Source of the DNA: Spirochaetales bacterium
GTDB lineage: Bacteria > Spirochaetota > Spirochaetia > Treponematales > Treponemataceae
Direction: 5' to 3'
DNA: 64,000 bases
Assembly: GCA_003246765.1 (NCBI GenBank)
Contig: QKDA01000231.1
Span: 25 to 64,024, forward strand
Part shown: piece by piece, positions 1-64,000 of the stretch
Layout of the letters: the number at the start of each line of letters is the position of its first letter
Position numbering within the stretch: the first letter of the stretch is position 1
The notes under the pieces: generated by a model
Databases searched by the model: none
The model's input: the letters and a program-made list of their open reading frames with translations, nothing else
What the model was told of the DNA's origin: nothing
Program-made: the position numbers and the translations under genes

Positions 1-1020
1 CGCTGGGATGATCCCGGAGGGGAGGGGACGGAGAGCTTCCGCGTTACCCCCCCCCGGTATGTAGTCGAGTGCTACGCGTGCGGCCGCCCTTCCTGGCTCG
101 AGGAAATCCTCTTTGACTCAGGCGGCGGGGAGCCCCGGTTCCTGGTGGACCTGGAATACCTCACCGCCGAAAGCTGGTCCGCGGAGTACCATTTGCTTCC
201 GTCCCTTACCCGTTCTAGCGGCGTTAAGAAAACCATATTTATGCCCGGATTCCTGAAGGGCACCGGCGGACTCATCCTGGACAGGCCCTTTATGGACGCC
301 CTGGAGGCCTTCTCGAATCCGGATAGGAGGGCAGGCGAGCGCTCTTCCCTGCTTCGGGAGCTCGGTGCGGTAAAGTCCCTTCCCCCGGAAGCCGATCCTC
401 CCGGGACCTCGGCGTTTTGGTTCCTGCTTTTCAGCTACGAGCACGATTTTTCCGGTCTAGTGAAGGATCTCGCGGCCTTCGCCCGTGATCGGGAGGTGGT
501 CGTCTTTGCCGCGTCGGGACGAAGCGCAGAGCCCTTGAAGCGGGCCTTGGCCGACGCCTTCGCCCGGGAGGAGACCGTGCCCTTCACGGCGGTATTCCTC
601 CCCATGCTGGCCCAGGAAACCTGGGACCGGCTGCTGGCGGCTTCGGATTTTGCGGTGGTTCGGGGGGAGGAAAGCCTTTCCCGGGCGGTGCTGGCGGGCA
701 AACCCTTCCTGTGGGAATGTTATCCCTTCAAAGACGGGGATGGGGAGCGCTCTGGGCATTTTCCCAAGGTACTGGCCCTGCACGACCTCCTCAGGAAGGA
801 GGCGGCCCTTCTCAACGGGGCCTGTCTCGGGGAGGACTATCTGCGCTGGGAAGCCCTGTCCCTGGATTTTAACGGCATGGAAGGGGGCCGCGGCGATCTT
901 CTCGGCGTCCTCAGGTCTCTGCCCGCCGTGGAACCCGCGTTCCGAAATTTGTCCCAAAAGGTCCTTGAAAACGGGAATCTCGCGGTCAACCTGATGACAT
1001 TCCTCGGTATTTCAGGATAG
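1..1020 (+). CDS. earP: EF-P Arg32 rhamnosyltransferase EarP, 5' end outside window
   Basis: Frame 1 is open from nt 1 to the stop at 1018-1020. The product carries blocks I recognise from proteobacterial EarP (DLEYLTAESWSAEYHLLPSL, FMPGF, VVRGEESLSRA). It lies directly upstream of an Arg32-type efp. Confidence 0.8.
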   Translation, partial: RWDDPGGEGTESFRVTPPRYVVECYACGRPSWLEEILFDSGGGEPRFLVDLEYLTAESWSAEYHLLPSLTRSSGVKKTIFMPGFLKGTGGLILDRPFMDALEAFSNPDRRAGERSSLLRELGAVKSLPPEADPPGTSAFWFLLFSYEHDFSGLVKDLAAFARDREVVVFAASGRSAEPLKRALADAFAREETVPFTAVFLPMLAQETWDRLLAASDFAVVRGEESLSRAVLAGKPFLWECYPFKDGDGERSGHFPKVLALHDLLRKEAALLNGACLGEDYLRWEALSLDFNGMEGGRGDLLGVLRSLPAVEPAFRNLSQKVLENGNLAVNLMTFLGISG

Positions 1021-1083
1021 AATGGAAAAACTCGCCGTCTTTGCGCGGCGTGAACCCTAATCCTTTTTTTGAGAGAAGATATC

Positions 1084-1650
1084 ATGTTAGCAGCTTCACA
1101 ATTGCGCGTCGGCACCGTTTTCATGAACGGCAACGACCCGATGATCGTCCAGCGCATGCTCGGCAACAAGAGCGGCCGCGGTTCCATGGTGTACCGGCTC
1201 CGCATCAAGAACATCGTTACCGGCCAGACCATGGACGTCGGTTTCGATTCCAGCGAGAAGTTCCAGGAAGCGGAACTCGATTTCCACAAGGTTAAGCTTT
1301 CCTACATCGACGGCGACACCTACGTTTTCATGGAAGAAGAGACCTACGAGCAGTTCGAGATTTCCAAGGAAGACCTCGGGGACAACACGAACTACATCAC
1401 CGACGGAGATGAATTCGTGCTGGAGCTCACCTTCTATAACGGCAAGCCCGTGGGCGTGACCCTCCCTATCCTTATCGAGCGGGAAATCACCTACTGCGAG
1501 CCCGGCCTCAAGGGCGACACCTCGGGAAAAGCCACCAAGTCCGCCACCCTCGACACGGGTTTCGAGCTTCAGGTACCGCTTTTCTGCGAGATCGGCACCC
1601 GCATCATGGTCGATACCCGGGACGGCTCCTTCTCCGAGCGGGCAAAGTAA
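1084..1650 (+). CDS. efp: Elongation factor P, Arg32 (EarP-dependent) type
   Basis: Full-length EF-P-like sequence (LRVGTVF..., KPVGVTLP, YCEPGLKGDT). With ATG 1084 as start, the loop KSGRGS places Arg at residue 32 in place of the Lys of KPGKG-type EF-P. The ORF-track TTG at 1069 is a less likely start. Confidence 0.95.
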   Translation: MLAASQLRVGTVFMNGNDPMIVQRMLGNKSGRGSMVYRLRIKNIVTGQTMDVGFDSSEKFQEAELDFHKVKLSYIDGDTYVFMEEETYEQFEISKEDLGDNTNYITDGDEFVLELTFYNGKPVGVTLPILIEREITYCEPGLKGDTSGKATKSATLDTGFELQVPLFCEIGTRIMVDTRDGSFSERAK

Positions 1651-1692
1651 GCCCGTTCCCCAAGCGCCGAAACGAAGGTTTTAGTGCCGCAT

Positions 1693-1724
1693 GACCCCGG
1701 TCTCGAACCGGGGTCTTTTTTTTT
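1693..1724 (+). terminator. Rho-independent terminator of efp
   Basis: GACCCCGG-tctcgaa-CCGGGGTC hairpin followed by a run of nine T, about 40 nt after the efp stop. Confidence 0.8.
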
Positions 1725-1844
1725 CTTGGACCCCCGGAACCTGAAACCCTTGCCTCCCTTGACAGCTCCCGGGACCGCCTTTATGCTTGAGTACGGAAGT
1801 CATTGTCGGGAAACGTTTTATTTCCCGCTGAAAAGAAGGTATCT

Positions 1845-3431
1845 ATGCTGCCCACTCGGTTTTTCAACAATTCGGGACCAGTCAACGACCGGGATCACTT
1901 TTGCGTCCCTCCCATTCAGCGTCTTGACGTACGCAAAATTTGGCAGCTTATCCTCCAGAAGAAATATTTCCTAATCCGCGGTCCCAAGCAGTGCGGCAAG
2001 ACGTCCTTTTTGCTCGCCTTCGCTGAAATGCTCAATAGGGACGGCAAGGCCAAGTGCCTGTACATGAACGTGGAGTCGCTTCGGGGCGTTCAGGAAGACG
2101 TGGAGGAATGCATCCGCAGCATCCTATTCGAAATTTCCTCCCGGGCGCGGGATACCTTCGACGACGATTACCTGGAAGACCTGGTTCCCGAAATTCTCGC
2201 GAAGCGGGGTCCCTACCAGGCCTTAAACGAGTTTCTTACCCAATGGTCAAAGCGCTCAGACAAGCCCGTGGTCCTCTTCATAGACGAGATCGACACCCTG
2301 GACGGCTCGGTGCTGACCCCGATCTTGAGCCAAATTCGGGCGGGTTACGACAAACGGCCCGCCTTCTTTCCCCAGAGCATCGTTTTTTGCGCTACCCATG
2401 ACGTGATCGACAAGCAGTTCAACATCAAGGACGCCAGCATCCAGATCGGATTCTTTAAGCGGGACGAGCTGGACGCCATGTTCTCTTCCTACGCCGATGA
2501 ATTCGGACTCAAGCTGACCCGGGAGGCCCTGGACAGGGTTTGGGACTATACCTCCGGTCAGCCGTGGATCGTGAGCAGCCTGGCGGAGGAAATTTTCTCC
2601 GTCATCGTCCCCGCGAAGAAAATTACCCGGATCATGGCGCGCCCCGTGGATGAGGCCTTTCAGAATCTGCTGGCCCGCCGGGGCAACCACCTGGACTTTC
2701 TGACCACCCAGCTCCGGGACGAGCGGGTAATGCGTTGCCTCATGCCCATTCTCACGGGGGGACTCCTGGCGGATCAGGTATCCGAGACGGATATCGAATA
2801 TACCCGGGAACTGGGCATTATCGCCCCGAACAGGAAAACCTTCGACAATATGCTTTATACCCAGGTACTTCCCGGGGTCCTGTTCGGTTCCGTCACCTAC
2901 ATGATCAACCTTTCGGCGGAACGGTTTCTCAGGAGCGACCAGAGCATCGATTCGGGAAAGCTGGTGAAGTCCTTCCAGTTGTTCTACCAAAACCACATAG
3001 ACCGGCTCGTGGAAAGGATTAATTACGGTCCCGCAGGCTACGTACTGGTTTTCCAGGCGCTCCTCAAGAAGCTGGAGGACGGAAACTGCACTATAACCAG
3101 GGATTTCTCCGCCGAAAGGGGATTTACCGAGGTTACCGTCAATTGGCATTTCCCCGCCGAGCAGAGCGTGATCTTTCTCATCAAGCTGGTCAGGGTTCAA
3201 TCCATCGACCGCTACAAGCAGATGGTCCCCTCCCTGGCGGAGTGTTTCCAGATCTGGAGCTCTTCGCACCCCAACCTGTCCGGAGGCATGGGAACCGAAA
3301 CCTCCCCGGGGACGACTCCGGAAGTCCATGTCATCGCCATCAACACGAACCCGAAGTTTCAGTGGGAGGACCGAATGCCCCATGAGAAGCGGATCGTCGG
3401 CGGGGTCCCGGTTCACGTGTGGGGCTTTTAG
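1845..3431 (+). CDS. AAA-family ATPase of unknown role
   Basis: Walker A GPKQCGKTS and Walker B VVLFIDEID. ATG 1845 is preceded by GAAGG; the ORF-track start at 1803 is an alternative. The C-terminal about 250 aa is unassigned. Confidence 0.7.
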   Translation: MLPTRFFNNSGPVNDRDHFCVPPIQRLDVRKIWQLILQKKYFLIRGPKQCGKTSFLLAFAEMLNRDGKAKCLYMNVESLRGVQEDVEECIRSILFEISSRARDTFDDDYLEDLVPEILAKRGPYQALNEFLTQWSKRSDKPVVLFIDEIDTLDGSVLTPILSQIRAGYDKRPAFFPQSIVFCATHDVIDKQFNIKDASIQIGFFKRDELDAMFSSYADEFGLKLTREALDRVWDYTSGQPWIVSSLAEEIFSVIVPAKKITRIMARPVDEAFQNLLARRGNHLDFLTTQLRDERVMRCLMPILTGGLLADQVSETDIEYTRELGIIAPNRKTFDNMLYTQVLPGVLFGSVTYMINLSAERFLRSDQSIDSGKLVKSFQLFYQNHIDRLVERINYGPAGYVLVFQALLKKLEDGNCTITRDFSAERGFTEVTVNWHFPAEQSVIFLIKLVRVQSIDRYKQMVPSLAECFQIWSSSHPNLSGGMGTETSPGTTPEVHVIAINTNPKFQWEDRMPHEKRIVGGVPVHVWGF

Positions 3432-3518
3432 GGGGGATTCTCCAAAATTCCCCTTATTTGTCTGAATTCCGCGCCACCCCGTGATAAACTTGACCGTAAA
3501 AAGTCGAGGTAAGGGTTT

Positions 3519-4196
3519 TTGACAAACGAACAAGTCGATGCGAGAAATTGCAATATTTTCATAATCGGCCCCCAGAACCTTCAAAACGAATTCTTCACCT
3601 ATGTTATCCAGAAGGAGCTTTCGTTTCCCTGTTATCTTTATGACAAGGAATTGAACCCCCTACGGTCCGGAACGGCGGCGAAGGCCGAGGAAGCCGTCGG
3701 TAAAACGCTCCTTTTGATTGACGTGGAATTTCATTGCTTTGAGGAAATTATCGAGGCGGCTTCGGCCAAGCCCCTTTTTACGGATTCCTACGTGGCGTTG
3801 ATAAATCTTAAGGAAAACACCGGAATCGAAAAAAAGGCCCTCTCGAAAAACGTTCGCGGTTTTTTCTATAAAGACGATCATTTCGAGCTGTTCCTCAAGG
3901 GAGTGCGCAATATTCTCAACGGCGAGGTTTGGATTTCCCGGTCGGTATTGCTCCAATGCGTGTACGATGGCTTACGGGATAAACAGGGCGAACCGGAAGC
4001 CCGGAGTTGCCTGACTACCCGGGAAGTCGAAATCCTTTCCCTCGTTAGCCAGGGCGCCAGCAACGACGAAATTGCCCGAAAGATGTTCATCAGCACGAAT
4101 ACCGTGAAGACCCATCTCTATAACATATTTAAAAAAATCAACGTAACCAACCGTCTCCAGGCATCCCAGTGGGCTACCTTAAACATACTTGCGTAG
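3519..4196 (+). CDS. VpsT/CsgD-family LuxR-type transcriptional regulator
   Basis: C-terminal HTH TTREVEILSLVSQGASNDEIARKMFISTNTVKTHLYNIFKKINVTNRLQASQWA is nearly colinear with E. coli CsgD as I remember it. It has a receiver-like N-domain and a W-I-S-R motif at the position of the VpsT c-di-GMP motif. TTG start, with no in-frame ATG near the 5' end. Confidence 0.8.
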   Translation: MTNEQVDARNCNIFIIGPQNLQNEFFTYVIQKELSFPCYLYDKELNPLRSGTAAKAEEAVGKTLLLIDVEFHCFEEIIEAASAKPLFTDSYVALINLKENTGIEKKALSKNVRGFFYKDDHFELFLKGVRNILNGEVWISRSVLLQCVYDGLRDKQGEPEARSCLTTREVEILSLVSQGASNDEIARKMFISTNTVKTHLYNIFKKINVTNRLQASQWATLNILA

Positions 4197-4295
4197 GCGA
4201 TTTCACGATCACCGACCGGCGTAACGACTGAGTCGTAAAACAATCCGTCATAATCCAGGTCTATCGAAATATAAAAAGCGAAAAAACGGCTTTCG

Positions 4296-4324
4296 TTGAA
4301 AGTTGAGTATTCCCGTCCTATACT
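4296..4324 (+). promoter_or_regulatory. Candidate sigma-70 promoter for the repeat lipoprotein gene
   Basis: TTGAAA (4296-4301), 17-nt spacer, TATACT (4319-4324), about 130 nt upstream of ATG 4456. Confidence 0.4.
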
Positions 4325-4455
4325 CTTAACCATAAAGTTTATTCGCACGTATAAAAATCGTGAAATGCTCCCTTCTTCGGCCGATTATTTAAATTAATCC
4401 TGTTATCGGGAATGAAATCGAGTTTTTTACGAATTCTCCAACTAAGGAGTGAATA

Positions 4456-6432
4456 ATGAAACGTTTCCTGATTTTCGCAATGGCAAGTTCCGTTGCGTTT
4501 ATGCTTGCATCGTGCGTTGATTTCAACGCGAACGCTAATAACGCTAATTTGTCTGAATTGGTTCTTTCAAGCGGGGAACTAACGCCTGCATTTAAACCGG
4601 ATGTTACGAAGTATACGGTCTCCGTAGATTATACGGTTACGGAAATAACGGCGACGGGAACGGCCGAAAGCGCCGCCGCGACGGTCGGCGGGCAATCTGG
4701 CCAAAGCGTATCCCTGGCGGTAGGAGACACGGATATCGCCATCGAAGTGACTGCCGAGGACGGCGTAACGGTAAAAACCTACACCGTTACCGTGACCCGC
4801 GAAGAAGCGGGCCTGCCTTCTACAAACGCGAATCTTTCCGAAATACTATTGAGCGCGGGAAGCCTGACGCCCGCCTTCGCGCCGAACGTTACCGCGTATG
4901 CCGTATCCGTACCTTACGGGGTGACGGAAATAACGGCGACGGGAACGGCCGTAAGCGCCGCCGCAGCGGTCGGCGGGCAATCGGGGCAAAGCGTTCCCCT
5001 GGCGGTAGGGGAGACGGATATCGCCATCGAAGTGACTGCCGAGGACGGCGTAACGGTAAAAACCTACACCGTTACCGTGACCCGCGAAGAAGCGGTCCTG
5101 CCTTCCACTAACGCGAATCTATCCGAAATAGTATTGAGCGCGGGAAGCCTGACGCCCGCCTTCGCGTCTAACGTGACCGCGTATGCCGTATCCGTACCTT
5201 ACGGGGTGACGGAAATAACGGCGACGGGAACGGCAGAAAGCGCCGCCGCGACGGTCGGCGGGCAATCGGGGCAAAGCGTATCCCTGGCGGTAGGGGATAC
5301 GGATATCGCCATCGAAGTGACTGCCGAGGACGGCGTGACGGTAAAAACCTATACCGTCACCGTGACCCGCGAAGAAGCGGTCCTGCCTTCCGCAAACGCA
5401 AATCTTTCCAAAATAGAATTGAGCGCGGGAAGCCTGACGCCCGCCTTCGCGCCTAACGTGACCGCGTATGCCGTATCCGTACCTTACGGGGTGACGGAAA
5501 TAACGGCGACGGGAACGGCCGAAAGCGCCGCCGCGGCGGTCGGCGGGCAATCGGGACAAAGCGTTTCCCTGGCGGTAGGAGACACGGATATCGCGATCGA
5601 TGTGACGGCCGAGGACGGAGTGACGGTAAAAACCTACACCGTTACCGTGACCCGAGCGAATATCGTCAAGGTAATCAACGCAAACAATTACGATCCTTCC
5701 GCCTTGTCCGACGGTGAAATCCTGGCAGCAGCTTCGCTTGACGTCTATCTCGAACACGCTTCCGTCGGGGGCTATATCACCGGCGGCGCGCCGATCGGAG
5801 ACTGGCCCTTCGATGGATTGGGGGCGCTTGCGGCCGCGGACTCTCGATACGCTTGCGGCCGAGCATCGTGGGAAAGCCCCTCAACGTCTTCTTGGAACGG
5901 GGTAGCGAACGCGGCATGGTTCGACACAAATAACGGGTTGGGAGATCTTTTCAGGGGGAATCCTTCCGCCGCGACCAAGGTGTCTGGGTTTGAGGCTGCC
6001 ATGAACTATTCCGCCGGGGTTTTAGGCGCCGCCGTAGACGTTGCCATGTTTAAATTCTGCTACATCGATTCGCCCGCCTCCTCAACCGTTCAGTTCGATA
6101 CCGCCCGCGCGGCCATAGAGCGGCTGGAAGCAAGTTATCCAAACGTGACCTTCGTGTGGTGGACGATGCCGATCGAGGAAACCGGTAACGCGGCCCGCCA
6201 GGGGTATAACGATCTCGTGCGTACCTACTGCAACGATAACGACAAGTGGCTTTACGATATAGCTGATTTGGAAAGCCATGACGATTCGGGTATGGCCTAT
6301 ACGGATTCTTTCGGCCATGAGGTTCTGTACGCCGGATACAGCCATGACGGGGGACATCCCAACGGCCCGGGTGTTTTTAAACTCGCGAAAGCGTACTGGA
6401 AACTGATCGCCGAAATCGCGAAAACTCGTTGA
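4456..6432 (+). CDS. Secreted lipoprotein: four cadherin-like beta-sandwich repeats plus a C-terminal SGNH-like domain
   Basis: RBS AAGGAG and lipobox MLASC. Four 95-aa repeats (NANLSE..LS.G.LTPAF.P.VT.Y.VSV...VTEITATGTA) resemble the Cadherin-like (PF12733-type) repeat. The C-terminal about 250 aa is paralogous to the product of 12442-13257 (F/MKFCY.D, YPNVTFV, D.GH.NG). Confidence 0.75.
   Translation: MKRFLIFAMASSVAFMLASCVDFNANANNANLSELVLSSGELTPAFKPDVTKYTVSVDYTVTEITATGTAESAAATVGGQSGQSVSLAVGDTDIAIEVTAEDGVTVKTYTVTVTREEAGLPSTNANLSEILLSAGSLTPAFAPNVTAYAVSVPYGVTEITATGTAVSAAAAVGGQSGQSVPLAVGETDIAIEVTAEDGVTVKTYTVTVTREEAVLPSTNANLSEIVLSAGSLTPAFASNVTAYAVSVPYGVTEITATGTAESAAATVGGQSGQSVSLAVGDTDIAIEVTAEDGVTVKTYTVTVTREEAVLPSANANLSKIELSAGSLTPAFAPNVTAYAVSVPYGVTEITATGTAESAAAAVGGQSGQSVSLAVGDTDIAIDVTAEDGVTVKTYTVTVTRANIVKVINANNYDPSALSDGEILAAASLDVYLEHASVGGYITGGAPIGDWPFDGLGALAAADSRYACGRASWESPSTSSWNGVANAAWFDTNNGLGDLFRGNPSAATKVSGFEAAMNYSAGVLGAAVDVAMFKFCYIDSPASSTVQFDTARAAIERLEASYPNVTFVWWTMPIEETGNAARQGYNDLVRTYCNDNDKWLYDIADLESHDDSGMAYTDSFGHEVLYAGYSHDGGHPNGPGVFKLAKAYWKLIAEIAKTR
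4540..5654 (+). repeat. Four in-frame tandem repeats of 285 bp inside the lipoprotein CDS
   Basis: The unit start motif aacgc(g/t/a)aat recurs at 4540, 4825, 5110 and 5395, exactly 285 nt apart. Units 2-4 are near-identical at the DNA level. Confidence 0.9.
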
Positions 6433-6942
6433 CGAAATCCCGTTTCGAGACTGCTCCTGACGGGGGTGGCGAGTCTCTTGATTCAAACATTCGATTACAT
6501 GCGTTCGGTGTCCATTGAGTATCAGGTTTGAATTTAAATAATACCTCAAGGTTCCTTCATAGCCTTTAAGACTGGCGACGAATGCATTCGCAATATTCTG
6601 TGTAGTGATGAATATCAAAATGGATCACTGTTAAAAGTGCGAAGTTAAGCCCCGAGTGTATACCTATGTTTGCGATATGCATTCTCGATACTCATCAACG
6701 TAATGCTTTTTGCGTCAAAAGTATTAGTTGCTTGTAATGGTGTTCGATGGTAACCGATTCAACGTCTCATGTTCGCTACTACTTTAGTAGTAGGACCAGG
6801 GTAGTGATTATTACCGAAAAAAATCTATCAAAATCATACCGCAGGTTCATGGAATGTTATAGAAATTGGAGATATCTTAAGTAAAGTGCATTTTGATTCG
6901 AGTTTTTCTCAAAAGGTTTGATGTTAAGAAGGAGAAGGTATA

Positions 6943-8109
6943 ATGAAAACCTCTAGAAAACGATATCGGATGCCTGGCCTCATTCAAGTTCAACTTTCGA
7001 CCAAAAACAATATTTTTTCCGCTTCTGAATTCGAGTCCCTGGTACGTTACGAGAGAATTCGATCCGACAGGAACGGAAATCATTTTTCAGTCGCGGTTTT
7101 TAGCATGCCCGATATGACCCAGATTATTCCCCAACGGGTTATTTCCGAACTGGCAAACCTATCAAGGGCGATAGATTGCATCGGGTGGAGCGAGTCGAGC
7201 CAGGTAAGCGTTTTATTGCCGGATACGAGCAAAGACGGAGCGGAGGTATTCTCGAAAAAAGTCGTCGAGGGTGTCCTTGAGACCTGTTCGATTTGCATGG
7301 ACGTTTCCCTGTATTCATACCCCGAGCACTGGCTCGCAAATTCGACCGAGTTCGCGTATATCCCGGAGGCTGAACATCAGGAGTTGCGATCCTTTCGCGA
7401 ACGGCTCGAGGTTTTGTTCGTCAAGAAAATACCCGGTTGGAAGCGGGTTACCGACATCACATTCTCGCTCATGCTTGTCGTGCTATGTTTGCCTATTCTT
7501 GCCATAACGGCGATATATATCAAATTGGTGTCTCCCGGACCGGTCATATTCAAGCAAACCAGAATCGGCTACAAGGGACTTCCGTTCACGCTCTATAAGT
7601 TCAGGTCCATGCATGTGGCAAACAACCAGGGCTTTCACGGTAAGCATGCCCAGCAGTTCATCAAGGACGGCGACGTGCCGATGGAAAAACTCGATGGCCA
7701 CGATTCGCGCATCATTTTTGGCGGGAAGATTTTGCGAAAGTCTTGCATCGATGAATTGCCCCAATTATTGAACGTGCTGCGCGGCGACATGAGCTTAGTC
7801 GGCCCGAGGCCTTGCATTCCCTACGAGGCAAAGGAATATTTGCGGTGGCATACGCACCGGTTCGACGTTCTCCCCGGGCTTTCTGGATTATGGCAGGTCA
7901 GCGGAAAAAACAAGCTGACGTTCAAGCAAATGATCAGACTCGATATCACCTATTGCCAAACGATATCCTTCTTTAGGGATATGGCAATCATATTTATGAC
8001 CCCGATATCAATCGTTAAAATGATCGTCGAGGCTATCCTTTCCCGCGAAAGCTTCAAGGCAGACGGAAGCGGCGGATCGGGCCAGAACGGCATGGTCATC
8101 AACCTGTAG
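6943..8109 (+). CDS. Priming polyprenyl-phosphate sugar-phosphate transferase (bacterial sugar transferase, WbaP/EpsB type) with an N-terminal degenerate GGDEF-like domain
   Basis: RBS AAGGAG. C-terminal PGT blocks: KLVSPGPVIFKQTRIGYKGLPFTLYKFRSM, DELPQLLNVLRGDMSLVGPRP, PGLSGLWQVSG. The N-terminal about 130 aa aligns to the GGDEF fold (see finding). Confidence 0.85.
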   Translation: MKTSRKRYRMPGLIQVQLSTKNNIFSASEFESLVRYERIRSDRNGNHFSVAVFSMPDMTQIIPQRVISELANLSRAIDCIGWSESSQVSVLLPDTSKDGAEVFSKKVVEGVLETCSICMDVSLYSYPEHWLANSTEFAYIPEAEHQELRSFRERLEVLFVKKIPGWKRVTDITFSLMLVVLCLPILAITAIYIKLVSPGPVIFKQTRIGYKGLPFTLYKFRSMHVANNQGFHGKHAQQFIKDGDVPMEKLDGHDSRIIFGGKILRKSCIDELPQLLNVLRGDMSLVGPRPCIPYEAKEYLRWHTHRFDVLPGLSGLWQVSGKNKLTFKQMIRLDITYCQTISFFRDMAIIFMTPISIVKMIVEAILSRESFKADGSGGSGQNGMVINL

Positions 8110-8192
8110 GAAGTTATATTAACAGCGAAACGATGCGGCATAGATGTCGCGGAGATTCGCCGGTAATAAATATTGTGAGAAGGAGGTCGAAG

Positions 8193-8333
8193 ATGAAAAA
8201 AACGTACAATGCCCCCCAGCTGAAAACCGAAAAGCTTGAAATCGGCGTATTCGGTGATTACACTGGCGAGTCCCACCACAACTGGAATCCCATCGGAATT
8301 TTGCATCCTCTCTTCGGTTTGTGCTGTAGTTGA
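8193..8333 (+). CDS. 46-aa peptide MKKTYNAPQLKTEKLEIGVFGDYTGESHHNWNPIGILHPLFGLCCS, a candidate RiPP precursor
   Basis: AGGAGG (8181-8186) lies 6 nt before ATG 8193, and an 11-bp-stem hairpin follows the stop. It is shorter than the 66-aa ORF-track entry (8133-8333) in the same frame. Confidence 0.55.
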   Translation: MKKTYNAPQLKTEKLEIGVFGDYTGESHHNWNPIGILHPLFGLCCS

Positions 8334-8345
8334 ATAAGGGATTTG

Positions 8346-8382
8346 GGAACAATCGGGTATTCTGTTATCCGATTGTTCCTTT
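8346..8382 (+). terminator. Hairpin after the 46-aa ORF
   Basis: GGAACAATCGG (8346-8356) pairs with CCGATTGTTCC (8369-8379) around a 12-nt loop. It is followed only by TTT, so it is a weak intrinsic terminator. Confidence 0.4.
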
Positions 8383-8407
8383 GCGCTTAAGGACGAATTT
8401 TCGGGGC

Positions 8408-9772
8408 TTAACGAATTTCGTGTATCTTTAGCTTGTACGAAAGGACCCTCTCGGATATCCCCAAAAGTTTCGCTGCTGATTTTTGATTGCCCGACGTCCT
8501 GGTCATCGCTTGGGTTATAAGGCGGTATTCCGCATCCTTCAGCTTAATTCCCTCAGGCGGCAGCTTAATGTACTCGTTATCCGCGGGAATCGGGGCAAAT
8601 CCATCAGCTTGATCGAAAAGCAAATCCAGGTCGTTGATCTGTATCACCGGGCCATCAGACAATAACACGGCCCGGTCCAGGGTGTTTTCCATCTCGCGGA
8701 TATTTCCGGGCCAACGGTAATTCGTCAGCCTCTGTATCGCTTCCGGGGAGAATCCCTTGATCTTCTTTTTCATTTTCGTATTAGAGAGCTTGAGGAAATA
8801 CATGAGGAGCAGGCTTACGTCTCCTTCCCGTTCCCTCAGGGCTGGCAGCCGTATGGTTATCACGTTAAGCCGGTAGAAAAGGTCTTCGCGAAAATGACCG
8901 CTCGCGATCATGGACGTCAGGTTCTTGTTGGTCGCCGACAGGATTCGCACGTCGGTCTTTTTTGTCTCGTTCGACCCGAGTCGCTCGAACTCCTTTTGTT
9001 GGAGCACGCGAAGCAGTTTCGCCTGCGTGACGAGCGAGAGATCGGCAACCTCGTCGAGAAACAGGGTCCCTCCGTCCGCGTATTCGAATCGGCCTACCCT
9101 GGTCCGGTCCGCCCCCGTGAAGGCGCCGCGTTCGTAACCGAACAACTCGCTTTCCAGAAGCTGTTCCGGAAGCGCTGCGCAATTGACCTTAACGTACGGT
9201 CCTTCGGACCGTAAGCTTTTTTCGTGTATTATCTGGGCTATCAGGTCTTTGCCCGTGCCGGTTTCGCCTAGGAGAAGGACGCTAACGTCGGTTCGGCTTA
9301 CCCTCTCTACTTTCCTGAATATCTCCGTGACCGCGGCGCTTTGCCCGATGAACTTCCCGTAGTAGGCCATGCCGCGTTCCGACATTTCTTCCTGGTTTAT
9401 TGCCTTTCGTTTGTTCTCGAAAGCCCGCTTAACCTGGAAATAAAGCTCGGCATCGTAATACGGCTTTTGGACCAGGCGAAAAACGTAAGAGGATGCCTGA
9501 TCCAATTCATGGGTGACGTCGATATTGTTCGGGCAAAGGACTATTATCGCGCATTCGGGCATTTTGCGCTTCAGATCCGGAAGCAACGATTTGATATCGA
9601 TGTCGGGAATGGAATAATCGACGATCAAAACGTCGTAGCTGTCAACTTCGACGAGCGATTCAAGCGCGAGAAAATTTGCCGCGTAGTCGACTTGATGGTC
9701 GAGCACGTTAAAGAACTGGCGAATGTGATCGTAGTTTTCTTCGTTGTTATCGATTATCAGTATCTTTCCCAT
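8408..9772 (-). CDS. Sigma-54-dependent response regulator (NtrC family enhancer-binding protein)
   Basis: Receiver domain (VLIVDYSIPD), AAA+ sigma-54 interaction domain (GETGTGKDLIA, ESELFGYERGAFTGA) and a C-terminal Fis-type HTH (SAAKLLGISERVLSYKLK). Confidence 0.9.
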   Translation of the reverse strand: MGKILIIDNNEENYDHIRQFFNVLDHQVDYAANFLALESLVEVDSYDVLIVDYSIPDIDIKSLLPDLKRKMPECAIIVLCPNNIDVTHELDQASSYVFRLVQKPYYDAELYFQVKRAFENKRKAINQEEMSERGMAYYGKFIGQSAAVTEIFRKVERVSRTDVSVLLLGETGTGKDLIAQIIHEKSLRSEGPYVKVNCAALPEQLLESELFGYERGAFTGADRTRVGRFEYADGGTLFLDEVADLSLVTQAKLLRVLQQKEFERLGSNETKKTDVRILSATNKNLTSMIASGHFREDLFYRLNVITIRLPALREREGDVSLLLMYFLKLSNTKMKKKIKGFSPEAIQRLTNYRWPGNIREMENTLDRAVLLSDGPVIQINDLDLLFDQADGFAPIPADNEYIKLPPEGIKLKDAEYRLITQAMTRTSGNQKSAAKLLGISERVLSYKLKIHEIR

Positions 9773-9941
9773 CTTTGCGTCCTTGGGAAAGCATATCTCA
9801 ATTTAAGGAGACAATCCTGAAAAGAGCGGTTAATATGACCGTTTTGGTATAGAATTATAGGGCGGAGGAGACATTACGAAAACGTTAACGCTAGATGACC
9901 TACAGAGAATCAGTTTTTTTTCGAACCTATCGTCGTTTGAT

Positions 9942-12440
9942 TTGCAGCAGATCGCGGAAATAGTGCAGGAACGGGAGTTCGGTCCTGACGAATTGATATT
10001 TGCGGAAAAAACGGAAGCCCATCATTTTTATATAATCGTCAGGGGCAAGGTAGAGATATCGAAGCTTTTTGAGGACGGCGAAAGGGCCGTTTTGTGCATT
10101 TTAAGCGACGGGGCCTTCTTCGGCGAAATCGCCTTACTCGACGAGGGGAAGCGTTCTTCCACCGTCACGGCGATCGAGCCCACGCTCGTCCTCATGATCT
10201 CGAAGGCAGATTTTGAGGGCTTGCTGTTTAGCGCCCCGGTTTTGACCCACCATATAATGCGCGAGCTGGGGTCTAGATTGCGTGAAACCGACGCGTTGCT
10301 GATATCGCACCTGACGCACAGGAATAAACAGTTATATCGCGCGTACATCGACACCATGACCCTTATCATCGATACGATAGAGTCGAGGAATATGCTTCCC
10401 GCGAGACAGAGCGCCAGGGTTACCGCGCTGGCGCTGGAATTGGGGAGGCAATTAGGCCTTGGCGAGATGGATCTTTTCCTCCTCGAGCTCAGCGCCCTTC
10501 TTCATGATCTCGGCATGTACACTATCCCTGACGAAACGCTGAACGCGAAATCAGTCTTGTCCGACGACGAGTTATCGACGATCCAGGCGCACAGCACAGA
10601 AAGCGCCAATATGGTTTCCTCGATTCCGATGCTACAGAAAATAATCCCTTTGATACGGCATCACCATGAGTGGTACAATGGGGGCGGTTATCCGGGCAAA
10701 ATCGGGGGGCGCGCCATACCGCGCGTAAGCCGGATCCTGGCGATCGCCGACGCCTACGTATCGATGACGGGGAATAGGCCGTACAGGGATAAAATGTCGA
10801 GAAATGAGGCGCTTGACGAAATACGCCGGCTTTCGGGGTCGCAGTTCGATCCCGAGTTTTCGGAGGTCTTCCTGAAGATGATGGGCACGAATATCCTGGA
10901 CCCGTTGAGCGGGATCGATGAATTGCAAAAAAAATTTACGGAGAAAGAAATGAATTTGGCTGACTACCTCTTGGTAAACGGGAAGGATGGCGATATCGCG
11001 GTCATTGACGGCGATCATCGGGTAACTTACGCTGAATTGAGGGACAAGGCAGGCTTGATCGCCGCTCAATTGAGCGAACGCGGATTGAAACCCGGGGATG
11101 CCGTGGGTATTCTCGGCCAGAACTCGGTGTTCTGGGTCGCCTCTTACCTCGCCGTACTGAAACTTTCCCTCATCGCGGTTCCTTTCTCGATTCTGTTGAC
11201 TCCCGAGGAGATATCGAGAAACGCGGAATGGGCCAAGTGCAAGGGCGTGCTGATGGATCGGCGCCAACAGAAAAAGTTCGACGGCGCGTTTCCCCCCGCG
11301 CTACCCCGGTTGCTTGACGATATCCTTGACGGGCCCGGGAAACCGCTTTGGCCCCATGCCTCGTCCTCCTTCGACACCCAAGCCGCCGCCGCCTACATGT
11401 TCACTTCGGGTACCACATCGAGGCCCAAGGCCGTCAGGATAACCCACGCCAATATCCAAAGCAATACGGCCAGCATAATCGAGTATCTCAGTCTCGCCAA
11501 AAGCGATCGCATGCTGGTTATTTTACCGTTCTTCTACTGTTTCGGCACGTCGCTCCTGCATACGCACCTGAGGGTCGGGGGGAGCGTGGTTATATGCAAT
11601 AGCTTCACCTTCCCCGAAATGGCGCTCGACCTGATGCAGCGTGAAGAGTGCACCGGTTTTGCCGGAGTTCCCTCCTCGTACCAGCTCCTCTTGAGGATAA
11701 GCACCTTTAAAACCCGGGAATTCCCGAAGTTGCGCCTGTTACAGCAAGCGGGGGGGAAATTGCATTCGGTATTGCTCGAGGAGTTGATGGAAAGCAAGCC
11801 AAACGTAAGGATCTTCGTGATGTACGGACAAACCGAGGCAACGGCGCGCTTGTCCTATTTACCGCCCGAAATGCTGCGGGATAAAATCGGTTCCATCGGC
11901 AGGGGAATCCCGGGCGTAACGCTCAGGGTTATGGGCGAGAACGGCGAGCCCGTGAAGCCGGGAGCGATTGGCGAAATTTATGCCCGCGGCGGGAATATAT
12001 CGCCCGGGTATTTAAACGATCCCGAGAGTACTGCCGCGAAATTCGTGGATGGGGAGCTTCATACGGGCGATTTGGCGATGCAGGACGAACAGGGATACAT
12101 CTTCGTGGTCGACCGAAAGGAAGACTTCATCAAGTCCTGGGGTTATCGGGTCAGCAGCCAGGAAGTCGAAAGCTGCGTGCTCGGCTTGCCGAACGTGGTT
12201 TCCGCCGCCGCGGTGGGCATTCCGGACTTGAGCGCCGGGGAATCGATCCACGTGTTCATCACGGTCAAACCGGGAACGGCCGTGAACGAAGAAACGGTAA
12301 TCGCAAGATGCCGCTCCCGCCTTGGAAAGCACATGATTCCGCAAAAGGTTCACGTAATAAAGGCGATGCCGCTAAATTCCAACGGGAAGGTGATGAAAAC
12401 CGCCTTAAGGCAAATGGCCAACGATGCCGGGGAGGGCTGA
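9942..12440 (+). CDS. Triple-domain fusion: cNMP-binding, HD-GYP, and AMP-forming acyl/aminoacyl ligase
   Basis: cNMP block FGEIALLDEGKRSSTVTA. HD-GYP blocks LLHDLGMY and HHHEWYNGGGYPGK. Adenylate-forming blocks MFTSGTTSRPKAV, YGQTEA and GDLAMQDEQGYIFVVDRKEDFIKSWGYRVS. TTG 9942 is the first canonical start, but the domain appears to begin upstream (frame open from 9861; see finding). Confidence 0.85.
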   Translation: MQQIAEIVQEREFGPDELIFAEKTEAHHFYIIVRGKVEISKLFEDGERAVLCILSDGAFFGEIALLDEGKRSSTVTAIEPTLVLMISKADFEGLLFSAPVLTHHIMRELGSRLRETDALLISHLTHRNKQLYRAYIDTMTLIIDTIESRNMLPARQSARVTALALELGRQLGLGEMDLFLLELSALLHDLGMYTIPDETLNAKSVLSDDELSTIQAHSTESANMVSSIPMLQKIIPLIRHHHEWYNGGGYPGKIGGRAIPRVSRILAIADAYVSMTGNRPYRDKMSRNEALDEIRRLSGSQFDPEFSEVFLKMMGTNILDPLSGIDELQKKFTEKEMNLADYLLVNGKDGDIAVIDGDHRVTYAELRDKAGLIAAQLSERGLKPGDAVGILGQNSVFWVASYLAVLKLSLIAVPFSILLTPEEISRNAEWAKCKGVLMDRRQQKKFDGAFPPALPRLLDDILDGPGKPLWPHASSSFDTQAAAAYMFTSGTTSRPKAVRITHANIQSNTASIIEYLSLAKSDRMLVILPFFYCFGTSLLHTHLRVGGSVVICNSFTFPEMALDLMQREECTGFAGVPSSYQLLLRISTFKTREFPKLRLLQQAGGKLHSVLLEELMESKPNVRIFVMYGQTEATARLSYLPPEMLRDKIGSIGRGIPGVTLRVMGENGEPVKPGAIGEIYARGGNISPGYLNDPESTAAKFVDGELHTGDLAMQDEQGYIFVVDRKEDFIKSWGYRVSSQEVESCVLGLPNVVSAAAVGIPDLSAGESIHVFITVKPGTAVNEETVIARCRSRLGKHMIPQKVHVIKAMPLNSNGKVMKTALRQMANDAGEG

Positions 12441-12441
12441 C

Positions 12442-13257
12442 ATGTCGTTCGCGCGAGGTAACCTAATAAAGACAGTCGTCATGATCTGCATGTCCGTATC
12501 GCTTACGGCATGCAAGGCGGATATTACGGGGGATGATTCGATGTTAAGCACCGTTCTCGGCAAGCTTCAGGATAGGGCCGTTTTTTTTGGGCATCAATCG
12601 GTCGGGCTGAATATTCTCGACGGGCTACGTGAGACATCAAAAAGGCTCGGGGCCGCCGAACCGGAGATCATCGAGACGCGGTCGCCTCCCGCTCAACGGG
12701 TACCGGGCGTCTACCACGCGATGATAGGCCAGAACGAAAGACCGCTCGAAAAAATAGCCGATTACGAATCGATCATGAGGGGCGGCATGGCCGAAGTTGT
12801 GGACGTTTCCTTCATGAAATTCTGCTATGTCGATTTTAACGAGAAAACCGATACGGAGTCCCTCTTTGAGGCGTATCGGAGTGTCATGTCCGGACTCGAG
12901 CGGGATTATCCGAATGTAACGTTCGTTTACCTGACGGTTCCCCTTCGGGCGGAGAGCCTCAAGGATCGTGTCAAGAATATCCTCGGCAGGTCGACTGACT
13001 CGCGCGAGGCAAACCTGAACCGGGAACGCTTCAACAGGCTGGTGAGGGCCGAGTACGCGGGAAAAAACCCGTTCTTCGACCTGGCCCTGGCGGAAGCCTC
13101 CTCGCGGAACGGAAACGTTATCGCGAGGAGATTCTCCGGGGAAACCTATTACTTGCTGCGGCGCGAATATACCGAAGATTTTGGCCACCTGAACGGTGAG
13201 GGTCGCTCTCGGGTAGTCGCCGCCATGTTGAGCGCTTTCTCGGGCTTCCTGGATTGA
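12442..13257 (+). CDS. Lipoprotein with an SGNH-like hydrolase/acyltransferase fold (tentative)
   Basis: ATG lies 1 nt after the ligase stop. Lipobox SLTAC. Blocks FFGHQSVG, IGQN and DFGHLNG are in the order of SGNH blocks I, III and V. It is paralogous to the C-terminus of the 4456-6432 product. Confidence 0.55.
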   Translation: MSFARGNLIKTVVMICMSVSLTACKADITGDDSMLSTVLGKLQDRAVFFGHQSVGLNILDGLRETSKRLGAAEPEIIETRSPPAQRVPGVYHAMIGQNERPLEKIADYESIMRGGMAEVVDVSFMKFCYVDFNEKTDTESLFEAYRSVMSGLERDYPNVTFVYLTVPLRAESLKDRVKNILGRSTDSREANLNRERFNRLVRAEYAGKNPFFDLALAEASSRNGNVIARRFSGETYYLLRREYTEDFGHLNGEGRSRVVAAMLSAFSGFLD

Positions 13258-13268
13258 TTCATCCGCGT

Positions 13269-14801
13269 TTACCGCGCGAGAACGAAGAACGTAAGCAGCG
13301 TTATCGAGAGGGATACCACCGAAGCAAGGACGGGAACCCTTCGCTCGAGACCGTATAGCAAACTGTTCTCCTTGACGTGAATTTGGTCACCTGCCTGGAT
13401 AGGCTCTCCTTTTTTCCGCCTGTTCCCGTTTTGATCGTAAACGATGCAGGAACGGAAGTCGTTTCTCCACGGGTCAACGCCGCCGGCGAGGATCAAGTAA
13501 TAATTAGCCGGGGCGTTTGGCCGATACGGAACCATACCCGGCGCGTACACCGCTCCGGAAACCAGGACGGTGGTACTCACTTCCGGAATAACGATGCGGT
13601 ATCCCTCGGAAAGCTGCACGTCCGTTGACATATCGGTTCCGCTGAGGAGGGACGTGATGTCCACTCGGGAGCCCACCAGGGAATTGGGATGAAAGAGCAC
13701 CGCGGAAGAGAGATCGGCCATGGGGAGAAACCCTCCCCGAATTTCCTGCAATACGTCGGAGAGCAGCTGGCCTTCCCTGATCGGGTAGGAAAACCGCCCT
13801 CCGGTACCGGATGCGGGGGCATCCTGTCCCGTCGCGGCGCCCGTAACCCCGGACCCCTGCATGCGAACCGGTTCGTCGCCAGCGGCGTTTTCCCTCGCCG
13901 GGGCCGTAACGGAACCCTCGAACCAGATGCGTGAAAATTGATCGGACTTTGCCCTGACGATCACGCGGTCTCCGTCCTCCAGGACGATCCTGCTTTGATA
14001 GGCGTCGGGAATCGAAACGTAAACGCTTTCCGCGGTCGAGCCGGCGGACCGGTCAATACGAACTCGTTTTCCGTCAGCCTGACTCGTCAGGCCGCCGGCG
14101 AATACCTCGACCAATTGGTATATTCCTTCGGAGCCGAGAATCTCGTAATTTCCGGGTTTTCTGACTTCTCCCTGAATCTCCACCGTTTTGGCCGGAGGGT
14201 GGAGAATAACGGTGTCGCCCGGATGCATCAACGGATCGAGCCCGGGGTCTTGCAGAAGCTTGGCGTTAACCAGATCGTATAAGCTTGAATGGCCTTCCTG
14301 CGTGAGAATTTCTATCCTGCGCGACGAGTAGGAGGTGGATTCCAGCTGGGATACGATATCCCCGAGCCGCGAAAGGCCCCAGGCCTGGACGTACTGTACA
14401 GGCGAAGTTCCCTCCGAAACCTTTACGCGAAAGGTTCCTGGCATGATGATCGAGAGATACGGCTGGCTGAACGGGTATTTCTTCACGATTAGCGCCTCTA
14501 CCTCCCTTTTGGTTTCGATGAACGTCTTGCCGTTTGACTCGTATTTGCCGAAAGAACCCAGATCCAGCACGAGGCTTTCGTCCACCAACAAGTCCGAATT
14601 TACCACCGTCCCGCCGGTTTGGCGGTAGCTAAGGCGGTATTGGTCTCCGAAGGTCACCGGATAATCAAGGCTCGTCAGGGCGATGCTCAGATGATCCTCG
14701 GTGTTCGAGGCCGGTTGCGGTGCCGTCTGTTGGGCGGCCGCACTGAACGGGTTACTGAGGGCGAGTATGAGTAAGGCGTAAACTATATTTTTGGTGCGCA
14801 T
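13269..14801 (-). CDS. Polysaccharide export protein (Wza/SLBB type)
   Basis: Signal peptide MRTKNIVYALLILALSNPFSAAAQ after RBS AAAGGAG. Recurrent xGDxIxV blocks typical of Poly_export/SLBB domains (HPGDTVIL, EDGDRVIV, QAGDQIHV). C-terminal TM helix. Confidence 0.7.
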   Translation of the reverse strand: MRTKNIVYALLILALSNPFSAAAQQTAPQPASNTEDHLSIALTSLDYPVTFGDQYRLSYRQTGGTVVNSDLLVDESLVLDLGSFGKYESNGKTFIETKREVEALIVKKYPFSQPYLSIIMPGTFRVKVSEGTSPVQYVQAWGLSRLGDIVSQLESTSYSSRRIEILTQEGHSSLYDLVNAKLLQDPGLDPLMHPGDTVILHPPAKTVEIQGEVRKPGNYEILGSEGIYQLVEVFAGGLTSQADGKRVRIDRSAGSTAESVYVSIPDAYQSRIVLEDGDRVIVRAKSDQFSRIWFEGSVTAPARENAAGDEPVRMQGSGVTGAATGQDAPASGTGGRFSYPIREGQLLSDVLQEIRGGFLPMADLSSAVLFHPNSLVGSRVDITSLLSGTDMSTDVQLSEGYRIVIPEVSTTVLVSGAVYAPGMVPYRPNAPANYYLILAGGVDPWRNDFRSCIVYDQNGNRRKKGEPIQAGDQIHVKENSLLYGLERRVPVLASVVSLSITLLTFFVLAR

Positions 14802-14894
14802 CGCGGAATTCCTTTCTCCTTTACGGTCCAAGGCCGACGGTAACTGGTACGCCAGTTATCTTTCTGGTATCTTGTATCAATTCGAGGATACTAC

Positions 14895-15302
14895 ATGATT
14901 ATTGGAACAGGAACGGACATTTTGTCTACCCTTCGGGTGAAAGAATTGATGGATACAGCGGGGAGCTCCTTTATAGAACGCTGTTTCACCGCCTCGGAAC
15001 GGGAATACTGTTCCGGGAAACTGAAGCCCTGGCTCCATTTCGCGGCGAGGCTTGCCGCGAAGGAAGCCGTTATCAAAACCTTGAGGCTGCCTGCCTCGGA
15101 CGGAGTCCGACTCCGCGAGGCCGAGATCGTCCTGGACGGGAATCACGCTCCCGGCGTGATCCTTCACGGGAAGTTGCTCGCGCGGGCAAGGGAGCTTAAC
15201 GTGGGGACCATGCACGTATCCCTCTCGCATTCCGATGAATACGCCACCGCCACGGCGCTAGCCGAGGCGGCGGAACCGGGCAAGACTGTCAATGGACGGT
15301 GA
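14895..15302 (+). CDS. acpS: Holo-ACP synthase (4'-phosphopantetheinyl transferase)
   Basis: MIIGTGTDIL..., FTASEREYC, FAARLAAKEAVIKTL and HVSLSHSDEYATA match the AcpS family pattern over about 125 aa. Confidence 0.85.
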   Translation: MIIGTGTDILSTLRVKELMDTAGSSFIERCFTASEREYCSGKLKPWLHFAARLAAKEAVIKTLRLPASDGVRLREAEIVLDGNHAPGVILHGKLLARARELNVGTMHVSLSHSDEYATATALAEAAEPGKTVNGR

Positions 15303-16284
15303 TTTCCGGAACCTTGCCGAATAACACCGGTTGCCGGTGAAGGTATTCGGTCGTTTTGCGTTTCTGTTCGATGTCCCGGTACACGCGCAAAAGTTGTTCC
15401 TCGGAGATACCGACCGCCGCCGCCACCTCGTTGACGGGAACCCCGTTGTTCTTTCCGAGAAGGCAAAGGTCCATCAAGGAATTCGGGAGGGAGAAGTAAA
15501 ACTCTTCCTGGGATTGAGACAGCGAGTAGGTGTCGGTCGTCGAGGGCCGCTTCCTGATTTCCTCAGGCACGCCCAGGTATTCCGCGAGCTGGTACACCTG
15601 CGTTTTATAGAGATGGGCAATCGGCTTGAAATCCGCCGAACCGTCGCCGAGTTTTACGAAAAAGCCCTGATCGTATTCAAGCCGGTTCGGGGTGCCGATT
15701 ACGGCGTAATTAAGCCTGTCGGCATGATAGTATTCCATCATTTTGCGCGTGCGCTGCTTGAAGTTCGTCGCCGCGACGATACCCAAATAGGCCTCTGTAC
15801 TCAGGCGGACCTTGGTCTGTTTCCCGCTCGGGTCCTGGACGATGATCGAGTAGATGCGGAACGAATCGGAATCGATAACGCTCGGCAGGACGATTTTCAT
15901 CTTGTAGCCCGGCCCGAATTCGGGATAAACGAGGCGAATCGCATCGTCGCGCCGGCGGTAACAGCCGCATGCCTCGAGAAGCGGCGAAATTTCCTCTACC
16001 GCCGAATCGATGCCGAGGGAATTGGCCAAAAGGCGGCTGAGCGGGAGGGTTTCGGATGACGATTCCTTTTCCGGCATGTGCAAGCCGAAGACTTTATCCT
16101 TGCCGAGGGCACGAACGGCCAAGGCTCCCGAAACGCTGGAGTCTATGCCCCCCGACATGGCGATTATCGCGCCCTTTCTCTTGTTCTCGAGAAGATAGTC
16201 CCTGATTCCGTCGCAGATGCGTTTGGTTTCCTTCTCGGCGTCCAATCTCAGTGATTCCGGACCAAACTTTACTTTATCGCTCAT
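15289..16284 (-). CDS. NAD synthetase-like PP-loop ATP pyrophosphatase
   Basis: PP-loop AIIAMSGGIDSSV, NadE-like length and C-terminal blocks. Its 3' end overlaps acpS convergently by 14 nt. Confidence 0.7.
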   Translation of the reverse strand: MSDKVKFGPESLRLDAEKETKRICDGIRDYLLENKRKGAIIAMSGGIDSSVSGALAVRALGKDKVFGLHMPEKESSSETLPLSRLLANSLGIDSAVEEISPLLEACGCYRRRDDAIRLVYPEFGPGYKMKIVLPSVIDSDSFRIYSIIVQDPSGKQTKVRLSTEAYLGIVAATNFKQRTRKMMEYYHADRLNYAVIGTPNRLEYDQGFFVKLGDGSADFKPIAHLYKTQVYQLAEYLGVPEEIRKRPSTTDTYSLSQSQEEFYFSLPNSLMDLCLLGKNNGVPVNEVAAAVGISEEQLLRVYRDIEQKRKTTEYLHRQPVLFGKVPEITVH

Positions 16285-16324
16285 TTTGTTTCTCCTTACA
16301 GTATGGCTTTATCTGTTGAAGCTC

Positions 16325-18316
16325 TTATTTCTTGGATGTCCTGTCGAAGACGGCAAGATCGCCCTGGGGGTTCCCGAAACGTTCAGCGGAACCGCCGCGC
16401 ACGATGAATTGCTCATGCAGCAATTGCGTGGATAGCACGGCGACGACCCGCATGTTGTCCGTGTTGCTCATCTTCGATCCGCCCACCTTGGAGCATTTCT
16501 CGAACAGGCTCCGGACCATCGCGGGATTGAAGATGCCCGCGTCCTTTACCGACGTCCCGAAAACCAGGTCGGTGATCCAATCCGGCGCCCCCGGCGCGAA
16601 GAATGCCGCGGCGTCCGGAGCCCGATAGGGTTGTTTTGGCCTCCGAAGGATGGTTTCCGGGACTAGGTCCGCGAAAGTCTTCTTGAGGATGTGCTTTTCG
16701 TCGAGGGCGAGCAGTTTTTGCCAATGGGGCAATCCGTGCGCGAAATTCGCGAAATCCGGGTCGAGAAACGGGAAACGGCCTTCCACGGAATTTCCCATAA
16801 GCATCCTGTCGCCCTGGGACGAGAGAATATATCCCGGCAGTATCGTATTCAGCTCAAGCCATTGCGCCCTCGCGAGCGGGGACCATTCCGCGCAATCGGC
16901 GGGCATGCGTGACACGAGGGCCTCGTCCACACGCGTATTCCCCTCCGCCAGCCTGAATTCCTCGGTAAGCATACCCTTGAGAGCAGCCGTGGAATCCCAA
17001 CGAGGCCTGTGCGAGAGCGCGGGGTCCTGAGGATCCAGGTTTCGGCCGAAGAATGCCTGAGCGAAGGCGGGGGCCTTCCCGGGCGACCTATCCATCCAGG
17101 GATACAGGAGCTCGGCGGCCCTTGCCCGTTGCGCGGAGGAAGGATCCCGCGCCCAAAACCGCCGGATCATCGCTTCCCGAAAGATGTCGTACCCGCCGAG
17201 CATTTCGTCCGAACCCTCGCCGGTCACGACGACTTTATAGCCCGAAGAGCGCACGAATTTCGAAAGAAGGAACATCGGGGCGGGACCCGCCCGGAGGATG
17301 GGCCGTTCCGCGTGCCACACGACCTCGGGAAATACATTGGCTATGTCGGAGGAGGAAACCCTGACGTCGGTATGCTCGGTTCCGAGGCGGGTCGCCATTT
17401 CGTTCTGGAATGCCCCCTCGTCGAATTCCCCTTCCTCGAAACGGAGGGAGAACGTGCGCAACGGCGCATCCGTGTAGGTGCAGATGATCGCCGCGGTCAC
17501 GGAGGAATCGATTCCCCCTGAAAGGTATGCCCCGACCGGAACGTCGCTCCGAAGAAATCGAAGCTTGGTCGCTTCGATGAGCAGCCTTCTCAGCTCGGCT
17601 CCGTTTTCCTCGATAGAAAGGTTTGTCTCGGGTACTGTCGGCGGGAATTGGTGTCGGTGGTATTGCTCGATCCGGAGCCGTCCGTTGGATAGCAGGGCCC
17701 AGTGGCCCGGAGGCAACTCGGATATGCCCCTATAGGGAGTGCGCGGGGCGACGGGGATCCAGAAGGTGAGTATTTCGTCCAAACCCTCTGGGTCAAAACC
17801 CCTCCCGAGAGTCGGGTCGGCGAAAAGAGCCTTGACTTCCGAGGCGAATATGAATTTCCCGTCGGCGAACGCGTAGTGCAGGGGAACTATTCCCGATGGA
17901 TCGCGGGAGAGCGCGAGTTCTCCGGTTCTTCGATCCCAAAGGGCGAAAGCCCATTGTCCGTTGAACCGGCCGAGGCATTTATGCCCCCACTCTTCCCAGG
18001 CATGAATGATTACCTCGGTATCGGACGAGGTGCTGAAACGGTGGCCCAGGGCTTTCAGTTCCGCCGTGAGCTCGACATAATTGAAAATCTCGCCGTTAAA
18101 GGTGATCCAAATGCTTTCGTTCTCGTTCGCTAAGGGTTGCGTGCCGCCGGCCCGGTCGATGATCGCCAGCCGGGTATGTCCGAGCAGGGCCCGCTCGTCG
18201 CGGAAATATCCCCGGCCGTCGGGTCCCCGGTGGTGCAGACGGTTCATCATAGCGAGAATCAATTCGGGATCCGGCGGGCCGTTACGCGCGGTAACCGCCC
18301 CGCAAATGCCACACAT
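16325..18316 (-). CDS. Asparagine synthase-like glutamine amidotransferase (class II, AsnB family)
   Basis: N-terminal nucleophile MCGICG and PP-loop YLSGGIDSSV. 663 aa. Confidence 0.9.
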   Translation of the reverse strand: MCGICGAVTARNGPPDPELILAMMNRLHHRGPDGRGYFRDERALLGHTRLAIIDRAGGTQPLANENESIWITFNGEIFNYVELTAELKALGHRFSTSSDTEVIIHAWEEWGHKCLGRFNGQWAFALWDRRTGELALSRDPSGIVPLHYAFADGKFIFASEVKALFADPTLGRGFDPEGLDEILTFWIPVAPRTPYRGISELPPGHWALLSNGRLRIEQYHRHQFPPTVPETNLSIEENGAELRRLLIEATKLRFLRSDVPVGAYLSGGIDSSVTAAIICTYTDAPLRTFSLRFEEGEFDEGAFQNEMATRLGTEHTDVRVSSSDIANVFPEVVWHAERPILRAGPAPMFLLSKFVRSSGYKVVVTGEGSDEMLGGYDIFREAMIRRFWARDPSSAQRARAAELLYPWMDRSPGKAPAFAQAFFGRNLDPQDPALSHRPRWDSTAALKGMLTEEFRLAEGNTRVDEALVSRMPADCAEWSPLARAQWLELNTILPGYILSSQGDRMLMGNSVEGRFPFLDPDFANFAHGLPHWQKLLALDEKHILKKTFADLVPETILRRPKQPYRAPDAAAFFAPGAPDWITDLVFGTSVKDAGIFNPAMVRSLFEKCSKVGGSKMSNTDNMRVVAVLSTQLLHEQFIVRGGSAERFGNPQGDLAVFDRTSKK

Positions 18317-18318
18317 CG

Positions 18319-18540
18319 CTATACCCCCAATTTATCAAGTGCTATATCGCGAAGGGCTTCCCGCGAACCCAGGTCGCGCGACGCGATATCCGAGTCTGTA
18401 AGCGTTAGCGAGAGGCATTCCTCCAGGAATAATGCCGCCTCCAGCGCGGATAAGGCCGGGTCGCGCAAAGGCAGCCGCGACGCGTAAAATTCGTCGATGA
18501 TCGAATCGATATCGTTAGCGGTCATTATTAGTTCCCTCAT
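18319..18540 (-). CDS. 73-aa protein, possibly carrier-protein-like
   Basis: LSALEAALFLEECLSLTLTDSDI resembles the ACP helix II region (DSLxxVELxxxLEExFxxxIxDxD), with Ser in LSAL as a possible attachment site. It abuts the asnB-like start (3-nt gap). Confidence 0.35.
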   Translation of the reverse strand: MRELIMTANDIDSIIDEFYASRLPLRDPALSALEAALFLEECLSLTLTDSDIASRDLGSREALRDIALDKLGV

Positions 18541-18555
18541 GTTATGGCAGCCCGA

Positions 18556-19548
18556 TCAAAAGCTTGCTTTCTTTTTCAGCCGTATGGCGCGTAAAACGCT
18601 CAGGAGTACCGCCAGGATGGAGCTTCCCACAAAGCTTCCGCCGAATGCCATCATGACGAATACCGATCTGCGCGGTCCCGATTTTTCGTCGGGGGTTTCG
18701 GCCAATTCAAAGATTTGAAAGATCTGTTCGTATTCCGACGAAAGCTTCGCGGCCTCGAATTGGGGTGAGAGGGTATTGTAGATGCGCTGCTGCACCTCAA
18801 GCTCGTTCGTCAGTTGATTGAATTCTTCCGCGACCGAATACAAACCGGCGCCGAGCTCATTCCCGCTCATGACGCCGTATCTTGTCCGGAGGCTTTGAAG
18901 CCGTTTCTGGATCGTTATGATTTGACCGTCGACCTCGGTGAGCTTTTTTTCAAGCAATTCCCGTTTGCGCTGCTTGTCGAGGTTGTAATTATCCTTTACC
19001 CACCGGTCCAGCAGCTCGACGAGGCGGTTTACGATATCCCGGGCCATGACGGGATCGGTATCGGTATACATGATGCTGAGCATTCCCGTAGTCGGGCTGA
19101 AGTAATACCTCAGATGGCCCATCACCACGTTTCGGGCCTGACCTTTCGCCGATTCGGGTATACCGTACCGGTCATTCAGGCTGAATTCCTTGATCAGGGA
19201 GTCGATCAGCGTCCTGCTCCGTAAGACCTCCATGAGCATGGCGCTGCTGTTGAAGGAATTGGTACCGACTGCCGCGGATGCGCCCATCGCCTCCAGTATC
19301 GTGTCGGCGATGTTGTTCTGGTCGTTTTGCTGCACGATGATGATCGCGTTCGCCGAGTATTGATTCGGCATCGGGCTTTGATCCGGGGGAAGCATTACGC
19401 TGACGTAGCAGTAAACCACGACCGCGGCCGTTACTACGAACGTGACGCTCATTATCAGCCATTTATAGGCCAACAGGATATTCAGGAAATAAATCAATCC
19501 GTCGAGCAGGCTTCGCTCTCCCGGATCCTTAAGGTCTTCTATTACCAC
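18556..19548 (-). CDS. Wzz/GumC-like polysaccharide chain-length determinant, no kinase domain
   Basis: N-terminal TM, then a long coiled periplasmic region and a C-terminal TM (FVMMAFGGSFVGSSILAVLL). This is Wzz-type topology and length. Confidence 0.65.
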   Translation of the reverse strand: MVIEDLKDPGERSLLDGLIYFLNILLAYKWLIMSVTFVVTAAVVVYCYVSVMLPPDQSPMPNQYSANAIIIVQQNDQNNIADTILEAMGASAAVGTNSFNSSAMLMEVLRSRTLIDSLIKEFSLNDRYGIPESAKGQARNVVMGHLRYYFSPTTGMLSIMYTDTDPVMARDIVNRLVELLDRWVKDNYNLDKQRKRELLEKKLTEVDGQIITIQKRLQSLRTRYGVMSGNELGAGLYSVAEEFNQLTNELEVQQRIYNTLSPQFEAAKLSSEYEQIFQIFELAETPDEKSGPRRSVFVMMAFGGSFVGSSILAVLLSVLRAIRLKKKASF

Positions 19549-19626
19549 TTTTTGGCTCTCCCGCGCTCTGATCGCGTATGCTCAAGGCTTTAATTTCTTA
19601 TAATGCGTACTATATCTCAATTTTGA

Positions 19627-19655
19627 TTGAAAACAATAAAACCGCGAGATATCAT
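19627..19655 (+). promoter_or_regulatory. Candidate sigma-70 promoter for the + strand glycosyltransferase operon
   Basis: TTGAAA (19627-19632), 17-nt spacer, TATCAT (19650-19655), in the AT-rich divergent region between wzz and the GT2 gene. Confidence 0.3.
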
Positions 19656-19732
19656 ACTTTTTATACGGAATTTCGATTTCTTCGACATTTCATATAGCGT
19701 TTCGGTTTTTTAACGAGGATGAAAAGTAAGCG

Positions 19733-20731
19733 ATGAGCCAGCATATAATCGATCCGGACGTAACGATAGTAATCGTTTCCTGGAATACTATGGAACTGCT
19801 TCGGCAATGTATCGAATCCGTGGTGCGGGAAACGAAAATAGCCTCATACGAGATCATAGTCGTTGACAACGCCTCCTCGGACGGTAGCGTCGGGATGCTT
19901 CATGTTTCGTTTTCGTCGGTTATCGTGATAGAGAACGCCGAGAATATTGGCTTCGTCGCCGCCAACAACATCGCCTTCGAGCGGGCTCGCGGGCGCTACG
20001 TGCTTCTCCTGAACTCGGATACCCTTCTCCTCGACGACGCCGTGTCTAAAACGATAAAGCGGGCGGATTCCATCCCGGACGGGGCGGTTTTCGGCTGTAA
20101 GGTGTTGAACGCCGACCGGACGATTCAGCGAAACTGCTTTATGTATCCTTCGCCGCTGAATATGCTGATCCAATCGACCTATTTATATAAGCTTTTCCCG
20201 AAAAGCAGGTTTTTCGGCCGCGAATTCATGACGTGGTGGGACTATTCCGTGGAGCGGGACGTCGAGACCATATCGGGATGCTTTTCGCTGGTTCGTCGGG
20301 AAGCCCTGGCCCAGGTTGGACCGATGGACCCGGTTTATTTCTTTTATGGCGACGATCCGGATTGGTGTTTCCGTTTCAGGAAGGCCGGCTGGCGGGTGGT
20401 ATTCGTGCCGGACGGTTCGATCATCCATTACGGCGGGCAGTCGTCCAAGATAAAGAAGCGGGCTTTCCGCCTTCAGCTTTCCGGCAGCCAATTGATATTC
20501 GGCAGGCTGCACAGAAACAGGGCGGCTTTCATGGCCATGAGGCTGCTTACGGCGAATTTTTTCCTCGCCCGCGTACCTTTTTGGGCCATCAAATACATTG
20601 TCGATCGCGGGCACCGGGCCGTGCATGCCGAGACGCTTGGAACGTACCTGCGCGGCGCCTGGTATTCCCTCTTCGATTGGAAGGGCCTGGTAATGAACAG
20701 GAATTATCTGGAACGAAGGTTAACCAGCTGA
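19733..20731 (+). CDS. Family 2 glycosyltransferase
   Basis: VTIVIVSWNTMELLRQCIESV, IIVVDNASSDGS, LLNSD. Confidence 0.85.
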   Translation: MSQHIIDPDVTIVIVSWNTMELLRQCIESVVRETKIASYEIIVVDNASSDGSVGMLHVSFSSVIVIENAENIGFVAANNIAFERARGRYVLLLNSDTLLLDDAVSKTIKRADSIPDGAVFGCKVLNADRTIQRNCFMYPSPLNMLIQSTYLYKLFPKSRFFGREFMTWWDYSVERDVETISGCFSLVRREALAQVGPMDPVYFFYGDDPDWCFRFRKAGWRVVFVPDGSIIHYGGQSSKIKKRAFRLQLSGSQLIFGRLHRNRAAFMAMRLLTANFFLARVPFWAIKYIVDRGHRAVHAETLGTYLRGAWYSLFDWKGLVMNRNYLERRLTS

Positions 20732-20767
20732 TAATAAATACTTTTAAGATTAAAGGAAGTAACGGAA

Positions 20768-21022
20768 ATGAATGGTGTAAAAGAACAGGTACGAGATTTC
20801 ATCGTGGCGAACTTTTTGTTCGGAGACGCCTTCCGCATGCCCGGCGAGGCAGAATCCCTGATAGAGAAGGGGATCATCGACTCCACGGGTATCCTCGAAT
20901 TGATAGGATTTCTTGAATCGACCTTCGATTTCCACGTAGAAGACGCCGAGACGGTCCCCCAGAACCTGGATAGCGTGTCGAATCTCGCTCGGTACATCTC
21001 CGAGAAAAAAAGCGCCGGTTAA
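20768..21022 (+). CDS. Acyl/aminoacyl carrier protein
   Basis: 84 aa with the GIIDSTGILELIGFLESTF phosphopantetheine-attachment pattern (DS motif). Confidence 0.8.
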   Translation: MNGVKEQVRDFIVANFLFGDAFRMPGEAESLIEKGIIDSTGILELIGFLESTFDFHVEDAETVPQNLDSVSNLARYISEKKSAG

Positions 21023-21025
21023 CCC

Positions 21026-21499
21026 GTGAAGTCCCTCGGAAAACGGGCGGATCGACCCCGGACCTTATTGGCCGTCGCCTCGGGCGGAGGCCACTGGACG
21101 CAGTTGCTCAGGCTCCGCCCCGCATTCGAGGGGCTTAACGTGGAATACGTCACGACGAATCCCGATTATCGGGCGGAAGTCGAGGGGAAACTGCACGTGG
21201 TCCAGGACGCGAATATGTGGGACAAGCTGAAATTATTCAGGATGTTCCTGCAGGTCGCCGGAATCGTCCTCTCCGTGAGGCCCGATTTCGTGATCAGTAC
21301 CGGAGCCGCCCCGGGATTCGCGGCGTTGCTCTTCGGCAGGATCGTCGGCGCGAAGACCGTATGGATCGACAGCGTCGCGAATTCAGAGCAATTATCCTCC
21401 TCGGGAAGTAAGGTCGGACCGTTCGCGAACGTATGGCTTACCCAGTGGCGGCATTTGCAGCGGGAGGGCGGTCCCTCCCATAAAGGCAGCGTCTTATGA
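21026..21499 (+). CDS. Alg14-like (PssD-type) glycosyltransferase membrane-anchoring subunit
   Basis: ASGGGHWTQLL, VISTGAAPG, SVANSEQLSSSGSK and TQWRHL fit the Alg14/PssD pattern. GTG start. Confidence 0.7.
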   Translation: MKSLGKRADRPRTLLAVASGGGHWTQLLRLRPAFEGLNVEYVTTNPDYRAEVEGKLHVVQDANMWDKLKLFRMFLQVAGIVLSVRPDFVISTGAAPGFAALLFGRIVGAKTVWIDSVANSEQLSSSGSKVGPFANVWLTQWRHLQREGGPSHKGSVL

Positions 21500-21975
21500 T
21501 TTTCGTGACCGTGGGGACCCAGCTCGCGTTCGATCGACTCGTGACAGCCATGGATACGTGGGCTCGCGAGCATCCCGAGGAGAAAATATTCGCCCAAATT
21601 GGCCCCTCAAAACTCAAGGATTTGGCGTTCCCGAGCGAACCCTTCGTCTCGCCGTCACGGGCGGACGCGCTTTTTCGCGATGCCGACCTTATCGTCTCGC
21701 ACGCGGGAATGGGTTCCATCCTGGCGGCGCTCAAATACAGGAAGCCCCTGATCGTCCTTCCGAGAAGGGCGGATCTCGGCGAGCACCGGAACGATCACCA
21801 GGCTGCGACGGTGAAATGGCTGGGCGACAGGCCCGGGATTCACGGCGCTTCGACGGAACGGGAACTTTTCGGGCTTTTGAACAGCCGCGGCGATTTGACG
21901 GAGGGGCCGGGAATCTCCGATTCCGCCGCCCCGGAATTAATTCACTTTTTGAGAAATTACTTTGACACAAACTGA
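21496..21975 (+). CDS. Alg13-like (PssE-type, GT28 C-terminal domain) glycosyltransferase catalytic subunit
   Basis: MIFVTVGTQLAFDRLV, VSHAGMGSILAAL, EHRNDHQ. Its start overlaps the upstream stop (ATGA). Confidence 0.75.
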   Translation: MIFVTVGTQLAFDRLVTAMDTWAREHPEEKIFAQIGPSKLKDLAFPSEPFVSPSRADALFRDADLIVSHAGMGSILAALKYRKPLIVLPRRADLGEHRNDHQAATVKWLGDRPGIHGASTERELFGLLNSRGDLTEGPGISDSAAPELIHFLRNYFDTN

Positions 21976-23515
21976 TATCGCGTTGACAGACGAAACACCG
22001 ACGGGTGCCGGAACGCCCATGGCGGAGTCCCGGGCGACGGAATCCCCGCCATCGCCGAACGCGGCGCCCTCGACCCTGAACCGGTTGATCCGGGGAACGC
22101 TTTGGAACGGGCTGTCACAGTTCGGTACCCAGGCGTTCAATATGCTCATCACCATTTTACTGGCGCACCGGCTCGTGCCCGACGACTTCGGCCTCTTCGG
22201 CATGGTCGTGGTATTCACCGCGTTCATCGGCTATCTTTCCGAATTCGGGCTTACCGCCGCGCTGATCCAAAGGAAAGACGCGGACCAGCTCGATATCGAT
22301 ACGGTCTTCTGGAGCTCGTTGATACTTTCCGCGGTCCTTTACCTGGCCGTGTACCTTGCCGCTCCCGCGATAGCGTTTTTTTATAAAGAGCCCCGATTAA
22401 CCCTGGTGACGCGGGTGATATTCCTGACTTTTTTGGTCATGCCCCTCAACTACATACCTGAGGTCATACAGACGAAGAAACTGCAGTACGGGATCATCAC
22501 CGCGGCGGAAATAACGAGCGTGATCGTCTCGGGCCTGATCGCGGTCGCGATGGCGTACGCCGGGATGGGGCCATGGAGCCTCGTCGGGCAAGCCCTCTCG
22601 AAAACGGCGGTTCGCGCGGCCGTTCTCGTCGTCCTGACGAGATGGACGCCCAGGTTGGCGTTCTCGATGAAACGGCTCGCCAATCTTGCCGACATGGGCG
22701 TGCACGTTACGCTCAACAACCTGATGATGTTCGCGGCGGATAACGTCGATTACCTCCTCGTCGGCAAATTGCTCGGCCAGAACGCCCTCGGCCTCTACAC
22801 GATGGCCTTTCGCGTCTCCAAATACCCGATACAAAAAATCGTGGGCATTTTCGGGAAGATGCTCTTTCCCGTCTTTTCCACGTTCAACGACGAACCGGAA
22901 CGGGTCAACCGCAATTTTCTCAGGCTGCTGGTTTTCTTTCTCTCCTGGGTAACGCCGGCGCTCATTTTCGGCTTCTTCGCCGCCGAACCGTTGGTGCTCA
23001 TCGTGCTCGGCTACAAGTGGGTGAATATCGTGCCCTTGGTGAAGATATTCATGGTTTACCTGGTCATCAACAGCTTTTGCCTGCAAAACCAGCCGATTTT
23101 CGTCGCCCTCGCCCGCGTCAAGATTTGGAACCTCGTTCAGTTTCTGTCGACGGTCCTCCTTGCGCTGTGCGGTTTTGCGGGCATACGCTTCCTCGGTTTG
23201 CGGGGAATGGCTATCGCCTTTACCGCCGTTACGAGTCTTTCCTTGATAGTGATTTCCGGCATTCTCATCAAAATATTGAAAATGCCCTTCGCTTCCTTTA
23301 TCGTAACGGTAAGGATGCACTTTCTGAATAATATACTGCTCGTTGGGGTGCTTGCGGCCCTGGTCCCCTTCGTCGGGGGTTATTCCCAAAACGAATGGGT
23401 AAGGCTCGCGATACCCGCGATCGCCCTGTGCGCCTGGATGGGCATAGTCAACAGGCGGGATTTGGCCGCGCTGGCGGGAAGACTGGCGGCAAGGCGCCGG
23501 ACGAAAGGAGAATAG
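21962..23515 (+). CDS. Wzx-type (MOP family) polysaccharide flippase
   Basis: About 12-14 predicted TM segments, with an N-terminal block LIRGTLWNGLSQFGTQAFNMLITILLAHRLVPDDFGLFG typical of polysaccharide biosynthesis proteins. The start is uncertain (TTG 21962 or ATG 22019). Confidence 0.75.
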   Translation: MTQTDIALTDETPTGAGTPMAESRATESPPSPNAAPSTLNRLIRGTLWNGLSQFGTQAFNMLITILLAHRLVPDDFGLFGMVVVFTAFIGYLSEFGLTAALIQRKDADQLDIDTVFWSSLILSAVLYLAVYLAAPAIAFFYKEPRLTLVTRVIFLTFLVMPLNYIPEVIQTKKLQYGIITAAEITSVIVSGLIAVAMAYAGMGPWSLVGQALSKTAVRAAVLVVLTRWTPRLAFSMKRLANLADMGVHVTLNNLMMFAADNVDYLLVGKLLGQNALGLYTMAFRVSKYPIQKIVGIFGKMLFPVFSTFNDEPERVNRNFLRLLVFFLSWVTPALIFGFFAAEPLVLIVLGYKWVNIVPLVKIFMVYLVINSFCLQNQPIFVALARVKIWNLVQFLSTVLLALCGFAGIRFLGLRGMAIAFTAVTSLSLIVISGILIKILKMPFASFIVTVRMHFLNNILLVGVLAALVPFVGGYSQNEWVRLAIPAIALCAWMGIVNRRDLAALAGRLAARRRTKGE

Positions 23516-23519
23516 GAAT

Positions 23520-24122
23520 ATGTTCGATACCGGGGCATTCGGGGACGACATGGCGCGATTCTGGAAGATTCGGGATTATCAGGGCAAGTCCGGCCGGCAA
23601 AAATGGAAGCTTTTCTGGCGCACGCCCGGCATGCGGTTCGTAGCCCTGTATCGTTTCCGGTACGCGGCCTGGAGGCTCTATAAACGGAATAAGCTCCTTT
23701 TTTTCCCGCTCCGCGCCTTCTCGGAATGGGCGTATAAACGGGCTGAACGCCGAAGCAATATCCATATCGAAAGTTATTCCGAATTTGGGCCCGGCCTTTT
23801 CATCGCGCACCCGTCCGGTCTTTTTATCGGCGGCACTATCGGCGAAAACTGTTTCCTTCACCAGTTCACCACGATCGGGTGGGGGTATACCGACGGAAAG
23901 CACGGTACCCCCGACATCGGGAAGAACGTGTGGATAGGGCCGAACGTGGTTATCACCGGCAAGATAAGCATCGGCGACAACGCGACGGTCGCGGCAGGGG
24001 CCATCGTCTCGAAAGACGTGCCCCCGAACGCGCTCGTCGCGGGGAATCCCGCCCGGGTCATCGCGATGGATTACCGCAACCCGTATCTTGGCGGCTTGGA
24101 AGAGAACAAGGATGAATCATGA
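23520..24122 (+). CDS. Hexapeptide-repeat O-acetyltransferase (serine acetyltransferase-like)
   Basis: Left-handed beta-helix repeats IGKNVWIGPNVVITGKISIGDNATVAAGAIVSKDVPPNALVAGNPARVI. Confidence 0.8.
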   Translation: MFDTGAFGDDMARFWKIRDYQGKSGRQKWKLFWRTPGMRFVALYRFRYAAWRLYKRNKLLFFPLRAFSEWAYKRAERRSNIHIESYSEFGPGLFIAHPSGLFIGGTIGENCFLHQFTTIGWGYTDGKHGTPDIGKNVWIGPNVVITGKISIGDNATVAAGAIVSKDVPPNALVAGNPARVIAMDYRNPYLGGLEENKDES

Positions 24123-25909
24123 AAGCGTTGCCGGTTCGGACAGTTAGACTAACGGGAATCGCTCTCGCGGCGTTTTTGTTTGCCGGCTGCGATTTCCTGA
24201 TCGAGCGGGCGGAAATATACGCCGGGGTCCGCGATAAGGACTCCGGATCGGGCAATACGTACGTCGGCGTCCAGGGAATAACCCTCGACGCCTACGCGCT
24301 CCAGTTATATGTCGGGGATACGGCGGCCCTGACCGCGACGGCGTCGCCCCAGAACGCGACGGACAAGGCCATCTCGTGGTCAAGCAATTATCCGGGCGTG
24401 GCCGCGGTGGACGCGGCCGGTGCCATAAGCGCGATATCGGCTGGCACGGCGACCATTACCGCGCGGAATCCCTCGAGCGGCCGTTCGGCTAACTGCGTCG
24501 TAACCGTGACCGTCCGCCCGATTCCCGTGACGGGCGTGAGCGTGAATCCGGCCGCGATTACGCTTTCGGTCGGGGACACGACGACCCTGACGGCAGAGAT
24601 CTCCCCCGATAACGCCAGCGATCCGTCTTGCGAATGGGATACCGACGAACGGGGAATCGCGCTCGTCGACGCCAATGGCCGCGTCACCGCGGTTTCCCCC
24701 GGCGATGCCCGCATAAGCGTGAGGGCAACCGACGGAGGTCACGTCGACTATTGCGACGTGACCGTCGTGGACGCGAATCTCGCCTCCCTGTCATTGACCG
24801 GAAGCGTCCATCTGGTGCCGGCTTTCGATCCGGCCCTCGATCGCTATTGCGTCGTAGCCGATGGCGATACCGGCGGAACTTCGGCGATTTTTGCCGTTTC
24901 GGCAACTGCCGTCTCGGCGGCGGCCGGGGTCTCGATCGCCGGCTCAGTCCCGACCGCGGGGGTCGACACGAAAAATCTCTCATTCGATACTACGCTCGAC
25001 GGTTTTACGGTCTCGGTCACCGCGGGTTCGCTCACCAAGACCTACCGCTTTGAGACCATGGCCATTCCCTCGATCGTTTCCCATTGGCCCCTAAGGACTG
25101 GCTTTACCGACGTTCTCGGCAGGCATAACGCAGCCTGGAGGGGCCATCCAACGGATAATTCGGGGCTCGACCCGAATCCCGAATTCTGGACCGGCGACGG
25201 CAGGTCGGGCATACATCTGAGGTACGCATGCAACCCCGCGACCGAAGCCCTCGCCCCGCGGCCGCCTTATTCCGGCGATTGGATCGACGCGGAACCGGAG
25301 GGCCTCACCGAAATAACCGCCATGCAAACCCTTACGGTGTCGTTATGGGTGTATCTCGACGACGAAATGACCGTATATTTCGACGGCTCAGGGCCGGTTC
25401 CCGATCCGATGTCCATTCCTGAGGCTGAACGCACGGCCTACGACGAGGAAACTGCCCACATGAACCTCATCAACAAGGCGGTATACCTGCAATACGGCTG
25501 GCAACTCCGTTACAACTACTATAACGACGACGTTACGCTCCTTTTGCACCATATGCCCGTCGATTACGAGCTGGTTTTGTTCCCGGATTTCAGGGCGACT
25601 TACGCGGGCAAATGGACTCAGCTCACGGTGTGTATCGATAATTCGCCCGGAGACGGGGCGAGGGCGACGGGTTATGTCAACGGCGAAAAAATCGGGGACG
25701 CGTTCTTCGCGGGACAGCATTTCCTTCCCGTTCCCGACGCATTCCCGACCTCGAGGTCCTTTACCGGCCATATGTCGATAGGCGCGTTCTCCCATCCGTG
25801 GGGCGGGCTCGTGACGAACGGCAAGATATCCGACGTGAGGCTGTTCAACGCGCTTATTACCGACGCGGACGCTTCGTATCTATACGGACTTGGGCAGGGC
25901 GCCGAATGA
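24119..25909 (+). CDS. Secreted lipoprotein with two Big_2 Ig-like domains, a cadherin-like repeat and a LamG/concanavalin-like C-terminal domain
   Basis: Lipobox LFAGC. Two VxGI/VxV...L.VGDT..LTA...P.NA.D....W.S repeats, ANLASLSLTG..LVPAFDP, and a C-terminal LTVSLWVY...GxxxNGK lectin-like pattern. Confidence 0.6.
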   Translation: MKALPVRTVRLTGIALAAFLFAGCDFLIERAEIYAGVRDKDSGSGNTYVGVQGITLDAYALQLYVGDTAALTATASPQNATDKAISWSSNYPGVAAVDAAGAISAISAGTATITARNPSSGRSANCVVTVTVRPIPVTGVSVNPAAITLSVGDTTTLTAEISPDNASDPSCEWDTDERGIALVDANGRVTAVSPGDARISVRATDGGHVDYCDVTVVDANLASLSLTGSVHLVPAFDPALDRYCVVADGDTGGTSAIFAVSATAVSAAAGVSIAGSVPTAGVDTKNLSFDTTLDGFTVSVTAGSLTKTYRFETMAIPSIVSHWPLRTGFTDVLGRHNAAWRGHPTDNSGLDPNPEFWTGDGRSGIHLRYACNPATEALAPRPPYSGDWIDAEPEGLTEITAMQTLTVSLWVYLDDEMTVYFDGSGPVPDPMSIPEAERTAYDEETAHMNLINKAVYLQYGWQLRYNYYNDDVTLLLHHMPVDYELVLFPDFRATYAGKWTQLTVCIDNSPGDGARATGYVNGEKIGDAFFAGQHFLPVPDAFPTSRSFTGHMSIGAFSHPWGGLVTNGKISDVRLFNALITDADASYLYGLGQGAE

Positions 25910-26862
25910 ACCGGATCAGCGTGGTAATCCCGACCTTCAACCGGGCGGACGTGCTGCCCCGCGCGGTGGAAAGCGTGCTCGCGCAGACGGTACCGCCTTT
26001 CGAGATCATAGTGATAGACGACGGCTCGACCGACGGCACCGTTGACGCGCTTCGGCCGTTTACCGAAAAAATCAGATACATCAAGACCGAAAACCGTGGA
26101 GTGAGCGCCGCCCGGAACCGCGGCGTCGAGGAATCCCTGGGCGATTTTATAGCCTTCCTCGACTCGGACGACACGTGGCATCGGGAAAAACTGGAAATAC
26201 AGTCTGCCTGCGTGGAAAGAACCGGCGCCGGTGTTTGTTTTTGCGCGAGCGCGGACGAGGACGGCAACGCCCTCGACGATATCGCCCTCATGAACCGTGC
26301 GCCCGGGGCTGCGGAGACCGCGGATTATCCTGCCGGGGACAGCCGTTTTTTCCGCTTTCAGCGGCATCCCTTCGTCCAGGCCATGCTCGTGCGGAAGGAT
26401 ATATTCCGAAAAGAGGGTCCGTTCGACGAGACCCTGCGAGTCGCGGAGGACACGAAACTCATACATCGAATCGCCCTCGATACGGGCTGCGCGGTTATCA
26501 ATCGCGTCCTGGTCACAATAACGAGAAACCGAAAGGAACCGGGTTTGTCCGACTCCCCCGACCCGGAGAAAGCCGCCGTCCGGTACGACTGTTATCTGCG
26601 CGTCCAGGGGGAGGTTTACTGGCGATTGGTTCCCTCCGATCCCGCCGCCGCGGCGGTAGTGCGCAAGAATTTACTGTATTTCGCATCGCGAAGGGCCGAG
26701 ATCGCCTGCGCCCTTGGGGACAAACCCACCGCGGTCAGGCTCGCGAGGCAAGGCTCGTCCCCCGGCGCGGGGGCGCGAAACCTGTTGAGAAACGCCTACA
26801 TAGCTTTCGCGTATCCCCTGGCGGAGCGCGCGTACTCGCGGAAGTGGGGAACCGGCCTCTGA
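25906..26862 (+). CDS. Family 2 glycosyltransferase
   Basis: The ATG overlaps the upstream stop (ATGA). ISVVIPTFNRADVLPRAVESVLAQT, IIVIDDGSTDGT, FLDSDD. Confidence 0.85.
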   Translation: MNRISVVIPTFNRADVLPRAVESVLAQTVPPFEIIVIDDGSTDGTVDALRPFTEKIRYIKTENRGVSAARNRGVEESLGDFIAFLDSDDTWHREKLEIQSACVERTGAGVCFCASADEDGNALDDIALMNRAPGAAETADYPAGDSRFFRFQRHPFVQAMLVRKDIFRKEGPFDETLRVAEDTKLIHRIALDTGCAVINRVLVTITRNRKEPGLSDSPDPEKAAVRYDCYLRVQGEVYWRLVPSDPAAAAVVRKNLLYFASRRAEIACALGDKPTAVRLARQGSSPGAGARNLLRNAYIAFAYPLAERAYSRKWGTGL

Positions 26863-26872
26863 CCGGCCCGGG

Positions 26873-27784
26873 TCAGCCTTCCGCGTATTCCGCCACGCGC
26901 ATGTGGCCGCCGAGCAGGTTTCTCTTCCCGTCGAGACCGAGGATTCTCGCGTTTTTTGACTGCAGATAGGTCATCAATAACCGCTCGTTGAGCATCGCCA
27001 CAGTCTTTCCCCGCAGGATCGGCCAGGTATCGGGACCGACCGATCGCTTGAATTTCCAGACGCTGGTCAGATGGCGTATTATGTCATCCTTCATTTCTTC
27101 GTTGATGAGGGCCGATTCCGTGAACCATTTCCCATCCCATTCCAGGGGGAGAAGCCCGTTGGCTTCCGCGTCCTTCACGAAGGGCATGGCGAGTTCGCGG
27201 CAAAGCTCTACACCGAGGGCGAAGAAATGCGTCTGAAGGTAGTAGGGTACCGGGATGCCCCTGATTCGGTGCGGCCCCTCGGATTTCCAGATACGTCCCA
27301 ACGCGGATAGGGGAGTGACTCGGTCGAGCATGATCGTATTATAGGAATGGGCGTACCAATCGAAATCGTAGCCGTCCGCCGTTTTGTTCAGGAAAGAATC
27401 GTTCACGAAAAGAACGACATCGCAATCGAAGCCTCGCCGCCTGATAAAGTCAAGCCCGACCTGCCAGCCGGAAAATTCCCATTGGGTATTGTCGCCTCCC
27501 ATCTCGAAACACGTTGGCGAAATTTGTTCGGCCGGCCGGCCTTCCCCGAAGTTGTCGATCGCGATGAGGGTTACGTCGTATCCCGGCATTCGCCGGATCA
27601 GTCGCTCGACCGCGTCCCTCGCGTGGGGGTATTTTTTCCGGTCCGCGAAGAGATACAGAACGTACGCGCGTTTGCGGGGCCTCCGGTTCTCGATGTTGAG
27701 GGTACGCAGGCCGAAGGCGAGGTCCACGAAAGCGTTACGGGTAGATTGCATCAGCGGTTTTAGTGATATCATCGGGCTTATCAT
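26873..27784 (-). CDS. Hypothetical protein within the glycosyltransferase block
   Basis: Long ORF with coding-like composition and no motif I can assign. The start is uncertain (ATG 27784 or 27772); the ORF-track start 27871 would overlap the divergent GT2 gene. Confidence 0.45.
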   Translation of the reverse strand: MISPMISLKPLMQSTRNAFVDLAFGLRTLNIENRRPRKRAYVLYLFADRKKYPHARDAVERLIRRMPGYDVTLIAIDNFGEGRPAEQISPTCFEMGGDNTQWEFSGWQVGLDFIRRRGFDCDVVLFVNDSFLNKTADGYDFDWYAHSYNTIMLDRVTPLSALGRIWKSEGPHRIRGIPVPYYLQTHFFALGVELCRELAMPFVKDAEANGLLPLEWDGKWFTESALINEEMKDDIIRHLTSVWKFKRSVGPDTWPILRGKTVAMLNERLLMTYLQSKNARILGLDGKRNLLGGHMRVAEYAEG

Positions 27785-27842
27785 CCTTAACTTGCATGAA
27801 ATGTGGTATATACTATATACCATAATCCGGAGCGATAAAAGT

Positions 27843-28817
27843 ATGGACCAGAACGAATTGGTCTCGGTCATTATTTGCGTTTACAACGCCGGCGAGTATT
27901 TTCTGCCTTCCCTTGAGAGCGTCGTAAACCAGACCTACCGAAACCTCGAGATAATGATCATAGACGACGGTAGCACCGACGGCTGCCTCGATACGGCCAG
28001 GCATTTGCTGGACGGGGACCCGCGCATACGGCTTTTCAACCGCGCCAACGGGGGAAAATCGTCGGCGCTCAATTTCGCTCTCGAACGGATCACAGGCGAG
28101 TATTTCGCGATACACGACGCCGACGATATCTCATACCCGAATCGGATAGAGACGCAAGCCGGTTACCTACGGGCGAAACCCGACGTCGCTGGGGTTTTTT
28201 GTGGCTACGATCTCATCATCGGTAAGCGGCGGATCGCGCCCCATTGCGAGGAAAAGGACGCGGCGAGGTGCGATCTCGATATCAGGAATTTCGCCATGCC
28301 GGGTCATGACCCGACCGCCATGTATCGCTCCTCCATGGTTCGCGGCTTTCGGTTCAGCGAGGAGCTGACTAACGCCGAAGGCCTCGATTTTATCCTCCGG
28401 GTGGGGGAACGGTTCAAATTCGGGCGCGTCGCACACTGTCTTTACGGGTACCGAATCCACCCGACGTCCATCACGAAACGGAATCCCGTGGACCGGGAAG
28501 CCAATATCAGCGAGGTATTTCGCCGGGCATGCGCCAGGCGCGGACTCGACTTCGGCAAGGTATTCCCCGAACACGAAACCTGGCTCGCCAAGCCTAAAAA
28601 AGACAACGGTTTAATGAACCATTTCGTAGGGAGCGCGCAGTCCCTGAAGGAAAACGGGCACCCGTTCGCCGCCCTGCGAACCGCCCTGTACGGAATCGGG
28701 TTGCGCCCCGGAAACGGCCAGTCCTGGAAGGCCCTCGCCTACGCGTTGATGCCCCGCGCCCTGGTGCCCTTTTTCAGGAAAAAATCGCCTCGGGCCGCTT
28801 TCGCGGAAGGGGAATAG
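27843..28817 (+). CDS. Family 2 glycosyltransferase
   Basis: Internal ATG 27843 gives MDQNELVSVIICVYNAGEYFLPSLESVVNQTY, IMIIDDGSTDG and HDADD. The 5' part of the ORF-track entry (27384-) is antisense to the neighbouring gene. Confidence 0.85.
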   Translation: MDQNELVSVIICVYNAGEYFLPSLESVVNQTYRNLEIMIIDDGSTDGCLDTARHLLDGDPRIRLFNRANGGKSSALNFALERITGEYFAIHDADDISYPNRIETQAGYLRAKPDVAGVFCGYDLIIGKRRIAPHCEEKDAARCDLDIRNFAMPGHDPTAMYRSSMVRGFRFSEELTNAEGLDFILRVGERFKFGRVAHCLYGYRIHPTSITKRNPVDREANISEVFRRACARRGLDFGKVFPEHETWLAKPKKDNGLMNHFVGSAQSLKENGHPFAALRTALYGIGLRPGNGQSWKALAYALMPRALVPFFRKKSPRAAFAEGE

Positions 28818-28820
28818 CCC

Positions 28821-30161
28821 ATGGGCGAGAACCTCAGGATTGCCAACGAGTACGCGAACTCGTCGTACCTTCATCCCCTGGTGGCGCTCCTTCTCGCGGT
28901 CATCATACCGATGATCCTGGTACGATCCCGAAAAGCCGTATTGGTTTCCATGCTTATCGTGATGAACTTCGTAACGTCCGCGCAAAGGATATCCCTCGCG
29001 GGAGTGGACCTTCCGATCATGCGCATCGTTATAATTCTGGCGGTTTTCCGCATAATCATGACCAGGGAATACCTGTGGATCAAGCCGCTGAACCTGGACG
29101 TCGTAATCGTCATCCAGATGGTGATTTCCGCGATCGACGGTTTTTTACGAACCCCGAGCTTTTCCGAGATGGTTTACGACGTTTCAACCCTGATCGATTC
29201 GCTCGGCGGCTATCTGATCGTGAGGACGATGATTCGGGATCGGGAGGACTTTCTAGCGATGGTCCGCGCGTTAATGTGGATCAGCTTCCCGATCGTGCTG
29301 TTATTCATCGCGGAACGGCTTACCGGCCGGAACCCGATGGCGTCTTTCGGCGGCGTCGCCGCGTATACTTGGATACGGGAGGGGAAGATGCGCGTTCAGG
29401 GCCCCTATCCCCACGTGATTCTCGCCGGCGCCCTTTGGGCGACGGTCGTACCGCTTTTCCTCGCGTCCGCCTTTCGAGGCGGCAAGAAAAATCCCGGTAT
29501 GATCGCCGCGGCTATCGCGGGACTGATCATCATCGTGCTATGCGCGTCGAGCACGCCGCTCATGTCCGTGCTGGCGGGATTGGGGGCCATAACCCTCTTT
29601 TGGCAACGCAACCTGATAGTGCGCCTGCAGTCCGCGGCGCTCATCGGCCTCGTCGGGCTCGCGGCGGTATGGGATCATCCCATCTGGTATATCGTCGCGA
29701 AAATCGACTTTACCGGCGGCTCTACCGGATGGTTCCGGTTCAATCTCATCGATCAGTACATTCGGAGATGGCCTGAATGGTTCGCTATCGGGGTTCGGTC
29801 GACGGCCGGTTGGGGTTATGGATTGATCGACGTGTGCAATCAATACGTTTCGGCGGGGACGAATGGCGGGATAATCGGACTGGCGTGTTTTCTCGCGTCG
29901 ATCGCGATTTCCTTTTCCTACGTCGGCACGCTCGCCCTGGTCGCAGACGACAATGACGTAAAGCGGGATTATTGGTTCCTGGGAGCCTCGTTGCTCGTCC
30001 ACTTGATGAACTTCGTCGGCGTCTCGTACTTTTCCCACATCACCTTTTGCTGGTGGCTCACCCTCGGCTTTATCGGCAGCCTCTACCAGGCGAAGTTCGG
30101 CCAACGAGAGCCCCGCGCGATAATGCGCCTCCCCCTGGAGGCGAAGGCCGCGTTCAATTAA
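28821..30161 (+). CDS. Polytopic membrane protein, Wzy/O-antigen-ligase-like polymerase (tentative)
   Basis: About 10-12 hydrophobic segments with a larger loop, positioned inside the GT cluster. No diagnostic motif was verified. Confidence 0.5.
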   Translation: MGENLRIANEYANSSYLHPLVALLLAVIIPMILVRSRKAVLVSMLIVMNFVTSAQRISLAGVDLPIMRIVIILAVFRIIMTREYLWIKPLNLDVVIVIQMVISAIDGFLRTPSFSEMVYDVSTLIDSLGGYLIVRTMIRDREDFLAMVRALMWISFPIVLLFIAERLTGRNPMASFGGVAAYTWIREGKMRVQGPYPHVILAGALWATVVPLFLASAFRGGKKNPGMIAAAIAGLIIIVLCASSTPLMSVLAGLGAITLFWQRNLIVRLQSAALIGLVGLAAVWDHPIWYIVAKIDFTGGSTGWFRFNLIDQYIRRWPEWFAIGVRSTAGWGYGLIDVCNQYVSAGTNGGIIGLACFLASIAISFSYVGTLALVADDNDVKRDYWFLGASLLVHLMNFVGVSYFSHITFCWWLTLGFIGSLYQAKFGQREPRAIMRLPLEAKAAFN

Positions 30162-31299
30162 CGCCCAGGATATCCCGGAAGCTCTCGGCCCGCCGGGCCG
30201 CTACCCTGTCCCAGCTGAATTCCAGCGATCTTTCGCGGGCCGAACGGCCGAGACGGAGACGTAAATCGGGGTTCGCCCGCAGTTTTCGGAAGGTTTCCAC
30301 CCAGGCCTCCGTATCGTACGGATCGAGGATGATGCCGTCTATGCCGTCCCGAACGATTCTGCCCGCGCCTGCCGGGGTAGTCACGATCGCGAGCCCCCGG
30401 GAAGCGGCCTCGTAGGTGACCTGGGGATCCCCTTCTTCCACCGTGGCGAAGGCGAAAACCTCGGCCCGATCGAGCCGTTTACCAATTTCGGCGGGCTTTA
30501 CCGGTCCGGCCAACTCGACGTTCGGGCCGGACAGGAGCGACTGCCTGCCGTTCTTGAAGTCGTCTCCGATCCATCCGACGATTTCCAGCCTGCCCGGTAC
30601 GGAAGCCGCGTTCCATGCCCGCACGAGATTATGCTGGCCCTTGCGCACGCAGACCGTGCCGACCGTTATCACGTTGAGCCCTTCTGCGTCCGCGACGGTC
30701 CGTTCGGTATACTCCGGCATTATGGCCGGGTTCCAGCCATACGACGTCTCGATGATTTTATCCGCGTCGACGCCGTTTTCAAGCAAAGAGGCCGTGACGT
30801 TCGGGCTGGGGGAAAATATACGATCGGCTAGGCGGTAGAATTCGTTCTCGTCGGCTATGCGCGAATCAGTAAGCCCGTGCGCCGCCGGAAGGCCCGCCCG
30901 CCCGTACGCCCCGTCGAGAACCATGCGCGCTGACGCCTGATGGGTGTTGATGACTTCCGCCACGATCGGGATGCCTCTATTCTTCATTTCCCTCGCCGCG
31001 GGAACCACCCGTCCCGGCCACATCCAGGCTAAGTCTCCCGGTGCCGTTTCGTCCCGATACAGCCTTTCCAGACGTCCTTGCAGTCCTAGCAATCCCTTCA
31101 CGTATCGATACCCCGTTTTGGTCAGGCTCGGGTTAATCGAGGGCGTTATCAGGGGGTTCTTGTAGCCCCTCACGAGGGCCTTGGCGAAAATGCGGACGGG
31201 TATCTGCCGGGAAATCGGCTCGGCGAGGGATATACAGGTATAGCTTACCTGCACGTTTGCCATGGAGCCCGGAAAGAAGACACTAATCATTTTTTTCAT
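30154..31299 (-). CDS. Family 4 (GT-B, group 1) glycosyltransferase
   Basis: C-terminal EX7E-type region VFAFATVEEGDPQVTYEAASRGLAIVTTPAGAG and GT-B length. Confidence 0.75.
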   Translation of the reverse strand: MKKMISVFFPGSMANVQVSYTCISLAEPISRQIPVRIFAKALVRGYKNPLITPSINPSLTKTGYRYVKGLLGLQGRLERLYRDETAPGDLAWMWPGRVVPAAREMKNRGIPIVAEVINTHQASARMVLDGAYGRAGLPAAHGLTDSRIADENEFYRLADRIFSPSPNVTASLLENGVDADKIIETSYGWNPAIMPEYTERTVADAEGLNVITVGTVCVRKGQHNLVRAWNAASVPGRLEIVGWIGDDFKNGRQSLLSGPNVELAGPVKPAEIGKRLDRAEVFAFATVEEGDPQVTYEAASRGLAIVTTPAGAGRIVRDGIDGIILDPYDTEAWVETFRKLRANPDLRLRLGRSARERSLEFSWDRVAARRAESFRDILGVN

Positions 31300-31313
31300 C
31301 CTTGTTTACGAAA

Positions 31314-32198
31314 TTACCGTATTAATTCGCCCGTTAGATAATCGGAGCATTTGCTGAAGTACGGCATGCCAGCGCCGCCCTTGTTCGGGTAAAGGTATCC
31401 CGCTAGGCCTTTCGCCACGCGGCAATTCCTGAAAAGCACCGATTCTCCCTTGGAGTAGATCGCGTAATAGAACGCGTTTTCAGAAAGGAACTCGCAGGAA
31501 TCGAAAAGGGTATTCTCGGAACCGTTGTTCACCGACGATGTTTGGCCGCTTTGCCCCTTCACGTAGGGTCCCGGGGTTGTGAAACGGACGCGCACGAATC
31601 GCAATCCGTTCCCCCCGAGGGACTGCATCGTATCGACGTGGTTTTCCGGCGTGCCCGTGAACGTGATGGACAGTATCGAATCCTCCACTGAGCAGGGGGT
31701 CGGCGTGGCCATATCGTTTTGACCCTTCGCTCCGGCAGGCCGGAAGGCTTTTCTCCAGCCGGTGATCCTGGTCCACCGGACGGTCCAGCCCGTTTGGCCG
31801 CCGTACTCGAAAAAGAGTCCCTCGTCGAGGGCGCTATGGTCGATCAACACGGTCCGGTCGGTCACGCCGCGGCCGTCGACCGCCGCGAATCCCTTTCGGA
31901 AAAGGCAGTCCACGAAAAGGTATTTGCCCGACTTGCCGAGGGAAACCGGCTCCGCGAACCCTAGCCCGCGGTATTCCCCGGGCTCAAGGAAGTTACCGGG
32001 ATGTTCCGCGAGGGCGATCCGCGGCCCTACCTCCGAAAGGGCGGGGGGAGACCCGCCTGCGGCAGGCGGAAAGCCGAGGGAGTCAGCGCAGAGCCTGGCC
32101 GGGCCCGACAGGACCAGGAGGATCGGGAGGAGGGCATGATACCTTTTTGACCGAACCTTGCCGGAGGGCAGGAGCCCGGTAGGCCGGCGACCGTTCAT
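31314..32198 (-). CDS. Secreted protein, paralog 1 of an unassigned conserved domain of about 230 aa
   Basis: The ATG 32198 overlaps the stop of paralog 2 (ATGA). It shares the blocks YFEYGGQ..WT..WTRI.G.RKAFRP, TPTPC.VED..SIT..GTP.NHVDT.Q.LGGN...F.RVRFTTPGPY and DSCEFL with the two upstream genes. Confidence 0.7.
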   Translation of the reverse strand: MNGRRPTGLLPSGKVRSKRYHALLPILLVLSGPARLCADSLGFPPAAGGSPPALSEVGPRIALAEHPGNFLEPGEYRGLGFAEPVSLGKSGKYLFVDCLFRKGFAAVDGRGVTDRTVLIDHSALDEGLFFEYGGQTGWTVRWTRITGWRKAFRPAGAKGQNDMATPTPCSVEDSILSITFTGTPENHVDTMQSLGGNGLRFVRVRFTTPGPYVKGQSGQTSSVNNGSENTLFDSCEFLSENAFYYAIYSKGESVLFRNCRVAKGLAGYLYPNKGGAGMPYFSKCSDYLTGELIR

Positions 32199-33049
32199 GG
32201 CGCGGGCACTCCGGTCGTATAGTCGGTACAACCCACGAAAGTCGCTTTATAGGGATTATCGGGATACACGTAATTCGCGATGCCCTTAATGATCCTGCAA
32301 TTCCGGAAGAGCACGTTCGGAGCGTTAGAATAAACCGGATAATAGAATGCACCTGATTCGAGGAATTCGCAGCCATCGAAAAGGGTATCCCCCGCGTTGG
32401 CGTTTACGGATGAGGTTTGCCCGGTAACCCCGTTATTGTAGGGGCCGGGTGTCGTGAACCTGACTCGCACAAAGCTTAACTCATTCCCGCCGAGGGCCTG
32501 CATGGTGTCGACATGGTTGGACGGGGTACCCAGAAGGGTTATCGAAAAAACGCAATCCTCAACCAGGCAGGGCGTTGGGGTAGTGACATCCTGTTGGCTT
32601 TCTACGCCGGCCGGGCGGAAAGCCTTCCTGTCGCCCACGATCCGGGTCCACCGCATGGTCCAGTCTTTTTGACCGCCGTATTCGAAGTATACTCCGCCGG
32701 TAATATAGCAATGATCCACGAGCACCGTCCTGCCGGACAAGCCGCGGCCGTCGATCGTGCCGAGACCTGCCGTGAATTGGCAATCGGTGAAGCTGTAGGC
32801 TCCCGTTTTGCTTTGGAGGGATACTGAGGTGGTAAAGTTGTAACGGGCATAATCTCCGGCGGGCAAACTGCCCCCTAATCGATCGGTGAGCGCGTATCGG
32901 GGTCCTACCGCGCTTTCGGCGGGGGGGAAAACATAGGGCTTTGCCGTGTATTTCGTGCCTTCCGTGATTGAAATCAAATCCATGCGGCAGCCCGTGAAGA
33001 GCGCGGCCGTAAATAAAAGCGCCGTAAGGGCGCGGTACTTTTTCTTCAT
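32195..33049 (-). CDS. Lipoprotein, paralog 2 of the same unassigned domain
   Basis: Lipobox LFTGC, with the same conserved blocks as paralogs 1 and 3. Confidence 0.75.
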   Translation of the reverse strand: MKKKYRALTALLFTAALFTGCRMDLISITEGTKYTAKPYVFPPAESAVGPRYALTDRLGGSLPAGDYARYNFTTSVSLQSKTGAYSFTDCQFTAGLGTIDGRGLSGRTVLVDHCYITGGVYFEYGGQKDWTMRWTRIVGDRKAFRPAGVESQQDVTTPTPCLVEDCVFSITLLGTPSNHVDTMQALGGNELSFVRVRFTTPGPYNNGVTGQTSSVNANAGDTLFDGCEFLESGAFYYPVYSNAPNVLFRNCRIIKGIANYVYPDNPYKATFVGCTDYTTGVPAP

Positions 33050-33086
33050 TTCTTCGCCTCTCGAAAACTTGCATTACTTACCGTAT

Positions 33087-33115
33087 ACTTTAGTTCACCT
33101 AACGGCCCTTTTCAA
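33087..33115 (-). promoter_or_regulatory. Candidate sigma-70 promoter for paralogs 2 and 1
   Basis: On the minus strand: TTGAAA (33115-33110), 17-nt spacer, TAAAGT (33092-33087), about 35 nt upstream of the start at 33049. Confidence 0.35.
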
Positions 33116-33116
33116 T

Positions 33117-33146
33117 GAAAAAAGCCCCGTTCTGCCGAACGGGGCT
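33117..33146 (-). terminator. Rho-independent terminator after paralog 3
   Basis: Minus strand AGCCCCGTTC-ggca-GAACGGGGCT followed by TTTTTT, 30 nt after the stop at 33179. Confidence 0.7.
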
Positions 33147-33178
33147 TTCCTTTCGTCCTTCAGGCTTTTTGCCCAAAG

Positions 33179-34957
33179 TTATTGCTGTATCAAGGCTCCG
33201 GTTTCATAGTCCACGCAGTTCTCGAACGCGGCCTTGTTCGGATTCGAGGGATACACGTACCCCGCCAAGCCCCCGATTATTCTGCAATCCTTGAACCGCA
33301 CGTTCGCCGCATTCGAATACACGGTGTAGTAGAACGCGCCCTTTTCCAGGAACTCGCAGGAATCCAGCAGGGTGTTTCCCGCGTTTACGTTCACCGCGGA
33401 AGTCTGTCCCGTTACTCCGGCCTCGTAGGGCCCGGGGGTCGTGAAACGTACCCGGGTGAAAGTCATACCGTTGCCGCCCAGGGCCTGAAGGGTGTCGACA
33501 TGGTTCGACGGGGTCCCCAGCAGCGTGATCGAGAAGATGCTATCCTCTACGACGCAGGGCGTAGGGCTGGTGGTATCCTGCTGGCCGGTCAAACCGGTCG
33601 GGCGGAACGCCTTGCGGTCGCCGACGATTCTGGTCCACTTCACGGTCCAGTTGGTCTGTCCGCCGTATTCGAAGTAGATGCCGCCGAATACGTAGGTATG
33701 ATCAAGGAGAACCGTTCTCGAAACGCCGCTTCTGCCGTCAAAGACCCCGAAACCCGCGTCAAAACTGCAATCCCGGAATACGTAGGCGCCGGTATTGTTC
33801 TGTAACGACACGGAGGTGGTAAACCGGTATCCTTCGTAGGTTCCGGCGGGCAGGCTGCCGCCGGTCCTTGAGGTAAGGGCAACGCGGGGTCCAACCTGGC
33901 TTTCGGAAGGCGGACCGGCATAGGTAGAGGGCGCGGCCGCGGTTACGGTAAAGGTGGCGGTTGCGGACCCGGCGCGGGCTCCGTCGAGGGTCATGGCGGT
34001 TACGTCGACCCGGTAGGAACCGGCGGTCAGGGGCGAAGCGGAACCGTTCAGGGGAAGGGCGGCGCCTGAACCCGCGGAGGAGCCGTTAAGGAACCAGGAA
34101 TAGCTTACGTTCGAGGCGTTTGCGTCGCTGGACGCGGTGAGGGTGATAGCCGTTCCCGACGCGACGCTGCTGCTTACGTTGCCGATGGTTACGGTAAGGG
34201 GATCGGAGAGCGAAGGCGAAACCTCGATATCCACGCCGCCGGAGGGAACCATGAGATCCGGGAACGATACGGTTCCGCTGGAGGTTTCACCCGCCACTAT
34301 ACGGACGATGTCTACAGCGCTCGCCACGGATTCGCTTCCGTCAAGCAGGTTGACGCTGAGGGTATAGTAACCGGCCTCGACCTGATCGTCGACGGTGGCC
34401 TTGTTTACCCCTATCGCGGCGGTCAGGGGAATATGCACGTTGCCGGCGTTAATGAGTTCGACGATTGCCGATGGGTTTATAACGGCCCCGGGGGTCCAAT
34501 CTATCGTAAGATCCAAGGTACCCGGTCCCGTATACGGCTTAACGCTGATGTCGAGGGTGACGGTAGCCCCGCCGGTTACCGTAGTGACGCCGGTTCCAAG
34601 GCCGATCGATTTACCCTGCGCGTTTTTGGCGACGGTGGTGACCGTCCAGGTTCCCGCCGACAGGTTGGGAATGGTGACGGAAGAACCCAAAGAGGTCGTC
34701 GTAAAGGTATCTGAATTGGAACCCGTTCCCGATATCTCGTAGCTCGCCGGGGTCATGCTTATGGTCGGGGCTATCGTTCGCGACGCGTTGTCGATGAACG
34801 AAACGACCAACACGCCTTTTGCCGGTTCCGGGGCAGGCGCTTCCGGTTCGAGGGCGGGTTGCATTGAGCAGCCCATTTCGAGTAGCGCAGCAAGACCAGA
34901 CACTAATATCGCAAAAAGCATTTTACTTTTAATATTTGTGGGATGACGAGTAGCCAT
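33179..34957 (-). CDS. Large lipoprotein: Ig-like/beta-sandwich N-terminal region plus paralog 3 of the unassigned domain
   Basis: RBS AAGGAG lies 7 nt before ATG 34957. Lipobox LEMGC. About 330 aa of Thr/Ser/Val-rich beta-strand repeats, then the shared C-terminal domain. Confidence 0.75.
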   Translation of the reverse strand: MATRHPTNIKSKMLFAILVSGLAALLEMGCSMQPALEPEAPAPEPAKGVLVVSFIDNASRTIAPTISMTPASYEISGTGSNSDTFTTTSLGSSVTIPNLSAGTWTVTTVAKNAQGKSIGLGTGVTTVTGGATVTLDISVKPYTGPGTLDLTIDWTPGAVINPSAIVELINAGNVHIPLTAAIGVNKATVDDQVEAGYYTLSVNLLDGSESVASAVDIVRIVAGETSSGTVSFPDLMVPSGGVDIEVSPSLSDPLTVTIGNVSSSVASGTAITLTASSDANASNVSYSWFLNGSSAGSGAALPLNGSASPLTAGSYRVDVTAMTLDGARAGSATATFTVTAAAPSTYAGPPSESQVGPRVALTSRTGGSLPAGTYEGYRFTTSVSLQNNTGAYVFRDCSFDAGFGVFDGRSGVSRTVLLDHTYVFGGIYFEYGGQTNWTVKWTRIVGDRKAFRPTGLTGQQDTTSPTPCVVEDSIFSITLLGTPSNHVDTLQALGGNGMTFTRVRFTTPGPYEAGVTGQTSAVNVNAGNTLLDSCEFLEKGAFYYTVYSNAANVRFKDCRIIGGLAGYVYPSNPNKAAFENCVDYETGALIQQ

Positions 34958-35157
34958 AAAGAACTCCTTGGCGCCGGAAATTAATTTCGTGTGTCCGACG
35001 CACTGGAGATATAGCAATGAATGTGCCAACTGACAATTTTTTTTAAAGCGGTTATTTCTTTGCGGGATAAAGAAATAATTAAATGGCCATTTTAGGCGAT
35101 TTAAGAAATAAGTCCATTCTGATAATTACAATTTTGGAGAGAGATACGAATTTGTAA

Positions 35158-36162
35158 TCAGTACGTAAACTTGTCTTTATTCAGCGCTTCCTTCAAGAAC
35201 CCGATTCCCCAGTAAAACAGCCCAACCATGAAAAAAGGCATGATGAGCAGGCTGCGGGCGATATGTTTCGGTCCGGCCTTAATCAGGCGCGGAAAAATCT
35301 TGTAGCATTTGAACGCAAGAAATAGGGGGAACAGCACTACGGGGAGTATTCCGCGGAACGCGATGCTTTCGGTTTCGGTACGTTTGTACCGAGCGACGAA
35401 TTTGCCAAGCACGATTTCGTACCTGAAAAAGCCCTTCCAGCTTTCCCGGAAAATATGGTCTACTGTCATGTCGGGAAAGAAATATATCGGGGTGAATTCC
35501 CTCAATCTCATGCCCAGGATCACGTCTTCGGCTGCCCGAAGGTCGGGATAGCCCCCGATACGGTCGAAGAGCTCCTTTTCCATATAGTTGCTGCACCCGA
35601 TGACATAGGGCTTCTCTTGGGGCGAGCCGACGGGAAGATATTCGTTGAGCTGGAGGTAATACTGCGATAGGGCTACGAGTTTCCGCCGCTGGAACGGGGG
35701 AAGCGCGACGCTTCCGAATCCTACCTTATAACCCTCGCGGTAATGACCCACCAACTTCTCTATGTATCCGTCTTCGAGTATAACGTCGGCGTCGAAGAAC
35801 ACGAGAACCGAGCCTTTCGCTTCCCTGGCGCCGATATTTCGCTGGGTTGCGGGTTGAACCCGTATCCCCGAATTGACGAAACGGACTCCCTTCGTCTCGA
35901 ACTCGGCGATGAGATCGGGCATCAATCCGTCGTCCGAAGAGTCAACGACGATGATATCGGCTATGTAGTCCTGTTCCTGGGACAAAATGGAGGGGAGCGT
36001 GTGCCGTAACGTTTTTGCGGAGTTATACGCCGGTATCACGATCGATACCAGATTTCGGTCGGAATCGGGCACGAATTCGCTCGTTTTAGGGCAGGTAGCT
36101 TCCAGTAATTCCGTATTCAAGATTTTCCTCAATTTGTTGATCGTTACCGTACAGAATAGCAC
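35158..36162 (-). CDS. Family 2 glycosyltransferase
   Basis: VSIVIPAYNSAKTLRHTLPSILSQ, IIVVDSSDDG, FFDADV, and C-terminal TM segments. GTG start, uncertain. Confidence 0.8.
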   Translation of the reverse strand: MLFCTVTINKLRKILNTELLEATCPKTSEFVPDSDRNLVSIVIPAYNSAKTLRHTLPSILSQEQDYIADIIVVDSSDDGLMPDLIAEFETKGVRFVNSGIRVQPATQRNIGAREAKGSVLVFFDADVILEDGYIEKLVGHYREGYKVGFGSVALPPFQRRKLVALSQYYLQLNEYLPVGSPQEKPYVIGCSNYMEKELFDRIGGYPDLRAAEDVILGMRLREFTPIYFFPDMTVDHIFRESWKGFFRYEIVLGKFVARYKRTETESIAFRGILPVVLFPLFLAFKCYKIFPRLIKAGPKHIARSLLIMPFFMVGLFYWGIGFLKEALNKDKFTY

Positions 36163-36201
36163 CCGGTTTTATCGCGAACCAATAAATCCCCAAAAAAAAC
36201 T

Positions 36202-37005
36202 TTAAAATTGCACTAGGCTGCCCTCTTTCTTCGCGCGGAAAACGGCCGCCCGGAGGCTCGCGAGCCCGCAAGGAAAAAGAACGAGGGCGAAACACGCAAG
36301 ATACCCGATAGTCGCCAGCCAGTGACCTTGGCCGTTCGGCACCAGAAGTATTTCCCTTATTGCCGTGGCAGCGTGGGTGATCGGCAACAATTGGGACAGC
36401 TTTTGCAGCGGGACGGGCAGCACTTCAATCGGAAATATGATTCCTCCGAGAAAATAACTGGACATGCCGAACGCGACGTTTACCGGGTTTCCCTGCTTGA
36501 AAAGCAGGATGAAAGCGGCCGATACCATTCCGAGGGAGAGAAAGCAGATGAACGTGAGGAATAGGACAAGCAGGACGAGCCCTATGGCGATCAAGGAAAC
36601 GCCGATTTTCCCTATCACGACGGTCAGCGCTAGATAGATCAGGCTCAACACGAAGGAAGAGGCGAAAGACCACAGCGAATTGCCGAAGAGCACCACGTTC
36701 GGGGAAGTCGGTGTTGCCAGGAGGATTTCGAGGGTTCCCTGCATCTGGGCCCCTCGTACTTCCTGTGAGAGAGATTGCAATCCCGTTGAAACGAAGGTGC
36801 TTACGCACATGCCCAATAAAACGAAGGAAAAATAATCGTTCCCGTAACGGGCAAGCGAAACCGAAATGCCCGATTGGAAAATCTTGCTGACGAAGAAGAA
36901 CATGAAAACGGTCAGGAAGATCCCGCCGAAACCCATGAAAAAGCGGAAACGATAGCTGATCTGGACCAAAAAATCCCTTTTGATGAATTGCAGTAGTTTA
37001 TACAC
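36202..37005 (-). CDS. ABC-2 type transporter permease
   Basis: Six hydrophobic segments and an N-terminal LLQFIKRDFLVQISYRFRF typical of ABC-2 permeases. GTG 37005 lies 1 nt after the ATPase stop; the ORF-track start 37050 would overlap the ATPase gene. Confidence 0.75.
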   Translation of the reverse strand: MYKLLQFIKRDFLVQISYRFRFFMGFGGIFLTVFMFFFVSKIFQSGISVSLARYGNDYFSFVLLGMCVSTFVSTGLQSLSQEVRGAQMQGTLEILLATPTSPNVVLFGNSLWSFASSFVLSLIYLALTVVIGKIGVSLIAIGLVLLVLFLTFICFLSLGMVSAAFILLFKQGNPVNVAFGMSSYFLGGIIFPIEVLPVPLQKLSQLLPITHAATAIREILLVPNGQGHWLATIGYLACFALVLFPCGLASLRAAVFRAKKEGSLVQF

Positions 37006-37006
37006 G

Positions 37007-37993
37007 CTAGCCCCCCGCGGTCCTATGCAGCAGTTCCCTGAGGTCGCCATCGTTCGCGACGGCGGAGAGGAGCCTTCCCCCCTGGCTTACGAAGGAACGC
37101 AACATCGCTTCCTGGGTTTCCCGGTTCCCGTCGTAACTGACGCTGAGCGACCCGTCGCTCTCGAGCCTTGTCGACCCTTCATGTTCCGCCAGCCATGACG
37201 CGGGTATTTCGCCCGCAAAGGTCAATATGAGCCTTGCCAGGCCGCCGGTAAGCCTTCCCAGCTCGCCGATCGTCCCCCTCGCCTTAACGCTTCCCTTGTC
37301 GAGAACGACCACGGAATCGGCGAGTATGCGCGCTTCCTCAAGATCGTGGGTACACAGGAAAACGGTTCGACCCTGACGTTCCACCAGGTTACGCCGCACG
37401 AAGGCCCAGAATTCCTCCCGGGCGAAGGGATCAAGATGCGATGCGGGCTCGTCGAGCAGGTATAGTTCGGGTCGCCCTATGGCCGCCCGCGCGATGTTCA
37501 GTTTTTGTTTCATTCCTGCGGAATACAGGCGATACGGTTTATCGGCCGCGTCGGTCAAGCCGGTATCGGACAGGACCTCCGACACCCGCTCGTCGAGCGT
37601 TCGTCCCCGAAGGTTATAGAGGGAACCGAAAAAGCGAAGGTTTTGGCGGCCCGTGAGGCGCCAGTAGAACGAACGCTCATTCGGCGTCACGATCCCAATG
37701 TGGCCGTTCATGGCCCGCGCGGAGTCGCTCGGGGATTGGCCCCGGTATCGAATGTCCCCGTGGTCGGCAACGATCAGGGACGCGAGTATCTTCAGGAGGG
37801 TCGTTTTGCCGGCGCCGTTCGGGCCCAACAAACAGGTGATTTCCCCTTCGGCGATATCGATATCGACCGATTTTAAGACTTCAATCGCGTTTTTTTTCGC
37901 GAAAGGATTCACTTGGGCTACCTTGAATCCTTTCGATACGCCCGCCAGGGCTACCAAGGGTACTTTTTTATCGCTTGACATTGCCTGTATCAT
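37007..37993 (-). CDS. ABC transporter ATP-binding protein (ABC-2/DrrA-like, with a C-terminal extension of about 100 aa)
   Basis: Walker A GPNGAGKTT, signature YSAGMKQK, Walker B LYLLDEPASHLD. The start is probably ATG 37993 (AGGGGGG upstream) or 37981. Confidence 0.9.
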   Translation of the reverse strand: MIQAMSSDKKVPLVALAGVSKGFKVAQVNPFAKKNAIEVLKSVDIDIAEGEITCLLGPNGAGKTTLLKILASLIVADHGDIRYRGQSPSDSARAMNGHIGIVTPNERSFYWRLTGRQNLRFFGSLYNLRGRTLDERVSEVLSDTGLTDAADKPYRLYSAGMKQKLNIARAAIGRPELYLLDEPASHLDPFAREEFWAFVRRNLVERQGRTVFLCTHDLEEARILADSVVVLDKGSVKARGTIGELGRLTGGLARLILTFAGEIPASWLAEHEGSTRLESDGSLSVSYDGNRETQEAMLRSFVSQGGRLLSAVANDGDLRELLHRTAGG

Positions 37994-38026
37994 ACCGCCC
38001 CCCTTGTTACCTGACAAGCATTTACC

Positions 38027-38055
38027 TTGACAGTAGCTCCAGATGCATAATAATC
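38027..38055 (+). promoter_or_regulatory. Candidate sigma-70 promoter of the maturation-like cassette
   Basis: TTGACA (38027-38032), followed at 15-17 nt by the overlapping TAATAA/AATAAT/ATAATC. About 30 nt upstream of ATG 38086. Confidence 0.35.
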
Positions 38056-38085
38056 TTTAATATCTCAATAAGTTATTGTAAGGGA

Positions 38086-39195
38086 ATGATGGACACGACC
38101 ACAGAGGCCTCGCTTATCTTGGCCTGTCTCAAGGATGATACGGATTATGCCCAGAATCTGATCGATAGCGGGACCGTTCGACAAAGGGTACTTTATTCAC
38201 TCGCCGAAAAAAACTTGGTTCGGGCCTATTTAAGCGAATTCCTGCTCAAGTTGCGACTGCCCGATTCCTATCCCCTCAAGCTTTTCGCCACCGTGCTCCA
38301 GCAAAACGCCCTCGTCGTGGACATTCTCAGGCAACAGGCCCGACACTGCGAACGGGCGCTCGCTGAACGCGGGATTCCAATGCTCGTCTTGAAGGGGCTG
38401 ACGATCCCCTGCGATTATCCCAGGGATATCAACGACCTGGACATCATGATCCGGGAAAAGGACTTGGTGGCCGCCGCGGAAACCCTTACGAAAGCCGGCT
38501 ATCGCTACGTCGGCGACGATCTCAGCCGTATCGTTCCCTCTTCCCAGAAGGGGAATATAGTCCGCCAGTCGTTGTGGAACAATGAATACCTCTTCAAACA
38601 CGGTCAATCCGGCTTGCTTATCGAGCTTCACACGAATTTATTCCCGCGCACGCGCGTTTTTCCCCAGAACCTGAACGTCTACCTGGATTCCGTAGAGGAC
38701 CTATGGTCTCGTGCCGTGGATTATCCCGATATCGGCCTGAAAGGGCTTTGCCGCGAGGATCTCTTTCTTCTCCTGTGCGTTCACGGTTCCGTAAAGCGCT
38801 GCCCCGGCAAGAACCGCTTCGCGATCAGGACTTGTCTCGATCTCGCGGCGGTTATAGGGAAGGGCCTGGACTGGGAAACGGTAATCATGCTCGCGCGCCG
38901 TTACAGGATCGCGGAACACCTCTTTCTGGGTTTCGCGATTCTCTCGGCGTACTTCCCTGCCTCCGTCCCGGACGGGTTGCGTAAAAGGGTTTGGCAGGCG
39001 ATGCCCCGCAGGTTTCGCTTCCTTGAACGGATACATTTCGCGGCTTTCGACGGCCTGGGGGAAAGCAAGCCGTTCTTCGCCTATGTTTACCGCCTGATCG
39101 TCCCGTTCTTCTACGGTGGCACCCCGGGATCCCGCCTTTCCTTCGCTTACTCGGCCGCGATACATCCCTTGAGGAAAATCAAGCATGGCGACTGA
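38086..39195 (+). CDS. Nucleotidyltransferase-family protein (NTP_transf_5-like)
   Basis: VLKGLTIPCDYPRDINDLDIMIREKDLVAAAETLTKAGYRY matches the pattern I recall for the uncharacterised nucleotidyltransferase family. Start taken at the ATG-ATG at 38086, not the ORF-track 37975. Confidence 0.65.
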   Translation: MMDTTTEASLILACLKDDTDYAQNLIDSGTVRQRVLYSLAEKNLVRAYLSEFLLKLRLPDSYPLKLFATVLQQNALVVDILRQQARHCERALAERGIPMLVLKGLTIPCDYPRDINDLDIMIREKDLVAAAETLTKAGYRYVGDDLSRIVPSSQKGNIVRQSLWNNEYLFKHGQSGLLIELHTNLFPRTRVFPQNLNVYLDSVEDLWSRAVDYPDIGLKGLCREDLFLLLCVHGSVKRCPGKNRFAIRTCLDLAAVIGKGLDWETVIMLARRYRIAEHLFLGFAILSAYFPASVPDGLRKRVWQAMPRRFRFLERIHFAAFDGLGESKPFFAYVYRLIVPFFYGGTPGSRLSFAYSAAIHPLRKIKHGD

Positions 39196-39655
39196 AGGCG
39201 CCTTTACGGAGAGCGAGGGTTTCGCCTCTCTCCTGGCCGGCGGCCTGGAGGGCATGGTCAGCCTGCGCGTGCTTTCCGGCAGCATGAGTCCCGCTATCGA
39301 AACGGGCGACTTGGTGAGTATCGCGCCTTGTTCCTGGAAGGAATGCAGAACGGGTGATATCATTGTCTTCAAGAGGGGCTATACGTTGGTGTCCCATCGA
39401 TTGCTGCTGAAAATTCGATTCGGGGGACGGGCGTTTCTCTTCCAGGCAGGGGACGCGATGTCCAGGGGCGAACTGATCGAGCCGGAATCGATCGTTGGAC
39501 GTTGCACCGAAGTCAGGAAAAAGAACGCAAGCGTATCGCTCGAGAACGCCCGCGTGAACGCTAAATGGGCCCGCCGCGGGCGTCAACGAATCATGACCAG
39601 GCTCGTAAAGGATATTGTCAAATGTGCGCTGAAAAAAACGGTTACTTCTCGTTAA
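39185..39655 (+). CDS. S26B (SipW/Sec11-type) signal-peptidase-like serine peptidase
   Basis: SGSMSPAIETGDLV (nucleophile block), GDIIVFKRG and LVSHRLL (His block). It overlaps the upstream gene by 11 nt. Confidence 0.6.
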   Translation: MATEGAFTESEGFASLLAGGLEGMVSLRVLSGSMSPAIETGDLVSIAPCSWKECRTGDIIVFKRGYTLVSHRLLLKIRFGGRAFLFQAGDAMSRGELIEPESIVGRCTEVRKKNASVSLENARVNAKWARRGRQRIMTRLVKDIVKCALKKTVTSR

Positions 39656-40479
39656 GCCTTGGAATTTGCGATCTGGGACTGCGCTTCGAGTCGGAAATGG
39701 AAACCCGCAAATTGGCGGAGTATTTCGAGGGCCATGAAGGCTCCGGAAAACCGAAGGTTTTCATCAATTTCAAGACCGCGCCCTACGAAAGCGTCGGGAC
39801 GATTCCCCAAAGCCTAGTCCAGGAAAAAAGGTGGGAGAACGGCTCGTTCAGCATTGCCGACGGCATGATCGCCGGGAAATTCGATCCCATACTCAATTTA
39901 TGGACGGTAACCGTTAAGTATTACCTCTTGAAGGGCCAAACGACCCGCGTCTTCGAGCAATTCCTCTATCAGGCGTTTTATACGGCGGTCTCCAAGGAAA
40001 GATTGAATGCCTTCATGATCCACTCTTGCGGCGTTTCCGCCGGCGGATCGGGTTTCCTGTTCATCGGGGCCTCCGGCATGGGGAAGAGTACCGTAGCTTC
40101 GCATAGCCGGGAATACGGCGTATTCAACGACGAGATGAACGTCGTTTCCCTCGGCGAAACCGGTTATTTTCTCGAGTCCAGCCCGTTCAACGCCTATTTC
40201 AAGGGTAAATGCAAGGAGAGGGCGAAACTTCGCGCGATTTTCATATTGCATCACGCCAAGGAATTCCGCCTCGCGCCCGTTTCACCCGCAATGGCCGTAT
40301 CCGTCATCGCGGGGCAAATCGTTCCCCCCATCGGGCTTGAGGACGCCTTTGACCCCGGTACCGCCAACGCGATGATGGAACGGGCCATGGAACTCGTTTC
40401 AAGGATTCCCGTTTACCGCATGTCTTTCACCGTAGAAGGGGGCTACTGGCCCCAAATACTCGAGACCTTCGCCGAATAA
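39622..40479 (+). CDS. HPr-kinase-related P-loop protein (HprK-like kinase)
   Basis: IHSCGVSAGGSGFLFIGASGMGKSTVA equals the HprK C-terminal-domain pattern (H.s.v...g.g.l..G.SG.GKS). ATG 39622 overlaps the peptidase gene by 34 nt. Confidence 0.7.
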   Translation: MCAEKNGYFSLSLGICDLGLRFESEMETRKLAEYFEGHEGSGKPKVFINFKTAPYESVGTIPQSLVQEKRWENGSFSIADGMIAGKFDPILNLWTVTVKYYLLKGQTTRVFEQFLYQAFYTAVSKERLNAFMIHSCGVSAGGSGFLFIGASGMGKSTVASHSREYGVFNDEMNVVSLGETGYFLESSPFNAYFKGKCKERAKLRAIFILHHAKEFRLAPVSPAMAVSVIAGQIVPPIGLEDAFDPGTANAMMERAMELVSRIPVYRMSFTVEGGYWPQILETFAE

Positions 40480-40524
40480 GCAATCATAAAACGAAAAAGT
40501 TAGAAACACGAAAGGAGTGCCGAA

Positions 40525-40800
40525 ATGAATCGCGGGAGTGTCCTTAAAACGAAAGAGGGATTTACGGTCAGAAAAATGGGCGAGGAAACCCTTTTCCTTA
40601 ACGCCAACGGGTCCGCCATCCATGTTGCCGACGAGCTTGGCAGTTTTATCTATTCCCGGATAGACGGAGTGCGGACCATTGCCCAGATACTCTCGGATAT
40701 ACTTTCCGAATACGAGGTTGATAAGTCCGTCGCGGAGAAAGACCTTTTGTCCTATCTAGATTCCCTCATTACCCAGGAAATCGTGGAAACGCTTCAATGA
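40525..40800 (+). CDS. PqqD-family peptide chaperone (RiPP recognition element)
   Basis: 91 aa with the typical layout: beta-strands (FTVRKMGEETLFLNANGSAIHVADELGSFIY) followed by helices (TIAQILSDILSEYEVDKSVAEKDLLSYLDSL). Confidence 0.75.
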   Translation: MNRGSVLKTKEGFTVRKMGEETLFLNANGSAIHVADELGSFIYSRIDGVRTIAQILSDILSEYEVDKSVAEKDLLSYLDSLITQEIVETLQ

Positions 40801-41804
40801 AGGAGCTTCTCGAGCGTATATACCGGGACTATCGCTCAAACAATCGCATATACGCCGCGATGCTCGAATTAACGTGGCGTTGCGTCGCCAATTGCGTTCA
40901 TTGCTACCTATTGGACGAAAATCCCCCCGAGCTCGATACAGCGCAGGTACTCGACCTGTTGGAGCAGCTGCGGGAGGAAGGGACGATCGACCTGGGGCTC
41001 ACCGGCGGCGAGGTCATGATACGGAAGGATTTTCCCGTCATACTCGAGGCGGCCCACAAGGCCGGGTTCAAGATATCGGTATTGACGACGGGAATTCTGA
41101 TCGACGAGCGGATGGCCGACTTGTTGCGAGACTGCCGCGTGCATCACGTCGAGATGTCCATCCTCGGCGGAAACGCCGAAACCCACGATCGATTGATGCG
41201 GCATCCCGGGGCTTTCGATAAGATGATCAGGGGCATGCGGATGCTTCGCGACCGCAAAATACCGGGCGTGATGAAAGCGACGGTTCTCAGGGAAAACGCG
41301 GGCGAGCTCGAGGCAATGCGCGGGGTAGCCGACTCCCTGAAGGTGATGTTCAGCGCGAACGCGACCCTTTTACCGACGGTTGACGGGGGCAGCAAGCCCC
41401 AGGAACTGGGGCTTGATTCCGCGGCCGCCGCGTCGCTCGACCCGAAACTGCTGACAGGCGGCTTTATCGAGGACGGAGAATTATCCGGCGGAGCCGTACT
41501 CACCTGCAACGCGGGCAAAATAAACTGTTGCGTATCCCCCGACGGTTCGGTATACCCCTGCCTTATCTGGAGACGCCCGGTCGGTTCCGTGCTCGAGAAC
41601 AGGATTTACGATATTTGGCACGCGAAGCCCGATCCGTATCTCGTCAAGATCCGCGAAGCCACCCCCCAGGATAGCGGCATATGCCACGCGTGCCCGAAGA
41701 AAGACAGTTGCAAGCGATGTCCCGGCAGCGCCTTTTCCGAAACGGGCGATTTTCAGGCGCCGATACCCTCGGCCTGCAGGCTATCGGGACTCGGCGGCCA
41801 CTGA
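40797..41804 (+). CDS. Radical SAM / SPASM-domain maturase
   Basis: CVANCVHC (CX3CX2C), the GGE block LTGGEVM, and a C-terminal Cys-rich SPASM region (CNAGKINCCVSPDGSVYPC, CHACPKKDSCKRCPG). The start overlaps the pqqD-like stop (ATGA). Confidence 0.85.
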   Translation: MKELLERIYRDYRSNNRIYAAMLELTWRCVANCVHCYLLDENPPELDTAQVLDLLEQLREEGTIDLGLTGGEVMIRKDFPVILEAAHKAGFKISVLTTGILIDERMADLLRDCRVHHVEMSILGGNAETHDRLMRHPGAFDKMIRGMRMLRDRKIPGVMKATVLRENAGELEAMRGVADSLKVMFSANATLLPTVDGGSKPQELGLDSAAAASLDPKLLTGGFIEDGELSGGAVLTCNAGKINCCVSPDGSVYPCLIWRRPVGSVLENRIYDIWHAKPDPYLVKIREATPQDSGICHACPKKDSCKRCPGSAFSETGDFQAPIPSACRLSGLGGH

Positions 41805-41843
41805 CCGCTCGCGCGACGGGCCGATTCCCGGGCCGCTCCACCC

Positions 41844-42785
41844 TCAGCTTTCCTCGTCCATGGTCTTGAGGAGCAGCGCATACTGCTCCTTGACCGAATC
41901 GGCGGAGGCGTGAAGGGCTTGCCTGTCGCGTTCGGACAGCGGAAGCTCGACGATGCGCGAAAGCCCCGCGGGACCCAAAACGCAGGGAACCCCGCAATAG
42001 ACACCGTCAAGCCCGTATTCGCCTTCCAGGTACGCGGTGCAGGGGAGGGGCCGGCCGTGGTCCTTGACCATCGCCTCCACCATCTCGGCGATGGACTCCC
42101 CGGGGGCGTAATAGGCCGAGCCGGTTTTAAGCAGGTTCACGATCTCGGCGCCGCCGTCGCGGGTGCGCTTCACGAGCGCGTCGATCGTTTCGGCGGGGAG
42201 AAGCCCTGACAGGGGCTTGCCCCGCGCGGAGGCCAGGGAGACGCAGGGAACCATGAGGTCCCCGTGCCCGCCCAGGACGAGGGCGTCGACCTCGCGGGGA
42301 TTGATGCCCAGTTCCCGGGCGATAAAAAGCTTGAATCGCGACGTGTCGAGCAATCCGGCCATGCCGATGATCCGTTCCCTGGGGAAGCCCGTTTCCCTGA
42401 GCGCCACGTGGGCCATCACGTCCAGGGGATTCGTTACCATGAGAACGACGCATCCGGGTGAATGCCTGACCGCCTCGGTCACGGCGGAGCGGACGATTTT
42501 CGCGTTGCAGTGGGCCAGGTCGTTCCGGCTCATGCCCGGCTTTCTGGCCATGCCGGCGGTAACGATGACGAGGTCCGAGCCGGCGGTGTCACCGTAGTCG
42601 GCGGAACCGTAGAGGACCGTATCGAATCCCGCGATAGAAGCGCTCTGCGCGATATCGAGGGCCTTTCCCCGCGCGACACCCTCGATGACGTCGAGGAGCG
42701 CGATTTCGTTAACCAGGTTTCGGTCGGCTATGGTTTTCGCCGCGGTAGCCCCGACGTTGCCCGCGCCGATTATCGATATTTTCAT
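41844..42785 (-). CDS. mdh: Malate dehydrogenase (LDH-like family)
   Basis: RBS AAGGAGG before ATG 42785. MKISIIGAGNVGATAA, VIVTAGMARKPGMSRNDL, LVLGGHGD. Confidence 0.85.
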   Translation of the reverse strand: MKISIIGAGNVGATAAKTIADRNLVNEIALLDVIEGVARGKALDIAQSASIAGFDTVLYGSADYGDTAGSDLVIVTAGMARKPGMSRNDLAHCNAKIVRSAVTEAVRHSPGCVVLMVTNPLDVMAHVALRETGFPRERIIGMAGLLDTSRFKLFIARELGINPREVDALVLGGHGDLMVPCVSLASARGKPLSGLLPAETIDALVKRTRDGGAEIVNLLKTGSAYYAPGESIAEMVEAMVKDHGRPLPCTAYLEGEYGLDGVYCGVPCVLGPAGLSRIVELPLSERDRQALHASADSVKEQYALLLKTMDEES

Positions 42786-42917
42786 GAGCCTCCTTGAGTT
42801 GACGCTCAAAATCGTTTGCGTATTGGCTTGAGGAATACCTTATATCATTTTCAAGCGGAGTCACGCCCCCGGCCCGCATTCCCGAGGATTTTCCCCGCGC
42901 GGGGTTCCCGGGGCGCG

Positions 42918-43448
42918 TCACCATCCCCCCGTTCCCTTTCCGCTTCCGCTCGCGAATTTCCTGAAAAGTTCCGAGAAACCGTATTTTGAGTCGAGGGCCT
43001 TGAATCGCGCGATGTCCTCGCCGGTGAGACTTATGTCATCGGGCGACGCGGCCCGGGTAATGCGGGCGTCGAGGATGGTTTTTACGGTCAGGTAGTCGGC
43101 GTCTTCTATGCGGAGCCGGTTTTTGACCTTGAGGAGGGTTTCTTCGGAAATTCGGGGCCAGGTATCGTGGACAAAGGCCTTCCATTCGGTTTCGGGGGTA
43201 TCCCGGCCCGCCATGGTAAAGGCTCGCTTCAGGAGGGGGGCTTCGGGGGCGGTTTTCAATACCTGGTACAGGTTGACGATGTCTGTCAATTGTCCCGCTT
43301 CCCTGTCGTTCAGGCCTTGGGCCTTGGCGATCGAGGCGACGATGGGGGTCGGGACGGGGTACCAGCCCAAATACAGGCCGCCCAGGGCGGCGGCGGAGGC
43401 GAGGAGGACGACGACGAGGACGATGGCGATTGTCTTGAGGATTTTCAC
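42918..43448 (-). CDS. Hypothetical membrane-anchored protein
   Basis: N-terminal TM MKILKTIAIVLVVVLLASAAALGGLYL and a soluble C-terminal domain. The overlapping ORFs in other frames look like GC-driven artefacts. Confidence 0.5.
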   Translation of the reverse strand: MKILKTIAIVLVVVLLASAAALGGLYLGWYPVPTPIVASIAKAQGLNDREAGQLTDIVNLYQVLKTAPEAPLLKRAFTMAGRDTPETEWKAFVHDTWPRISEETLLKVKNRLRIEDADYLTVKTILDARITRAASPDDISLTGEDIARFKALDSKYGFSELFRKFASGSGKGTGGW

Positions 43449-43624
43449 GGTTTTGCTCTCCCTGTTCGCGCGTTTGCTTCTTCAGGAGAGTATAGCGCGC
43501 CTTCGCGGCCCGTTCTTGCCGGGGGCTCCGGCGGTGGCCCCTTCGACCCGCGACCCTCGGGGTGCCTCGGCCCCGGTCTCGGGCGGATTGACGCGACGCG
43601 GGGCTTCGCGCGAGAATCGTGGGC

Positions 43625-44125
43625 ATGAATGACGATCCGGTGCGCATTATCATTACGGGCGGGACTTTTGACAAGCATTATGACGAGCTTCGGGGCGAGC
43701 TGACCTTCAAGGACAGCCACCTGCCGGAGATTATAGCGAAGGCGAGGATCGTGTCGCCGGTGGCGTTGGAGATCGTGCAGCTGATCGACAGCCTGCACAT
43801 GACGGACGAGCACCGGGAGCTGGTTCGCGCGGCCTGCGAGCGGGCCGCGGAACGGCGGATCGTGATTACCCACGGGACGGACCGCATGGCGGAGACGGCG
43901 CGTTTTTTGGGGCCCCTGGGCATCAACAAGACGATCGTTCTGACCGGCGCGATGGTTCCTTACCAGATATTCGGCTCCGACGCGCTTTTCAATCTGGGTT
44001 CGGCCTTTATGGCTTCGCGCCTGTTGCCGCCCGGGGTCTACGTGGCGATGAATGGGCGGACCTTCCCCTGGCAAGACGTGCGGAAGGACTATGAGCGCGG
44101 GGTGTTTCGGCCCGCGGAGGAGTAA
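43625..44125 (+). CDS. Short asparaginase-family (N-terminal domain) protein
   Basis: ITGGTFDK (TGGT nucleophile block) and THGTDRM (HGTD block). Confidence 0.65.
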   Translation: MNDDPVRIIITGGTFDKHYDELRGELTFKDSHLPEIIAKARIVSPVALEIVQLIDSLHMTDEHRELVRAACERAAERRIVITHGTDRMAETARFLGPLGINKTIVLTGAMVPYQIFGSDALFNLGSAFMASRLLPPGVYVAMNGRTFPWQDVRKDYERGVFRPAEE

Positions 44126-44274
44126 CGCCCGCCCGGGTTTACGCCCGGGGCCGGGCCCGACGGCTTTTTTTCGTTCCCCGATAATTCTTTCCCCTCCTCA
44201 CGGTTTTCAAAACCCGGCCGTCCGCGAGCCATGGTATACTTTTATCCGTTCGATACCGCGGACGGAGGCCCCAT

Positions 44275-46307
44275 ATGTTTCGCGATTCAGTAGGTTCCCT
44301 GACCCTCGAGGAGAAGGCTTCGCTCTGCGCGGGCGAGAGTTTTTGACATACCAGGGCCGTCGAGCGGCTCGGCATTCCGTCCTGGATGATGACCGAAGGG
44401 CCCCACGGACTGAGGAAGCAAAAGCCGGCGGGGGAGGGAACCGGCCTCTTCGACAGCGTCGAGGCCACCTGCTTTCCCCCGGCGGTGAATCTCGCGGCGA
44501 CGTGGAACCGGGAATGCGCGAGAAAGGTCGGTGCGGCGGTGGCCAGGGAATGCAGGGCGGAGGACGTCGGGGTGCTGCTCGGCCCCGGGGTGAACATGAA
44601 GCGGAGCCCCCTGTGCGGGCGGAATTTCGAGTATTTTTCCGAGGACCCCCTGCTTGCCGGCGAACTCGCGGCCTCGCTTATCGAGGGGGACCAGGGCGAG
44701 GGCGTGGGCACGTCGCTGAAGCACTTCGCGGCGAACAACCAGGAAGGATACCGCCTTTTGTCCGATTCGGTCCTCGATGAGTGGACCCTGCGCGAGATAT
44801 ACTTGAGGGCCTTCGAGATCGCGGTAAGGAAGGCGAAACCCTGGACGGGGCGGTTTTGGACCGAACCGTGGCGCGGCTCCTTGACCTGACGTCCAAGGTG
44901 GCGGAAAGCGGGCGGAGCCGGGAACCGGCGGACCTTGGGGCCCATCACGCGCTCGCCCGGGAAATCGCGGAAGAGTCCATCGTGCTATTGAAGAATGAAG
45001 GCGGGTTTTTGCCCCTGAAACCGGAGGGAACGATCGCGTTCATCGGGGAGTTTGCCCGAAAACCCCGGTTTCAGGGCGGCGGCAGTTCCCATATCCAGCC
45101 GACCCGGGTGGACGATCCGTACGGGGAAGCGGGCCGCCTCGGCGGTTTCAGGCTGACCTACGCGCCGGGGTATTCCGCCGCGTCCGACGGGAGCGACCCC
45201 GCGCTCATCGAGGAAGCCCGGCGCGTCGCGGCGGCGACGGACAGGATCGAATCGGAGGGATACGACAGGACCAGTCTCGATTTGCCCGAGGCCCATAGGG
45301 CCCTGATCGACGCGGTCACGTCGGTAAACCCGAACGCGGCGGTGGTTTTGATCAACGGCGCTCCCGTCGCGATGCCCTGGCTTGACCGGGTTCCCGCGGT
45401 CCTCGAGGCCTATCTCGGCGGGCAGGCCGCGGGCGGCGCGATAGTCGACACGTTATTTGGTAGGGTGAATCCCTCGGGCCATCTCGCGGAGACCTTTCCC
45501 GCGCGGCTTGAGGACTCGCCGGCCTATCCCTGGTATCCCGGCGGCAGGGAGAAGGCCGAATACCGGGAAGGGGTTTACGTCGGGTACCGCTACTACCGTG
45601 CGAAACGGCTGAGGCCGCTGTTCCCCTTCGGCCACGGGCTTTCCTACACGACCTTCGGCTTCAGCAACCTGAGGGCGCCTTCGGGAAGGATTGACGGGAC
45701 AAAGGACGTATCGATATCGGTGGACGTGACCAACGAGGGGAAAGTGCCCGGTAAAATAGCGGTGCAGCTTTACGTGCGGGACCGGGAATCCTCGGTTCAC
45801 CGCCTGGAACGGGAATTGAGGGCCTTCGAGAAGGTTTCCCTGGAGCCGCACGAGACCAAGACGGTCCGGTTCGTTTTGGACCCCCGCGCGTGGTCCTTCT
45901 GGGACGAGGGGCAAAGCGGCTGGCGGTTCGAGAGCGGGATTTTCGACGTGATGGCGGGCGCCTCAAGCGAGGATATCCGCCTGGAGGCGGCGCTGGACGT
46001 GCATAATCCCTCCGCCGGGATTCCCTTTCCCGACATGCACTCGACCCTGGCCGATTTCAGGGCCTATCCGGCGGGACGGCGCTTGGCGGATACCCTCGCG
46101 AAACCCTTTCTCGACTCTTTGGGCAAGTTGGAACCCGCTTCGGCCGAGGCGCGCATGGCCGCGAGCAAGACCGAGGAGATGCCCCTGCGGGCCTTCCTGA
46201 ATTGCTCGGGCGATCGAGCGTCCCGGGAGCTGGCGGAACTGACGAAAGCGGTCATACGGGGCGAACGACCCGAGGCGGACCTGGAGGGAAAGTTCGGGGG
46301 AGCCTGA
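44275..46307 (+). pseudogene. GH3 beta-glucosidase (BglX-like) pseudogene: premature TGA plus an internal out-of-frame deletion
   Basis: GGAGG RBS and ATG 44275. [30 protein letters not shown], where family members have Trp (44344-44346). GH3 blocks continue ([36 protein letters not shown]), then jump frame at about 44838 straight to [16 protein letters not shown]. The segment that should hold the SDW nucleophile is missing. Confidence 0.8.
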
Positions 46308-46397
46308 GCCTTTCGGCCGGGCCCCTTTCGATACCGCGGCAACGGCGGTTTTCAGCGGCCTGCGGGCGCGCGGGTCAAGCGAAACAGAGGATGAAGG

Positions 46398-46796
46398 ATG
46401 CATACGATTGACGATCTCGAGGACGATTTAGACGACGCGAAACTCGCCCATGAACTCAGGCAATTCAAGAGGGAGCGGGACAAGATCAAGAAGGTCCTGA
46501 AGGCCATAAACGAGAACAAGCGGACGCCGCTTGAAAAGTACATCGACGCGATTTTCGTCGCCCTCCTGGTACTCTTATTCTCGGCGCGCGTTTTGACCCA
46601 TTGGATCGGCGATTTCGTCTCCCTGGAGATCGGAACCCTTTTAGTCTCGATAAAGATCATATTCCTGATGCGGCGCCAGGATAATTACAATCACTTCATG
46701 TTCATGATCGTGCATACGATCGACTACCGGCAGAACGTCATACTGAAGCGGCTTAACGAGATCGAGGCACGGAGGGACGGGGACGGGAAACGGTAG
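46398..46796 (+). CDS. Hypothetical small membrane protein
   Basis: Acidic/coiled N-terminus, then two hydrophobic helices (AIFVALLVLLFSARVL, IGTLLVSIKIIFL). GAGG-like RBS. Confidence 0.45.
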   Translation: MHTIDDLEDDLDDAKLAHELRQFKRERDKIKKVLKAINENKRTPLEKYIDAIFVALLVLLFSARVLTHWIGDFVSLEIGTLLVSIKIIFLMRRQDNYNHFMFMIVHTIDYRQNVILKRLNEIEARRDGDGKR

Positions 46797-46826
46797 GAAG
46801 GCCGGGAGGCGCCGCGGCCCGCCCGT

Positions 46827-47619
46827 TCAGGCGTTCCCGCGGGGCAGGGGTATCCCGCGGAATTCGTCGGGTCCGAGGGTAGCGTCCCTGACCGAAACCA
46901 CCGCCCCGGCGACCCGGTTCGCGTATTCAAGGGCTTCGCGGTAGGGAAGCCCGAGCTTTCTGCAAGCGATGACCGCGCCGATATGGGAATTCCCGGCGCC
47001 GATGGTATCGACGACGGCCATGTGAACCGTGGGCACGCGATGGAACCCGCCTTCGTGAAGCCGAGAAGCTCTTCCCCGTTCAGGTGAAGTACCGGGCGAG
47101 CGCGAATAGCGCCTCCATTTTATCGAGCCCGATATGGTTGATCCGGGGCCCCGGGGCGAAGTAAACGGTCGGCGAACGGGAGGCGGTCAGGTTCCGCAGG
47201 TAGGAGATGATCTCGGTCCCGGTCGGCTTCTCGATCTCGATCCCGCAAACGTAGACGCCGTCGATCTCGTCGGGGGGAACGGCGCCCATCCAGCTTTCGC
47301 GGAAGGTAAACTCGGCCCAGTGGTAGGAGACGAAGGTCCTCTCGCCGTCGGGTTCCACGTAGCAGTAGCAGTAGCCGTTGTCGCGGTCGGCGACGCGCAG
47401 GAAGGGCTCGATGCCGAGGGCCGCCAGTTCCTTGTACACGTAATCGCCGAAAAGTCCGGTCCCGACGGGGGAGCACAGCACGTGGGGGAGCCCCGCGAGG
47501 CGGAGGACGTTCTGCACGTTGTAGGCGCACCCGCCGAGGGTGACGGTCTGGGACCGAATGTTCACGTCGTCATTTCTCGAGGGCAGGGCCGGTACGCCGA
47601 TGATGACGGTCTTTTTCAT
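46827..47619 (-). pseudogene. PfkB-family carbohydrate kinase pseudogene (frameshifts and an internal deletion)
   Basis: N-terminal 180 aa are intact (GGCAYNV, PfkB-like). At LFALAR the frame shifts (PVLHLNGEELLGF is in another frame), and a third frame carries the C-terminal VVDTIGAGNSHIGA motif. About 30-40 codons expected between them are absent. Confidence 0.7.
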
Positions 47620-47911
47620 GGAGAGTCTGCCTTTGAATCGCGGTTTCGGCGTAGTGTAACCCAAAGAGCGATAAAAAAGAACCGTCCCGGTAAGTTCGCC
47701 CAGGGTCTTCCTTCTGGACTGGGTATAAATAAAGAGGACCACCGTGAGGCGATCCTCTTTTGTTAGTATACGGAAGAAGACTTGCCCTCCAAACCTCGGC
47801 CTCGTGCCTCAGTTTTCCGGGACGCCTCCGTAGCCTGTCGCGGCCCTCCATGGCTGCTAATCCTCGCATGGTCATTTCCATGACCCTCGCTCGGCCGCCC
47901 CCGCTCGAAAG

Positions 47912-47945
47912 ACAAAAAAAAACACGCCAATCGGCGTGTTTTTTG
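47912..47945. terminator. Bidirectional hairpin terminator downstream of tRNA-Leu
   Basis: A-run, AACACGCC-aatc-GGCGTGTT, T-run. On the minus strand it directly follows the tRNA 3' end. Confidence 0.7.
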
Positions 47946-48029
47946 TCCCCGGAAGAAGACTTGAACTTCCATGCCCGTAAGAGCACTAGTACCTGAAACT
48001 AGCGTGTCTACCAATTCCACCATCCGGGG
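47946..48029 (-). tRNA. tRNA-Leu (anticodon CAG)
   Basis: 84-nt type II cloverleaf folded by hand. Acceptor CCCCGGA/TCCGGGG plus discriminator A, D-arm GTGGAATTGGTAGACAC, anticodon stem CTAGT/ACTAG with loop TTCAGGT, a 15-nt variable arm, and a T-arm GGAAG-TTCAAGT-CTTCT. CCA is not encoded. Confidence 0.9.
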
Positions 48030-48102
48030 ATTGCCTTCCCTCGCGGGACGCAGGAATAAAACTAACGGAAAGAGCCCTTTCTGTCAAGGGAGCAGGGTTC
48101 GC

Positions 48103-49260
48103 TCAGGGGGTCTTTTTCTCCTCCTCCCGGGGCAACGGAAAAAGTAGGGTACAGCTGGACTTTTTGCGGTTCCGCAAGTCCCAGACCACGGTCACAGCGC
48201 AAATTCGAGCGATTTTCTCGGCTAGGAAGATTTCGCTCATGAGCCCCGCCGCGGCAAGATCCTGAATCACGGCATTTCCAAGATCCGCGGCGGTGGCGAC
48301 GATTCCCTGGTTTTGCCGTTCCCCGGACCAGGACAGCGCCAAGGAAAGTTCCCCGGGAACGTCGTCGAGGGTTATGCCTATCGGTGTACCGTAATCCGCG
48401 AAGAGGGCCGCCATGCGCACCAGGGGCTGCAGCATCTGCGCCAGGAGTTCGCTCCGGATGCGAACGGGATGGGTTTCGGGGGAATAACGCATCGTAAGGC
48501 TCAAGCCGCGTTCCTCGAGGCGTTTCCTCTCCAGGTCCGCGACCGCCGCCAGGACAGGAACCAGCTCTATGGGGCTGCTGTCCCTCAAGGCGGAGGCGTG
48601 TTTCAGGGTTCCCAGGTGCTCCGCGTTGGCCAGGAGCGTGTCCATAGCCTCCACGTTTCGGTTGAGCAGGGCCGTGAGCCGCTCCCTCTTTTCGGGGTCA
48701 GGCTCGTCCAGGAGGGCAAGCCGGGCAATACCCGCGATCCCGGTGGCGGGAGCCGAAATTTCCCTGACGATGATCTTTAAGGTAAGGTCTTTGCTGTCGT
48801 TGATAAGTTCAAGCCGCCGGTGTAACGCGGCCAGCTCGACCCCCCTTCGGGTGACGGCGGCTTCCAGGGACTCGATGCGGCTGTCTTGAAGGCGCAGCGT
48901 TTCCTGGGACTTCAGCAGTACGCGGATCTTGTGCATGGCGACGTTTACGTTGACGGGTTTGCGCAGGAAGTCCGACGCCCCGGCCTCAAGGCAGCGGTGT
49001 TCGTCCTCCTGGGCCGTCAGGAACAGTACCGGCGTATCTCGGGCTTCGGGAATTTCGCATATTCTCCTAAGAATCCGGGCTCCGTCCTCCCGGCATAGGG
49101 CGCAGTCCAGAAGCACCAGGTCCGGCGGGTTTTCCGAGATAAGCGCGAGGGCCTCCCGGCTCGAGGCGCGGGTCTCCACCGCGTGCCCCTCCGAGGCGAG
49201 GTCCTTCGCGAGGGTCTCAAGGGATTCCGGCTCGGCGTCTACCAGCAGAATACGGCTCAT
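48103..49260 (-). CDS. Response-regulator receiver fused to a degenerate histidine-kinase-like module
   Basis: REC blocks ILLVDAE, PDLVLLDCAL and SDFLRKP. A coiled linker follows, then the HisKA-like helix IIVREISAPATGIAGIARLAL, where the phospho-accepting His position reads Arg. The C-terminal part lacks recognisable N/G1/G2 boxes. Confidence 0.65.
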   Translation of the reverse strand: MSRILLVDAEPESLETLAKDLASEGHAVETRASSREALALISENPPDLVLLDCALCREDGARILRRICEIPEARDTPVLFLTAQEDEHRCLEAGASDFLRKPVNVNVAMHKIRVLLKSQETLRLQDSRIESLEAAVTRRGVELAALHRRLELINDSKDLTLKIIVREISAPATGIAGIARLALLDEPDPEKRERLTALLNRNVEAMDTLLANAEHLGTLKHASALRDSSPIELVPVLAAVADLERKRLEERGLSLTMRYSPETHPVRIRSELLAQMLQPLVRMAALFADYGTPIGITLDDVPGELSLALSWSGERQNQGIVATAADLGNAVIQDLAAAGLMSEIFLAEKIARICAVTVVWDLRNRKKSSCTLLFPLPREEEKKTP

Positions 49261-50307
49261 GAGTCCCTATACTGGGTATGGATTTCCGTTATCTCCCGGG
49301 ACACCGAAAGGAAGAGATCCACGAGATCCGGGTCAAAATGGGTTCCCCGTTCGTCGTTGAGGAGCACAAAGGCCTCGATGATGGTCTGGGCGGGCTTGTA
49401 CACGCGCTTCATGGTAATTGCGTCGAAGACGTCGGCTATGGCCACGATCCGGGCAGAAAGGGGAATGCCGTTTCCCGAGAGCCCCGCGGGATACCCCGCA
49501 CCGTCCCACCGTTCATGGTGATGAAGGATAATGTCCCGCGCCGTGGACAGGTAATGATAGGCGGGAAAGGATTCCTGGAGCCGCACGATGGTCTCGGCGC
49601 CCTTGGTGGTATGGGTTTTCATCACCTCGAATTCCTCAGGCGTGAGGCGGCCCGGCTTATGGAGGATGTGGTCGGGGATGCTGACCTTGCCGATGTCGTG
49701 CAGCCTGGCGAGGGAGGTAACGGTTTCAGCGAAGAGGGGCTCGATATCGTTGCGGTACCGGGGCGACTTGAAGGCCTGGACGGCCAGAATCTCTACGTAC
49801 TTTTCCATGCGAAGGAGATGCTGTCCGGTCTCGTTGTCCCTGGTGCCCGCCAAGTCCGCCAGGGACTGGATCATGAGCTGCTGGGAGGAGAGGTCCTCCG
49901 CGGGGGCAACCGCCCTGACCGCGGCCTGTCGGATCAAGTTGAGGGTCCTCTGGATGCGTAGGTCCAGTTCCTCGGGGTCGTAGGGCTTATGGATGAAGTC
50001 CATGGCTCCCCGGCGGAAGGTTTCCTTGATGCGCTCGGGGTCATGGTCGGCGGACACCATCATGACCGGTATGTGCTTGAACCTCGGGGTATAGCGCAGG
50101 ATGTCCAGGAATTCCAGCCCGTCGATGCCCGGCATATTCATGTCCAGGAGGATAAGGTCGGGGATGTTCACCGAGAGCTGGGCGATGGATTCCTCGTAGT
50201 TGCATGCCCCGGACACGGCATAGGACGCGGAGAGTTCCGCCTTGAAAAGGGCGAGCTGGGTCTATACAGAGGATCTTCGGTTTCTTCGTTGCGCTGGATT
50301 CCTGCAT
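49257..50307 (-). pseudogene. REC-HD-GYP response regulator (RpfG-like) with a frameshift in the receiver domain
   Basis: ATG 50307 gives MQESSATKKPKILCID. The frame then slips at about 50258-50263 (run of C), and the rest (QLALFKAELS...PDLILLDMNMPGIDG, HDIGK, HHERWDGAGYPAGL) is in the ORF-track frame 49257-50216. Confidence 0.7.
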
Positions 50308-50384
50308 CGGTATGCCCATATACCAGTGTAAGGCACTGATCCGGCGCTGCGCAACGAGTCACTCGTCTTTTTTCCGGGTTGCCC

Positions 50385-51833
50385 CTACACGCTGTAGGTT
50401 CCCGAGGTCGTGCTTCCGCCGCGGCCGGTCCAGTCGGTATGAAAGCTCTCTCCCCGGGGGCGGTCGGTCCGCTCGTAGGTATGGGCCCCGAAATAATCCC
50501 TTTGCGCCTGGATCATGTTCGCGGGGAGGCGTTCGCTGCGGAAGCCGTCGAACCACGAAAGGGCCGAGGCGAGGGCCGGAATCGGCAGGGCCGCTCCCAT
50601 GGCCTCGGTCACCACGGAACGCCAGCCCTCCTCGGCGGAGAGGAGCTCCTTCGCGAAATAGGGGGAGAGCACCAGGTTCGGCAAGGATCCTTCTGAGGCG
50701 AAGGCCTCGGCGATGCGGTCGAGGAAGGCGGACCGGATGATGCAGCCGCCCCGCCAGATTCGGGCGATGGAGGCGAAATCGAGGTCCCAGCCGTGGGTTT
50801 CCGACGCGATTCGAAGGAGCTCAAAGCCCTGGGCGTAGGATACGATCTTTGCGGCGTATAGGGCGTCGTGCAGGCGGCCGAGAAAGGTCTCGACGTCGCC
50901 GGTAAAGCGGCGGCGTTCCCGCGGAAACCGGCGGGACGCGAGGCGGCGGGTATCCTTTTGGGCGGAAAGACAGCGGGCGAAGACCGATTCCACGATGAGG
51001 GTAAGGGGGGTGCCCTCGTCAAGGGCGGCGATCCCGGTCCATTTGCCGGTTCCTTTCTGGCCCGCCGCGTCGAGAATCCTCTCCAGCAGGGGCTCTCCGT
51101 CGGCGTCCTGATAGCCGAGGATATCCGCGGTGATCCCTATGAGATAGGAATCGAGTTTTCCCCGGTTCCAACGGGTGAAGATTTCCCGCATCCTGTGGTG
51201 GGAGAGGCCGAGGTACTCCTGCATGATCCAGTAGATTTCGGAAACGATCTGCATGTCCCCGTACTCAATGCCGTTGTGGACCATCTTTACGAAGTGCCCC
51301 GCCCCGCCGCCGCCTACCCAGGCGCTGCAGGGAGCCCCGTCGGGGGCTTTCGCGGATATGGCCGTGAAAATCGGCTCCAGGGCGGGCCAGGCCTCCTTGC
51401 TCCCCCCGGGCATGAGGGACGGCCCGTTGAGGGCCCCTTCCTCGCCCCCGGATATCCCGGTGCCGATAAAGCGTATTCCCCGTCCCGCCAGGTAGTCCTG
51501 GCGCCGGGAGGTATCGTTGAAATTGGAGTTGCCCCCGTCGATTATGGTATCCCCCCGGTCGAGATGGGGCAGGAGCTGCTCGATCACCTGATCTACGGCG
51601 CTTCCCGCCTTGATCATCATCATTACCATACGGGGTGCAGGGAGGAGCGCCGCGAGTTCAGCGAGGGTAGCGGCCCGGACGAACCGCTTGCCCTTGCCGC
51701 GTCCCTCAAGAAAGCGGTCCAGGGTGGCGGTGGTTTTATTGTGAACCGCTACGGTAAACCCGTTCCGTTCCATGTTGAGCGCCAAATTCTCGCCCATGAC
51801 GGCGAGTCCGATAAATCCGATGTCCGGTTTCAT
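50385..51833 (-). CDS. gnd: 6-phosphogluconate dehydrogenase, decarboxylating
   Basis: IGFIGLAVMGENLALNMERNGF, GAGHFVKMVHNGIEYGDMQ, and full-length colinearity with Gnd. Confidence 0.95.
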   Translation of the reverse strand: MKPDIGFIGLAVMGENLALNMERNGFTVAVHNKTTATLDRFLEGRGKGKRFVRAATLAELAALLPAPRMVMMMIKAGSAVDQVIEQLLPHLDRGDTIIDGGNSNFNDTSRRQDYLAGRGIRFIGTGISGGEEGALNGPSLMPGGSKEAWPALEPIFTAISAKAPDGAPCSAWVGGGGAGHFVKMVHNGIEYGDMQIVSEIYWIMQEYLGLSHHRMREIFTRWNRGKLDSYLIGITADILGYQDADGEPLLERILDAAGQKGTGKWTGIAALDEGTPLTLIVESVFARCLSAQKDTRRLASRRFPRERRRFTGDVETFLGRLHDALYAAKIVSYAQGFELLRIASETHGWDLDFASIARIWRGGCIIRSAFLDRIAEAFASEGSLPNLVLSPYFAKELLSAEEGWRSVVTEAMGAALPIPALASALSWFDGFRSERLPANMIQAQRDYFGAHTYERTDRPRGESFHTDWTGRGGSTTSGTYSV

Positions 51834-51865
51834 GGAACCTCCCGGGATTGCGTGCGGTTCCCGCC

Positions 51866-52066
51866 TTATTCGTCGGCGGGGAGGGTGGAGGGTTCAAGAA
51901 TGGCGGGATCGGAGGAGGCCCGATGCGCCAGGAGCAGGGTGAGACCCGCTGCCAGGAGGAGAAAAAGCGCCGCGCCTACGGCGGCGGCGATCTTCTTCGC
52001 CGAGCTGGAGCCTCGTTCCCGTCCCCTTTTCCTGAACTCGATTTCCGTTGGCTGGAGTTCAGTCAT
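51866..52066 (-). CDS. Small single-pass membrane protein (hypothetical)
   Basis: ATG 52066 lies just after the deoD stop. MTELQPTEIEFRKRG..., then TM AAAVGAALFLLLAAGLTLLLA. Confidence 0.35.
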   Translation of the reverse strand: MTELQPTEIEFRKRGRERGSSSAKKIAAAVGAALFLLLAAGLTLLLAHRASSDPAILEPSTLPADE

Positions 52067-52071
52067 TCCGC

Positions 52072-52776
52072 TCAGGATCCCGCCACTGCCTCGAGGGCGA
52101 TCTCGATCATGGAGCGGAAGGTGCTCTGCCTCTCTTCCGCGGTCGTCCCGGTACCCTTGGCGATGTGGTCCGATACCGTGAGGATCGCGAGGGCTTCCCG
52201 GCCGAACTGGGCAGCCAGGGTATAGAGCTCCGCCGCCTCCATCTCGATGCCGAGGACTCCCCATTTGGCCCAGAGTTTCCAGGCTTCCTGATCGTCGTAA
52301 AAGCTGTCCGAGGAGGTGACGGAACCCACCAGGGGCGCGATGTTCCTCTTGAGGGCGGCGTCGTAGGCCTTCCTCACGAGGTCAAAGCTGGCGGTGGGAG
52401 CGAAGAAGCGCCCGCCGAACCGGTGGGCGTTGAGGGCGGAGTCGGTGCAGGCGCTCATGGCGATGATAACGTCCCTGAGGTTGGTCGATTCCTGCACCGC
52501 CCCGGCGGTGCCGACCCGTACGGCCTTCTGCACGCCGTAAAAGCGGAAGAGCTCGTTGACGTAAATGGAGAGGGAGGGCTGGCCCATGCCGGTGCCCTGA
52601 ACGGATACCCTCTTGCCCTTGTAGGTTCCAGTGAAGCCGTACATTCCTCGTATTTCGTTATAGCAAACGGGATTCTCAAGAAAGGTTTCCGCAATGAATT
52701 TCGCGCGGAGGGGGTCTCCGGGCAGGAGGATCGACTCGGCGATCTCTCCGGGCTTTGCGCCGATATGTGTACTCAT
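52072..52776 (-). CDS. deoD: Purine nucleoside phosphorylase, DeoD type
   Basis: [58 protein letters not shown]. Confidence 0.95.
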
Positions 52777-52834
52777 GCCTCGTATACTAACAGGGATTTG
52801 CTTCTTTTGCAAATCCTGCGGTATACTGCCGTTT

Positions 52835-55030
52835 ATGAGTGAAATTTCCCTCTTTCCGGCCGAAAAGTTCGGCTATGGTTTCGTTTCTCCCGAGTTCCTG
52901 CCCGAAGGCCGGGACGAGTACTGGTGCCGCGACATTCAGAGCAACGCCGCGGACCACTCGTGGCGCCCCCTCAATCCCGAGGAGATAGAGGCCCTGGTAA
53001 GGAACGGCAACACCTGCACCAACTGGGGAAATCTCCTGGTGGAAGAACCCTTCGACCCAAATCTCGTCAAGAACTCGATGTTCGCGGGCTTGGTGCGCAT
53101 AGGGGCCCTGGAAAACCATTACCTGAAGTACCACGATTTCATGGTGCCCGCGGGGATAACGAACAGCAGGGTCATTTCCTGCGATATCGGGGACAACTGC
53201 GCCATTCACGACTGCGCCCACCTTTCCCACTATATACTCGGCGACCGGGTTATCCTCAGCCGCATCGACGAGATGGCCTCCACGGATCACGCCAAATTCG
53301 GCGAGGGAATACTGAAAGAGGGTGAACCGGAGTCGGTACGGGTCTGGATTGACCCCATTAACGAGGCCGGGGGCCGCTCCATTCTCCCCTTCGCCGAGAT
53401 GATCTGCGCCGACGCCTACCTGTGGTCGGTGTACCGGGACGACCGGGAACTCATGGCAAAGCTCCAGGAGATCACCCAAAAGGGGGCGGATCCTCGACGG
53501 GGATGGTACGGCACCGTGGGCAACGGGAGCGTCATCAAGAGCTGCAGGATCATCAAGGACGTCCGCTTCGGACCGGCCTCCTACGTGAAGGGAGCCAATA
53601 AACTCAAGAACCTCACGATCAAGTCGAGCCTATCCGAGCCGAGTCAGATAGGGGAGGGCGTGGAGCTCGTGAACGGCATCGTGGGCTACGGCTGCCACAT
53701 ATTCTACGGGGTGAAGGCGGTGCGTTTCGTGCTCGGGAACAACTCGAGCCTCAAGTACGGCGCCCGGCTCATTCACTCGGTGCTCGGAGACAATTCGACC
53801 ATCTCCTGCTGCGAGGTTCTCAATAACCTGGTTTTTCCCGCCCATGAACAGCATCACAACAACTCCTTCCTCATTGCCTCCATGGTGATGGGACAGTCCA
53901 ACATGGCCGCGGGGGCCACCGTGGGGTCCAACCACAACAGCCGCGGGAACGACGGGGAGATCATCGCGGGCCGGGGCTTTTGGCCGGGGCTTTCCACCAC
54001 CCTCAAGCATAACTGCCGATTCGCGAGCTATACCCTGCTTACCAAGGGGAACTACCCCTCGGAGCTAAACATACCCCTCCCGTTCAGCCTGCTGATCGAC
54101 AACGAACAGCAGAACCGCCTCGAGGTGATGCCCGCCTACTGGTGGCTGTACAACATGTACGCCCTGGAGCGGAACAGCTGGAAGTACCGTACCCGGGACA
54201 AGCGAAAGACCGTGGTCCAGCATATCGAGGCGGACCATCTTGCCCCGGACACGGCAAGGGAGATACTCGAGGCCATGGACCTCCTGGAATACTGGACCGG
54301 GAAGGCCCTGGCGGTTTCCAAGGGGGAGGATCCAGGGCGAACGGATAGGGCAGCCCTCGCGGCCCAGGGCCGGGACCTGTTGCGAAACAAACCCGAGACG
54401 GCCCGGGACCTTTTCGTCGCCGGGGAGATGATGGAGCGCTCCAAGCGTCCGGTACGCATCCTTAAGCCCGCCCAGGCCTGGAACGCCTATCGGGAAATGC
54501 TCCTTTTCTACGGGGTTCGCTCCATCGCGGCCTATCTTCACCGCTTCGGCATCCATTACGGCTATTTCGCCGCCCAGGTGCCCCGCGAGGTGTCCCTGGA
54601 CTGGGTTAACCTCGGGGGACAGCTCGTGAGCGGGTCCAAGGTAGACGGCTTGAGGGCCGGAATCCGTACGGGCCTTTTCACGAGCTGGGCTGAGATTCAT
54701 GAGCAATACGAGTCGTGGTGGACGGTCTACCCGAAGGAGAGGGCCGAGAACGCCTACGAGGTTCTTCGCCGGCTAACGGGGCTTTCCGACATCGACGCCG
54801 CCGCCTGGAATTCCCTTTTGGATGAGGCCCTCCGCATCCGCCGGTTCGTGGAGGAGCAGGTGTACGTCACCAAGGCGAAGGATTATTCCAACCCCTTCCG
54901 CAGCATAACCTACCGGAACGACGCGGAACGGGACGCCGTGCTCGGCCGGGTTGAGGACAACTCCTTCATCAAGACCGCGAAAAAGGAGACCGAGGAGTTC
55001 ACGGCCATGATTGAAGCGGTGAGGGCCTAA
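52835..55030 (+). CDS. DUF4954-like protein with left-handed beta-helix repeats
   Basis: ATG 52835. The N-terminal block [48 protein letters not shown] and the hexapeptide-like repeats match my recollection of DUF4954 proteins. Confidence 0.55.
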
Positions 55031-55032
55031 CC

Positions 55033-55932
55033 GTGTCCTTGACGCTGAAGAAGGGTGATCTCCGGCTTTCAGTCGAGGAGGCCGGAGAAAAATACCGGGG
55101 TACCCGTTTTGACCGCAACGGGACGGTGGTTTCCGCCCGTTTCAGGGGTAAGGAGCTGCTTTCCGACGAAAAGCCCCGGTTTCAGCGGGATCGTCGGCGG
55201 TTTGGGCGGGGACTTCACAATGAGTTCGGAATTCTCCGGGCGGTAGGGTACGACGAAATACCTACGGGCGGCTGGTTTCCGAAAATCGGCGTCGGCTGGC
55301 TCCAGAAGGACGCCCTTCCCTATGCCTTTCACCGCGAGTACGCCCTTGACCCCATATCCTTTGAGGTAGCCGAGCTGGAGCCTCATCGGGCCTTGTTCCG
55401 CTGCGTTTCGGGGGAGCGAAACGGTTATGCCTACGAGTATGACAAGGAGATCGAGGCGGGGGAGGGGGAGTTCACCGTCCGCTACAGGCTTGAAAACCGC
55501 GGCTCCAAGAGGATCGTGACGGACGAGTATTCCCATAATTTTGTCCTTCCCGGCGGCGGCCCCGTGGGATCCCGCTATCGCCTGGAGTTTCCCTGGTCCC
55601 CGCGGACGGACTGTTTTGACGAATTCGTGGATCCCGAGGGCCTTCTTTCGCTTACGGGAGGAACCCTAGGCTTTACCGGCTCCGTCGGCCGGGTGTTCTT
55701 CATCGGGGGGCTCGCGAACGGCGTTGGCGAACGGGACGGGCTCGCGGCTTCCTGGACCCTCCGGGACCTCAAAACCGGCCTGTGCCTGCGCGAGTCCGGT
55801 TCCTTTATTCCCACGGGGGTTAACCTCTGGGGACACCGGGGGGTCATAAGCCCGGAGCTGTTCTTTTCCCTCGCGGTTGAGGGAGGCAATATCGTTTCCT
55901 GGGAGCGCCGCTTTCAGGTGTGGCAGGACTAA
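55033..55932 (+). CDS. Hypothetical protein, possibly with a mutarotase-like fold
   Basis: GTG start 3 nt after the upstream stop, with coding-like composition. No diagnostic motif. Confidence 0.45.
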   Translation: MSLTLKKGDLRLSVEEAGEKYRGTRFDRNGTVVSARFRGKELLSDEKPRFQRDRRRFGRGLHNEFGILRAVGYDEIPTGGWFPKIGVGWLQKDALPYAFHREYALDPISFEVAELEPHRALFRCVSGERNGYAYEYDKEIEAGEGEFTVRYRLENRGSKRIVTDEYSHNFVLPGGGPVGSRYRLEFPWSPRTDCFDEFVDPEGLLSLTGGTLGFTGSVGRVFFIGGLANGVGERDGLAASWTLRDLKTGLCLRESGSFIPTGVNLWGHRGVISPELFFSLAVEGGNIVSWERRFQVWQD

Positions 55933-55975
55933 AGGCCAAACCGGGCATGGAACGCCCTAACGGGCATGGAACGCC

Positions 55976-57136
55976 CTAACGGGCGTTCTCGCCGTCGTAA
56001 ACCCGGGGTACCCGCTTGTTGATGCCGCAAGTAACCTCGTAGGGAATGGTACCGAGGATTTCCGCCAGGGTTTCCGCCGTAGGGGAGGGAACCTCGGGAA
56101 TCTTCTCTTCCGCGGGGTTTCCCGTGGGCCCGAAGACTACCACCCTGTCCCATCGCTGTACCCAGGGGTCGGCGCCGAGATCCACCATGCACTGATCCAT
56201 GCAAATTTTACCCACGATCGGAAACAGACCGTCGCCGATGCGTACTCGAAGCCCCGGCGACAGCTTTCGGGGAAGGCCGTCGGCGTACCCGATCGGCAGG
56301 GTCCCGATCCAGGTGTCTTCCGGGGCGCACCAGGATCTTCCGTAGGATACCGGGCATCCGGCCATGATTTTTTTCATCGCCACTACCCTGGTCTCTAGTT
56401 CCATGACGGGCACCACCGGGATGCGGCCCTCCAGGTCCGCCGAGGGGGCGTATCCGTAGGTGAGGATTCCCGGCCGCACCATGTCGTAGTGGGACTCGGG
56501 AAACTGCACGATGGCGCCGGAGTTCGCGGCGTGGAGGATTCCCGGGTCGACTCCGGCCTGCCTGATCGTTTCCACCGCGGCGTCGAACCGGTTCAGTTGT
56601 TCCCGGGTATATTCAATGTCTTCTTGGGCGGCGGAATCCGCCACGGAAAGGTGGGTGGCGGTGCCGGCGAGCTCCAGGTTCCGGTGCCTGCCGATGAGGC
56701 GGGCCAGTTCCGCGGCGTTTTCCGGGGAACAGCCGATCCGGTTCATGCCAGTGTCGATCTTCAGGTGCACGGGAACCTGGCGCCCCTTCATCTTCGCCAC
56801 CCGGGCGAGATCCTCAATAAACTCCGAGTCCACTACCAGGGGGGAGAGCTCGTAATCGATTATGGAGGGAATTTCCTCGGGGATGGGAAGGCTCAGGGAA
56901 AGGATGGGCGTGACGATTCCCGCCTCCCTTAGGTCTATGCCTTCCTGCACCGAGGCCACGGCGAGATGGGTCGCCCCGGCGCGGATGGCCGCAATGGCGA
57001 CCCGAATGGCCCCGTGCCCGTAGGCATCGGCCTTTACGGGCACGCACAGCCTGGTTCCGGGAGAAAGAAAGCGCCGGATGGAGGCAATGTTGCTTTGTAA
57101 ATTTCCGAGGTGTATGATTGCTCTGGTTGCGCGCAT
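55976..57136 (-). CDS. alr: Alanine racemase
   Basis: ATG 57136 gives MRATRAIIHLGNLQSNI. PLP-lysine block VPVKADAYGHGA, plus YGYAPS and GKICMDQCMVD. Confidence 0.9.
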   Translation of the reverse strand: MRATRAIIHLGNLQSNIASIRRFLSPGTRLCVPVKADAYGHGAIRVAIAAIRAGATHLAVASVQEGIDLREAGIVTPILSLSLPIPEEIPSIIDYELSPLVVDSEFIEDLARVAKMKGRQVPVHLKIDTGMNRIGCSPENAAELARLIGRHRNLELAGTATHLSVADSAAQEDIEYTREQLNRFDAAVETIRQAGVDPGILHAANSGAIVQFPESHYDMVRPGILTYGYAPSADLEGRIPVVPVMELETRVVAMKKIMAGCPVSYGRSWCAPEDTWIGTLPIGYADGLPRKLSPGLRVRIGDGLFPIVGKICMDQCMVDLGADPWVQRWDRVVVFGPTGNPAEEKIPEVPSPTAETLAEILGTIPYEVTCGINKRVPRVYDGENAR

Positions 57137-57245
57137 GGGGTATTGTACTCCGCGGGGATTTTCTTCGCAAGAAGCGGACGGAGGGGGTAATAAAGCCTTT
57201 TTCGTGCTATCATCTTCCCCATCAACAATAGTTCGAGGTTTTCCG

Positions 57246-58367
57246 ATGTACCGCATGCTTGCTCTCTTTATTTCACTGTCCCTTTTCGTGTGTTCCTGCG
57301 CCAGCGCCTCTCCCGCCCCCGGGACCTCCGCCGCGTCGGGAAGGTCCGCTTCCGGCAAGAGCCCCCAGGCGGAAAAAATCCAGTCGCTGCCTTCAGGCTT
57401 TGAGTCCGCCGTGTCGGACCTGCTCGCGCGCCGGGATTTTCTCGGCGCCGTGGAGGCTTACGAGTCCGCCGTCGGGGGCCTTCCCCCGAATGCCGCCGCC
57501 CAGGCCCCGGGAACCGCGGAGACCCTTGAGAGGGTCCGCGCCTCCATTGGCGACGCAGTCCGGGGCATAAGCCTCACCCCGGTCTCCAGCCCTCCCGCCA
57601 CGGTGTCGGGAAGTCCCTTCAAGGCCCCCTTCTCGGCGGAACTGACCGGGAGCGAGGGTACGGCCCTGCCGGGCATGCCCGTGGAGGCGGAGGTTCCCTC
57701 CTTCGGCGAGGACGGCACCGTCGGAACCGAGGCGCTTTCCCTGACTACCGGCGAAGACGGCAGGGTTTCCTGGACCCCGCCGGTACCGCCCCGCTCCGTT
57801 GAGGGCGCGGTTCGCTTTTCCCTGGCCCTCCGGTCGAAGGATGCCCTTTTGGACAGCGCCCTGCGGGAGGGTTCCGGAACGGGATCCCTGTCCATGCCCT
57901 TTCTTGCGGGAACCCGCAACAAGAGCGTTCCTACGAGTATTGCCCTTTTGGACTTCGATAAAAACGGGAAACCCCTGGGGGGTATGGGCGTCTCCGCCAC
58001 GGAATGCCTTAAGCCTCTGGTGAAGATGGGCTTTTCCCGCATCGGCATGGCGGACTTTCCGAACCAGCTCGCCTCGGGCGACGAGGACGCCCTCATCGCG
58101 GCGGCGAAAAAGCTCTTCGGCTCGTCGGTGGAGCGTCTGATCTACGGGACTACCAAGGTTTCCTCGACCTCCCAGGGAGAGGACGGCGCCTGGACCGCAG
58201 TCTGCGCGACCGAAGTCTCCGTTTGGAGCTTTAAGCAGGGCGCGAAAACCTGGAGCGGCAGCGTAGAGGCTTCAGGGACGGGCAAGACCGAATCTCAGGC
58301 GATAAGCGCGGCCCGAAGCGCCGCCGCCGGGAAGGCCCTGCCCCTGAAGCTGTACTACAACCTCTAG
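57246..58367 (+). CDS. Hypothetical lipoprotein
   Basis: MYRMLALFISLSLFVCSC lipobox. Ala/Ser/Gly-rich mature protein. Confidence 0.55.
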   Translation: MYRMLALFISLSLFVCSCASASPAPGTSAASGRSASGKSPQAEKIQSLPSGFESAVSDLLARRDFLGAVEAYESAVGGLPPNAAAQAPGTAETLERVRASIGDAVRGISLTPVSSPPATVSGSPFKAPFSAELTGSEGTALPGMPVEAEVPSFGEDGTVGTEALSLTTGEDGRVSWTPPVPPRSVEGAVRFSLALRSKDALLDSALREGSGTGSLSMPFLAGTRNKSVPTSIALLDFDKNGKPLGGMGVSATECLKPLVKMGFSRIGMADFPNQLASGDEDALIAAAKKLFGSSVERLIYGTTKVSSTSQGEDGAWTAVCATEVSVWSFKQGAKTWSGSVEASGTGKTESQAISAARSAAAGKALPLKLYYNL

Positions 58368-58465
58368 AATTCCGTTTCACATTCTCCCGGTTCCCTGCTA
58401 TACTGGGGGCCGGCGAACCGGTGAAATCCGGATCGCCCTACCTCGCGGAACTGGAGAAAAGCACG

Positions 58466-60121
58466 ATGAAAGAAATGGTCCTTCTCGGCGACGAGGCGAT
58501 TGCCCTCGGGGCGATGCATGCGGGTGTGTCCGGATGCTTCGGTTACCCAGGCACGCCCTCCACCGAGATTCTCGAATACCTCGTCGACGCCTTCGAGCGC
58601 GGCGAAGGCCCCGCTGCTCGCTGGTGCGCCAACGAAAAAACCGCCTATGAATCGGCCCTGGGAGTCTCCTTCGCGGGGCGCCGGGCCATCGTCACCATGA
58701 AGCACGTGGGCCTCAACGTGGCGGCGGATCCCTTCATGAACTCGGCCCTCTGCCAGATAAAGGGGGGCCTCGTCTGCGTGGTAGCGGACGATCCCTCCAT
58801 GCACTCCAGCCAGGGAGAGCAGGATACCCGGTTCTACGCCGACTTCGCCATGGTCCCCCTGTTCGAGCCAGTGAACCAGCAGGAGGCCTACGAGATGATG
58901 GCGGAGGCCTTCGAGCTTTCGGAGCGCTTCGCGGTTCCCGTGGTCATGCGCATCGTGACCAGGCTCGCCCACTCCCGGGCGGTGGTCCGGGTCGCCGAAA
59001 AACCCCGAAGCCAGAATCCCCTCGACAAGGGGCTTCCCCAGGACTGGATGCTCCTTCCCGCCCTGGCACGGAAAAATTACGCCAAGCTCATCGACAAACA
59101 GGGACCTTTGGGGGAATGGGCTTCCTCCTGGAGCCGCAACGAGCTTGTCATCAACGAGTCCCGGAAGGACCTGGCGGTGATCACCTCGGGTCTCGGACGC
59201 AATTATTTCCGGGAGAACCTCGGGGACTACCGCGCTTCCTGCGGCGCTAAGGGCCTCCCCTCTACCCTGCACGTGGCTTCCCTTCCCCTTCCCTCGGAGC
59301 TGATCCGCAAGCTCGCGGACAGCGCGGAAACCCTCCTGGTAATCGAGGAGGGCATGCCCTTCCTGGAGAAGCAGCTGCGGGGCATCATACCGGGCAAGAA
59401 CCGGATCCTCGGAAAGTACGACGGAACCCTGCCCAGGGCGGGTGAGCTTAACCCCGATACGGTGCGCAAGGCCCTCGGCCTTCCCCCGAACAAGAGCGTT
59501 CTCGACGGCGCTCCCGCCCCGGAGCTTCCCGCCCGGCCCCCCCAGCTCTGCAAGGGCTGCCCCCATCACGATTCCTACAGTTCCCTCAACCTTGCCGTTT
59601 CCCGGCTCAACGAAAAGGAGGGCAGGGTTTCTACCGTGGTGGCCGCGGATATCGGCTGCTATGCCCTGGGCGCCGTGGCCCCCCTCAAGGCGGTGGAAAG
59701 CATCGTGTGCATGGGCGCTTCCATCGGCATGGCCCGGGGAGCCGCCGAGGCGGGCTACAAGTACGCCTTCGGCGTGATCGGGGACTCCACCTTCCTCCAT
59801 TCGGGGCTCACGGGCCTCGTGGACGCGGTTTCCTCCAAGACCCCGGTGACGGTAATAATCCTGGACAATTCCATCGTCGCCATGACCGGCTGCCAGCCCA
59901 CTATGCTCCCCTCGAGCCAGCTGGAGCAGGCGGTGCTCGGCATCGGCGTTGAAAGGGAACACCTGAAGGTCATTGAGGCCCTTCCCGGCAAGGTGGAGGA
60001 AAACGCCCGGATCCTCCAGGAAGAGGCGGAGTACCCCGGCGTTTCGGTGGTGATCTTCGTGCGGGAATGCCTCGAGGCGGTCCGGCTCCGGAAAAAAAGA
60101 GAGGCCGTAACCCATGGCTGA
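58466..60121 (+). CDS. iorA: Indolepyruvate:ferredoxin oxidoreductase, alpha subunit
   Basis: MKEMVLLGDEAIALGAMHAGVSGCFGYPGTPSTEILEY, CKGCPH and GDSTFLHSG (TPP block). Confidence 0.85.
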   Translation: MKEMVLLGDEAIALGAMHAGVSGCFGYPGTPSTEILEYLVDAFERGEGPAARWCANEKTAYESALGVSFAGRRAIVTMKHVGLNVAADPFMNSALCQIKGGLVCVVADDPSMHSSQGEQDTRFYADFAMVPLFEPVNQQEAYEMMAEAFELSERFAVPVVMRIVTRLAHSRAVVRVAEKPRSQNPLDKGLPQDWMLLPALARKNYAKLIDKQGPLGEWASSWSRNELVINESRKDLAVITSGLGRNYFRENLGDYRASCGAKGLPSTLHVASLPLPSELIRKLADSAETLLVIEEGMPFLEKQLRGIIPGKNRILGKYDGTLPRAGELNPDTVRKALGLPPNKSVLDGAPAPELPARPPQLCKGCPHHDSYSSLNLAVSRLNEKEGRVSTVVAADIGCYALGAVAPLKAVESIVCMGASIGMARGAAEAGYKYAFGVIGDSTFLHSGLTGLVDAVSSKTPVTVIILDNSIVAMTGCQPTMLPSSQLEQAVLGIGVEREHLKVIEALPGKVEENARILQEEAEYPGVSVVIFVRECLEAVRLRKKREAVTHG

Positions 60122-61908
60122 GGCTGAGAAAAAGCCGCCCCGATGGAGCCTCGACTCCGTGTTCCGGGGCTTTGAGGATCCTGCCTACGGGGCGGCGAAG
60201 GAGAATCTTGGGCGTCTCGCCGCGGAATACCTCGCCCATCTTGACCGCGCATCCGGCGGGAAGCTCCCTCCGGAAGGCTTCGCCTCCTGGCTTGCCGGGG
60301 CCCTCTCCCTCCAGGAGAGGCTGTCGACCCTGGCCCGTACCCTGGAGGCCTATTGCGGCGTCGTGTACACCACGGATACCTCCAATCCCAAGGCCATGGC
60401 GGAAATTAACGCCGTGGAGGAAATATCCCTCCCCTTGGCGAAGGCCTCGGTGATCTTCGCGGACATTCTCGCTTCCCGGGAGGCCGAAACCCGTTCCCTC
60501 ATCGAGGGCGACAGCTCGATCGGCCGCTTCGCCTTTCACCTGGAAGACGCCCTCTTCTGGCAAAAAAAGTCCCTTTCCCCCGCCGAGGAAGACCTTGCGG
60601 CGGACCTGGCCCGCTCCGGGGCCGACGCTTGGGGCCGTCTCCAGGAACAGCTTACCTCGTCGGCGGACTGCCTTTGGGACGAGGCCACGGGAGAACGCAA
60701 AACCCTGGTGGAGCTCCGTTCCCTCGCCTTTGACCCGGACCGCTCGGTTCGGGAGAAGGCTTTCCGGAAGGAGCAGGAGGTGTGCCGGTCCGTGGAGCTC
60801 TCCGTGGCGGCCTGCATCAACGGCATCAAGGGCGCGAACCACACCATGAACTCTCGGCGTTCCTGGGAGGCGGACCTCGACAAGGCCGTGGCCCAGGGCC
60901 GGCTTTCAAGGAAGGCACTCTCGGCCCTCATCGGGGCCATGGAAGAAACCCTTCCCCACTGGCGGCGGTACCTAAAGGCCAAGGCCCGGCTCATGGGCCT
61001 TCCGGCCCTGAAGTTTTACGACCTCTTCGCCCCCGTGGGTTCCGCCTCCCCCTCCTATTCCTGGGAAGACGTGGAGCGGACGGTGGTCGAGAACTTTGAA
61101 AGCTTTTCTCCCCGGCTCGCCGGTTTCGCCCGGAGGGCCTTCGATTCCTCCTGGATCGACGCGGAAAGCCGGAACGGGAAGGTGGGAGGCGCCTACTGCA
61201 CCGATATGCCCCTGGTGAAGGAAACCCGGGTCCTGTGCAACTTTGACGGGAGCTTCAACACGGTGACTACCGTGGCCCACGAGCTCGGCCACGCCTTCCA
61301 CTCCTGGGTGCTTAAGGACGAAAGCTCCCTGCACCAGGACTATCCCATGACCCTGGCGGAAACCGCCTCGATCTTCGCGGAGACCATCGTGTTCCACTCG
61401 GTCCTCGAAAAGGCCTCTCCCGAGGAAAAGCTGACCCTTCTGGAAGCCCACCTGCAGGACGGATGCCAGATCCTGGTGGATATCCTGTCGAGGTTCTACT
61501 TCGAGACTTCCCTTCTGGAGTCCCGGGCGAAGGCTGAGGCAAGCGCCGAGGAACTTAAGGAGAAGATGCTCGCCGCCCAGCGGCGGCCTCGCGGAGGACG
61601 GGTACCACCCCTACATGTGGCTGGTGAAGCCCCACTATTACAGCTACGGCCTGGACTTTTACAACTTCCCCTATGCCTTCGGCCAGCTTTTCGGCATGGC
61701 CCTCTACGCCCGGTTCCAACAGGAAGGCCCCTCCTTCGCCTCGGCGTACGAGGACCTGCTCCGGGAAACCGGACGCATGGACGCGGTGGCCCTTACCAGG
61801 CAGGCGGGCTTTGACATTGAGGATCCCGGGTTCTGGAAGGGGGGGATTGACCTCTTTATCCGTGACATCGACGCTTTTGAAAAACTTGTGGAGGAGAAGT
61901 CCAAATGA
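60114..61908 (+). pseudogene. M3B oligoendopeptidase (PepF-like) with a frameshift near the 3' end
   Basis: HELGHAFH zinc motif. At about 61581-61587 the frame changes: ...KEKMLAAQR, then GLAEDGYHPYMWLVKPHYYSYGLDFYNFPYAFG continues in the frame of ORF 61615-61908. Confidence 0.75.
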
Positions 61909-62486
61909 ATTTCGATATAATCCTCGCCGGCGTAGGCGGGCAGGGAGTGCTTTCCATAGCGACGGTGATCGCCCGTTCCGCCATGAAGGACGGCCTTGAA
62001 GTCCGCCAGTCCGAGGTTCACGGCATGAGCCAGCGGGGTGGCGGCGTACAGGCCCACATGCGGATCGCCGACCACAAGATAGACAGCGACCTCATCCCCT
62101 CGGGTGGCGCCGACATGATTTTGGCCATGGAGCCCGTGGAGAGCCTGCGCTACCTTTCATTCCTCAAGGCCGACGGCATCGTGGTGACCGCCGCGGAACC
62201 CTTCGTGAACATACCCGACTATCCCTCGCTTGACTCGATCCTGGAAGCGGTGAAGAAACTCCCCCGAAGCCGGGTGGTGGAGGCGGAGCGTCTCGCCCGG
62301 GAGGCGGGAAACCTCAAGTCGGTGAACATGGTCCTCATCGGGGCGGCCCTGGACGTGCTCCCCGTAAAGGGGGAAACCGTGGAGGCGGGGGTGAGGGAAA
62401 CCTTCGCGAAAAAGGACCCGCGGCTCGTGGAGGTTAACCTCAAGGCCCTGGAGCTCGGCCGTTCCGCCGCCGGGACCGGAAGGTGA
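61905..62486 (+). CDS. iorB: Indolepyruvate:ferredoxin oxidoreductase, beta subunit
   Basis: MNFDIILAGVGGQGVLSIATVIA, VHGMSQRGGGV. The ATG overlaps the pepF-like stop (ATGA). Confidence 0.85.
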   Translation: MNFDIILAGVGGQGVLSIATVIARSAMKDGLEVRQSEVHGMSQRGGGVQAHMRIADHKIDSDLIPSGGADMILAMEPVESLRYLSFLKADGIVVTAAEPFVNIPDYPSLDSILEAVKKLPRSRVVEAERLAREAGNLKSVNMVLIGAALDVLPVKGETVEAGVRETFAKKDPRLVEVNLKALELGRSAAGTGR

Positions 62487-63835
62487 ACGCCGCCATACCA
62501 GCGGGGGACGGGCGGAAGAGGCCGACCCCCTTCAGGGACCGGCCGGTGGAAACCGCTTCCCGCGAAACCATCGAGGCGATTCAGCTCGAGGGCCTCAAGC
62601 GGCAGATAGAGCTGGCCCTGAAGACGCCCTTTTACCGGGACAGGCTCGCTGAGGCGGGAATCGCGGGCCCTGACGACATCGAAAGCCTCGCGGATATCCG
62701 AAAAATACCCTTCACCGCCAAGGGCGACCTGAGGGAGGCGTATCCCTTCGGGCTCCTCGCGGTACCCAGAAAGGACGTCGTGCGGGTGCACGCCTCCTCG
62801 GGCACTACGGGAATTCCCACGGTGATCTACCTCACCCAAAAGGATCTCGACCTCGCCAGCGACACCATGGCCCGCTGCCTCACCGCGGCGGGGGGCTCCA
62901 GCGACGACGTGGTCCAGAATATGATGACCTACGGCCTCTTTACCGGGGGGCTGTGCTTCCATTACGGGGCGGAGCTTATGGGGGCCATGGTGATTCCCAC
63001 CAGCTCCGGCAACACGATCCGGCAGCTGAAGTTCATGCAGGACTTCGGCACTACCATGATCCACGCCACCCCGAGCTATCTTCTCCATCTCCACAAGGCG
63101 ATCGAGGAGGGGGGCATGAACCGGGGCGACCTGAAGCTCCGCCGGGCGGTGACCGGGGCGGAACCCCATTCGGAGGAGCTCCGCCGCAAGATAGAGGAAA
63201 AGCTCGGCATCGAGGTGTACAACTGTTACGGCATGAGCGAGCTTAACGGCCCCGGGGTCGCCTTCGAGTGCGTCTACCGCGACGGCATGCACGCCTGGGA
63301 AGACCGGTACATTCTGGAAATTCTCGATCCCGAAACCTTTGAGCCCGTTCCCGACGGGGAGGAGGGGGAGCTGGTAGTGACCATCCTCTGCCGGGAGGCC
63401 ATGCCCCTGCTCCGGTACCGAACCCGGGACCTCACCCGCTTCATTCCCGGTCAGTGCGCCTGCGGCAGGACCCACCGCCGCCTGGCCCGCTTCACGGGCC
63501 GCACCGACGACATGCTCATCATCAACGGGGTGAACGTGTTCCCGAGCCAGATAGAGGAGGTGCTCCTCCGCACCAAGGGGGTGGGGGCCAACTGGTTCAT
63601 CATCGTCGAGAAGGAGGGGGAGCTCGACCGGCTCACGGTGCAGGTGGAGATTACCGCAGAAACCTTCGCCGACGACGCGAGGGTCATCAACGCCCTGAGG
63701 GAACGCCTCCGGGAGGAGCTCTCGGCCCTCATCACGATCAAGCCCGCGGTGGAGATCAAGCAGCCGGGCTCCCTGCCGGTGTCCGAGGGCAAGGCCAAGC
63801 GGGTGGAGGACCGGCGGGCCCTTAGCGAGCGGTAG
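62483..63835 (+). CDS. paaK: Phenylacetate-CoA ligase family protein
   Basis: IRKIPFTAKGDLREAYPFGLLA, VHASSGTTGIPTV, YGMSELNGPGVA, and a C-terminal ACT-like region. The GTG start overlaps the iorB stop. Confidence 0.85.
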   Translation: MNAAIPAGDGRKRPTPFRDRPVETASRETIEAIQLEGLKRQIELALKTPFYRDRLAEAGIAGPDDIESLADIRKIPFTAKGDLREAYPFGLLAVPRKDVVRVHASSGTTGIPTVIYLTQKDLDLASDTMARCLTAAGGSSDDVVQNMMTYGLFTGGLCFHYGAELMGAMVIPTSSGNTIRQLKFMQDFGTTMIHATPSYLLHLHKAIEEGGMNRGDLKLRRAVTGAEPHSEELRRKIEEKLGIEVYNCYGMSELNGPGVAFECVYRDGMHAWEDRYILEILDPETFEPVPDGEEGELVVTILCREAMPLLRYRTRDLTRFIPGQCACGRTHRRLARFTGRTDDMLIINGVNVFPSQIEEVLLRTKGVGANWFIIVEKEGELDRLTVQVEITAETFADDARVINALRERLREELSALITIKPAVEIKQPGSLPVSEGKAKRVEDRRALSER

Positions 63836-63871
63836 GAAGTCCTCTGTTCGGGCAGCTTACGGTCATGGCAG

Positions 63872-64000
63872 TCACTCCGGCTTGCGGAAAGCGACAACCG
63901 CCGCGTTGAACTCCTTGAGGAACCCCGGGTTAAGGGCGATGAAGCAGCGGGAGAAGTAGACGTACAATGGGTTGGATGACTGGGTAACAATCGTGAACCG
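63872..64000 (-). CDS. 3' end of an unidentified gene running into the window edge
   Basis: The minus-strand frame is open from nt 64000 to the TGA at 63874-63872 (…RFTIVTQSSNPLYVYFSRCFIALNPGFLKEFNAAVVAFRKPE). Too short to assign. Confidence 0.3.
   Translation of the reverse strand, partial: RFTIVTQSSNPLYVYFSRCFIALNPGFLKEFNAAVVAFRKPE

Follow-up and report, generated by a model that had tools for sequence, protein, structure and literature searches.

Direct post-translational control by c-di-GMP is well established for the synthase-dependent systems that produce cellulose, alginate, Pel and PNAG, and to our knowledge it has hitherto been known only for pathways of this kind. Listeria PssE and Bacillus YdaK are degenerate GGDEF-type c-di-GMP sensors that use an I-site motif and activate exopolysaccharide (EPS) machines, and in PleD the I-site comprises R359xxD362 together with R390. 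The GIL domain of BcsE, also a degenerate domain of GGDEF type, senses c-di-GMP through an I-site motif and activates the cellulose machine (PMC8461298). PelD, in turn, is a separate protein with four transmembrane helices, a GAF domain and a full-size GGDEF domain, which operates in a synthase-dependent pathway by recruiting the glycosyltransferase PelF; its R402, with a role analogous to that of PleD R390, is needed for c-di-GMP binding (PMC8461298). In WspR, c-di-GMP is bound at the I-site by two arginines, R198 and R242, and is no longer bound when either is mutated (PMC2270323). For Wzx/Wzy pathways, the EpsW-EpsZ pair of Myxococcus xanthus illustrates how a signalling domain can control the initiating phosphoglycosyl transferase (PGT) post-translationally (PMC12802240), and regulatory fusions of small monotopic PGTs (monoPGTs) with receiver domains are noted in bioinformatic work cited in the same paper (PMC12802240).

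The window analyzed here, a 64,000-nucleotide stretch of a Spirochaetales genome (contig QKDA01000231.1), contains in its list of open reading frames a 388-aa gene (6943..8109; + strand, like every feature located below) whose product joins an N-terminal, cytoplasmic and truncated GGDEF-like domain, hereafter mini-GGDEF, to a small monotopic PGT. As read from the sequence, the gene is preceded by a ribosome-binding site, AGGAG (6930..6934), located 8 nt 5' of the ATG. A homologue search with the full-length query yielded 116 full-length orthologues with identities of 41-64%, and the AlphaFold model of the complete product reached a pLDDT of 89 and a pTM of 0.85. The mini-GGDEF, as delimited by the family profile, the model and Foldseek, spans residues 24-127 (7012..7323) in the order alpha0-beta1-alpha-beta2-beta3-alpha-beta4, and in the full-length model it is connected to the membrane anchor by linker helices at residues 128-156 (7324..7410). 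A search of the whole window found no second mini-GGDEF copy. The preliminary description of this DNA had proposed a degenerate GGDEF domain fused to a priming sugar transferase and had regarded the architecture as uncharacterized, in agreement with a search of the full-text literature that found no description of it; a survey of monoPGT fusions (O'Toole et al. 2021) might list it.

The relationship of residues 24-127 to the GGDEF domain is visible only through the family profile and the structure, not through the single sequence. The window protein by itself has no match to the Pfam GGDEF model even at E<=10, a negative outcome for the profile check that had been suggested, and residues 1-166, submitted as a single query, matched no GGDEF model of Pfam or NCBIfam and retrieved no PDB entry. 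Word-indexed homologue searches with either the N-domain alone or an 88-sequence profile returned no match, and the family was opened up by a full HMMER scan and the full-length query. Such empty single-sequence searches are what would be expected if the motif match were due to chance and the N-terminus belonged to an unrelated domain. This reading is nevertheless refuted, and may be considered vanishingly improbable, on account of the profile, the PF00990 matches and the fold. Against the PDB, the profile of 88 homologues scored E=1.7e-13 for 3ign, 5.8e-10 for GcbC and 7e-8 for WspR, with 18 GGDEF chains below 1e-3. PF00990 matched 40 of the 88 family members at E<=1, and 11 of 149 family representatives at E<=1e-3, while the PelD_GGDEF model (PF16963) matched five members. 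The predicted structure of the N-domain (AlphaFold pLDDT 86, pTM 0.81), which has four strands only, resembles GGDEF structures without exception among its top 50 Foldseek matches in the PDB (TMq 0.61-0.79), a positive outcome for the structure check envisaged in the preliminary description. The best of them, PDB 6khu, covers the domain from one end to the other (TMq 0.79, rmsd 2.0 A across 113 columns), and the full-length model matches PelD (4dmz/4etz) as well.

The same alignments fix the register of the motifs. HMMER places the profile segment 'RsiDeiGwldeerigvlLpeT' opposite 'RQSDSAGRYGGEEFGIILPET' of 3ign, a c-di-GMP-bound GGDEF domain, a pairing that sets the RxxD on the I-site, residues 84-88 on GGEEF and LLPDT on the following strand. 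In the window protein, R75-A-I-D78 (7165..7176; codons AGG GCG ATA GAT), which pairs with RQSD in 3ign and with RSSD in WspR, is followed by CIGWS (residues 79-83) and by E84-S-S-Q-V88 (7192..7206), which the profile alignment and the family counts assign to a degenerate GG(D/E)EF slot. The order of these elements, with the RxxD lying five residues upstream of the slot, was read correctly from the single sequence, and the landmark residues described there are all found at their positions, with residues 30-55 reading FESLVRYERIRSDRNGNHFSVAVFSM and residues 89-107 reading SVLLPDTSKDGAEVFSKKV. The domain closes, at the end of beta4, with the conserved C-terminal signature of the mini-GGDEF family, Y124-S-Y126-P127 (YxYP; 7312..7323); Y126 and P127 are both invariant in the orthologues, and Y126 is invariant in the wider family alignment.

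Judged from its sequence, the N-domain is catalytically dead, having lost everything required for c-di-GMP synthesis. Conservation was counted over 278 domains, of which 160 come from representatives of clusters at 50% identity and 118 from orthologues, and GG[DE]EF occupies the slot in none of the 278. A deletion of about 10 residues removes the alpha1-alpha2 substrate-binding loop, so that canonical GGDEFs need an insertion of 9-11 residues at 'FKxxNDxxGH' when aligned to the mini-GGDEF, and the C-terminal third (~45 residues) is absent, with alignments ending around residue 120 of GGDEF chains of ~170 residues. The beta1 metal-binding aspartate and the C-terminal phosphate-binding part are missing too, and the N-domain thus falls short of a complete GGDEF of ~160 residues, which includes the substrate loop as well as the strands and helix at the C-terminus. 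The assignment as a catalytically degenerate relative of GGDEF therefore stands, but the domain is a shortened mini-GGDEF and not one of full size like that of PelD.

The residues that would form an I-site show the opposite trend, and the claim that the RxxD is kept is upheld throughout the family. R75 and D78 are invariant in all 278 domains (160/160 representatives and 118/118 orthologues). The alpha0 motif E37-R-x-R40-x-D-R43 (7051..7071), defined from conservation counts and the alignment to WspR, is nearly as constant, given that E37, R40 and R43 are each found in 274 of the 278 (156/160 representatives, and invariably in orthologues), and R43 falls opposite WspR R198, the second arginine of the I-site. 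A third position, K106 (7258..7260), lies 28 residues past D78, a spacing that we take to equal that between PleD D362 and R390, the third I-site arginine. Position 106 is K or R in 97 of the 118 orthologues, but in only 53 of 160 representatives across the wider family, where D (41), K (33) and R (20) are found. These counts suggest that R75xxD78 and R43 are kept under strict selection as a putative I-site; in this clade, K106 is also retained. Several observations stand against reading the domain as a c-di-GMP receptor: the variation at the position of PleD R390 and PelD R402, the presence of W82 where canonical domains have the arginine preceding GGDEF, and the failure of the Pfam GGDEF model to see the window sequence.

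The remodelling of the pocket also bears on the identity of the ligand. With W82 in place of Arg, an additional conserved Arg at position 73 (102/160 representatives) and a variable position 106, the site might accommodate another nucleotide, such as 3'3'-cGAMP, c-di-AMP or (p)ppGpp, or UMP or a UDP-sugar in a feedback role, in which case this other signal would set the activity of the transferase. The PleD structures 9g85 and 9g86, in which (p)ppGpp is present together with c-di-GMP, and the cNMP-binding domain of the neighbouring HD-GYP protein point in the same direction. Every characterized RxxD I-site that we know of, however, binds c-di-GMP, as documented for PelD and BcsE (PMC8461298) and for WspR (PMC2270323). 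In addition, the locus and its relatives feature components of c-di-GMP type (a VpsT-like regulator, an HD-GYP domain and, in one relative, a PilZ fusion), all of which makes a different nucleotide a rather improbable ligand.

At 50% identity, the mini-GGDEF family resolves into at least 525 clusters, and neither Pfam nor NCBIfam has a model dedicated to it, which implies that hundreds of proteins known simply as sugar transferases carry an unrecognized sensor-like module. The domain is fused to a PGT in 59 of 149 representatives (~40%), seven of which have two or three tandem copies. One relative combines two copies with a WecG/TagA glycosyltransferase, another has a REC-mini-GGDEF-PilZ architecture, and short, possibly stand-alone forms also occur. 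It is conceivable, at somewhat less than even chances, that these proteins make up a large unnamed family of I-site-only mini-GGDEFs serving as c-di-GMP receptors within the initiating enzymes of lipid-linked glycan assembly.

The composition of the family is also informative as to whether the domain needs a ligand at all. It could instead be a ligand-independent module for dimerization, scaffolding or docking, for instance of a Wzx/Wzy-pathway partner, a co-polymerase or a kinase, in which the invariant R, D and R would make protein-protein or intramolecular contacts and not line a nucleotide pocket. The absence of one third of the GGDEF fold, together with variation at the R390/R402-equivalent position, is in keeping with this possibility, as is the pTM of the full-length model, which suggests that the two halves pack rigidly together; tandem copies could likewise just form an oligomerization platform, and EpsW-EpsZ provides a precedent for control of a PGT by protein-protein contact (PMC12802240). 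On the other hand, the RxxD is not necessary for the GGDEF fold and is nonetheless invariant in 278 of 278 domains, which indicates a function at that site. Many active cyclases, indeed, do without it. The co-invariant R43, moreover, occupies the position of the very arginine with which WspR completes its c-di-GMP site. Lastly, the same residues are retained in the forms without a PGT, namely the short or stand-alone proteins, the WecG fusion and the REC-PilZ protein, and a contact specific to the PGT cannot explain I-site residues that are kept without the fusion. A ligand-independent role is hence unlikely, and the reading of the mini-GGDEF as a c-di-GMP receptor is preferred.

The transferase to which the domain is fused is intact, which agrees with the earlier proposal of a priming sugar transferase. 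PF02397 matches residues 167-358 (7441..8016), a catalytic domain also delimited by TIGR03025 and Foldseek, with E=9.9e-57 and 191.8 bits (gathering cutoff 27), and the C-terminal region of TIGR03025 matches with E=6.4e-71; TIGR03025, TIGR03023 and TIGR03022 match through their C-terminal ~185 positions only, and all below their cutoffs. Foldseek aligns the model to PglC (8g1n/8e37) at 35-36% identity with TMt 0.75-0.79 (E=4.2e-12 and TMt 0.76 for 8g1n), and to the catalytic domain of WbaP (8t53) at E=1e-9. A helix-break-helix at residues 165-181 and 183-196 (7435..7530), identified in the model and by the match to PglC, is predicted to be the re-entrant membrane helix; this helix is the sole membrane element in the full-length model, in which no GAF domain is present. 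D270-E271 of the DELPQ motif (7750..7755), assigned to the position of the Asp-Glu dyad by analogy with PglC, are invariant in the 116 orthologues, and we take them to be the catalytic dyad that corresponds to PglC D93-E94. On these models, the C-terminal half is a small monotopic PGT of PglC type with an intact core and a predicted insertion in the membrane. PGTs of this kind put the first sugar-1-phosphate on undecaprenyl phosphate, here for a Wzx-dependent EPS. A large monotopic PGT of the WbaP/WcaJ/EpsZ type was considered and rejected, there being no full-length match with the N-terminal TM bundle and DUF of those enzymes.

By its gene content, the locus reads as a Wzx-type EPS cluster, and not as pel, with genes for Wzx, Wzz, an SLBB/OPX protein and GT2/GT4 enzymes. 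A regulator of the LuxR family resembling VpsT and CsgD is encoded at 3519..4196 (PF21155 VpsT-like_REC and GerE; CsgD model E=1e-32, below its cutoff), with W-I-S-R at the place where VpsT carries its c-di-GMP motif, and a VpsT-like regulator lies directly upstream of the PGT gene in 13 of 17 related loci. A fusion of cNMP-binding, HD-GYP (HD ... HHEWYNGGGYP) and acyl-CoA ligase domains is found at 9942..12440 (Pfam cNMP_binding, HD_5, HD and AMP-binding), and synteny analysis showed that it recurs in three related loci (L007-L009). The 510-nt leader of the PGT gene (6433-6942) contains no c-di-GMP riboswitch or other Rfam RNA, and the only Rfam RNA in the remainder of the window is one tRNA. 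No sigma-54 promoter was detected upstream of the PGT gene within 2 mismatches; a sigma-54 activator adjoins the gene.

The preliminary description had inferred that c-di-GMP may gate the first step of repeat-unit assembly, and that inference is strengthened by the invariance of the RxxD alongside a lost active site, by R43, by the syntenic VpsT-like and HD-GYP genes and by the REC-PilZ relative. On balance, we consider it probable that c-di-GMP, acting through the predicted I-site receptor domain, directly gates the initiating PGT. In the mechanism that we propose, intercalated c-di-GMP would bind at the RxxD (R75/D78) of one mini-GGDEF, and a second mini-GGDEF would contribute its alpha0 arginine to the ligand, in the manner of WspR and PleD; this partner would come from another protomer or, where a relative carries two or three mini-GGDEFs, from a tandem copy. 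The dimerization or re-orientation so induced would be relayed along the linker helices (128-156) to the re-entrant helix and the active site, altering transferase activity. By analogy with PelD, BcsE, Alg44 and BcsA, the most likely direction of the effect is activation at high c-di-GMP, in which case repeat-unit assembly and the consumption of undecaprenyl phosphate would start in the biofilm state only, and the adjacent VpsT-like regulator may add a parallel, transcriptional layer. A dimerization switch is not an obvious fit, because PGTs of PglC type reportedly act as monomers (PMC12802240).

If the proposal is correct, Wzx/Wzy EPS pathways would come under direct post-translational control by c-di-GMP at the undecaprenyl-phosphate commitment step, through a switch consisting in the ligand-bridged pairing of two mini-GGDEFs. 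The signal would thereby act where scarce undecaprenyl phosphate is committed, and the protein would offer a one-polypeptide system for the study of allosteric control of a monotopic PGT.

Among known systems, PelD of Pseudomonas aeruginosa is similar in using a dead GGDEF domain with an RxxD as a c-di-GMP receptor for post-translational control of a polysaccharide. The receptor-like domain described here is, in contrast, only ~110 aa long, has no GAF domain and shares one polypeptide chain with the enzyme that it would control, which is a polyprenyl-phosphate PGT of a Wzx-type pathway; furthermore, the equivalent of PelD R402 is K106, which is not conserved family-wide. Membership in the PelD family proper was rejected on architecture, given the lack of a GAF domain and a four-TM bundle and a locus of Wzx/Wzz/OPX and not pel type. 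BcsE, PssE and YdaK are stand-alone or membrane-anchored partners of processive GT2 synthases, and none of them is fused to a priming PGT. With WspR, the likeness extends to the site itself (R242xxD245 and R198), on which R75xxD78 and R43 are superimposed in the alignment, and c-di-GMP links a pair of GGDEF domains in WspR as well as in PleD, as in the model proposed here. In active cyclases, however, the I-site mediates product feedback inhibition of the protein's own activity, and for a mini-GGDEF without cyclase activity the fused transferase has to be the recipient of any output. The 131-residue 'DGC protein' of Thermotoga maritima (6khu), for which a literature search found no publication, shares the shortened size, the absence of a large gap and a C-terminal 'SYPE'; its size and this motif identify it as a solved relative of the mini-GGDEF family, although it has R-V-P-L-D (RxxxD) in place of RxxD and QHQRAFEEN in place of ERxRxDR. 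On the side of the transferase, PglC of Campylobacter, the prototype small monotopic PGT, shares the fold, the DE dyad and the re-entrant helix but has no N-terminal extension, and WbaP, a large monoPGT with a nucleotide-binding DUF, has four TM helices and a different cytoplasmic domain. EpsW, lastly, is a separate, phosphorylated receiver acting on EpsZ, a large dimeric monoPGT, whereas the protein described here combines a nucleotide-sensor-like domain and a small monoPGT in one chain.

The PGT gene (6943-8109, +), preceded by an AGGAG read from the sequence at 6930-6934 (+), encodes a 388-aa protein whose N-terminal domain carries all the landmarks quoted in the preliminary description, at the positions it gave: FESLVRYERIRSDRNGNHFSVAVFSM at residues 30-55, R75-A-I-D78 (nt 7165-7176, +) at the I-site RxxD position, CIGWS (residues 79-83), ESSQV (84-88) in the degenerate GG(D/E)EF slot and SVLLPDTSKDGAEVFSKKV (89-107). 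The Pfam HMM it had suggested as a check gave no backing on this protein, since residues 1-166 alone matched no GGDEF or other Pfam model, nor any NCBIfam model, even at E<=10; the N-domain alone likewise found no match among PDB sequences or in a word-indexed protein search. At the level of the family, the claimed GGDEF-like N-terminus is recovered. When 1.84 billion cluster representatives were scanned in full with HMMER, 525 mini-GGDEF-containing proteins were detected at E<=1e-3, and the full-length query retrieved more than 100 orthologues spanning both halves (41-64% identity), those named being from Spirochaetales, Treponema and Spirochaeta isovalerica. Built from 88 diverse mini-GGDEF copies (alignment A2), the family profile matched 18 GGDEF chains of the PDB below 1e-3, with 3ign scoring best (E=1.7e-13), followed by GcbC (5.8e-10), DgcR (1e-8) and WspR (7e-8); scanned singly, 40 of the 88 copies matched PF00990, five PelD_GGDEF and four GGDEF_2. 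The AlphaFold2 model computed on this alignment (pLDDT 86, pTM 0.81) adopts an alpha0-beta1-alpha-beta2-beta3-alpha-beta4 topology, and every one of its best 50 Foldseek matches in the PDB is a GGDEF domain (TMq 0.61-0.79). The family profile match to 3ign and these GGDEF-only fold matches refute a chance resemblance, and the GGDEF ancestry of the N-terminal domain can be regarded as virtually certain.

The register proposed in the preliminary description is reproduced exactly by HMMER, which aligns the profile segment RsiDeiGwldeerigvlLpeT with RQSDSAGRYGGEEFGIILPET of c-di-GMP-bound 3ign, placing R75xxD78 on the I-site RxxD, ESSQV on GGEEF and LLPDT on the next strand. Catalytic degeneracy extends to the whole family, GG[DE]EF being absent from all 278 aligned domains. 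In every alignment, canonical GGDEFs show a 9-11-residue insertion relative to the mini-GGDEF at FKxxNDxxGH, the loop that carries the residues binding guanine. Family domains vary at the beta1 DxD slot, and both alignments and model stop after beta4 (YxYP, residues 124-127), so that the mini-GGDEF lacks the C-terminal third of a complete GGDEF. Given the lack of GG[DE]EF, the loop deletion, the unconserved DxD slot and the missing C-terminal third, the domain, as aligned and modeled, cannot be a cyclase; the lost loop, the lost C-terminal third and the dead active site are the reason for the name mini-GGDEF.

The retention of RxxD is absolute, with R75 and D78 present in all 160 representative domains (50%-identity clusters) and all 118 orthologue domains. 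E37, R40 and R43 are each found in 156/160 representatives and 118/118 orthologues, G81 in 158/160 and 113/118, and Y126 in 149/160 and 118/118. The family E-x-x-R-x-x-R aligns on E192-W-R-R195-S-L-R198 of WspR (residue numbers counted back from R242), in which I-site c-di-GMP is bound by R242 and by R198 of a neighboring GGDEF domain, and the R242A and R198A proteins are nucleotide-free on purification (PMC2270323). With R43, R75 and D78 conserved and the active site lost, the family hence retains the I-site arginines and aspartate of the cyclase. A further position, K106, lies 28 residues past D78, a spacing equal to that from D362 to R390 in PleD. K or R occupies this position in 97/118 orthologues but in only 53/160 representatives family-wide, and R402 of PelD, at the analogous position, is required for binding (PMC8461298). 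The variability of position 106 is the main weak point of the c-di-GMP-binding hypothesis. It appears unlikely that the mini-GGDEF is a ligand-independent scaffold or dimerisation domain, and more improbable still that it binds a different nucleotide ligand; binding of c-di-GMP is the moderately favored reading.

The claimed fusion to a sugar transferase is borne out by PF02397 over residues 167-358 (E=9.9e-57), and the C-terminal half also matches the C-terminal part of TIGR03025 (E=6.4e-71). In the full-length model, computed on 116 orthologues (pLDDT 89, pTM 0.85), the mini-GGDEF (about residues 24-127) is followed by two linker helices (128-156), a helix-break-helix (165-181 and 183-196) and, C-terminal of it, the catalytic core. 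In Foldseek, the N-terminal half of this model matches GGDEF domains, PelD among them, while its C-terminal half resembles PglC structures 8g1n and 8e37 (35-36% identity, TMt 0.75-0.79) as well as the catalytic domain of WbaP; D270-E271, within DELPQ, is invariant in orthologues. A large PGT was considered and rejected: large-PGT models match C-terminal parts only, with every score below cutoff, which together with the PglC fold argues that the protein is, on its profile matches and predicted fold, a small PglC-type monotopic PGT with a cytoplasmic N-terminal extension. The predicted re-entrant anchor, placing both termini in the cytoplasm, is consistent with such an extension.

The association is recurrent. 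A PGT domain is present in 59 of 149 cluster representatives of the mini-GGDEF family (52 with one mini-GGDEF, six with two and one with three), and tandem copies mostly retain RxxD and the alpha0 arginine. Another 78 representatives are shorter than 200 aa, and either stand on their own or derive from genes truncated by short contigs. Two relatives, one with two mini-GGDEF copies preceding a WecG/TagA-family glycosyltransferase (P0161) and one with a receiver-mini-GGDEF-PilZ arrangement (P0250), extend the tie to early lipid-linked glycan steps and c-di-GMP beyond PGTs. No second mini-GGDEF copy was found in the 64-kb window.

The PGT gene lies in an EPS locus with c-di-GMP-type partner genes, and related loci occur in Spirochaetales, Treponema, Breznakiellaceae and one Pirellulales. 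The locus encodes Wzz (18556-19548), a Wzx flippase (21962-23515), several GT2 and GT4 glycosyltransferases, an acetyltransferase, AsnB, and NAD-synthase-like and Alg14/Alg13-like proteins. A 520-aa SLBB/OPX protein for outer-membrane polysaccharide export (13269-14831, -), with only weak matches to PEP-CTERM export models, is syntenic with the PGT gene in many related loci; beside it, a 277-aa ORF without family match (12424-13257) is syntenic in two (L006 and L007). In 13 of 17 related loci, the gene immediately preceding that of the PGT encodes a VpsT/CsgD-like LuxR regulator. Its counterpart in the window (3519-4196, +) presents W-I-S-R at the position of the VpsT c-di-GMP motif, W[F/L/M][T/S]R as reported by Krasteva et al. 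(2010). This suggests paired transcriptional and post-translational control by c-di-GMP. In the window, a lipoprotein gene (4456-6432, +) is inserted between the two; its product has four near-identical cadherin-like beta-sandwich repeats of ~95 aa and a C-terminal domain without Pfam match. An unusual three-part fusion of cNMP-binding, HD-GYP (HD ... HHEWYNGGGYP) and acyl-CoA ligase domains (9942-12440, +), the last with a below-cutoff resemblance to TIGR03098, an exosortase-A-associated ligase, is syntenic in loci L007-L009.

The PGT-gene leader contains no riboswitch or other Rfam family, and no sigma-54 promoter was found upstream of the gene. The window also encodes a sigma-54 activator (8408-9772, -), and the sole zero-mismatch -24/-12 consensus in the window, TGGCACATTCATTGCT (35013-35028, -), overlaps the listed 5' end of an ORF without family match (33179-35029, -), which may start further downstream and have this site as its promoter. 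A 46-aa ORF (8193-8333, +; MKKTYNAPQLKTEKLEIGVFGDYTGESHHNWNPIGILHPLFGLCCS) begins 84 nt past the PGT stop codon. The three closest loci, L001-L003, have a conserved version of it in the corresponding place, with 55-63% identity and FGLCC[SG] at the C-terminus; it has no NCBIfam match and could encode a small secreted or modified peptide. Elsewhere, a radical SAM/SPASM enzyme (40797-41804, +) adjoins an uncharacterised nucleotidyltransferase (37975-39195), possibly as a peptide-modification system, and the gene for EarP, the EF-P arginine rhamnosyltransferase, with efp after it (145-1650, +), forms a pair conserved in L002 and L003. The EF-P encoded here shares 89-91% identity with that of Spirochaetes MAGs, in keeping with a Spirochaetota origin of the window.

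Sequence and structure bear out the earlier interpretation to the limit of what they can show: the GGDEF is shortened and catalytically dead, its I-site is invariant, and it is fused to an intact small PGT; the function is inferred. In the proposed mechanism, c-di-GMP, probably as an intercalated dimer, would bind R75/D78, and a second mini-GGDEF, belonging either to another protomer or to a tandem copy, would complete the site with its R43. The completed site would alter how the sensor pairs or is oriented, and the linker helices would relay this change to transferase activity, with activation expected at high c-di-GMP, as the analogy of every known EPS receptor suggests. Such direct gating of catalysis is a proposition with about even chances.

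Functionally, the known systems nearest to it are PelD, BcsE, PssE and YdaK, degenerate GGDEF I-site receptors that act as separate partner proteins of processive synthases, whereas here the receptor-like domain is fused to the enzyme itself. In structure, the closest is 6khu, a "DGC protein" of 131 residues from Thermotoga maritima shortened like the mini-GGDEF, which superimposes end to end on residues 23-135 of the window protein (rmsd 2.0 A, without large gap). It shares the C-terminal SYPE motif of the family but has RxxxD in place of RxxD, and the alpha0 arginine motif is missing. With 6khu, a crystal structure of a related shortened GGDEF already exists, and no publication on this PDB entry was found. 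The mini-GGDEF is a large domain family without a dedicated model. PglC is the closest relative of the enzyme half, and EpsW-EpsZ the closest precedent for PGT regulation (PMC12802240). Control by c-di-GMP has been characterised for synthase-dependent pathways, and how Wzx/Wzy pathways are controlled after translation is only partly understood (PMC12802240); that paper also cites a bioinformatic survey reporting fusions of small monoPGTs to regulatory (receiver) domains. A full-text literature search, with that survey of monoPGT fusions outside its reach, turned up no account of a PGT with a GGDEF-like domain or with c-di-GMP binding. If the proposal is true, direct c-di-GMP control would reach a pathway class with none known so far. 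The regulatory logic is familiar and should not astonish specialists. The putative I-site receptor is a module of a known kind, here reduced in size and joined to the enzyme that primes a Wzx-type pathway.

Follow-up and report, generated by a model that had tools for sequence, protein, structure and literature searches.

The open reading frame at positions 8193–8333 (forward strand) of the analyzed stretch of Spirochaetales DNA (64,000 nucleotides, referred to as the window) most probably codes for the precursor on which the RiPP cassette at 38.0–41.8 kb acts; together with the full pathway described below, this assignment is given a probability of about 0.8. The link between peptide and cassette holds because the two are adjacent in 13 independent relatives and because the presence of the radical SAM (rSAM) enzyme tracks the Cys-Cys core of the peptide. 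For the window itself the coupling is drawn from these relatives only, since the peptide gene lies 30 kb from the cassette and is co-oriented with a priming transferase.

The gene extends from an ATG at 8193 to a TGA at 8331–8333 and its product contains 46 residues (MKKTYNAPQLKTEKLEIGVFGDYTGESHHNWNPIGILHPLFGLCCS). A Shine-Dalgarno sequence (AGGAGG, 8181–8186, forward strand) precedes the start codon with a 6-nt spacer (tcgaag), and a GGAGG-type ribosome-binding site at equal spacing is present in 14 of 16 related peptide genes. The stop codon is followed by a stable, terminator-like hairpin (8346–8379, forward strand) with a weak U tract (UUUGCGCUU). The two arms (8346–8359 and 8366–8379) are 93% complementary and include a perfect 11-bp part (GGAACAATCGG/CCGATTGTTCC), with a folding energy of -27.9 kcal/mol (z = -6.1 versus shuffled sequences). 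The terminator scan did not call this hairpin, because it begins 12 nt past the stop codon and its U tract is weak. A stable hairpin 3′ of the stop is also found in most relatives. Re-reading of the sequence reproduced the frame, the ribosome-binding site and the 11-bp hairpin of the initial annotation, as well as its residue numbering (Y5, P8, L10, K14, F20, C44, C45 and S46), including the observation that the Gly and Thr positions of the lasso leader motif are occupied by K14 and F20.

The flanking genes are also as described previously. A priming transferase (polyprenyl-phosphate glycosyl-1-phosphate, Bac_transf-type; 6943–8109, forward strand; TIGR03025, E = 6e-71, below the cut-off) is the immediate, co-oriented 5′ neighbour of the peptide gene, whose 3′ flank is formed by a sigma-54 response regulator (8408–9772, reverse strand). 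No sigma-54 promoter was found 5′ of the peptide gene, for which only a weak sigma-70-like site (8093–8120) qualifies as a promoter candidate. In the window, the peptide gene is probably co-transcribed with the priming transferase. A search of all ORFs of at least 30 aa in the window, the cassette surroundings included, with tblastn and a family HMM found no second copy of the peptide.

Comparison of 12 family genes over 27 conserved codons revealed 1041 differences at the third codon position, compared to 427 at the first and 321 at the second, and 659 synonymous codon changes. Motifs are kept at the protein level among family sequences that have little DNA identity in common. The dominance of third-position differences, the conservation of protein motifs and the ribosome-binding sites of the relatives together establish coding status and, by this sequence-based reasoning, the ORF is a conserved protein-coding gene, far beyond chance. 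The same codon pattern contradicts conservation only at the nucleotide level as a regulatory leader, which had been named as the outcome that would count against the gene.

The peptide belongs to a sizeable family. Its sole close database homologue (P0002) shares 63% protein identity, and the annotation of a "Spirochaetes bacterium" MAG includes a peptide with 56% identity. A profile search of 1.84 billion representatives (E ≤ 1e-3) identified 98 clusters of peptides of 40–110 aa with a common leader, and 82 clusters are present in the 90% database. Protein-level conservation extends over many metagenomes and genomes, and the family comprises 167 unique peptides (about 170 distinct), of which 92 fall into the Cys-Cys class (class 1). 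It is not represented by any Pfam or NCBIfam model, and scans of the window peptide and of members of other classes against both libraries gave no above-threshold match; the sole hit was a sub-threshold one between residues 1–11 of the window peptide and lasso_cyano of NCBIfam (E = 0.028). In the literature searched, much RiPP work being published in subscription journals outside it, no relevant paper was found on the SynChlorMet/Scm cassette, the motifs or the combination of cassette genes.

Conservation divides the peptide into a leader of about residues 1–24 (nt 8193–8264), a variable linker (residues 25–32) and a conserved core consisting of P33–C45 plus S46 (nt 8289–8330), all read on the forward strand. 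A short gene with a conserved leader, a separate conserved core and selection at the protein level is what is expected of a RiPP precursor. The family leader has the consensus [KR]K-x-Y-x-x-P-x-[LIV]-[KR]-[TS]-E-x-h-x-h-G-V-[FY]-G-x-Y-G, and no fewer than three unrelated types of core are found behind this 24-residue handle. The core of class 1, the largest class and the one that includes the window peptide, is P-[IV]-x-x-[FL]-N-P-[LF]-F-G-x-C-C followed by a short tail; in the window it is P-I-G-I-L-H-P-L-F-G-L-C-C-S. Y5, P8, C44 and C45 are invariant, position 10 is always L, I, V or M, and E13, G18, G21, Y23, P39 and F41 are near-invariant. The window peptide departs from the consensus twice, with T24 in place of G and H38 in place of N. 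The leader is hydrophilic and the peptide has no hydrophobic segment. The Cys-Cys-Ser terminus occurs in 35 of the 92 class 1 peptides, some of them as distant as L010 and L012, while the remaining tails include GG, P, N, G(3–5), D and Q.

These patterns bear on the three features by which the peptide had been recognized as a candidate substrate. The YxxPxL element stands, with Y5 and P8 invariant, position 10 confined to four hydrophobic residues and a cassette PqqD most similar to lasso B1 proteins; so does the pair of cysteines, C44–C45, which is invariant and tracked by the rSAM. The terminal serine, whose conservation within CCS had been proposed as a check, does not: Cys-Cys is kept and Ser is not, and Ser-free peptides also occur at loci that encode ScmC and PqqD, so that the argument from a kinase acting on the last residue falls away.

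The location of the peptide gene in other genomes ties it to the cassette. In all 13 independent relatives with sufficient flanking sequence, the peptide gene is convergent with, and adjoins, a cassette encoding the peptidase, ScmC, PqqD and rSAM. There is thus strong support for the proposal that the PqqD/rSAM/HprK-like cassette, although 30 kb distant, has this peptide as its substrate, and the co-occurrence suggested as a check was found in every such relative. The result is the same from either direction. Six independent ScmC homologues (37–53% identical; L007, L008, L010, L012, L014 and L015) each have a convergent peptide gene just past the rSAM gene, and the homologue P0002 adjoins the cassette in L002, L004 and L005. 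A search with the core motif only retrieved L020, L021, L023, L024, L025/L026 and L027, all with an adjoining rSAM gene, and PqqD, ScmC and the S26 peptidase are also present wherever the contig extends far enough. Loci L018 and L029 combine the same leader with a Cys-free, Trp/Arg-rich core; they retain ScmC and PqqD and lack the rSAM, and L018 additionally carries S26, NTP5 and ABC genes. At the class 2 locus L016, a 173-aa protein encoded beside the peptide proved unrelated to the Sec11-type enzyme and matches no family. Co-location of the precursor with PqqD and rSAM/SPASM genes, as expected of RiPPs with RRE-dependent rSAM/SPASM maturation, is observed in the relatives, and the window is the exception at 30 kb.

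This exception is explained by a rearrangement. The gene order in L020, namely Bac_transf(+), peptide(+), rSAM(-), PqqD(-), ScmC(-), S26(-), NTP5(-), ABC(+) and ABC2(+), equals that of the window with the segment 8.4–41.8 kb inverted. An inversion of about this segment, which contains the cassette, the ABC genes and exopolysaccharide genes, would restore the order of the relatives, and the second breakpoint would place the sigma-54 regulator beside mdh. Both junctions of the window are found in independent Logan assemblies. As judged from gene order, the 30-kb separation is secondary and the "stand-alone" position is a derived state produced by rearrangement rather than part of a design; the relatives carry the peptide beside the cassette. 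No inverted repeats were found at the presumed boundaries of the inversion. The Cadherin-like gene is placed differently than in L002 and L008, which points to more than one rearrangement.

The cassette itself is as initially described, with two additions, a Sec11/SipW-type peptidase and an NTP_transf_5 protein. The rSAM/SPASM maturase (40797–41804, forward strand; PF04055, E = 4e-23; SPASM, E = 3e-7) displays the CxxxCxxC motif and the SPASM cysteines, and is the single rSAM in the window as well as in all related cassettes. Its best NCBIfam match is ScmE, at 113 bits far under the cut-off of 400, and all curated families are likewise missed; its chemistry is therefore not transferable from a known enzyme. 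Among enzymes of known structure, the sactisynthase SkfB is nearest in sequence (E = 4e-17). The stand-alone PqqD-type RRE (40525–40800, forward strand; PF05402, E = 4e-12) has the lasso PqqD chaperone (B1) as its best NCBIfam match (E = 6e-11, below the cut-off).

The ScmC-family P-loop protein (39622–40479, forward strand) has a PEPCK/HprK-like fold with invariant GKST and N-D-E motifs. Its ORF opens at 39565, and the start was set at 39622 because the homologues begin at M20. Matches to HprK at the sequence level are marginal. The predicted model (pLDDT 92) has ATP-PEPCK (E = 4e-8) and HPr kinase (E = 7e-6) as its best Foldseek folds, and the P-loop fold and catalytic motifs, taken from the model and the alignment, are those of an HprK/PEPCK-type kinase. 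A homologue with 33% identity is annotated from a "Spirochaetales bacterium" MAG. When genome contigs were searched with a profile of the ScmC alignment, general P-loop matches dominated and only two loci emerged, so that taxonomic breadth is thinly sampled.

The candidate leader peptidase (39185–39655, forward strand) is a soluble Sec11/SipW-type (S26) protein that scores just under the TIGR02228 cut-off (46.7 versus 51.85; E = 3e-12) and whose profile matches human SEC11A/C (E = 2e-8). The catalytic residues S33-M34, H71-R72 and D90, within S-M-x-P, H-R and G-D motifs, are invariant in all nine sequences. No hydrophobic segment that could form a membrane anchor was detected (maximum Kyte-Doolittle value of 1.29 over 19 residues). 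Thus, the catalytic motifs of the ER/archaeal subtype of type I signal peptidases are present, whereas the membrane anchor and the exported signal-peptide substrate are not.

The NTP_transf_5 nucleotidyltransferase-fold protein (38083–39195, forward strand; PF14907, E = 7e-30) has an uncertain start, with an ORF that opens at 37975. It is an optional component, present in L008, L010, L015, L018, L020 and L026 and absent beside the cassette in L002, L007 and L014, and the loci that carry it have peptide tails S, N, GG and W alike. Divergent from the cassette are a DrrA-like ABC transporter ATPase (37007–38017, reverse strand) and an ABC-2 type permease (36202–37050, reverse strand), which is kept beside the cassette in L002, L007, L008, L014, L015, L018, L020 and L026.

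In protein content the cassette resembles SynChlorMet (SCM) of TIGRFAMs/NCBIfam, which comprises ScmC, ScmD (a PqqD) and the rSAM/SPASM proteins ScmE and ScmF. The same kinds of protein are found in the window: a ScmC-family P-loop protein, to which the precomputed annotation assigns PF27840, together with a PqqD encoded on its own and a PqqE-like rSAM/SPASM. All three fall far short of the SCM equivalog cut-offs (TIGR04249, 28.4 versus 125 bits; TIGR04248, 22.3 versus 100 bits; TIGR04250, 112.7 versus 400 bits). In contrast to the two paralogous rSAMs of SCM, the window cassette has one, and it additionally encodes the Sec11-type peptidase, the ABC-2 transporter genes and, in many loci, NTP_transf_5. 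To our knowledge, the description of the SCM family identifies no precursor peptide.

Sactipeptides and ranthipeptides (SkfA/SkfB, SCIFF/CteB) likewise pair a rSAM/SPASM enzyme with the Cys-containing core of a leader peptide. At the gene level the window contains the corresponding SPASM-bearing rSAM and Cys donors (C44 and C45), with the thioether itself a prediction. The RRE is a separate PqqD here, rather than an N-terminal domain of the rSAM; the peptide contains no cysteines other than the neighbouring pair at its very C-terminus; and the cassette includes kinase-like and Sec11-like partners. Mycofactocin and PQQ (MftA/B/C, PqqA/D/E) also rely on a small peptide that, with a separate PqqD chaperone, is acted on by a rSAM/SPASM at or near its C-terminus. 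They differ in the core, which is Val-Tyr or Glu...Tyr instead of Cys-Cys, and the window has no cofactor-processing genes downstream and scores far under the cut-offs of these families.

The biosynthetic pathway that we propose begins with binding of the Y-x-x-P-x-L element by the stand-alone PqqD-type RRE, which, judging from conservation, would present the peptide to the other enzymes. The rSAM/SPASM would then act on the C-terminal core via Cys44-Cys45, as suggested by the co-variation of rSAM presence with core type. The chemistry is a guess: the likeliest outcome, held at somewhat less than even odds, is that one or two thioethers join the core to residues further upstream in it, as in sactipeptides or ranthipeptides. 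From its fold and motifs, ScmC would probably phosphorylate a hydroxyl group of the peptide, not necessarily that of Ser46, and NTP_transf_5 may decorate the resulting phosphate, as in phosphoglycosylated lasso peptides. The leader may be removed by the soluble Sec11/SipW-type peptidase, plausibly at the invariant G-V-F-G / x-Y-G junction, a site in line with the signal-peptidase rule (Val at -3, Gly at -1), and the divergent ABC/ABC-2 pair would export the product.

Several alternative readings draw on the same genes. In one of them, the peptide would be modified chiefly at Ser46, which the HprK-like protein would phosphorylate and NTP_transf_5 would then glycosylate, as in paeninodin- or pseudomycoidin-type peptides. 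There is a precedent in lasso precursors, whose C-terminal Ser is phosphorylated by HprK homologues and then receives a sugar on the phosphate from a nucleotidyltransferase (PMC8498205). The terminal Ser of the window peptide, shared with L010 and L012, the kinase-type fold and motifs of ScmC and the NTP_transf_5 of the cassette are in line with this reading. We consider it unlikely, since most class 1 peptides have no Ser past Cys-Cys, the Trp/Arg-rich class 3 peptides that accompany ScmC-PqqD cassettes lack a terminal Ser, and NTP_transf_5 occurs regardless of the tail; moreover, the HprK-type lasso kinase BsfK phosphorylates the internal Ser3 and is not restricted to a C-terminal Ser (PMC10368454). 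A lasso peptide precursor would account for the Y-x-x-P-x-L leader, the weak lasso_cyano match and the B1-like PqqD. Phospho(glycosyl)ated lasso peptides (paeninodin, pseudomycoidin, Bsf) have these leader and PqqD types in common with the window, together with a HprK-fold kinase, a NTP_transf-type accessory and an ABC exporter (PMC8498205, PMC10368454). It is nevertheless highly improbable. The cyclase and the B2 transglutaminase-type protease are absent in or beside the cassette at 13 loci, with rSAM/SPASM and a Sec11-type peptidase in their place. The one Asn-synthase homologue among the window ORFs that were scanned, a subset of the total, lies amid exopolysaccharide genes (16325–18316) and has an intact glutamine-amidotransferase domain. 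The leader has no Thr at -2, and the core does not begin with G, A, S or C followed by an Asp or Glu at positions 7–9, where none is conserved.

The peptide could instead be tied to the exopolysaccharide machinery, as a small subunit, regulator or acceptor of the priming transferase, with its proximity to the cassette incidental. A co-oriented Bac_transf gene precedes the peptide gene by 30–85 nt in the window, L002, L007, L008, L014 and L020, a pairing that survived the rearrangement of the window. We regard this as very unlikely, because the more distant loci L010, L012, L015, L024, L026 and L027 keep the adjoining rSAM and have no Bac_transf nearby, and because a peptide without a hydrophobic segment and with an invariant Y-x-x-P leader has the character of a RRE ligand. 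Finally, a chance ORF or an RNA-level cis-regulatory leader, which the shortness of the gene, its intergenic position and the strong 3′ hairpin might suggest, is scarcely credible given the third-position excess, the synonymous changes, and the protein motifs and ribosome-binding sites kept despite low DNA identity.

The assignment of the ORF as the precursor of the cassette would supply the missing substrate of a recurrent, uncharacterized cassette type related to ScmC/SynChlorMet, and it defines a family of peptides unrecognized by current Pfam and NCBIfam models. Enzyme content follows the core, with the rSAM present only alongside Cys-Cys, so that specific pairings become testable, namely the leader with PqqD, ScmC and the peptidase, and the Cys-Cys core with the rSAM. 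If true, rSAM action on an invariant C-terminal Cys-Cys, removal of a RiPP leader by a soluble Sec11-type enzyme and the participation of a PEPCK/HprK-fold protein in a pathway other than that of lasso peptides would each be new. Precursor and enzymes can be separated by tens of kilobases, and cluster-based mining tools would therefore miss such a peptide.

The cassette is embedded in exopolysaccharide/glycosyltransferase loci in many lineages, and the whole locus shows about 40–50% protein divergence between strains whose flanks are 97–99.8% identical. This embedding, the hypervariability and the predicted transcriptional fusion of the peptide gene to the priming transferase in close relatives are the grounds for a more speculative and rather doubtful proposal. 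The products may represent an undescribed RiPP class that joins a lasso-type leader/kinase/nucleotidyltransferase module to a rSAM/SPASM and a cytoplasmic Sec11-type peptidase. The mature product would be a cross-linked, possibly phospho-glycosylated Cys-Cys peptide that serves a biofilm/exopolysaccharide programme rather than acting as an antibiotic, for example as a glycan-bearing, matrix-anchoring or signal peptide co-diversifying with polysaccharide type. That the cassette sits among hypervariable exopolysaccharide genes is a hint that its function may concern the cell surface or biofilms.

The peptide gene occupies positions 8193–8333 of the forward strand (ATG at 8193, stop codon at 8331–8333), encodes the product MKKTYNAPQLKTEKLEIGVFGDYTGESHHNWNPIGILHPLFGLCCS and is present in only one copy within the window. 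It is preceded by an AGGAGG (8181–8186) with a 6-nt spacer to the ATG and followed by a hairpin (arms 8346–8359 and 8366–8379, perfect part GGAACAATCGG/CCGATTGTTCC) with a folding energy of −27.9 kcal/mol (z = −6.1), which was not called by the terminator scan because its U tract is weak. The neighboring genes encode a Bac_transf-type priming transferase (6943–8109, forward) and a sigma-54 response regulator (8408–9772, reverse). The open reading frame, ribosome-binding site, hairpin and flanking genes described in the initial annotation are all confirmed.

When 5.8 billion proteins were searched with a word index, a single homologue of the peptide was returned, P0002 (63% identity). Searching 1.84 billion representatives with a profile and no word index found 98 clusters at E ≤ 1e-3, every one 40–110 residues long, and an additional profile search matched 82 clusters in the 90% database. 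The peptide has no match among Pfam or NCBIfam models, the literature search on it found no paper, and family members are named "hypothetical protein" in databases, except for one class 3 relative (see below) termed "putative RiPP precursor". GGAGG-type ribosome-binding sites are found upstream of nearly all related peptide genes, and a stable hairpin follows the gene in most relatives. Over 27 codons from two conserved blocks of 12 family genes, differences are concentrated at codon position 3 (1041), with 427 and 321 at positions 1 and 2, respectively, and 659 codon replacements are synonymous; an element at 8193–8333 acting only as RNA, which would have been conserved at the nucleotide level alone, is therefore ruled out. 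The protein-level family and its codon pattern indicate that the open reading frame is a real, conserved protein-coding gene.

The 167 unique family peptides share a single leader type, with the consensus [KR]-K-x-Y-x-x-P-x-[LIV]-[KR]-[TS]-E-x-[ILV]-x-[ILV]-G-V-[FY]-G-x-Y-G. Since this set was limited to Y-x-x-P matches, the Tyr and Pro define it; both are also invariant in an alignment of 44 class 1 sequences. Both glycines of G-V-F-G are found in 163 of the 167 peptides and the Tyr of x-Y-G in 159. The leader is joined through a Gly/Ser/Asp-rich linker of variable length to one of several cores. Class 1, which includes the window peptide, contains 92 unique peptides with the core P-[IV]-x-x-[FL]-N-P-[LF]-F-G-[LIW]-C-C and a short tail; it is defined by the Cys-Cys pair (hence 92/92), and Pro at −5 (86/92) and Phe at −3 (83/92) are also common. 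Class 2 (22 peptides) lacks cysteine and ends in h-x-h-[ED], for example DLNLHME, class 3 (24 peptides) has Trp/Arg-rich tails, and the other 29 peptides were not assigned to a core type. In the window peptide, the leader (approximately residues 1–24), linker (25–32) and core (33–46) depart from the consensus at Thr24 (usually Gly) and His38 (usually Asn); Cys44 and Cys45 are invariant in the class 1 alignment.

The cassette at 38–41.8 kb is present where the initial annotation placed it, and contains more genes than were then described. On the forward strand, it encodes NTP_transf_5 (about 38083–39195), a Sec11/SipW-type S26 peptidase (39185–39655), a ScmC-family P-loop protein (39622–40479, with 39622 as the likely start), PqqD (40525–40800) and a radical SAM (rSAM)/SPASM protein (40797–41804); an ABC ATPase (37007–38017) and an ABC-2 permease (36202–37050) are encoded divergently on the reverse strand. 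At 39565–39655, the peptidase gene runs at its 3' end into the beginning of the ScmC gene, and the PqqD and rSAM genes overlap by 4 nt (40797–40800). These overlaps recur in relatives, which suggests translational coupling along the cassette.

PqqD matches PF05402 (E = 4e-12), and its top NCBIfam match is the lasso B1 chaperone (E = 6e-11, below cut-off). This similarity is consistent with a ligand carrying Y-x-x-P-x-L, a motif that is conserved in the leaders of lasso precursors (PMC10368454). The rSAM protein contains CxxxCxxC and a complete SPASM cysteine set; its top family matches (ScmE, AhbD, NirJ, PqqE and MftC) are each far below cut-off, and among enzymes of solved structure the sactisynthase SkfB is nearest in sequence (E = 4e-17). 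The AlphaFold model of ScmC (pLDDT 92, pTM 0.90) is most similar in structure to ATP-dependent PEPCK (E = 4e-8, TM about 0.47–0.50) and also matches HPr kinase/phosphorylase (E = 7e-6), and its G-x-x-G-x-GKST and downstream N-D-E are invariant. At the fold level, the earlier label "HprK-like" is therefore correct, and ScmC probably catalyses an ATP-dependent phosphotransfer. The peptidase profile matches human SEC11A/C (E = 2e-8) with invariant S-M, H-R and G-D, and no membrane segment was found in the protein. In the invariant G-V-F-G, Val occupies −3 and Gly −1, in agreement with the signal-peptidase rule, and the peptidase would cleave the leader near this site, because the conserved leader stops there in all classes. 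NTP_transf_5 is optional, being absent from three related loci (L002, L007 and L014), and co-occurs with peptide tails S, N, GG and W.

The loci encoding P0002 (L002, L004 and L005) contain Bac_transf and the peptide, followed by convergent rSAM, PqqD, ScmC and a 159-residue protein, and divergent ABC and ABC-2 genes; compared with their window counterparts, the L002 proteins show 50% (rSAM) and 49% (ScmC) identity. The window ScmC has 22 homologues. The six whose loci were inspected (L007, L008, L010, L012, L014 and L015), some of them only 38–40% identical, all have a convergent homologue of the peptide gene just past rSAM; the peptide gene of L015 had gone uncalled. In the distantly related L012, an AmmeMemoRadiSam-type radical SAM gene (8867–9871; TIGR04337, E = 9e-100) lies immediately upstream of ScmC, in the position of the Sec11-type peptidase of other loci. 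A metagenome scan with the core motif [FL][NH]P[LF]F[GRH][LW]CC identified eight loci, mapped by HMM and phmmer. The rSAM gene adjoins the peptide in every one with a usable flank (L020, L021, L023, L024, L025/L026 and L027), and PqqD, ScmC and S26 are also present wherever the contig extends far enough. In total, the peptide is beside the cassette in 13 independent relatives, with the window as the sole exception. The proposal that the window peptide would be a substrate of the cassette 30 kb away is well supported by this arrangement.

The same 24-residue leader is joined to unrelated cores in four further loci. Class 2 peptides in L016 (8001–8144) and L030 (3105–3260) are located beside an ABC_membrane-type exporter, with no cassette enzymes within reach. 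Two other loci combine the common leader with Cys-free, Trp/Arg-rich cores: L018, from a Spirochaetales MAG, encodes NTP_transf_5, S26, ScmC and PqqD followed by a convergent peptide (9294–9449), with rSAM absent throughout its 16.8 kb, and L029 encodes ScmC and PqqD followed by the peptide (582–725), with no rSAM in between. The rSAM thus co-varies with the Cys-Cys core, and PqqD, ScmC, the peptidase and NTP_transf_5 with the common leader. This correlation is the strongest available evidence that rSAM acts on the Cys-Cys core.

The system would work like a PqqD-dependent rSAM/SPASM RiPP pathway. Although related to the SynChlorMet cassette, it does not belong to that type, since all three window proteins score far below the equivalog cut-offs and only one rSAM is present instead of two. 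The logic of leader, B1, kinase and nucleotidyltransferase is shared with phospho(glyco)lasso clusters; however, the window system has no cyclase, B2 protease or lasso-type core.

The initial annotation also took the terminal Ser as a mark of a kinase substrate. This detail is not supported. After the Cys-Cys of class 1, 35 of 92 peptides (38%) have S, 26 have G(1–5), 8 have P, 6 have N and the remainder have other tails, and ScmC-PqqD cassettes also accompany peptides without a terminal Ser (L018 and L029). Lasso HprK homologues phosphorylate a C-terminal Ser (PMC8498205), but one of them, BsfK, phosphorylates the internal Ser3 (PMC10368454). Ser46 may still be modified in the window peptide, but the target across the family must be another residue; the [TS] that precedes the conserved Glu (150/167), Tyr23 and a linker hydroxyl are candidates.

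The peptide and cassette are separated by an exopolysaccharide locus that encodes the sigma-54 regulator, an SLBB export protein, Wzz, a Wzx-type flippase, several GT2/GT4 glycosyltransferases, Alg13/14-like proteins, an acetyltransferase and AsnB. Genes of this type follow ABC-2 in L002 and L008, with their relative order kept. This region also contains an 832-residue fusion (9942–12440, forward) of a cyclic-nucleotide-binding domain, HD/HD_5 and an AMP-forming acyl-CoA ligase that resembles the exosortase-A-associated ligase TIGR03098 (score below cut-off). A perfect sigma-54 −24/−12 consensus (TGGCACATTCATTGC; 35014–35028, reverse) is located at the start of a 616-residue PKD/beta-helix reading frame (33179–35029), which is in one locus with the sigma-54 response regulator gene; consensus matches in the window at ≤1 mismatch (2, versus 2.3 expected) are not above chance.

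The separation is not an assembly artefact, because one independent Logan contig covers approximately 5623–37827, including the junction between the peptide and sigma-54 regulator genes, a second begins in the 5' part of the ABC gene, covers the cassette and reaches the first part of mdh, and the ABC reading frame is full-length across the gap between them. Inverting 8.4–41.8 kb of the window reproduces exactly the gene order of L020: Bac_transf(+), peptide(+), rSAM(−), PqqD(−), ScmC(−), S26(−), NTP_transf_5(−), ABC(+), ABC-2(+). The 30-kb split would thus have arisen by inversion of this segment; no inverted repeats were found at the presumed boundaries. The position of a Cadherin-like gene (4456–6432, forward), upstream of Bac_transf in the window, also differs from that of its homologue in L002 and L008, which follows ABC-2, so more than one rearrangement event took place. 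Its product is a secreted protein of 658 residues with four near-identical repeats of ~90 residues (NANLSE..LTPAF..TVTVTREEA).

EarP, EF-P and an ATPase_2 protein of L002 are 97–99.8% identical to those of window 1–3428, whereas identity drops to 50–63% from a CsgD/VpsT-like regulator (3519–4196) onward, with 63% for both Bac_transf and the peptide, and 49–50% for ScmC and rSAM. Near-identical strains thus carry a strongly diverged exopolysaccharide/RiPP locus, which behaves as a hypervariable island with its left edge at ~3.43–3.52 kb.

Follow-up and report, generated by a model that had tools for sequence, protein, structure and literature searches.

Organization of the fused gene

The window, the whole stretch of 64,000 nucleotides analyzed here, contains a gene that joins a cyclic-nucleotide-binding (cNMP) domain, an HD-GYP domain and an adenylate-forming ligase in one reading frame. 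The gene, its parts and the divergently transcribed upstream gene are as follows.

8408-9772, minus strand: sigma-54 enhancer-binding response regulator, divergently transcribed (Pfam and NCBIfam matches)
9864-9875, plus strand: putative noncanonical start, ATT at 9873, with an SD-like GGAGGA at 9864-9869 and a spacer of 3 nt
9873-12440, plus strand: full fused coding sequence (ORF-finder start, TTG 9942; frame open from 9861)
9972-10226, plus strand: cNMP-binding domain with an intact phosphate-binding cassette (FGEIALLDEGKRSSTV; G61, E62, R71, S72) (PF00027, E value 1.3e-23)
10362-10856, plus strand: degenerate HD-GYP domain (PF13487, E value 6.8e-41; residue alignment to 4MCW and 5Z7C)
10857-10949, plus strand: linker at the former gene boundary, residues 306 to 336, unconserved and predicted to be disordered
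10927-10934, plus strand: A8 homopolymer deciding the fusion (in silico length change)
10940-10952, plus strand: internal ribosome-binding site still present (GGAG, 10940-10943), with ATG 10950, at which all stand-alone ligases of the family begin (MN..DYLL)
10950-12440, plus strand: class I adenylate-forming ligase, 496 aa (PF00501, E value 1.2e-70; PF13193, E value 4.7e-15)

Analysis of the reading frame confirmed the ORF at 9942-12440 on the plus strand and revealed an open frame spanning 9861 to 12440 (859 codons, no internal stop). Counted from the TTG at 9942 set by the ORF finder, the product has 832 aa. A Pfam search with this product detected cNMP_binding at residues 11 to 95 (83.2 bits against a cut-off of 27.5), HD_5 at residues 141 to 305, HD at residues 157 to 273 (E value 4.2e-17), AMP-binding at residues 349 to 691 (238.7 bits) and AMP-binding_C at residues 741 to 816 (56.7 bits), all well over the curated cut-offs. 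The three modules that the earlier note had recognized in this ORF were therefore all recovered by profile, and every motif string that it quoted is present in the translation.

No ATG, GTG or TTG separates the in-frame stop at 9858 from the TTG at 9942, and the codons upstream of this TTG specify the beginning of the cNMP domain. ATT 9873 is therefore the probable start codon of the fused gene. The same layout, an SD sequence followed after 3 to 4 nt by AT[TC] ACG/AAG AAA, was also found in L008/L096, L015 and L002.

A conserved gene pair and rare fusions

Comparison with relatives identified eight distinct related loci in which a gene for a cNMP/HD-GYP protein of about 335 aa adjoins a separate ligase gene of about 495 aa. 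In the unfused relatives, the two products range from 333 to 345 aa and from 492 to 498 aa, respectively, and the loci share a common synteny: a divergent gene for an enhancer-binding protein, the cNMP/HD-GYP gene and then the ligase gene. A fused ORF was found in only three loci (the window, the locus of protein P0002 and L015) and in none of the 40 related genomes examined. A combination of HD_5 and AMP-binding occurred in one other protein among the scored candidates from a collection of 5.8 billion proteins and on one metagenome contig, which bears out the earlier description of the architecture as unusual.

The window, P0002 and L015 do not form one clade in the tree of either half of the protein, and the linker of P0002 corresponds by homology to the C-terminal tail of the cNMP/HD-GYP protein that L004 encodes separately. 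Because of this non-monophyly and the origin of the P0002 linker, the pair must have been fused independently at least twice. Repeated fusion is a classic sign of interacting partners. Judged from these alignments and trees, the fusion is a lineage-specific joining of conserved neighboring genes, not an old architecture.

Among the 80 ligase loci of other species that are closest, 79 lack a cNMP/HD-GYP gene; the ligase evidently functions in its absence. On L095, 885 nt of contig remain directly upstream of the gene for P0003, the nearest ligase relative, and they contain no HD-GYP gene. A profile search with the full protein was uninformative on architecture, the best 150 matches being multi-module NRPS proteins and double ligases, and a literature search found nothing specific on the cNMP/HD-GYP-ligase pair or on the ligase cassette described below.

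The junction and the A8 tract

The single ORF of the earlier note is open as assembled, but it rests on the length of the A8 homopolymer, which ends 15 nt ahead of the ligase ATG. When the run was shortened in silico to A7, the upstream frame closed at a TGA overlapping ATG 10950 (ATGA) and gave a 336-aa product; with A9, the upstream frame stopped 4 codons later. L015 carries an A9 run at the equivalent junction position. In the AlphaFold model of the full protein, pLDDT falls below 50 at model residues 342 to 353, and the interdomain arrangement is without confidence (pTM 0.59). Since the internal SD sequence and ATG are retained, free ligase is expected as a second product besides the fusion.

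This dependence on one base raises the question of an assembly artifact, in which a true A7 run would separate two genes, the first encoding a 336-aa cNMP/HD-GYP protein that ends at the ATGA overlap with the ligase. Such an artifact would yield products of the sizes seen in the relatives, leave the internal SD sequence and ATG intact, agree with the lack of fusions in 40 related genomes and have a parallel in L015, whose fusion likewise hangs on a homopolymer. We nevertheless consider it improbable. The assembly (273 contigs, N50 of 18 kb, minimum of 2.5 kb) fits a short-read MAG, and homopolymer runs of at least 7 were linked to frameshifts in 3 to 6%, compared to 5% at random positions, so that no excess of homopolymer-linked frameshifts exists genome-wide. 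JGI, NCBI and Logan all list the identical fused protein. Fused ORFs come from three independent data sets, so that an artifact would demand three errors at one gene boundary, and the fused linker of P0002 contains no lysine run of the poly-A type. A still smaller likelihood is given to the tract being a switch, with slippage at A8/A9 during replication (phase variation) or transcription producing both two-protein and fused states, so that the domains would be tethered in some cells or transcripts. The A8 of the window and the A9 of L015 lie at the same place, 13 to 15 nt before the ligase ATG, where unfused relatives have A5 to A6; a -1 change yields a clean ATGA-coupled pair in both; and runs of 8 to 9 A are documented bacterial slippage sites that fuse ORFs (PMC1088944). 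However, A-rich stretches ahead of start codons are common, the genome contains 291 A/T runs of length 8 and 102 of length 9, which makes this A8 run not special, and P0002 is apparently fused without a lysine run encoded by poly-A. The gene also serves as a warning that a striking architecture can hang on a single homopolymer base.

Degeneracy of the HD-GYP domain and the candidate signal

The earlier note had described the HD and GYP signatures as intact. Those letters are present, but other catalytic residues are missing. The window domain keeps H188/D189, H217, H241/H242, G249-Y250-P251, D270 and R279-P-Y-R282, so that, in PmGH numbering, equivalents of the HD dyad, of the metal ligands H250, H276/H277 and D305 and of the GYP motif are all present. 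Substituted are E185 (L152 in the window), H189 (Q156), K225 (M192), D308 (V273) and D281 (N246). With respect to the c-di-GMP contacts, KPG is replaced by AKS, and RxY[K/R] is kept as R279-P-Y-R282. Besides K225 and D308, the window copy lacks four further conserved positions. Within the family, the first His ligand (PmGH H189) is retained in 7 of 11 relatives, and the full His set together with DGxGYP in 7 of 11 members; the K225 position is M or L in all 11, and the D308 position is E, V or I.

In PmGH, the H189A exchange and alanine at K225 or D308 abolished activity (PMC4159591). Because residues whose mutation inactivates PmGH are missing, a direct role of the window domain as a c-di-GMP phosphodiesterase is doubtful; the earlier note had cited HD-GYP domains in general as c-di-GMP phosphodiesterases or sensors, and for this domain the HD-GYP assignment is upheld by Pfam and hydrolysis is called into question. 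Loss of the first His alone is not proof of inactivity, as this residue is absent in RpfG-type proteins, one of which is reported to be active (Galperin and Chou, preprint 10.1101/2021.11.05.467447). Inactive HD-GYP domains work via protein-protein interaction (preprint 10.1101/2021.11.05.467447). In the family trees, the terminal branch of the window is 1.14 for the N-terminal half (median, 0.25) and 0.4 for the ligase half (0.3); the evolutionary rate of the HD-GYP half of the window protein is about four times that in its relatives.

The phosphate-binding cassette of the cNMP domain is kept in all 11 family members compared. PDB matches of this domain include PKG, PKA-R, CRP and the cNMP domain of Bd1971. 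The genome codes for 9 class III cyclase domains, and L002 has two cyclase genes and another gene for a cNMP-binding protein within 7 kb upstream of the ligase. A cyclic mononucleotide is the better-supported signal.

The ligase and its carrier protein cassette

The ligase is surrounded by the following genes.

12442-13257, plus strand: periplasmic SGNH-fold lipoprotein, putative ligase partner (AlphaFold pLDDT 91.7; lipobox LTAC)
14895-15302, plus strand: AcpS-type phosphopantetheinyl transferase (profile matches; syntenic in L001 and L002)
15289-18316, minus strand: NadE-like (15289-16284) and AsnB-like (16325-18316) amidating enzymes, cassette members
20768-21022, plus strand: 84-aa ACP, divergent, probable ligase acceptor (neighborhood)

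The core motifs of the ligase are complete (TSGTTSRPK, YGQTE, TGD, DRKEDFIKSWGYRVS and the C-terminal GK with the catalytic Lys) and invariant in the family alignment. Its identity to stand-alone ligases of about 492 aa is 57 to 71%. The nearest solved structures are those of oxalate-CoA ligase (8e-61) and malonyl-CoA synthetase. Membership in DltA was rejected on scores, as was assignment to the exosortase A-associated ligases of TIGR03098 (294 bits against a curated cut-off of 592).

Both the ACP and the acpS gene named in the earlier note were confirmed in the locus. The ACP has the serine motif IDSTG and weak NCBIfam ACP matches, and one homolog matches PF00550. In 48 of the 80 closest ligase loci across phyla, an ACP of the same type is encoded no more than 4 kb away, often directly upstream; for this reason, the acceptor of the ligase is very probably a carrier protein, as the earlier note had supposed. 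At the same maximal distance of 4 kb, 55 of 80 GTDB loci have a NadE-like enzyme and 49 of 80 an AsnB-like enzyme.

The next gene after the fused ORF encodes the SGNH-like lipoprotein that the earlier note had read there, as borne out by the lipobox and the AlphaFold fold. It has no Pfam match. S59, N104, D252 and H255 (Ser, Asn and Asp-x-x-His) are invariant, and Foldseek matched the model to PAF-AH, sialate O-acetylesterase, PatB and OafB at a probability of 1.0 (TM-scores, 0.45 to 0.6). In L095, L004, L015, L016, L017, L019, L020 and 11 of 80 GTDB loci, a gene of this type immediately follows the ligase gene. The recurring neighborhood indicates a cassette of ACP, ligase, AsnB-like and NadE-like proteins, sometimes with the periplasmic SGNH lipoprotein. 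A membrane relay for the acyl group, whether MBOAT or of another kind, was not found. The 446-aa protein at 28821-30161, a candidate for such a relay, was rejected as unrelated to the 453-aa ACP neighbor in L001.

Proposed function of the fused protein

The explanation that we favor, with slightly better than even confidence, is a young, lineage-specific in-frame fusion in which a cNMP-responsive adaptor with a weak or dead HD-GYP domain gates an ACP-loading ligase for exopolysaccharide (EPS) decoration. Two adjacent genes with coupled translation, part of a Treponematales exopolysaccharide locus, would have been joined by a one-base frame change in the poly-A just upstream of the ligase ribosome-binding site. 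Two products would then be made: low-abundance full-length protein from ATT and free ligase from the internal ATG. The ligase may load a small acid, possibly a dicarboxylate, onto the dedicated ACP. The HD-GYP domain, having lost several hydrolysis residues, is most likely past c-di-GMP degradation and would probably act as a cNMP-controlled adaptor that binds and gates the ligase, so that acyl decoration of the polysaccharide would track the level of cAMP or cGMP. The in-cis control of ligase activity proposed in the earlier note is suggested by adjacency and repeated fusion. Several observations weigh against the favored explanation: the A8 length is that of the assembly, the linker shows no conservation and is predicted to be disordered, the structural model has a low pTM, and P0003 and nearly all of the closest ligase loci lack the cNMP/HD-GYP neighbor. 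Moreover, fusions of operon neighbors can be neutral accidents, and the cNMP/HD-GYP gene is just as strictly associated with the sigma-54 activator, which may be its real partner.

The last point is the basis of a rival explanation, which we regard as rather unlikely: the N-terminal half would be a cNMP-regulated phosphodiesterase or receptor for c-di-GMP or cGAMP that sets transcription of the EPS locus with the sigma-54 activator, the ligase being incidental and the fusions neutral. An ortholog of the activator was found only in loci with a cNMP/HD-GYP gene, and the ligase family usually lacks that neighbor. The retention of the His set and DGxGYP in most family members, the roughly 41 GGDEF domains of the genome and the precedents of cAMP-dependent c-di-GMP phosphodiesterases, Tlr0485 and Bd1971, would also suit it. 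However, the substitutions at the PmGH-essential positions K225 and D308, the further losses of the window copy and the recurrence of the fusion to the ligase argue against it, and no sigma-54 promoter was found ahead of the fused gene, window-wide matches being at chance level. As for the favored gating model, its strictest form is less likely than not: a dead HD-GYP domain as transducer, through which the cNMP sensor would directly gate the ACP-loading ligase, in a pair that was fused repeatedly and that the poly-A might toggle between tethered and free. In that form, the system would represent a new class of cNMP output and the first second-messenger-gated ANL enzyme.

If the sensor gates the ligase, posttranslational cAMP/cGMP control would extend to the chemical decoration of a biofilm polysaccharide, in addition to the c-di-GMP and sigma-54 control visible in the locus. 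Degenerate HD-GYP domains would gain a concrete noncatalytic role with an enzyme partner.

Comparison with known systems

Like the window protein, Bd1971 (cNMP-EAL; PDB 6HQ2 to 6HQ7) has an N-terminal cNMP sensor followed by a domain of the c-di-GMP hydrolase type, and its cNMP domain is a direct sequence match to that of the window. Bd1971 is reportedly a cAMP-dependent c-di-GMP phosphodiesterase. Tlr0485 (GAF-HD-GYP) likewise places a cyclic-mononucleotide sensor ahead of the hydrolase-type domain, and the preprint 10.1101/2021.11.05.467447 cites its cAMP dependence. In contrast to both, the window HD-GYP domain is without equivalents of K225, H189, D308 and KPG and is not a C-terminal output, since the ligase follows it; HD-GYP domains are typically C-terminal (survey preprint 10.1101/2021.11.05.467447). 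RpfG of X. campestris also has a degenerate metal site, with Phe for H189 and Gly for E185 (PMC4159591), and regulates exopolysaccharide via partner proteins (preprint 10.1101/2021.11.05.467447). RpfG and HnoD of S. oneidensis represent inactive HD-GYP proteins that signal by protein contact; they combine REC domains with GGDEF/PilZ partners, whereas the window has a cNMP sensor and the ligase as the proposed partner.

A cAMP route to adenylate-forming enzymes is known from the mycobacterial proteins MtPat (Rv0998) and MsPat, in which an effector that shuts down acetyl-CoA synthetase is under the control of a cNMP domain (PMC8556138). These proteins act in trans by acetylating the C-terminal lysine of the ligase, whereas the window protein has no GNAT domain and its sensor is adjacent or fused. 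In DltABCD and AlmEFG, a cytoplasmic adenylating ligase and a small dedicated carrier decorate a surface polymer, and Dlt adds an extracytoplasmic SGNH-like protein. The design of ligase plus dedicated carrier resembles the window cassette, but the window ligase resembles oxalate and malonate ligases more than DltA, and the cassette includes AsnB-like and NadE-like enzymes. We know of no Dlt or Alm system with a second-messenger domain.

TIGR03098 ranks near the top of the NCBIfam matches to the ligase, as does the XrtA/PEP-CTERM amidotransferase family TIGR03108 for the AsnB-like enzyme, and both have a similar EPS-locus setting. The AsnB-like enzyme is not a member of TIGR03108, its score being far below the curated cut-off (409 bits against 817); neither family has a characterized function. 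The uncharacterized cassette spans Bacteroidota, Acidobacteriota, Chloroflexota, Actinomycetota, Spirochaetota and other phyla. L116 was among the loci in which its gene order was examined.

Domain content and start codon of the fused gene

Analysis with an ORF finder revealed an 832-aa ORF at 9942-12440 (+), and the frame is open from 9861 (859 codons, no stop). Four Pfam modules were detected, all far beyond the curated cut-offs.

Pfam modules of the fused ORF
Residues 11-95, cNMP_binding, E 1.3e-23
Residues 141-305, HD_5/HD-GYP, E 6.8e-41
Residues 349-691, AMP-binding, E 1.2e-70
Residues 741-816, AMP-binding_C, E 4.7e-15

The uninterrupted frame and these matches confirm the claim of the earlier note that a single ORF combines cNMP, HD-GYP, and ligase modules. 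Coding for the cNMP domain begins in the 27 codons 5' of TTG 9942, none of which is ATG, GTG, or TTG. Upstream of TTG 9942 lies GGAGGA followed by ATT 9873; the stretch 9864-9875 offers this ATT as a start candidate, close behind a strong GGAGG-like site. Since the layout (SD, 3 to 4 nt, ATT or ATC, ACG/AAG AAA) is common to the window, the unfused loci L008/L096 and L002, and the fused contig L015, a weak noncanonical start seems to be a trait of the cNMP/HD-GYP gene family. Conservation of the ATT/ATC start suggests that, relative to the ligase, translation of the sensor is initiated in a deliberately weak or IF3-sensitive way.

Origin of the fusion

The whole fused protein was searched against 5.8 billion proteins. 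The sole other fused protein found was P0002 (889 aa, 59% identical), whose locus in a JGI metagenome shares the synteny of the window; the remaining top matches listed were stand-alone ligases of about 492 aa (57 to 71% identical). A search with the N-terminal half, covering long proteins only, found AMP-binding domains in P0001 and P0002 alone among the candidates scored. A metagenome scan revealed a third fused frame, L015 (865 codons). In eight distinct related loci, a cNMP/HD-GYP gene of about 335 aa is directly adjoined by a separate ligase gene in a different frame or behind a stop: L001 (junction identical in L006, genome G010), L007 (G011), L002 (identical to L005, G006), L004 (G015), L008 (= L096, G028), L016, L017, and L018. 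On this comparison, the fused ORF unites two genes that form a conserved pair in relatives.

The two halves of the window gene meet at ...GAATTGC-AAAAAAAA-TTTACGGAGAAAGAA-ATG. A run of eight A residues (10927-10934) lies 15 nt 5' of ATG 10950, which is preceded at a good distance by GGAG and opens MNLADYLL, the N terminus of every stand-alone ligase. With a simulated A7, the upstream frame closes at the TGA of ATGA, leaving a 336-aa and a 496-aa product, the arrangement of the relatives; with a simulated A9, it stops four codons later. L015 has A9 at the equivalent place, and the unfused relatives have A5 to A6 or A-rich sequence. In the full-length AlphaFold model (pTM 0.59), both halves are folded (ligase pLDDT >90) and the linker scores <50, consistent with a flexible tether where the gene boundary used to be.

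In trees of the N-terminal half and of the ligase half, the three fused forms do not make up one clade: the window groups with the unfused P0003 (support 99/97) and next, weakly, with L015, and P0002 lies elsewhere. The linker of P0002 shares homology with the C-terminal tail of the unfused cNMP/HD-GYP protein in L004. Together, these two results imply at least two independent fusions.

P0003, the ligase closest to that of the window (71% identical), is encoded on L095 (Logan SRR13394437 contig, 1-3193) with an SGNH gene directly 3' of it. Neither a cNMP/HD-GYP gene nor the activator is present within 885 nt upstream of this ligase; therefore, the regulatory pair was gained or lost among close relatives.

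State of the HD-GYP and cNMP domains

HD-GYP domains are typically C-terminal (Galperin and Chou survey, 10.1101/2021.11.05.467447). The module was aligned to the reference structures PmGH (4MCW) and V-cGAP3 (5Z7C) and interpreted with this survey and the mutagenesis of Bellini et al., in which H189A, K225A, and D308A each abolished PmGH activity (PMC4159591). The window protein keeps H188/D189, H217, H241/H242, GYP, D270, and RPYR. The reported intactness of the HD and GYP signatures stands for those letters; lost, in PmGH numbering, are E185 (L152), H189 (Q156), K225 (M192), D308 (V273), D281 (N246), and the KPG motif, which is absent. The K225 position is M or L in 11/11 family members, and E, V, or I occupies the D308 position. 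Seven of the 11 retain the first His; it is lost in the window, L016, L017, and L018, which have the longest branches. The terminal branch of the window's N-terminal half measures 1.14 versus a median of 0.25; that of its ligase half is ordinary (0.4 versus 0.3). All 11 members retain an intact cNMP phosphate-binding cassette. Given the lost catalytic residues and the intact cassette, cNMP sensing is predicted to be conserved across the family; HD-GYP hydrolysis appears doubtful in the family and unlikely in the window protein.

The HD-GYP protein of L018 (JFJP01035477.1, 72-1154), besides the first metal-binding His, is missing a stretch of about 22 residues (PYR...SGSQF) close to the C terminus, either further domain decay or an assembly defect. 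The unfused L002 (GCA_942493045.1, 3058-7219) has, in the 7 kb upstream of its ligase gene and just past the sigma-54 activator, genes for two class III cyclases and for a stand-alone cNMP-binding protein, a neighborhood that fits a local cNMP circuit.

The locus and the ligase cassette

The window is an exopolysaccharide locus with a priming transferase, glycosyltransferases, a flippase, a Wzz-like protein, and an SLBB export protein. Its source genome, a MAG (273 contigs, 91% complete) with relatives in Treponematales, encodes nine class III cyclase domains and about 41 GGDEF domains.

Genes near the fused ORF
8408-9772, minus, sigma-54 activator, divergent from the fused gene
14895-15302, AcpS
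15289-18316, minus, NadE-like and AsnB-like enzymes
20768-21022, ACP, 84 aa

An ACP and acpS thus do share the ligase locus, as had been noted. The lipoprotein encoded directly after the ligase has no Pfam match; its AlphaFold model (pLDDT 91.7) resembles SGNH esterases/acyltransferases (PAF-AH, sialate O-acetylesterase, PatB, and OafB) and Ser59, Asn104, Asp252, and His255 are invariant, which bears out its earlier description as SGNH-like.

Scanning species-representative genomes with the ligase alignment gave the 80 closest loci (L096-L175, 38 to 66% identical), from Treponematales, Chloroflexota, Actinomycetota, Acidobacteriota, Planctomycetota, Bacteroidota, Clostridium, Thiocapsa, and archaea. 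A NadE-like gene lies no more than 4 kb from the ligase in 55/80 loci and, within the same distance, an AsnB-like gene in 49, an ACP of the window type in 48, and an SGNH protein in 11; in L116 (563-6285), AsnB-like, ACP, NadE-like, ligase, and SGNH genes follow one another on a single strand. These genes make up an apparently uncharacterised polysaccharide-modification cassette of four to five genes. The solved structures nearest to the ligase are oxalate- and malonate-activating, which hints at an amidated dicarboxylate. The ligase would load a small acid, possibly a dicarboxylate, onto the ACP; the bound acid would be amidated and handed on to the polymer, with the SGNH protein acting outside the cytoplasm. 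No candidate was identified for a membrane relay of the acyl group. Of the 80 loci, the Treponematales one alone carries the cNMP/HD-GYP gene, and the activator orthologue is confined to loci with that gene.

Proposed mechanism and alternatives

The reading that we consider somewhat probable is that the sigma-54 activator and the cNMP/HD-GYP protein were recruited to the cassette in Treponematales as a regulatory pair. The cNMP/HD-GYP protein would bind the ligase and gate it upon cAMP or cGMP, and the repeated fusions would record this contact; in the window, a tethered form would arise from the weak ATT start and free ligase from the internal ATG. It is unlikely, though worth weighing, that the protein instead serves the activator, as a c-di-GMP phosphodiesterase or receptor dependent on cNMP, and that the fusions are neutral. 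A homopolymer artefact is a good deal less probable: assembly statistics are consistent with short reads, an indel would extend an ORF at 3 to 6% of runs of ≥7 versus 5% of random positions (no excess), the same protein is recorded from JGI, NCBI, and Logan, and fusion at this gene boundary occurs in three data sets. This indirect evidence favours a real A8 length. Least probable, and compatible with the gating of the ligase by the sensor, is a poly-A tract that serves as a slippage or phase switch yielding both states; because runs of 8 to 9 A are known transcriptional or replication slippage sites used in fusing ORFs (PMC1088944), mixed fused and separate output is possible.

The three elements of the fusion (cNMP sensor, HD-GYP domain, and ligase) occur together in none of Bd1971, Tlr0485, RpfG, HnoD, cAMP-GNAT, Dlt, and Alm; each of these is an analogue of one part. 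In Bd1971 (cNMP-EAL), a cNMP reportedly acts on a c-di-GMP hydrolase. In Dlt and Alm, a ligase and a carrier work together in envelope decoration. In Tlr0485 (GAF-HD-GYP), a cNMP likewise acts on a c-di-GMP hydrolase, and RpfG and HnoD have inactive HD-GYP domains that work through protein contacts. In mycobacterial cAMP-GNAT, cAMP controls adenylate-forming enzymes in trans (PMC8556138). The fused architecture is rare and depends on a single base, but the conserved gene pairing is real, as is the uncharacterised cassette, and both can be tested.

Additional features of the window

Sigma-54 matches with up to two mismatches occur across the whole window at chance level. A perfect -24/-12 consensus, TGGCACATTCATTGCT, lies at 35013-35028 (-), heading a PKD/beta-helix protein gene (33179-35029), and the activator at 8408-9772 likely acts on this predicted site. 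A 73-aa ORF at 18319-18540 (-), flanked by wzz and the AsnB-like gene, has syntenic counterparts of 68 to 76 aa in L001 and L002; it shows no clear DSL-type phosphopantetheine motif.
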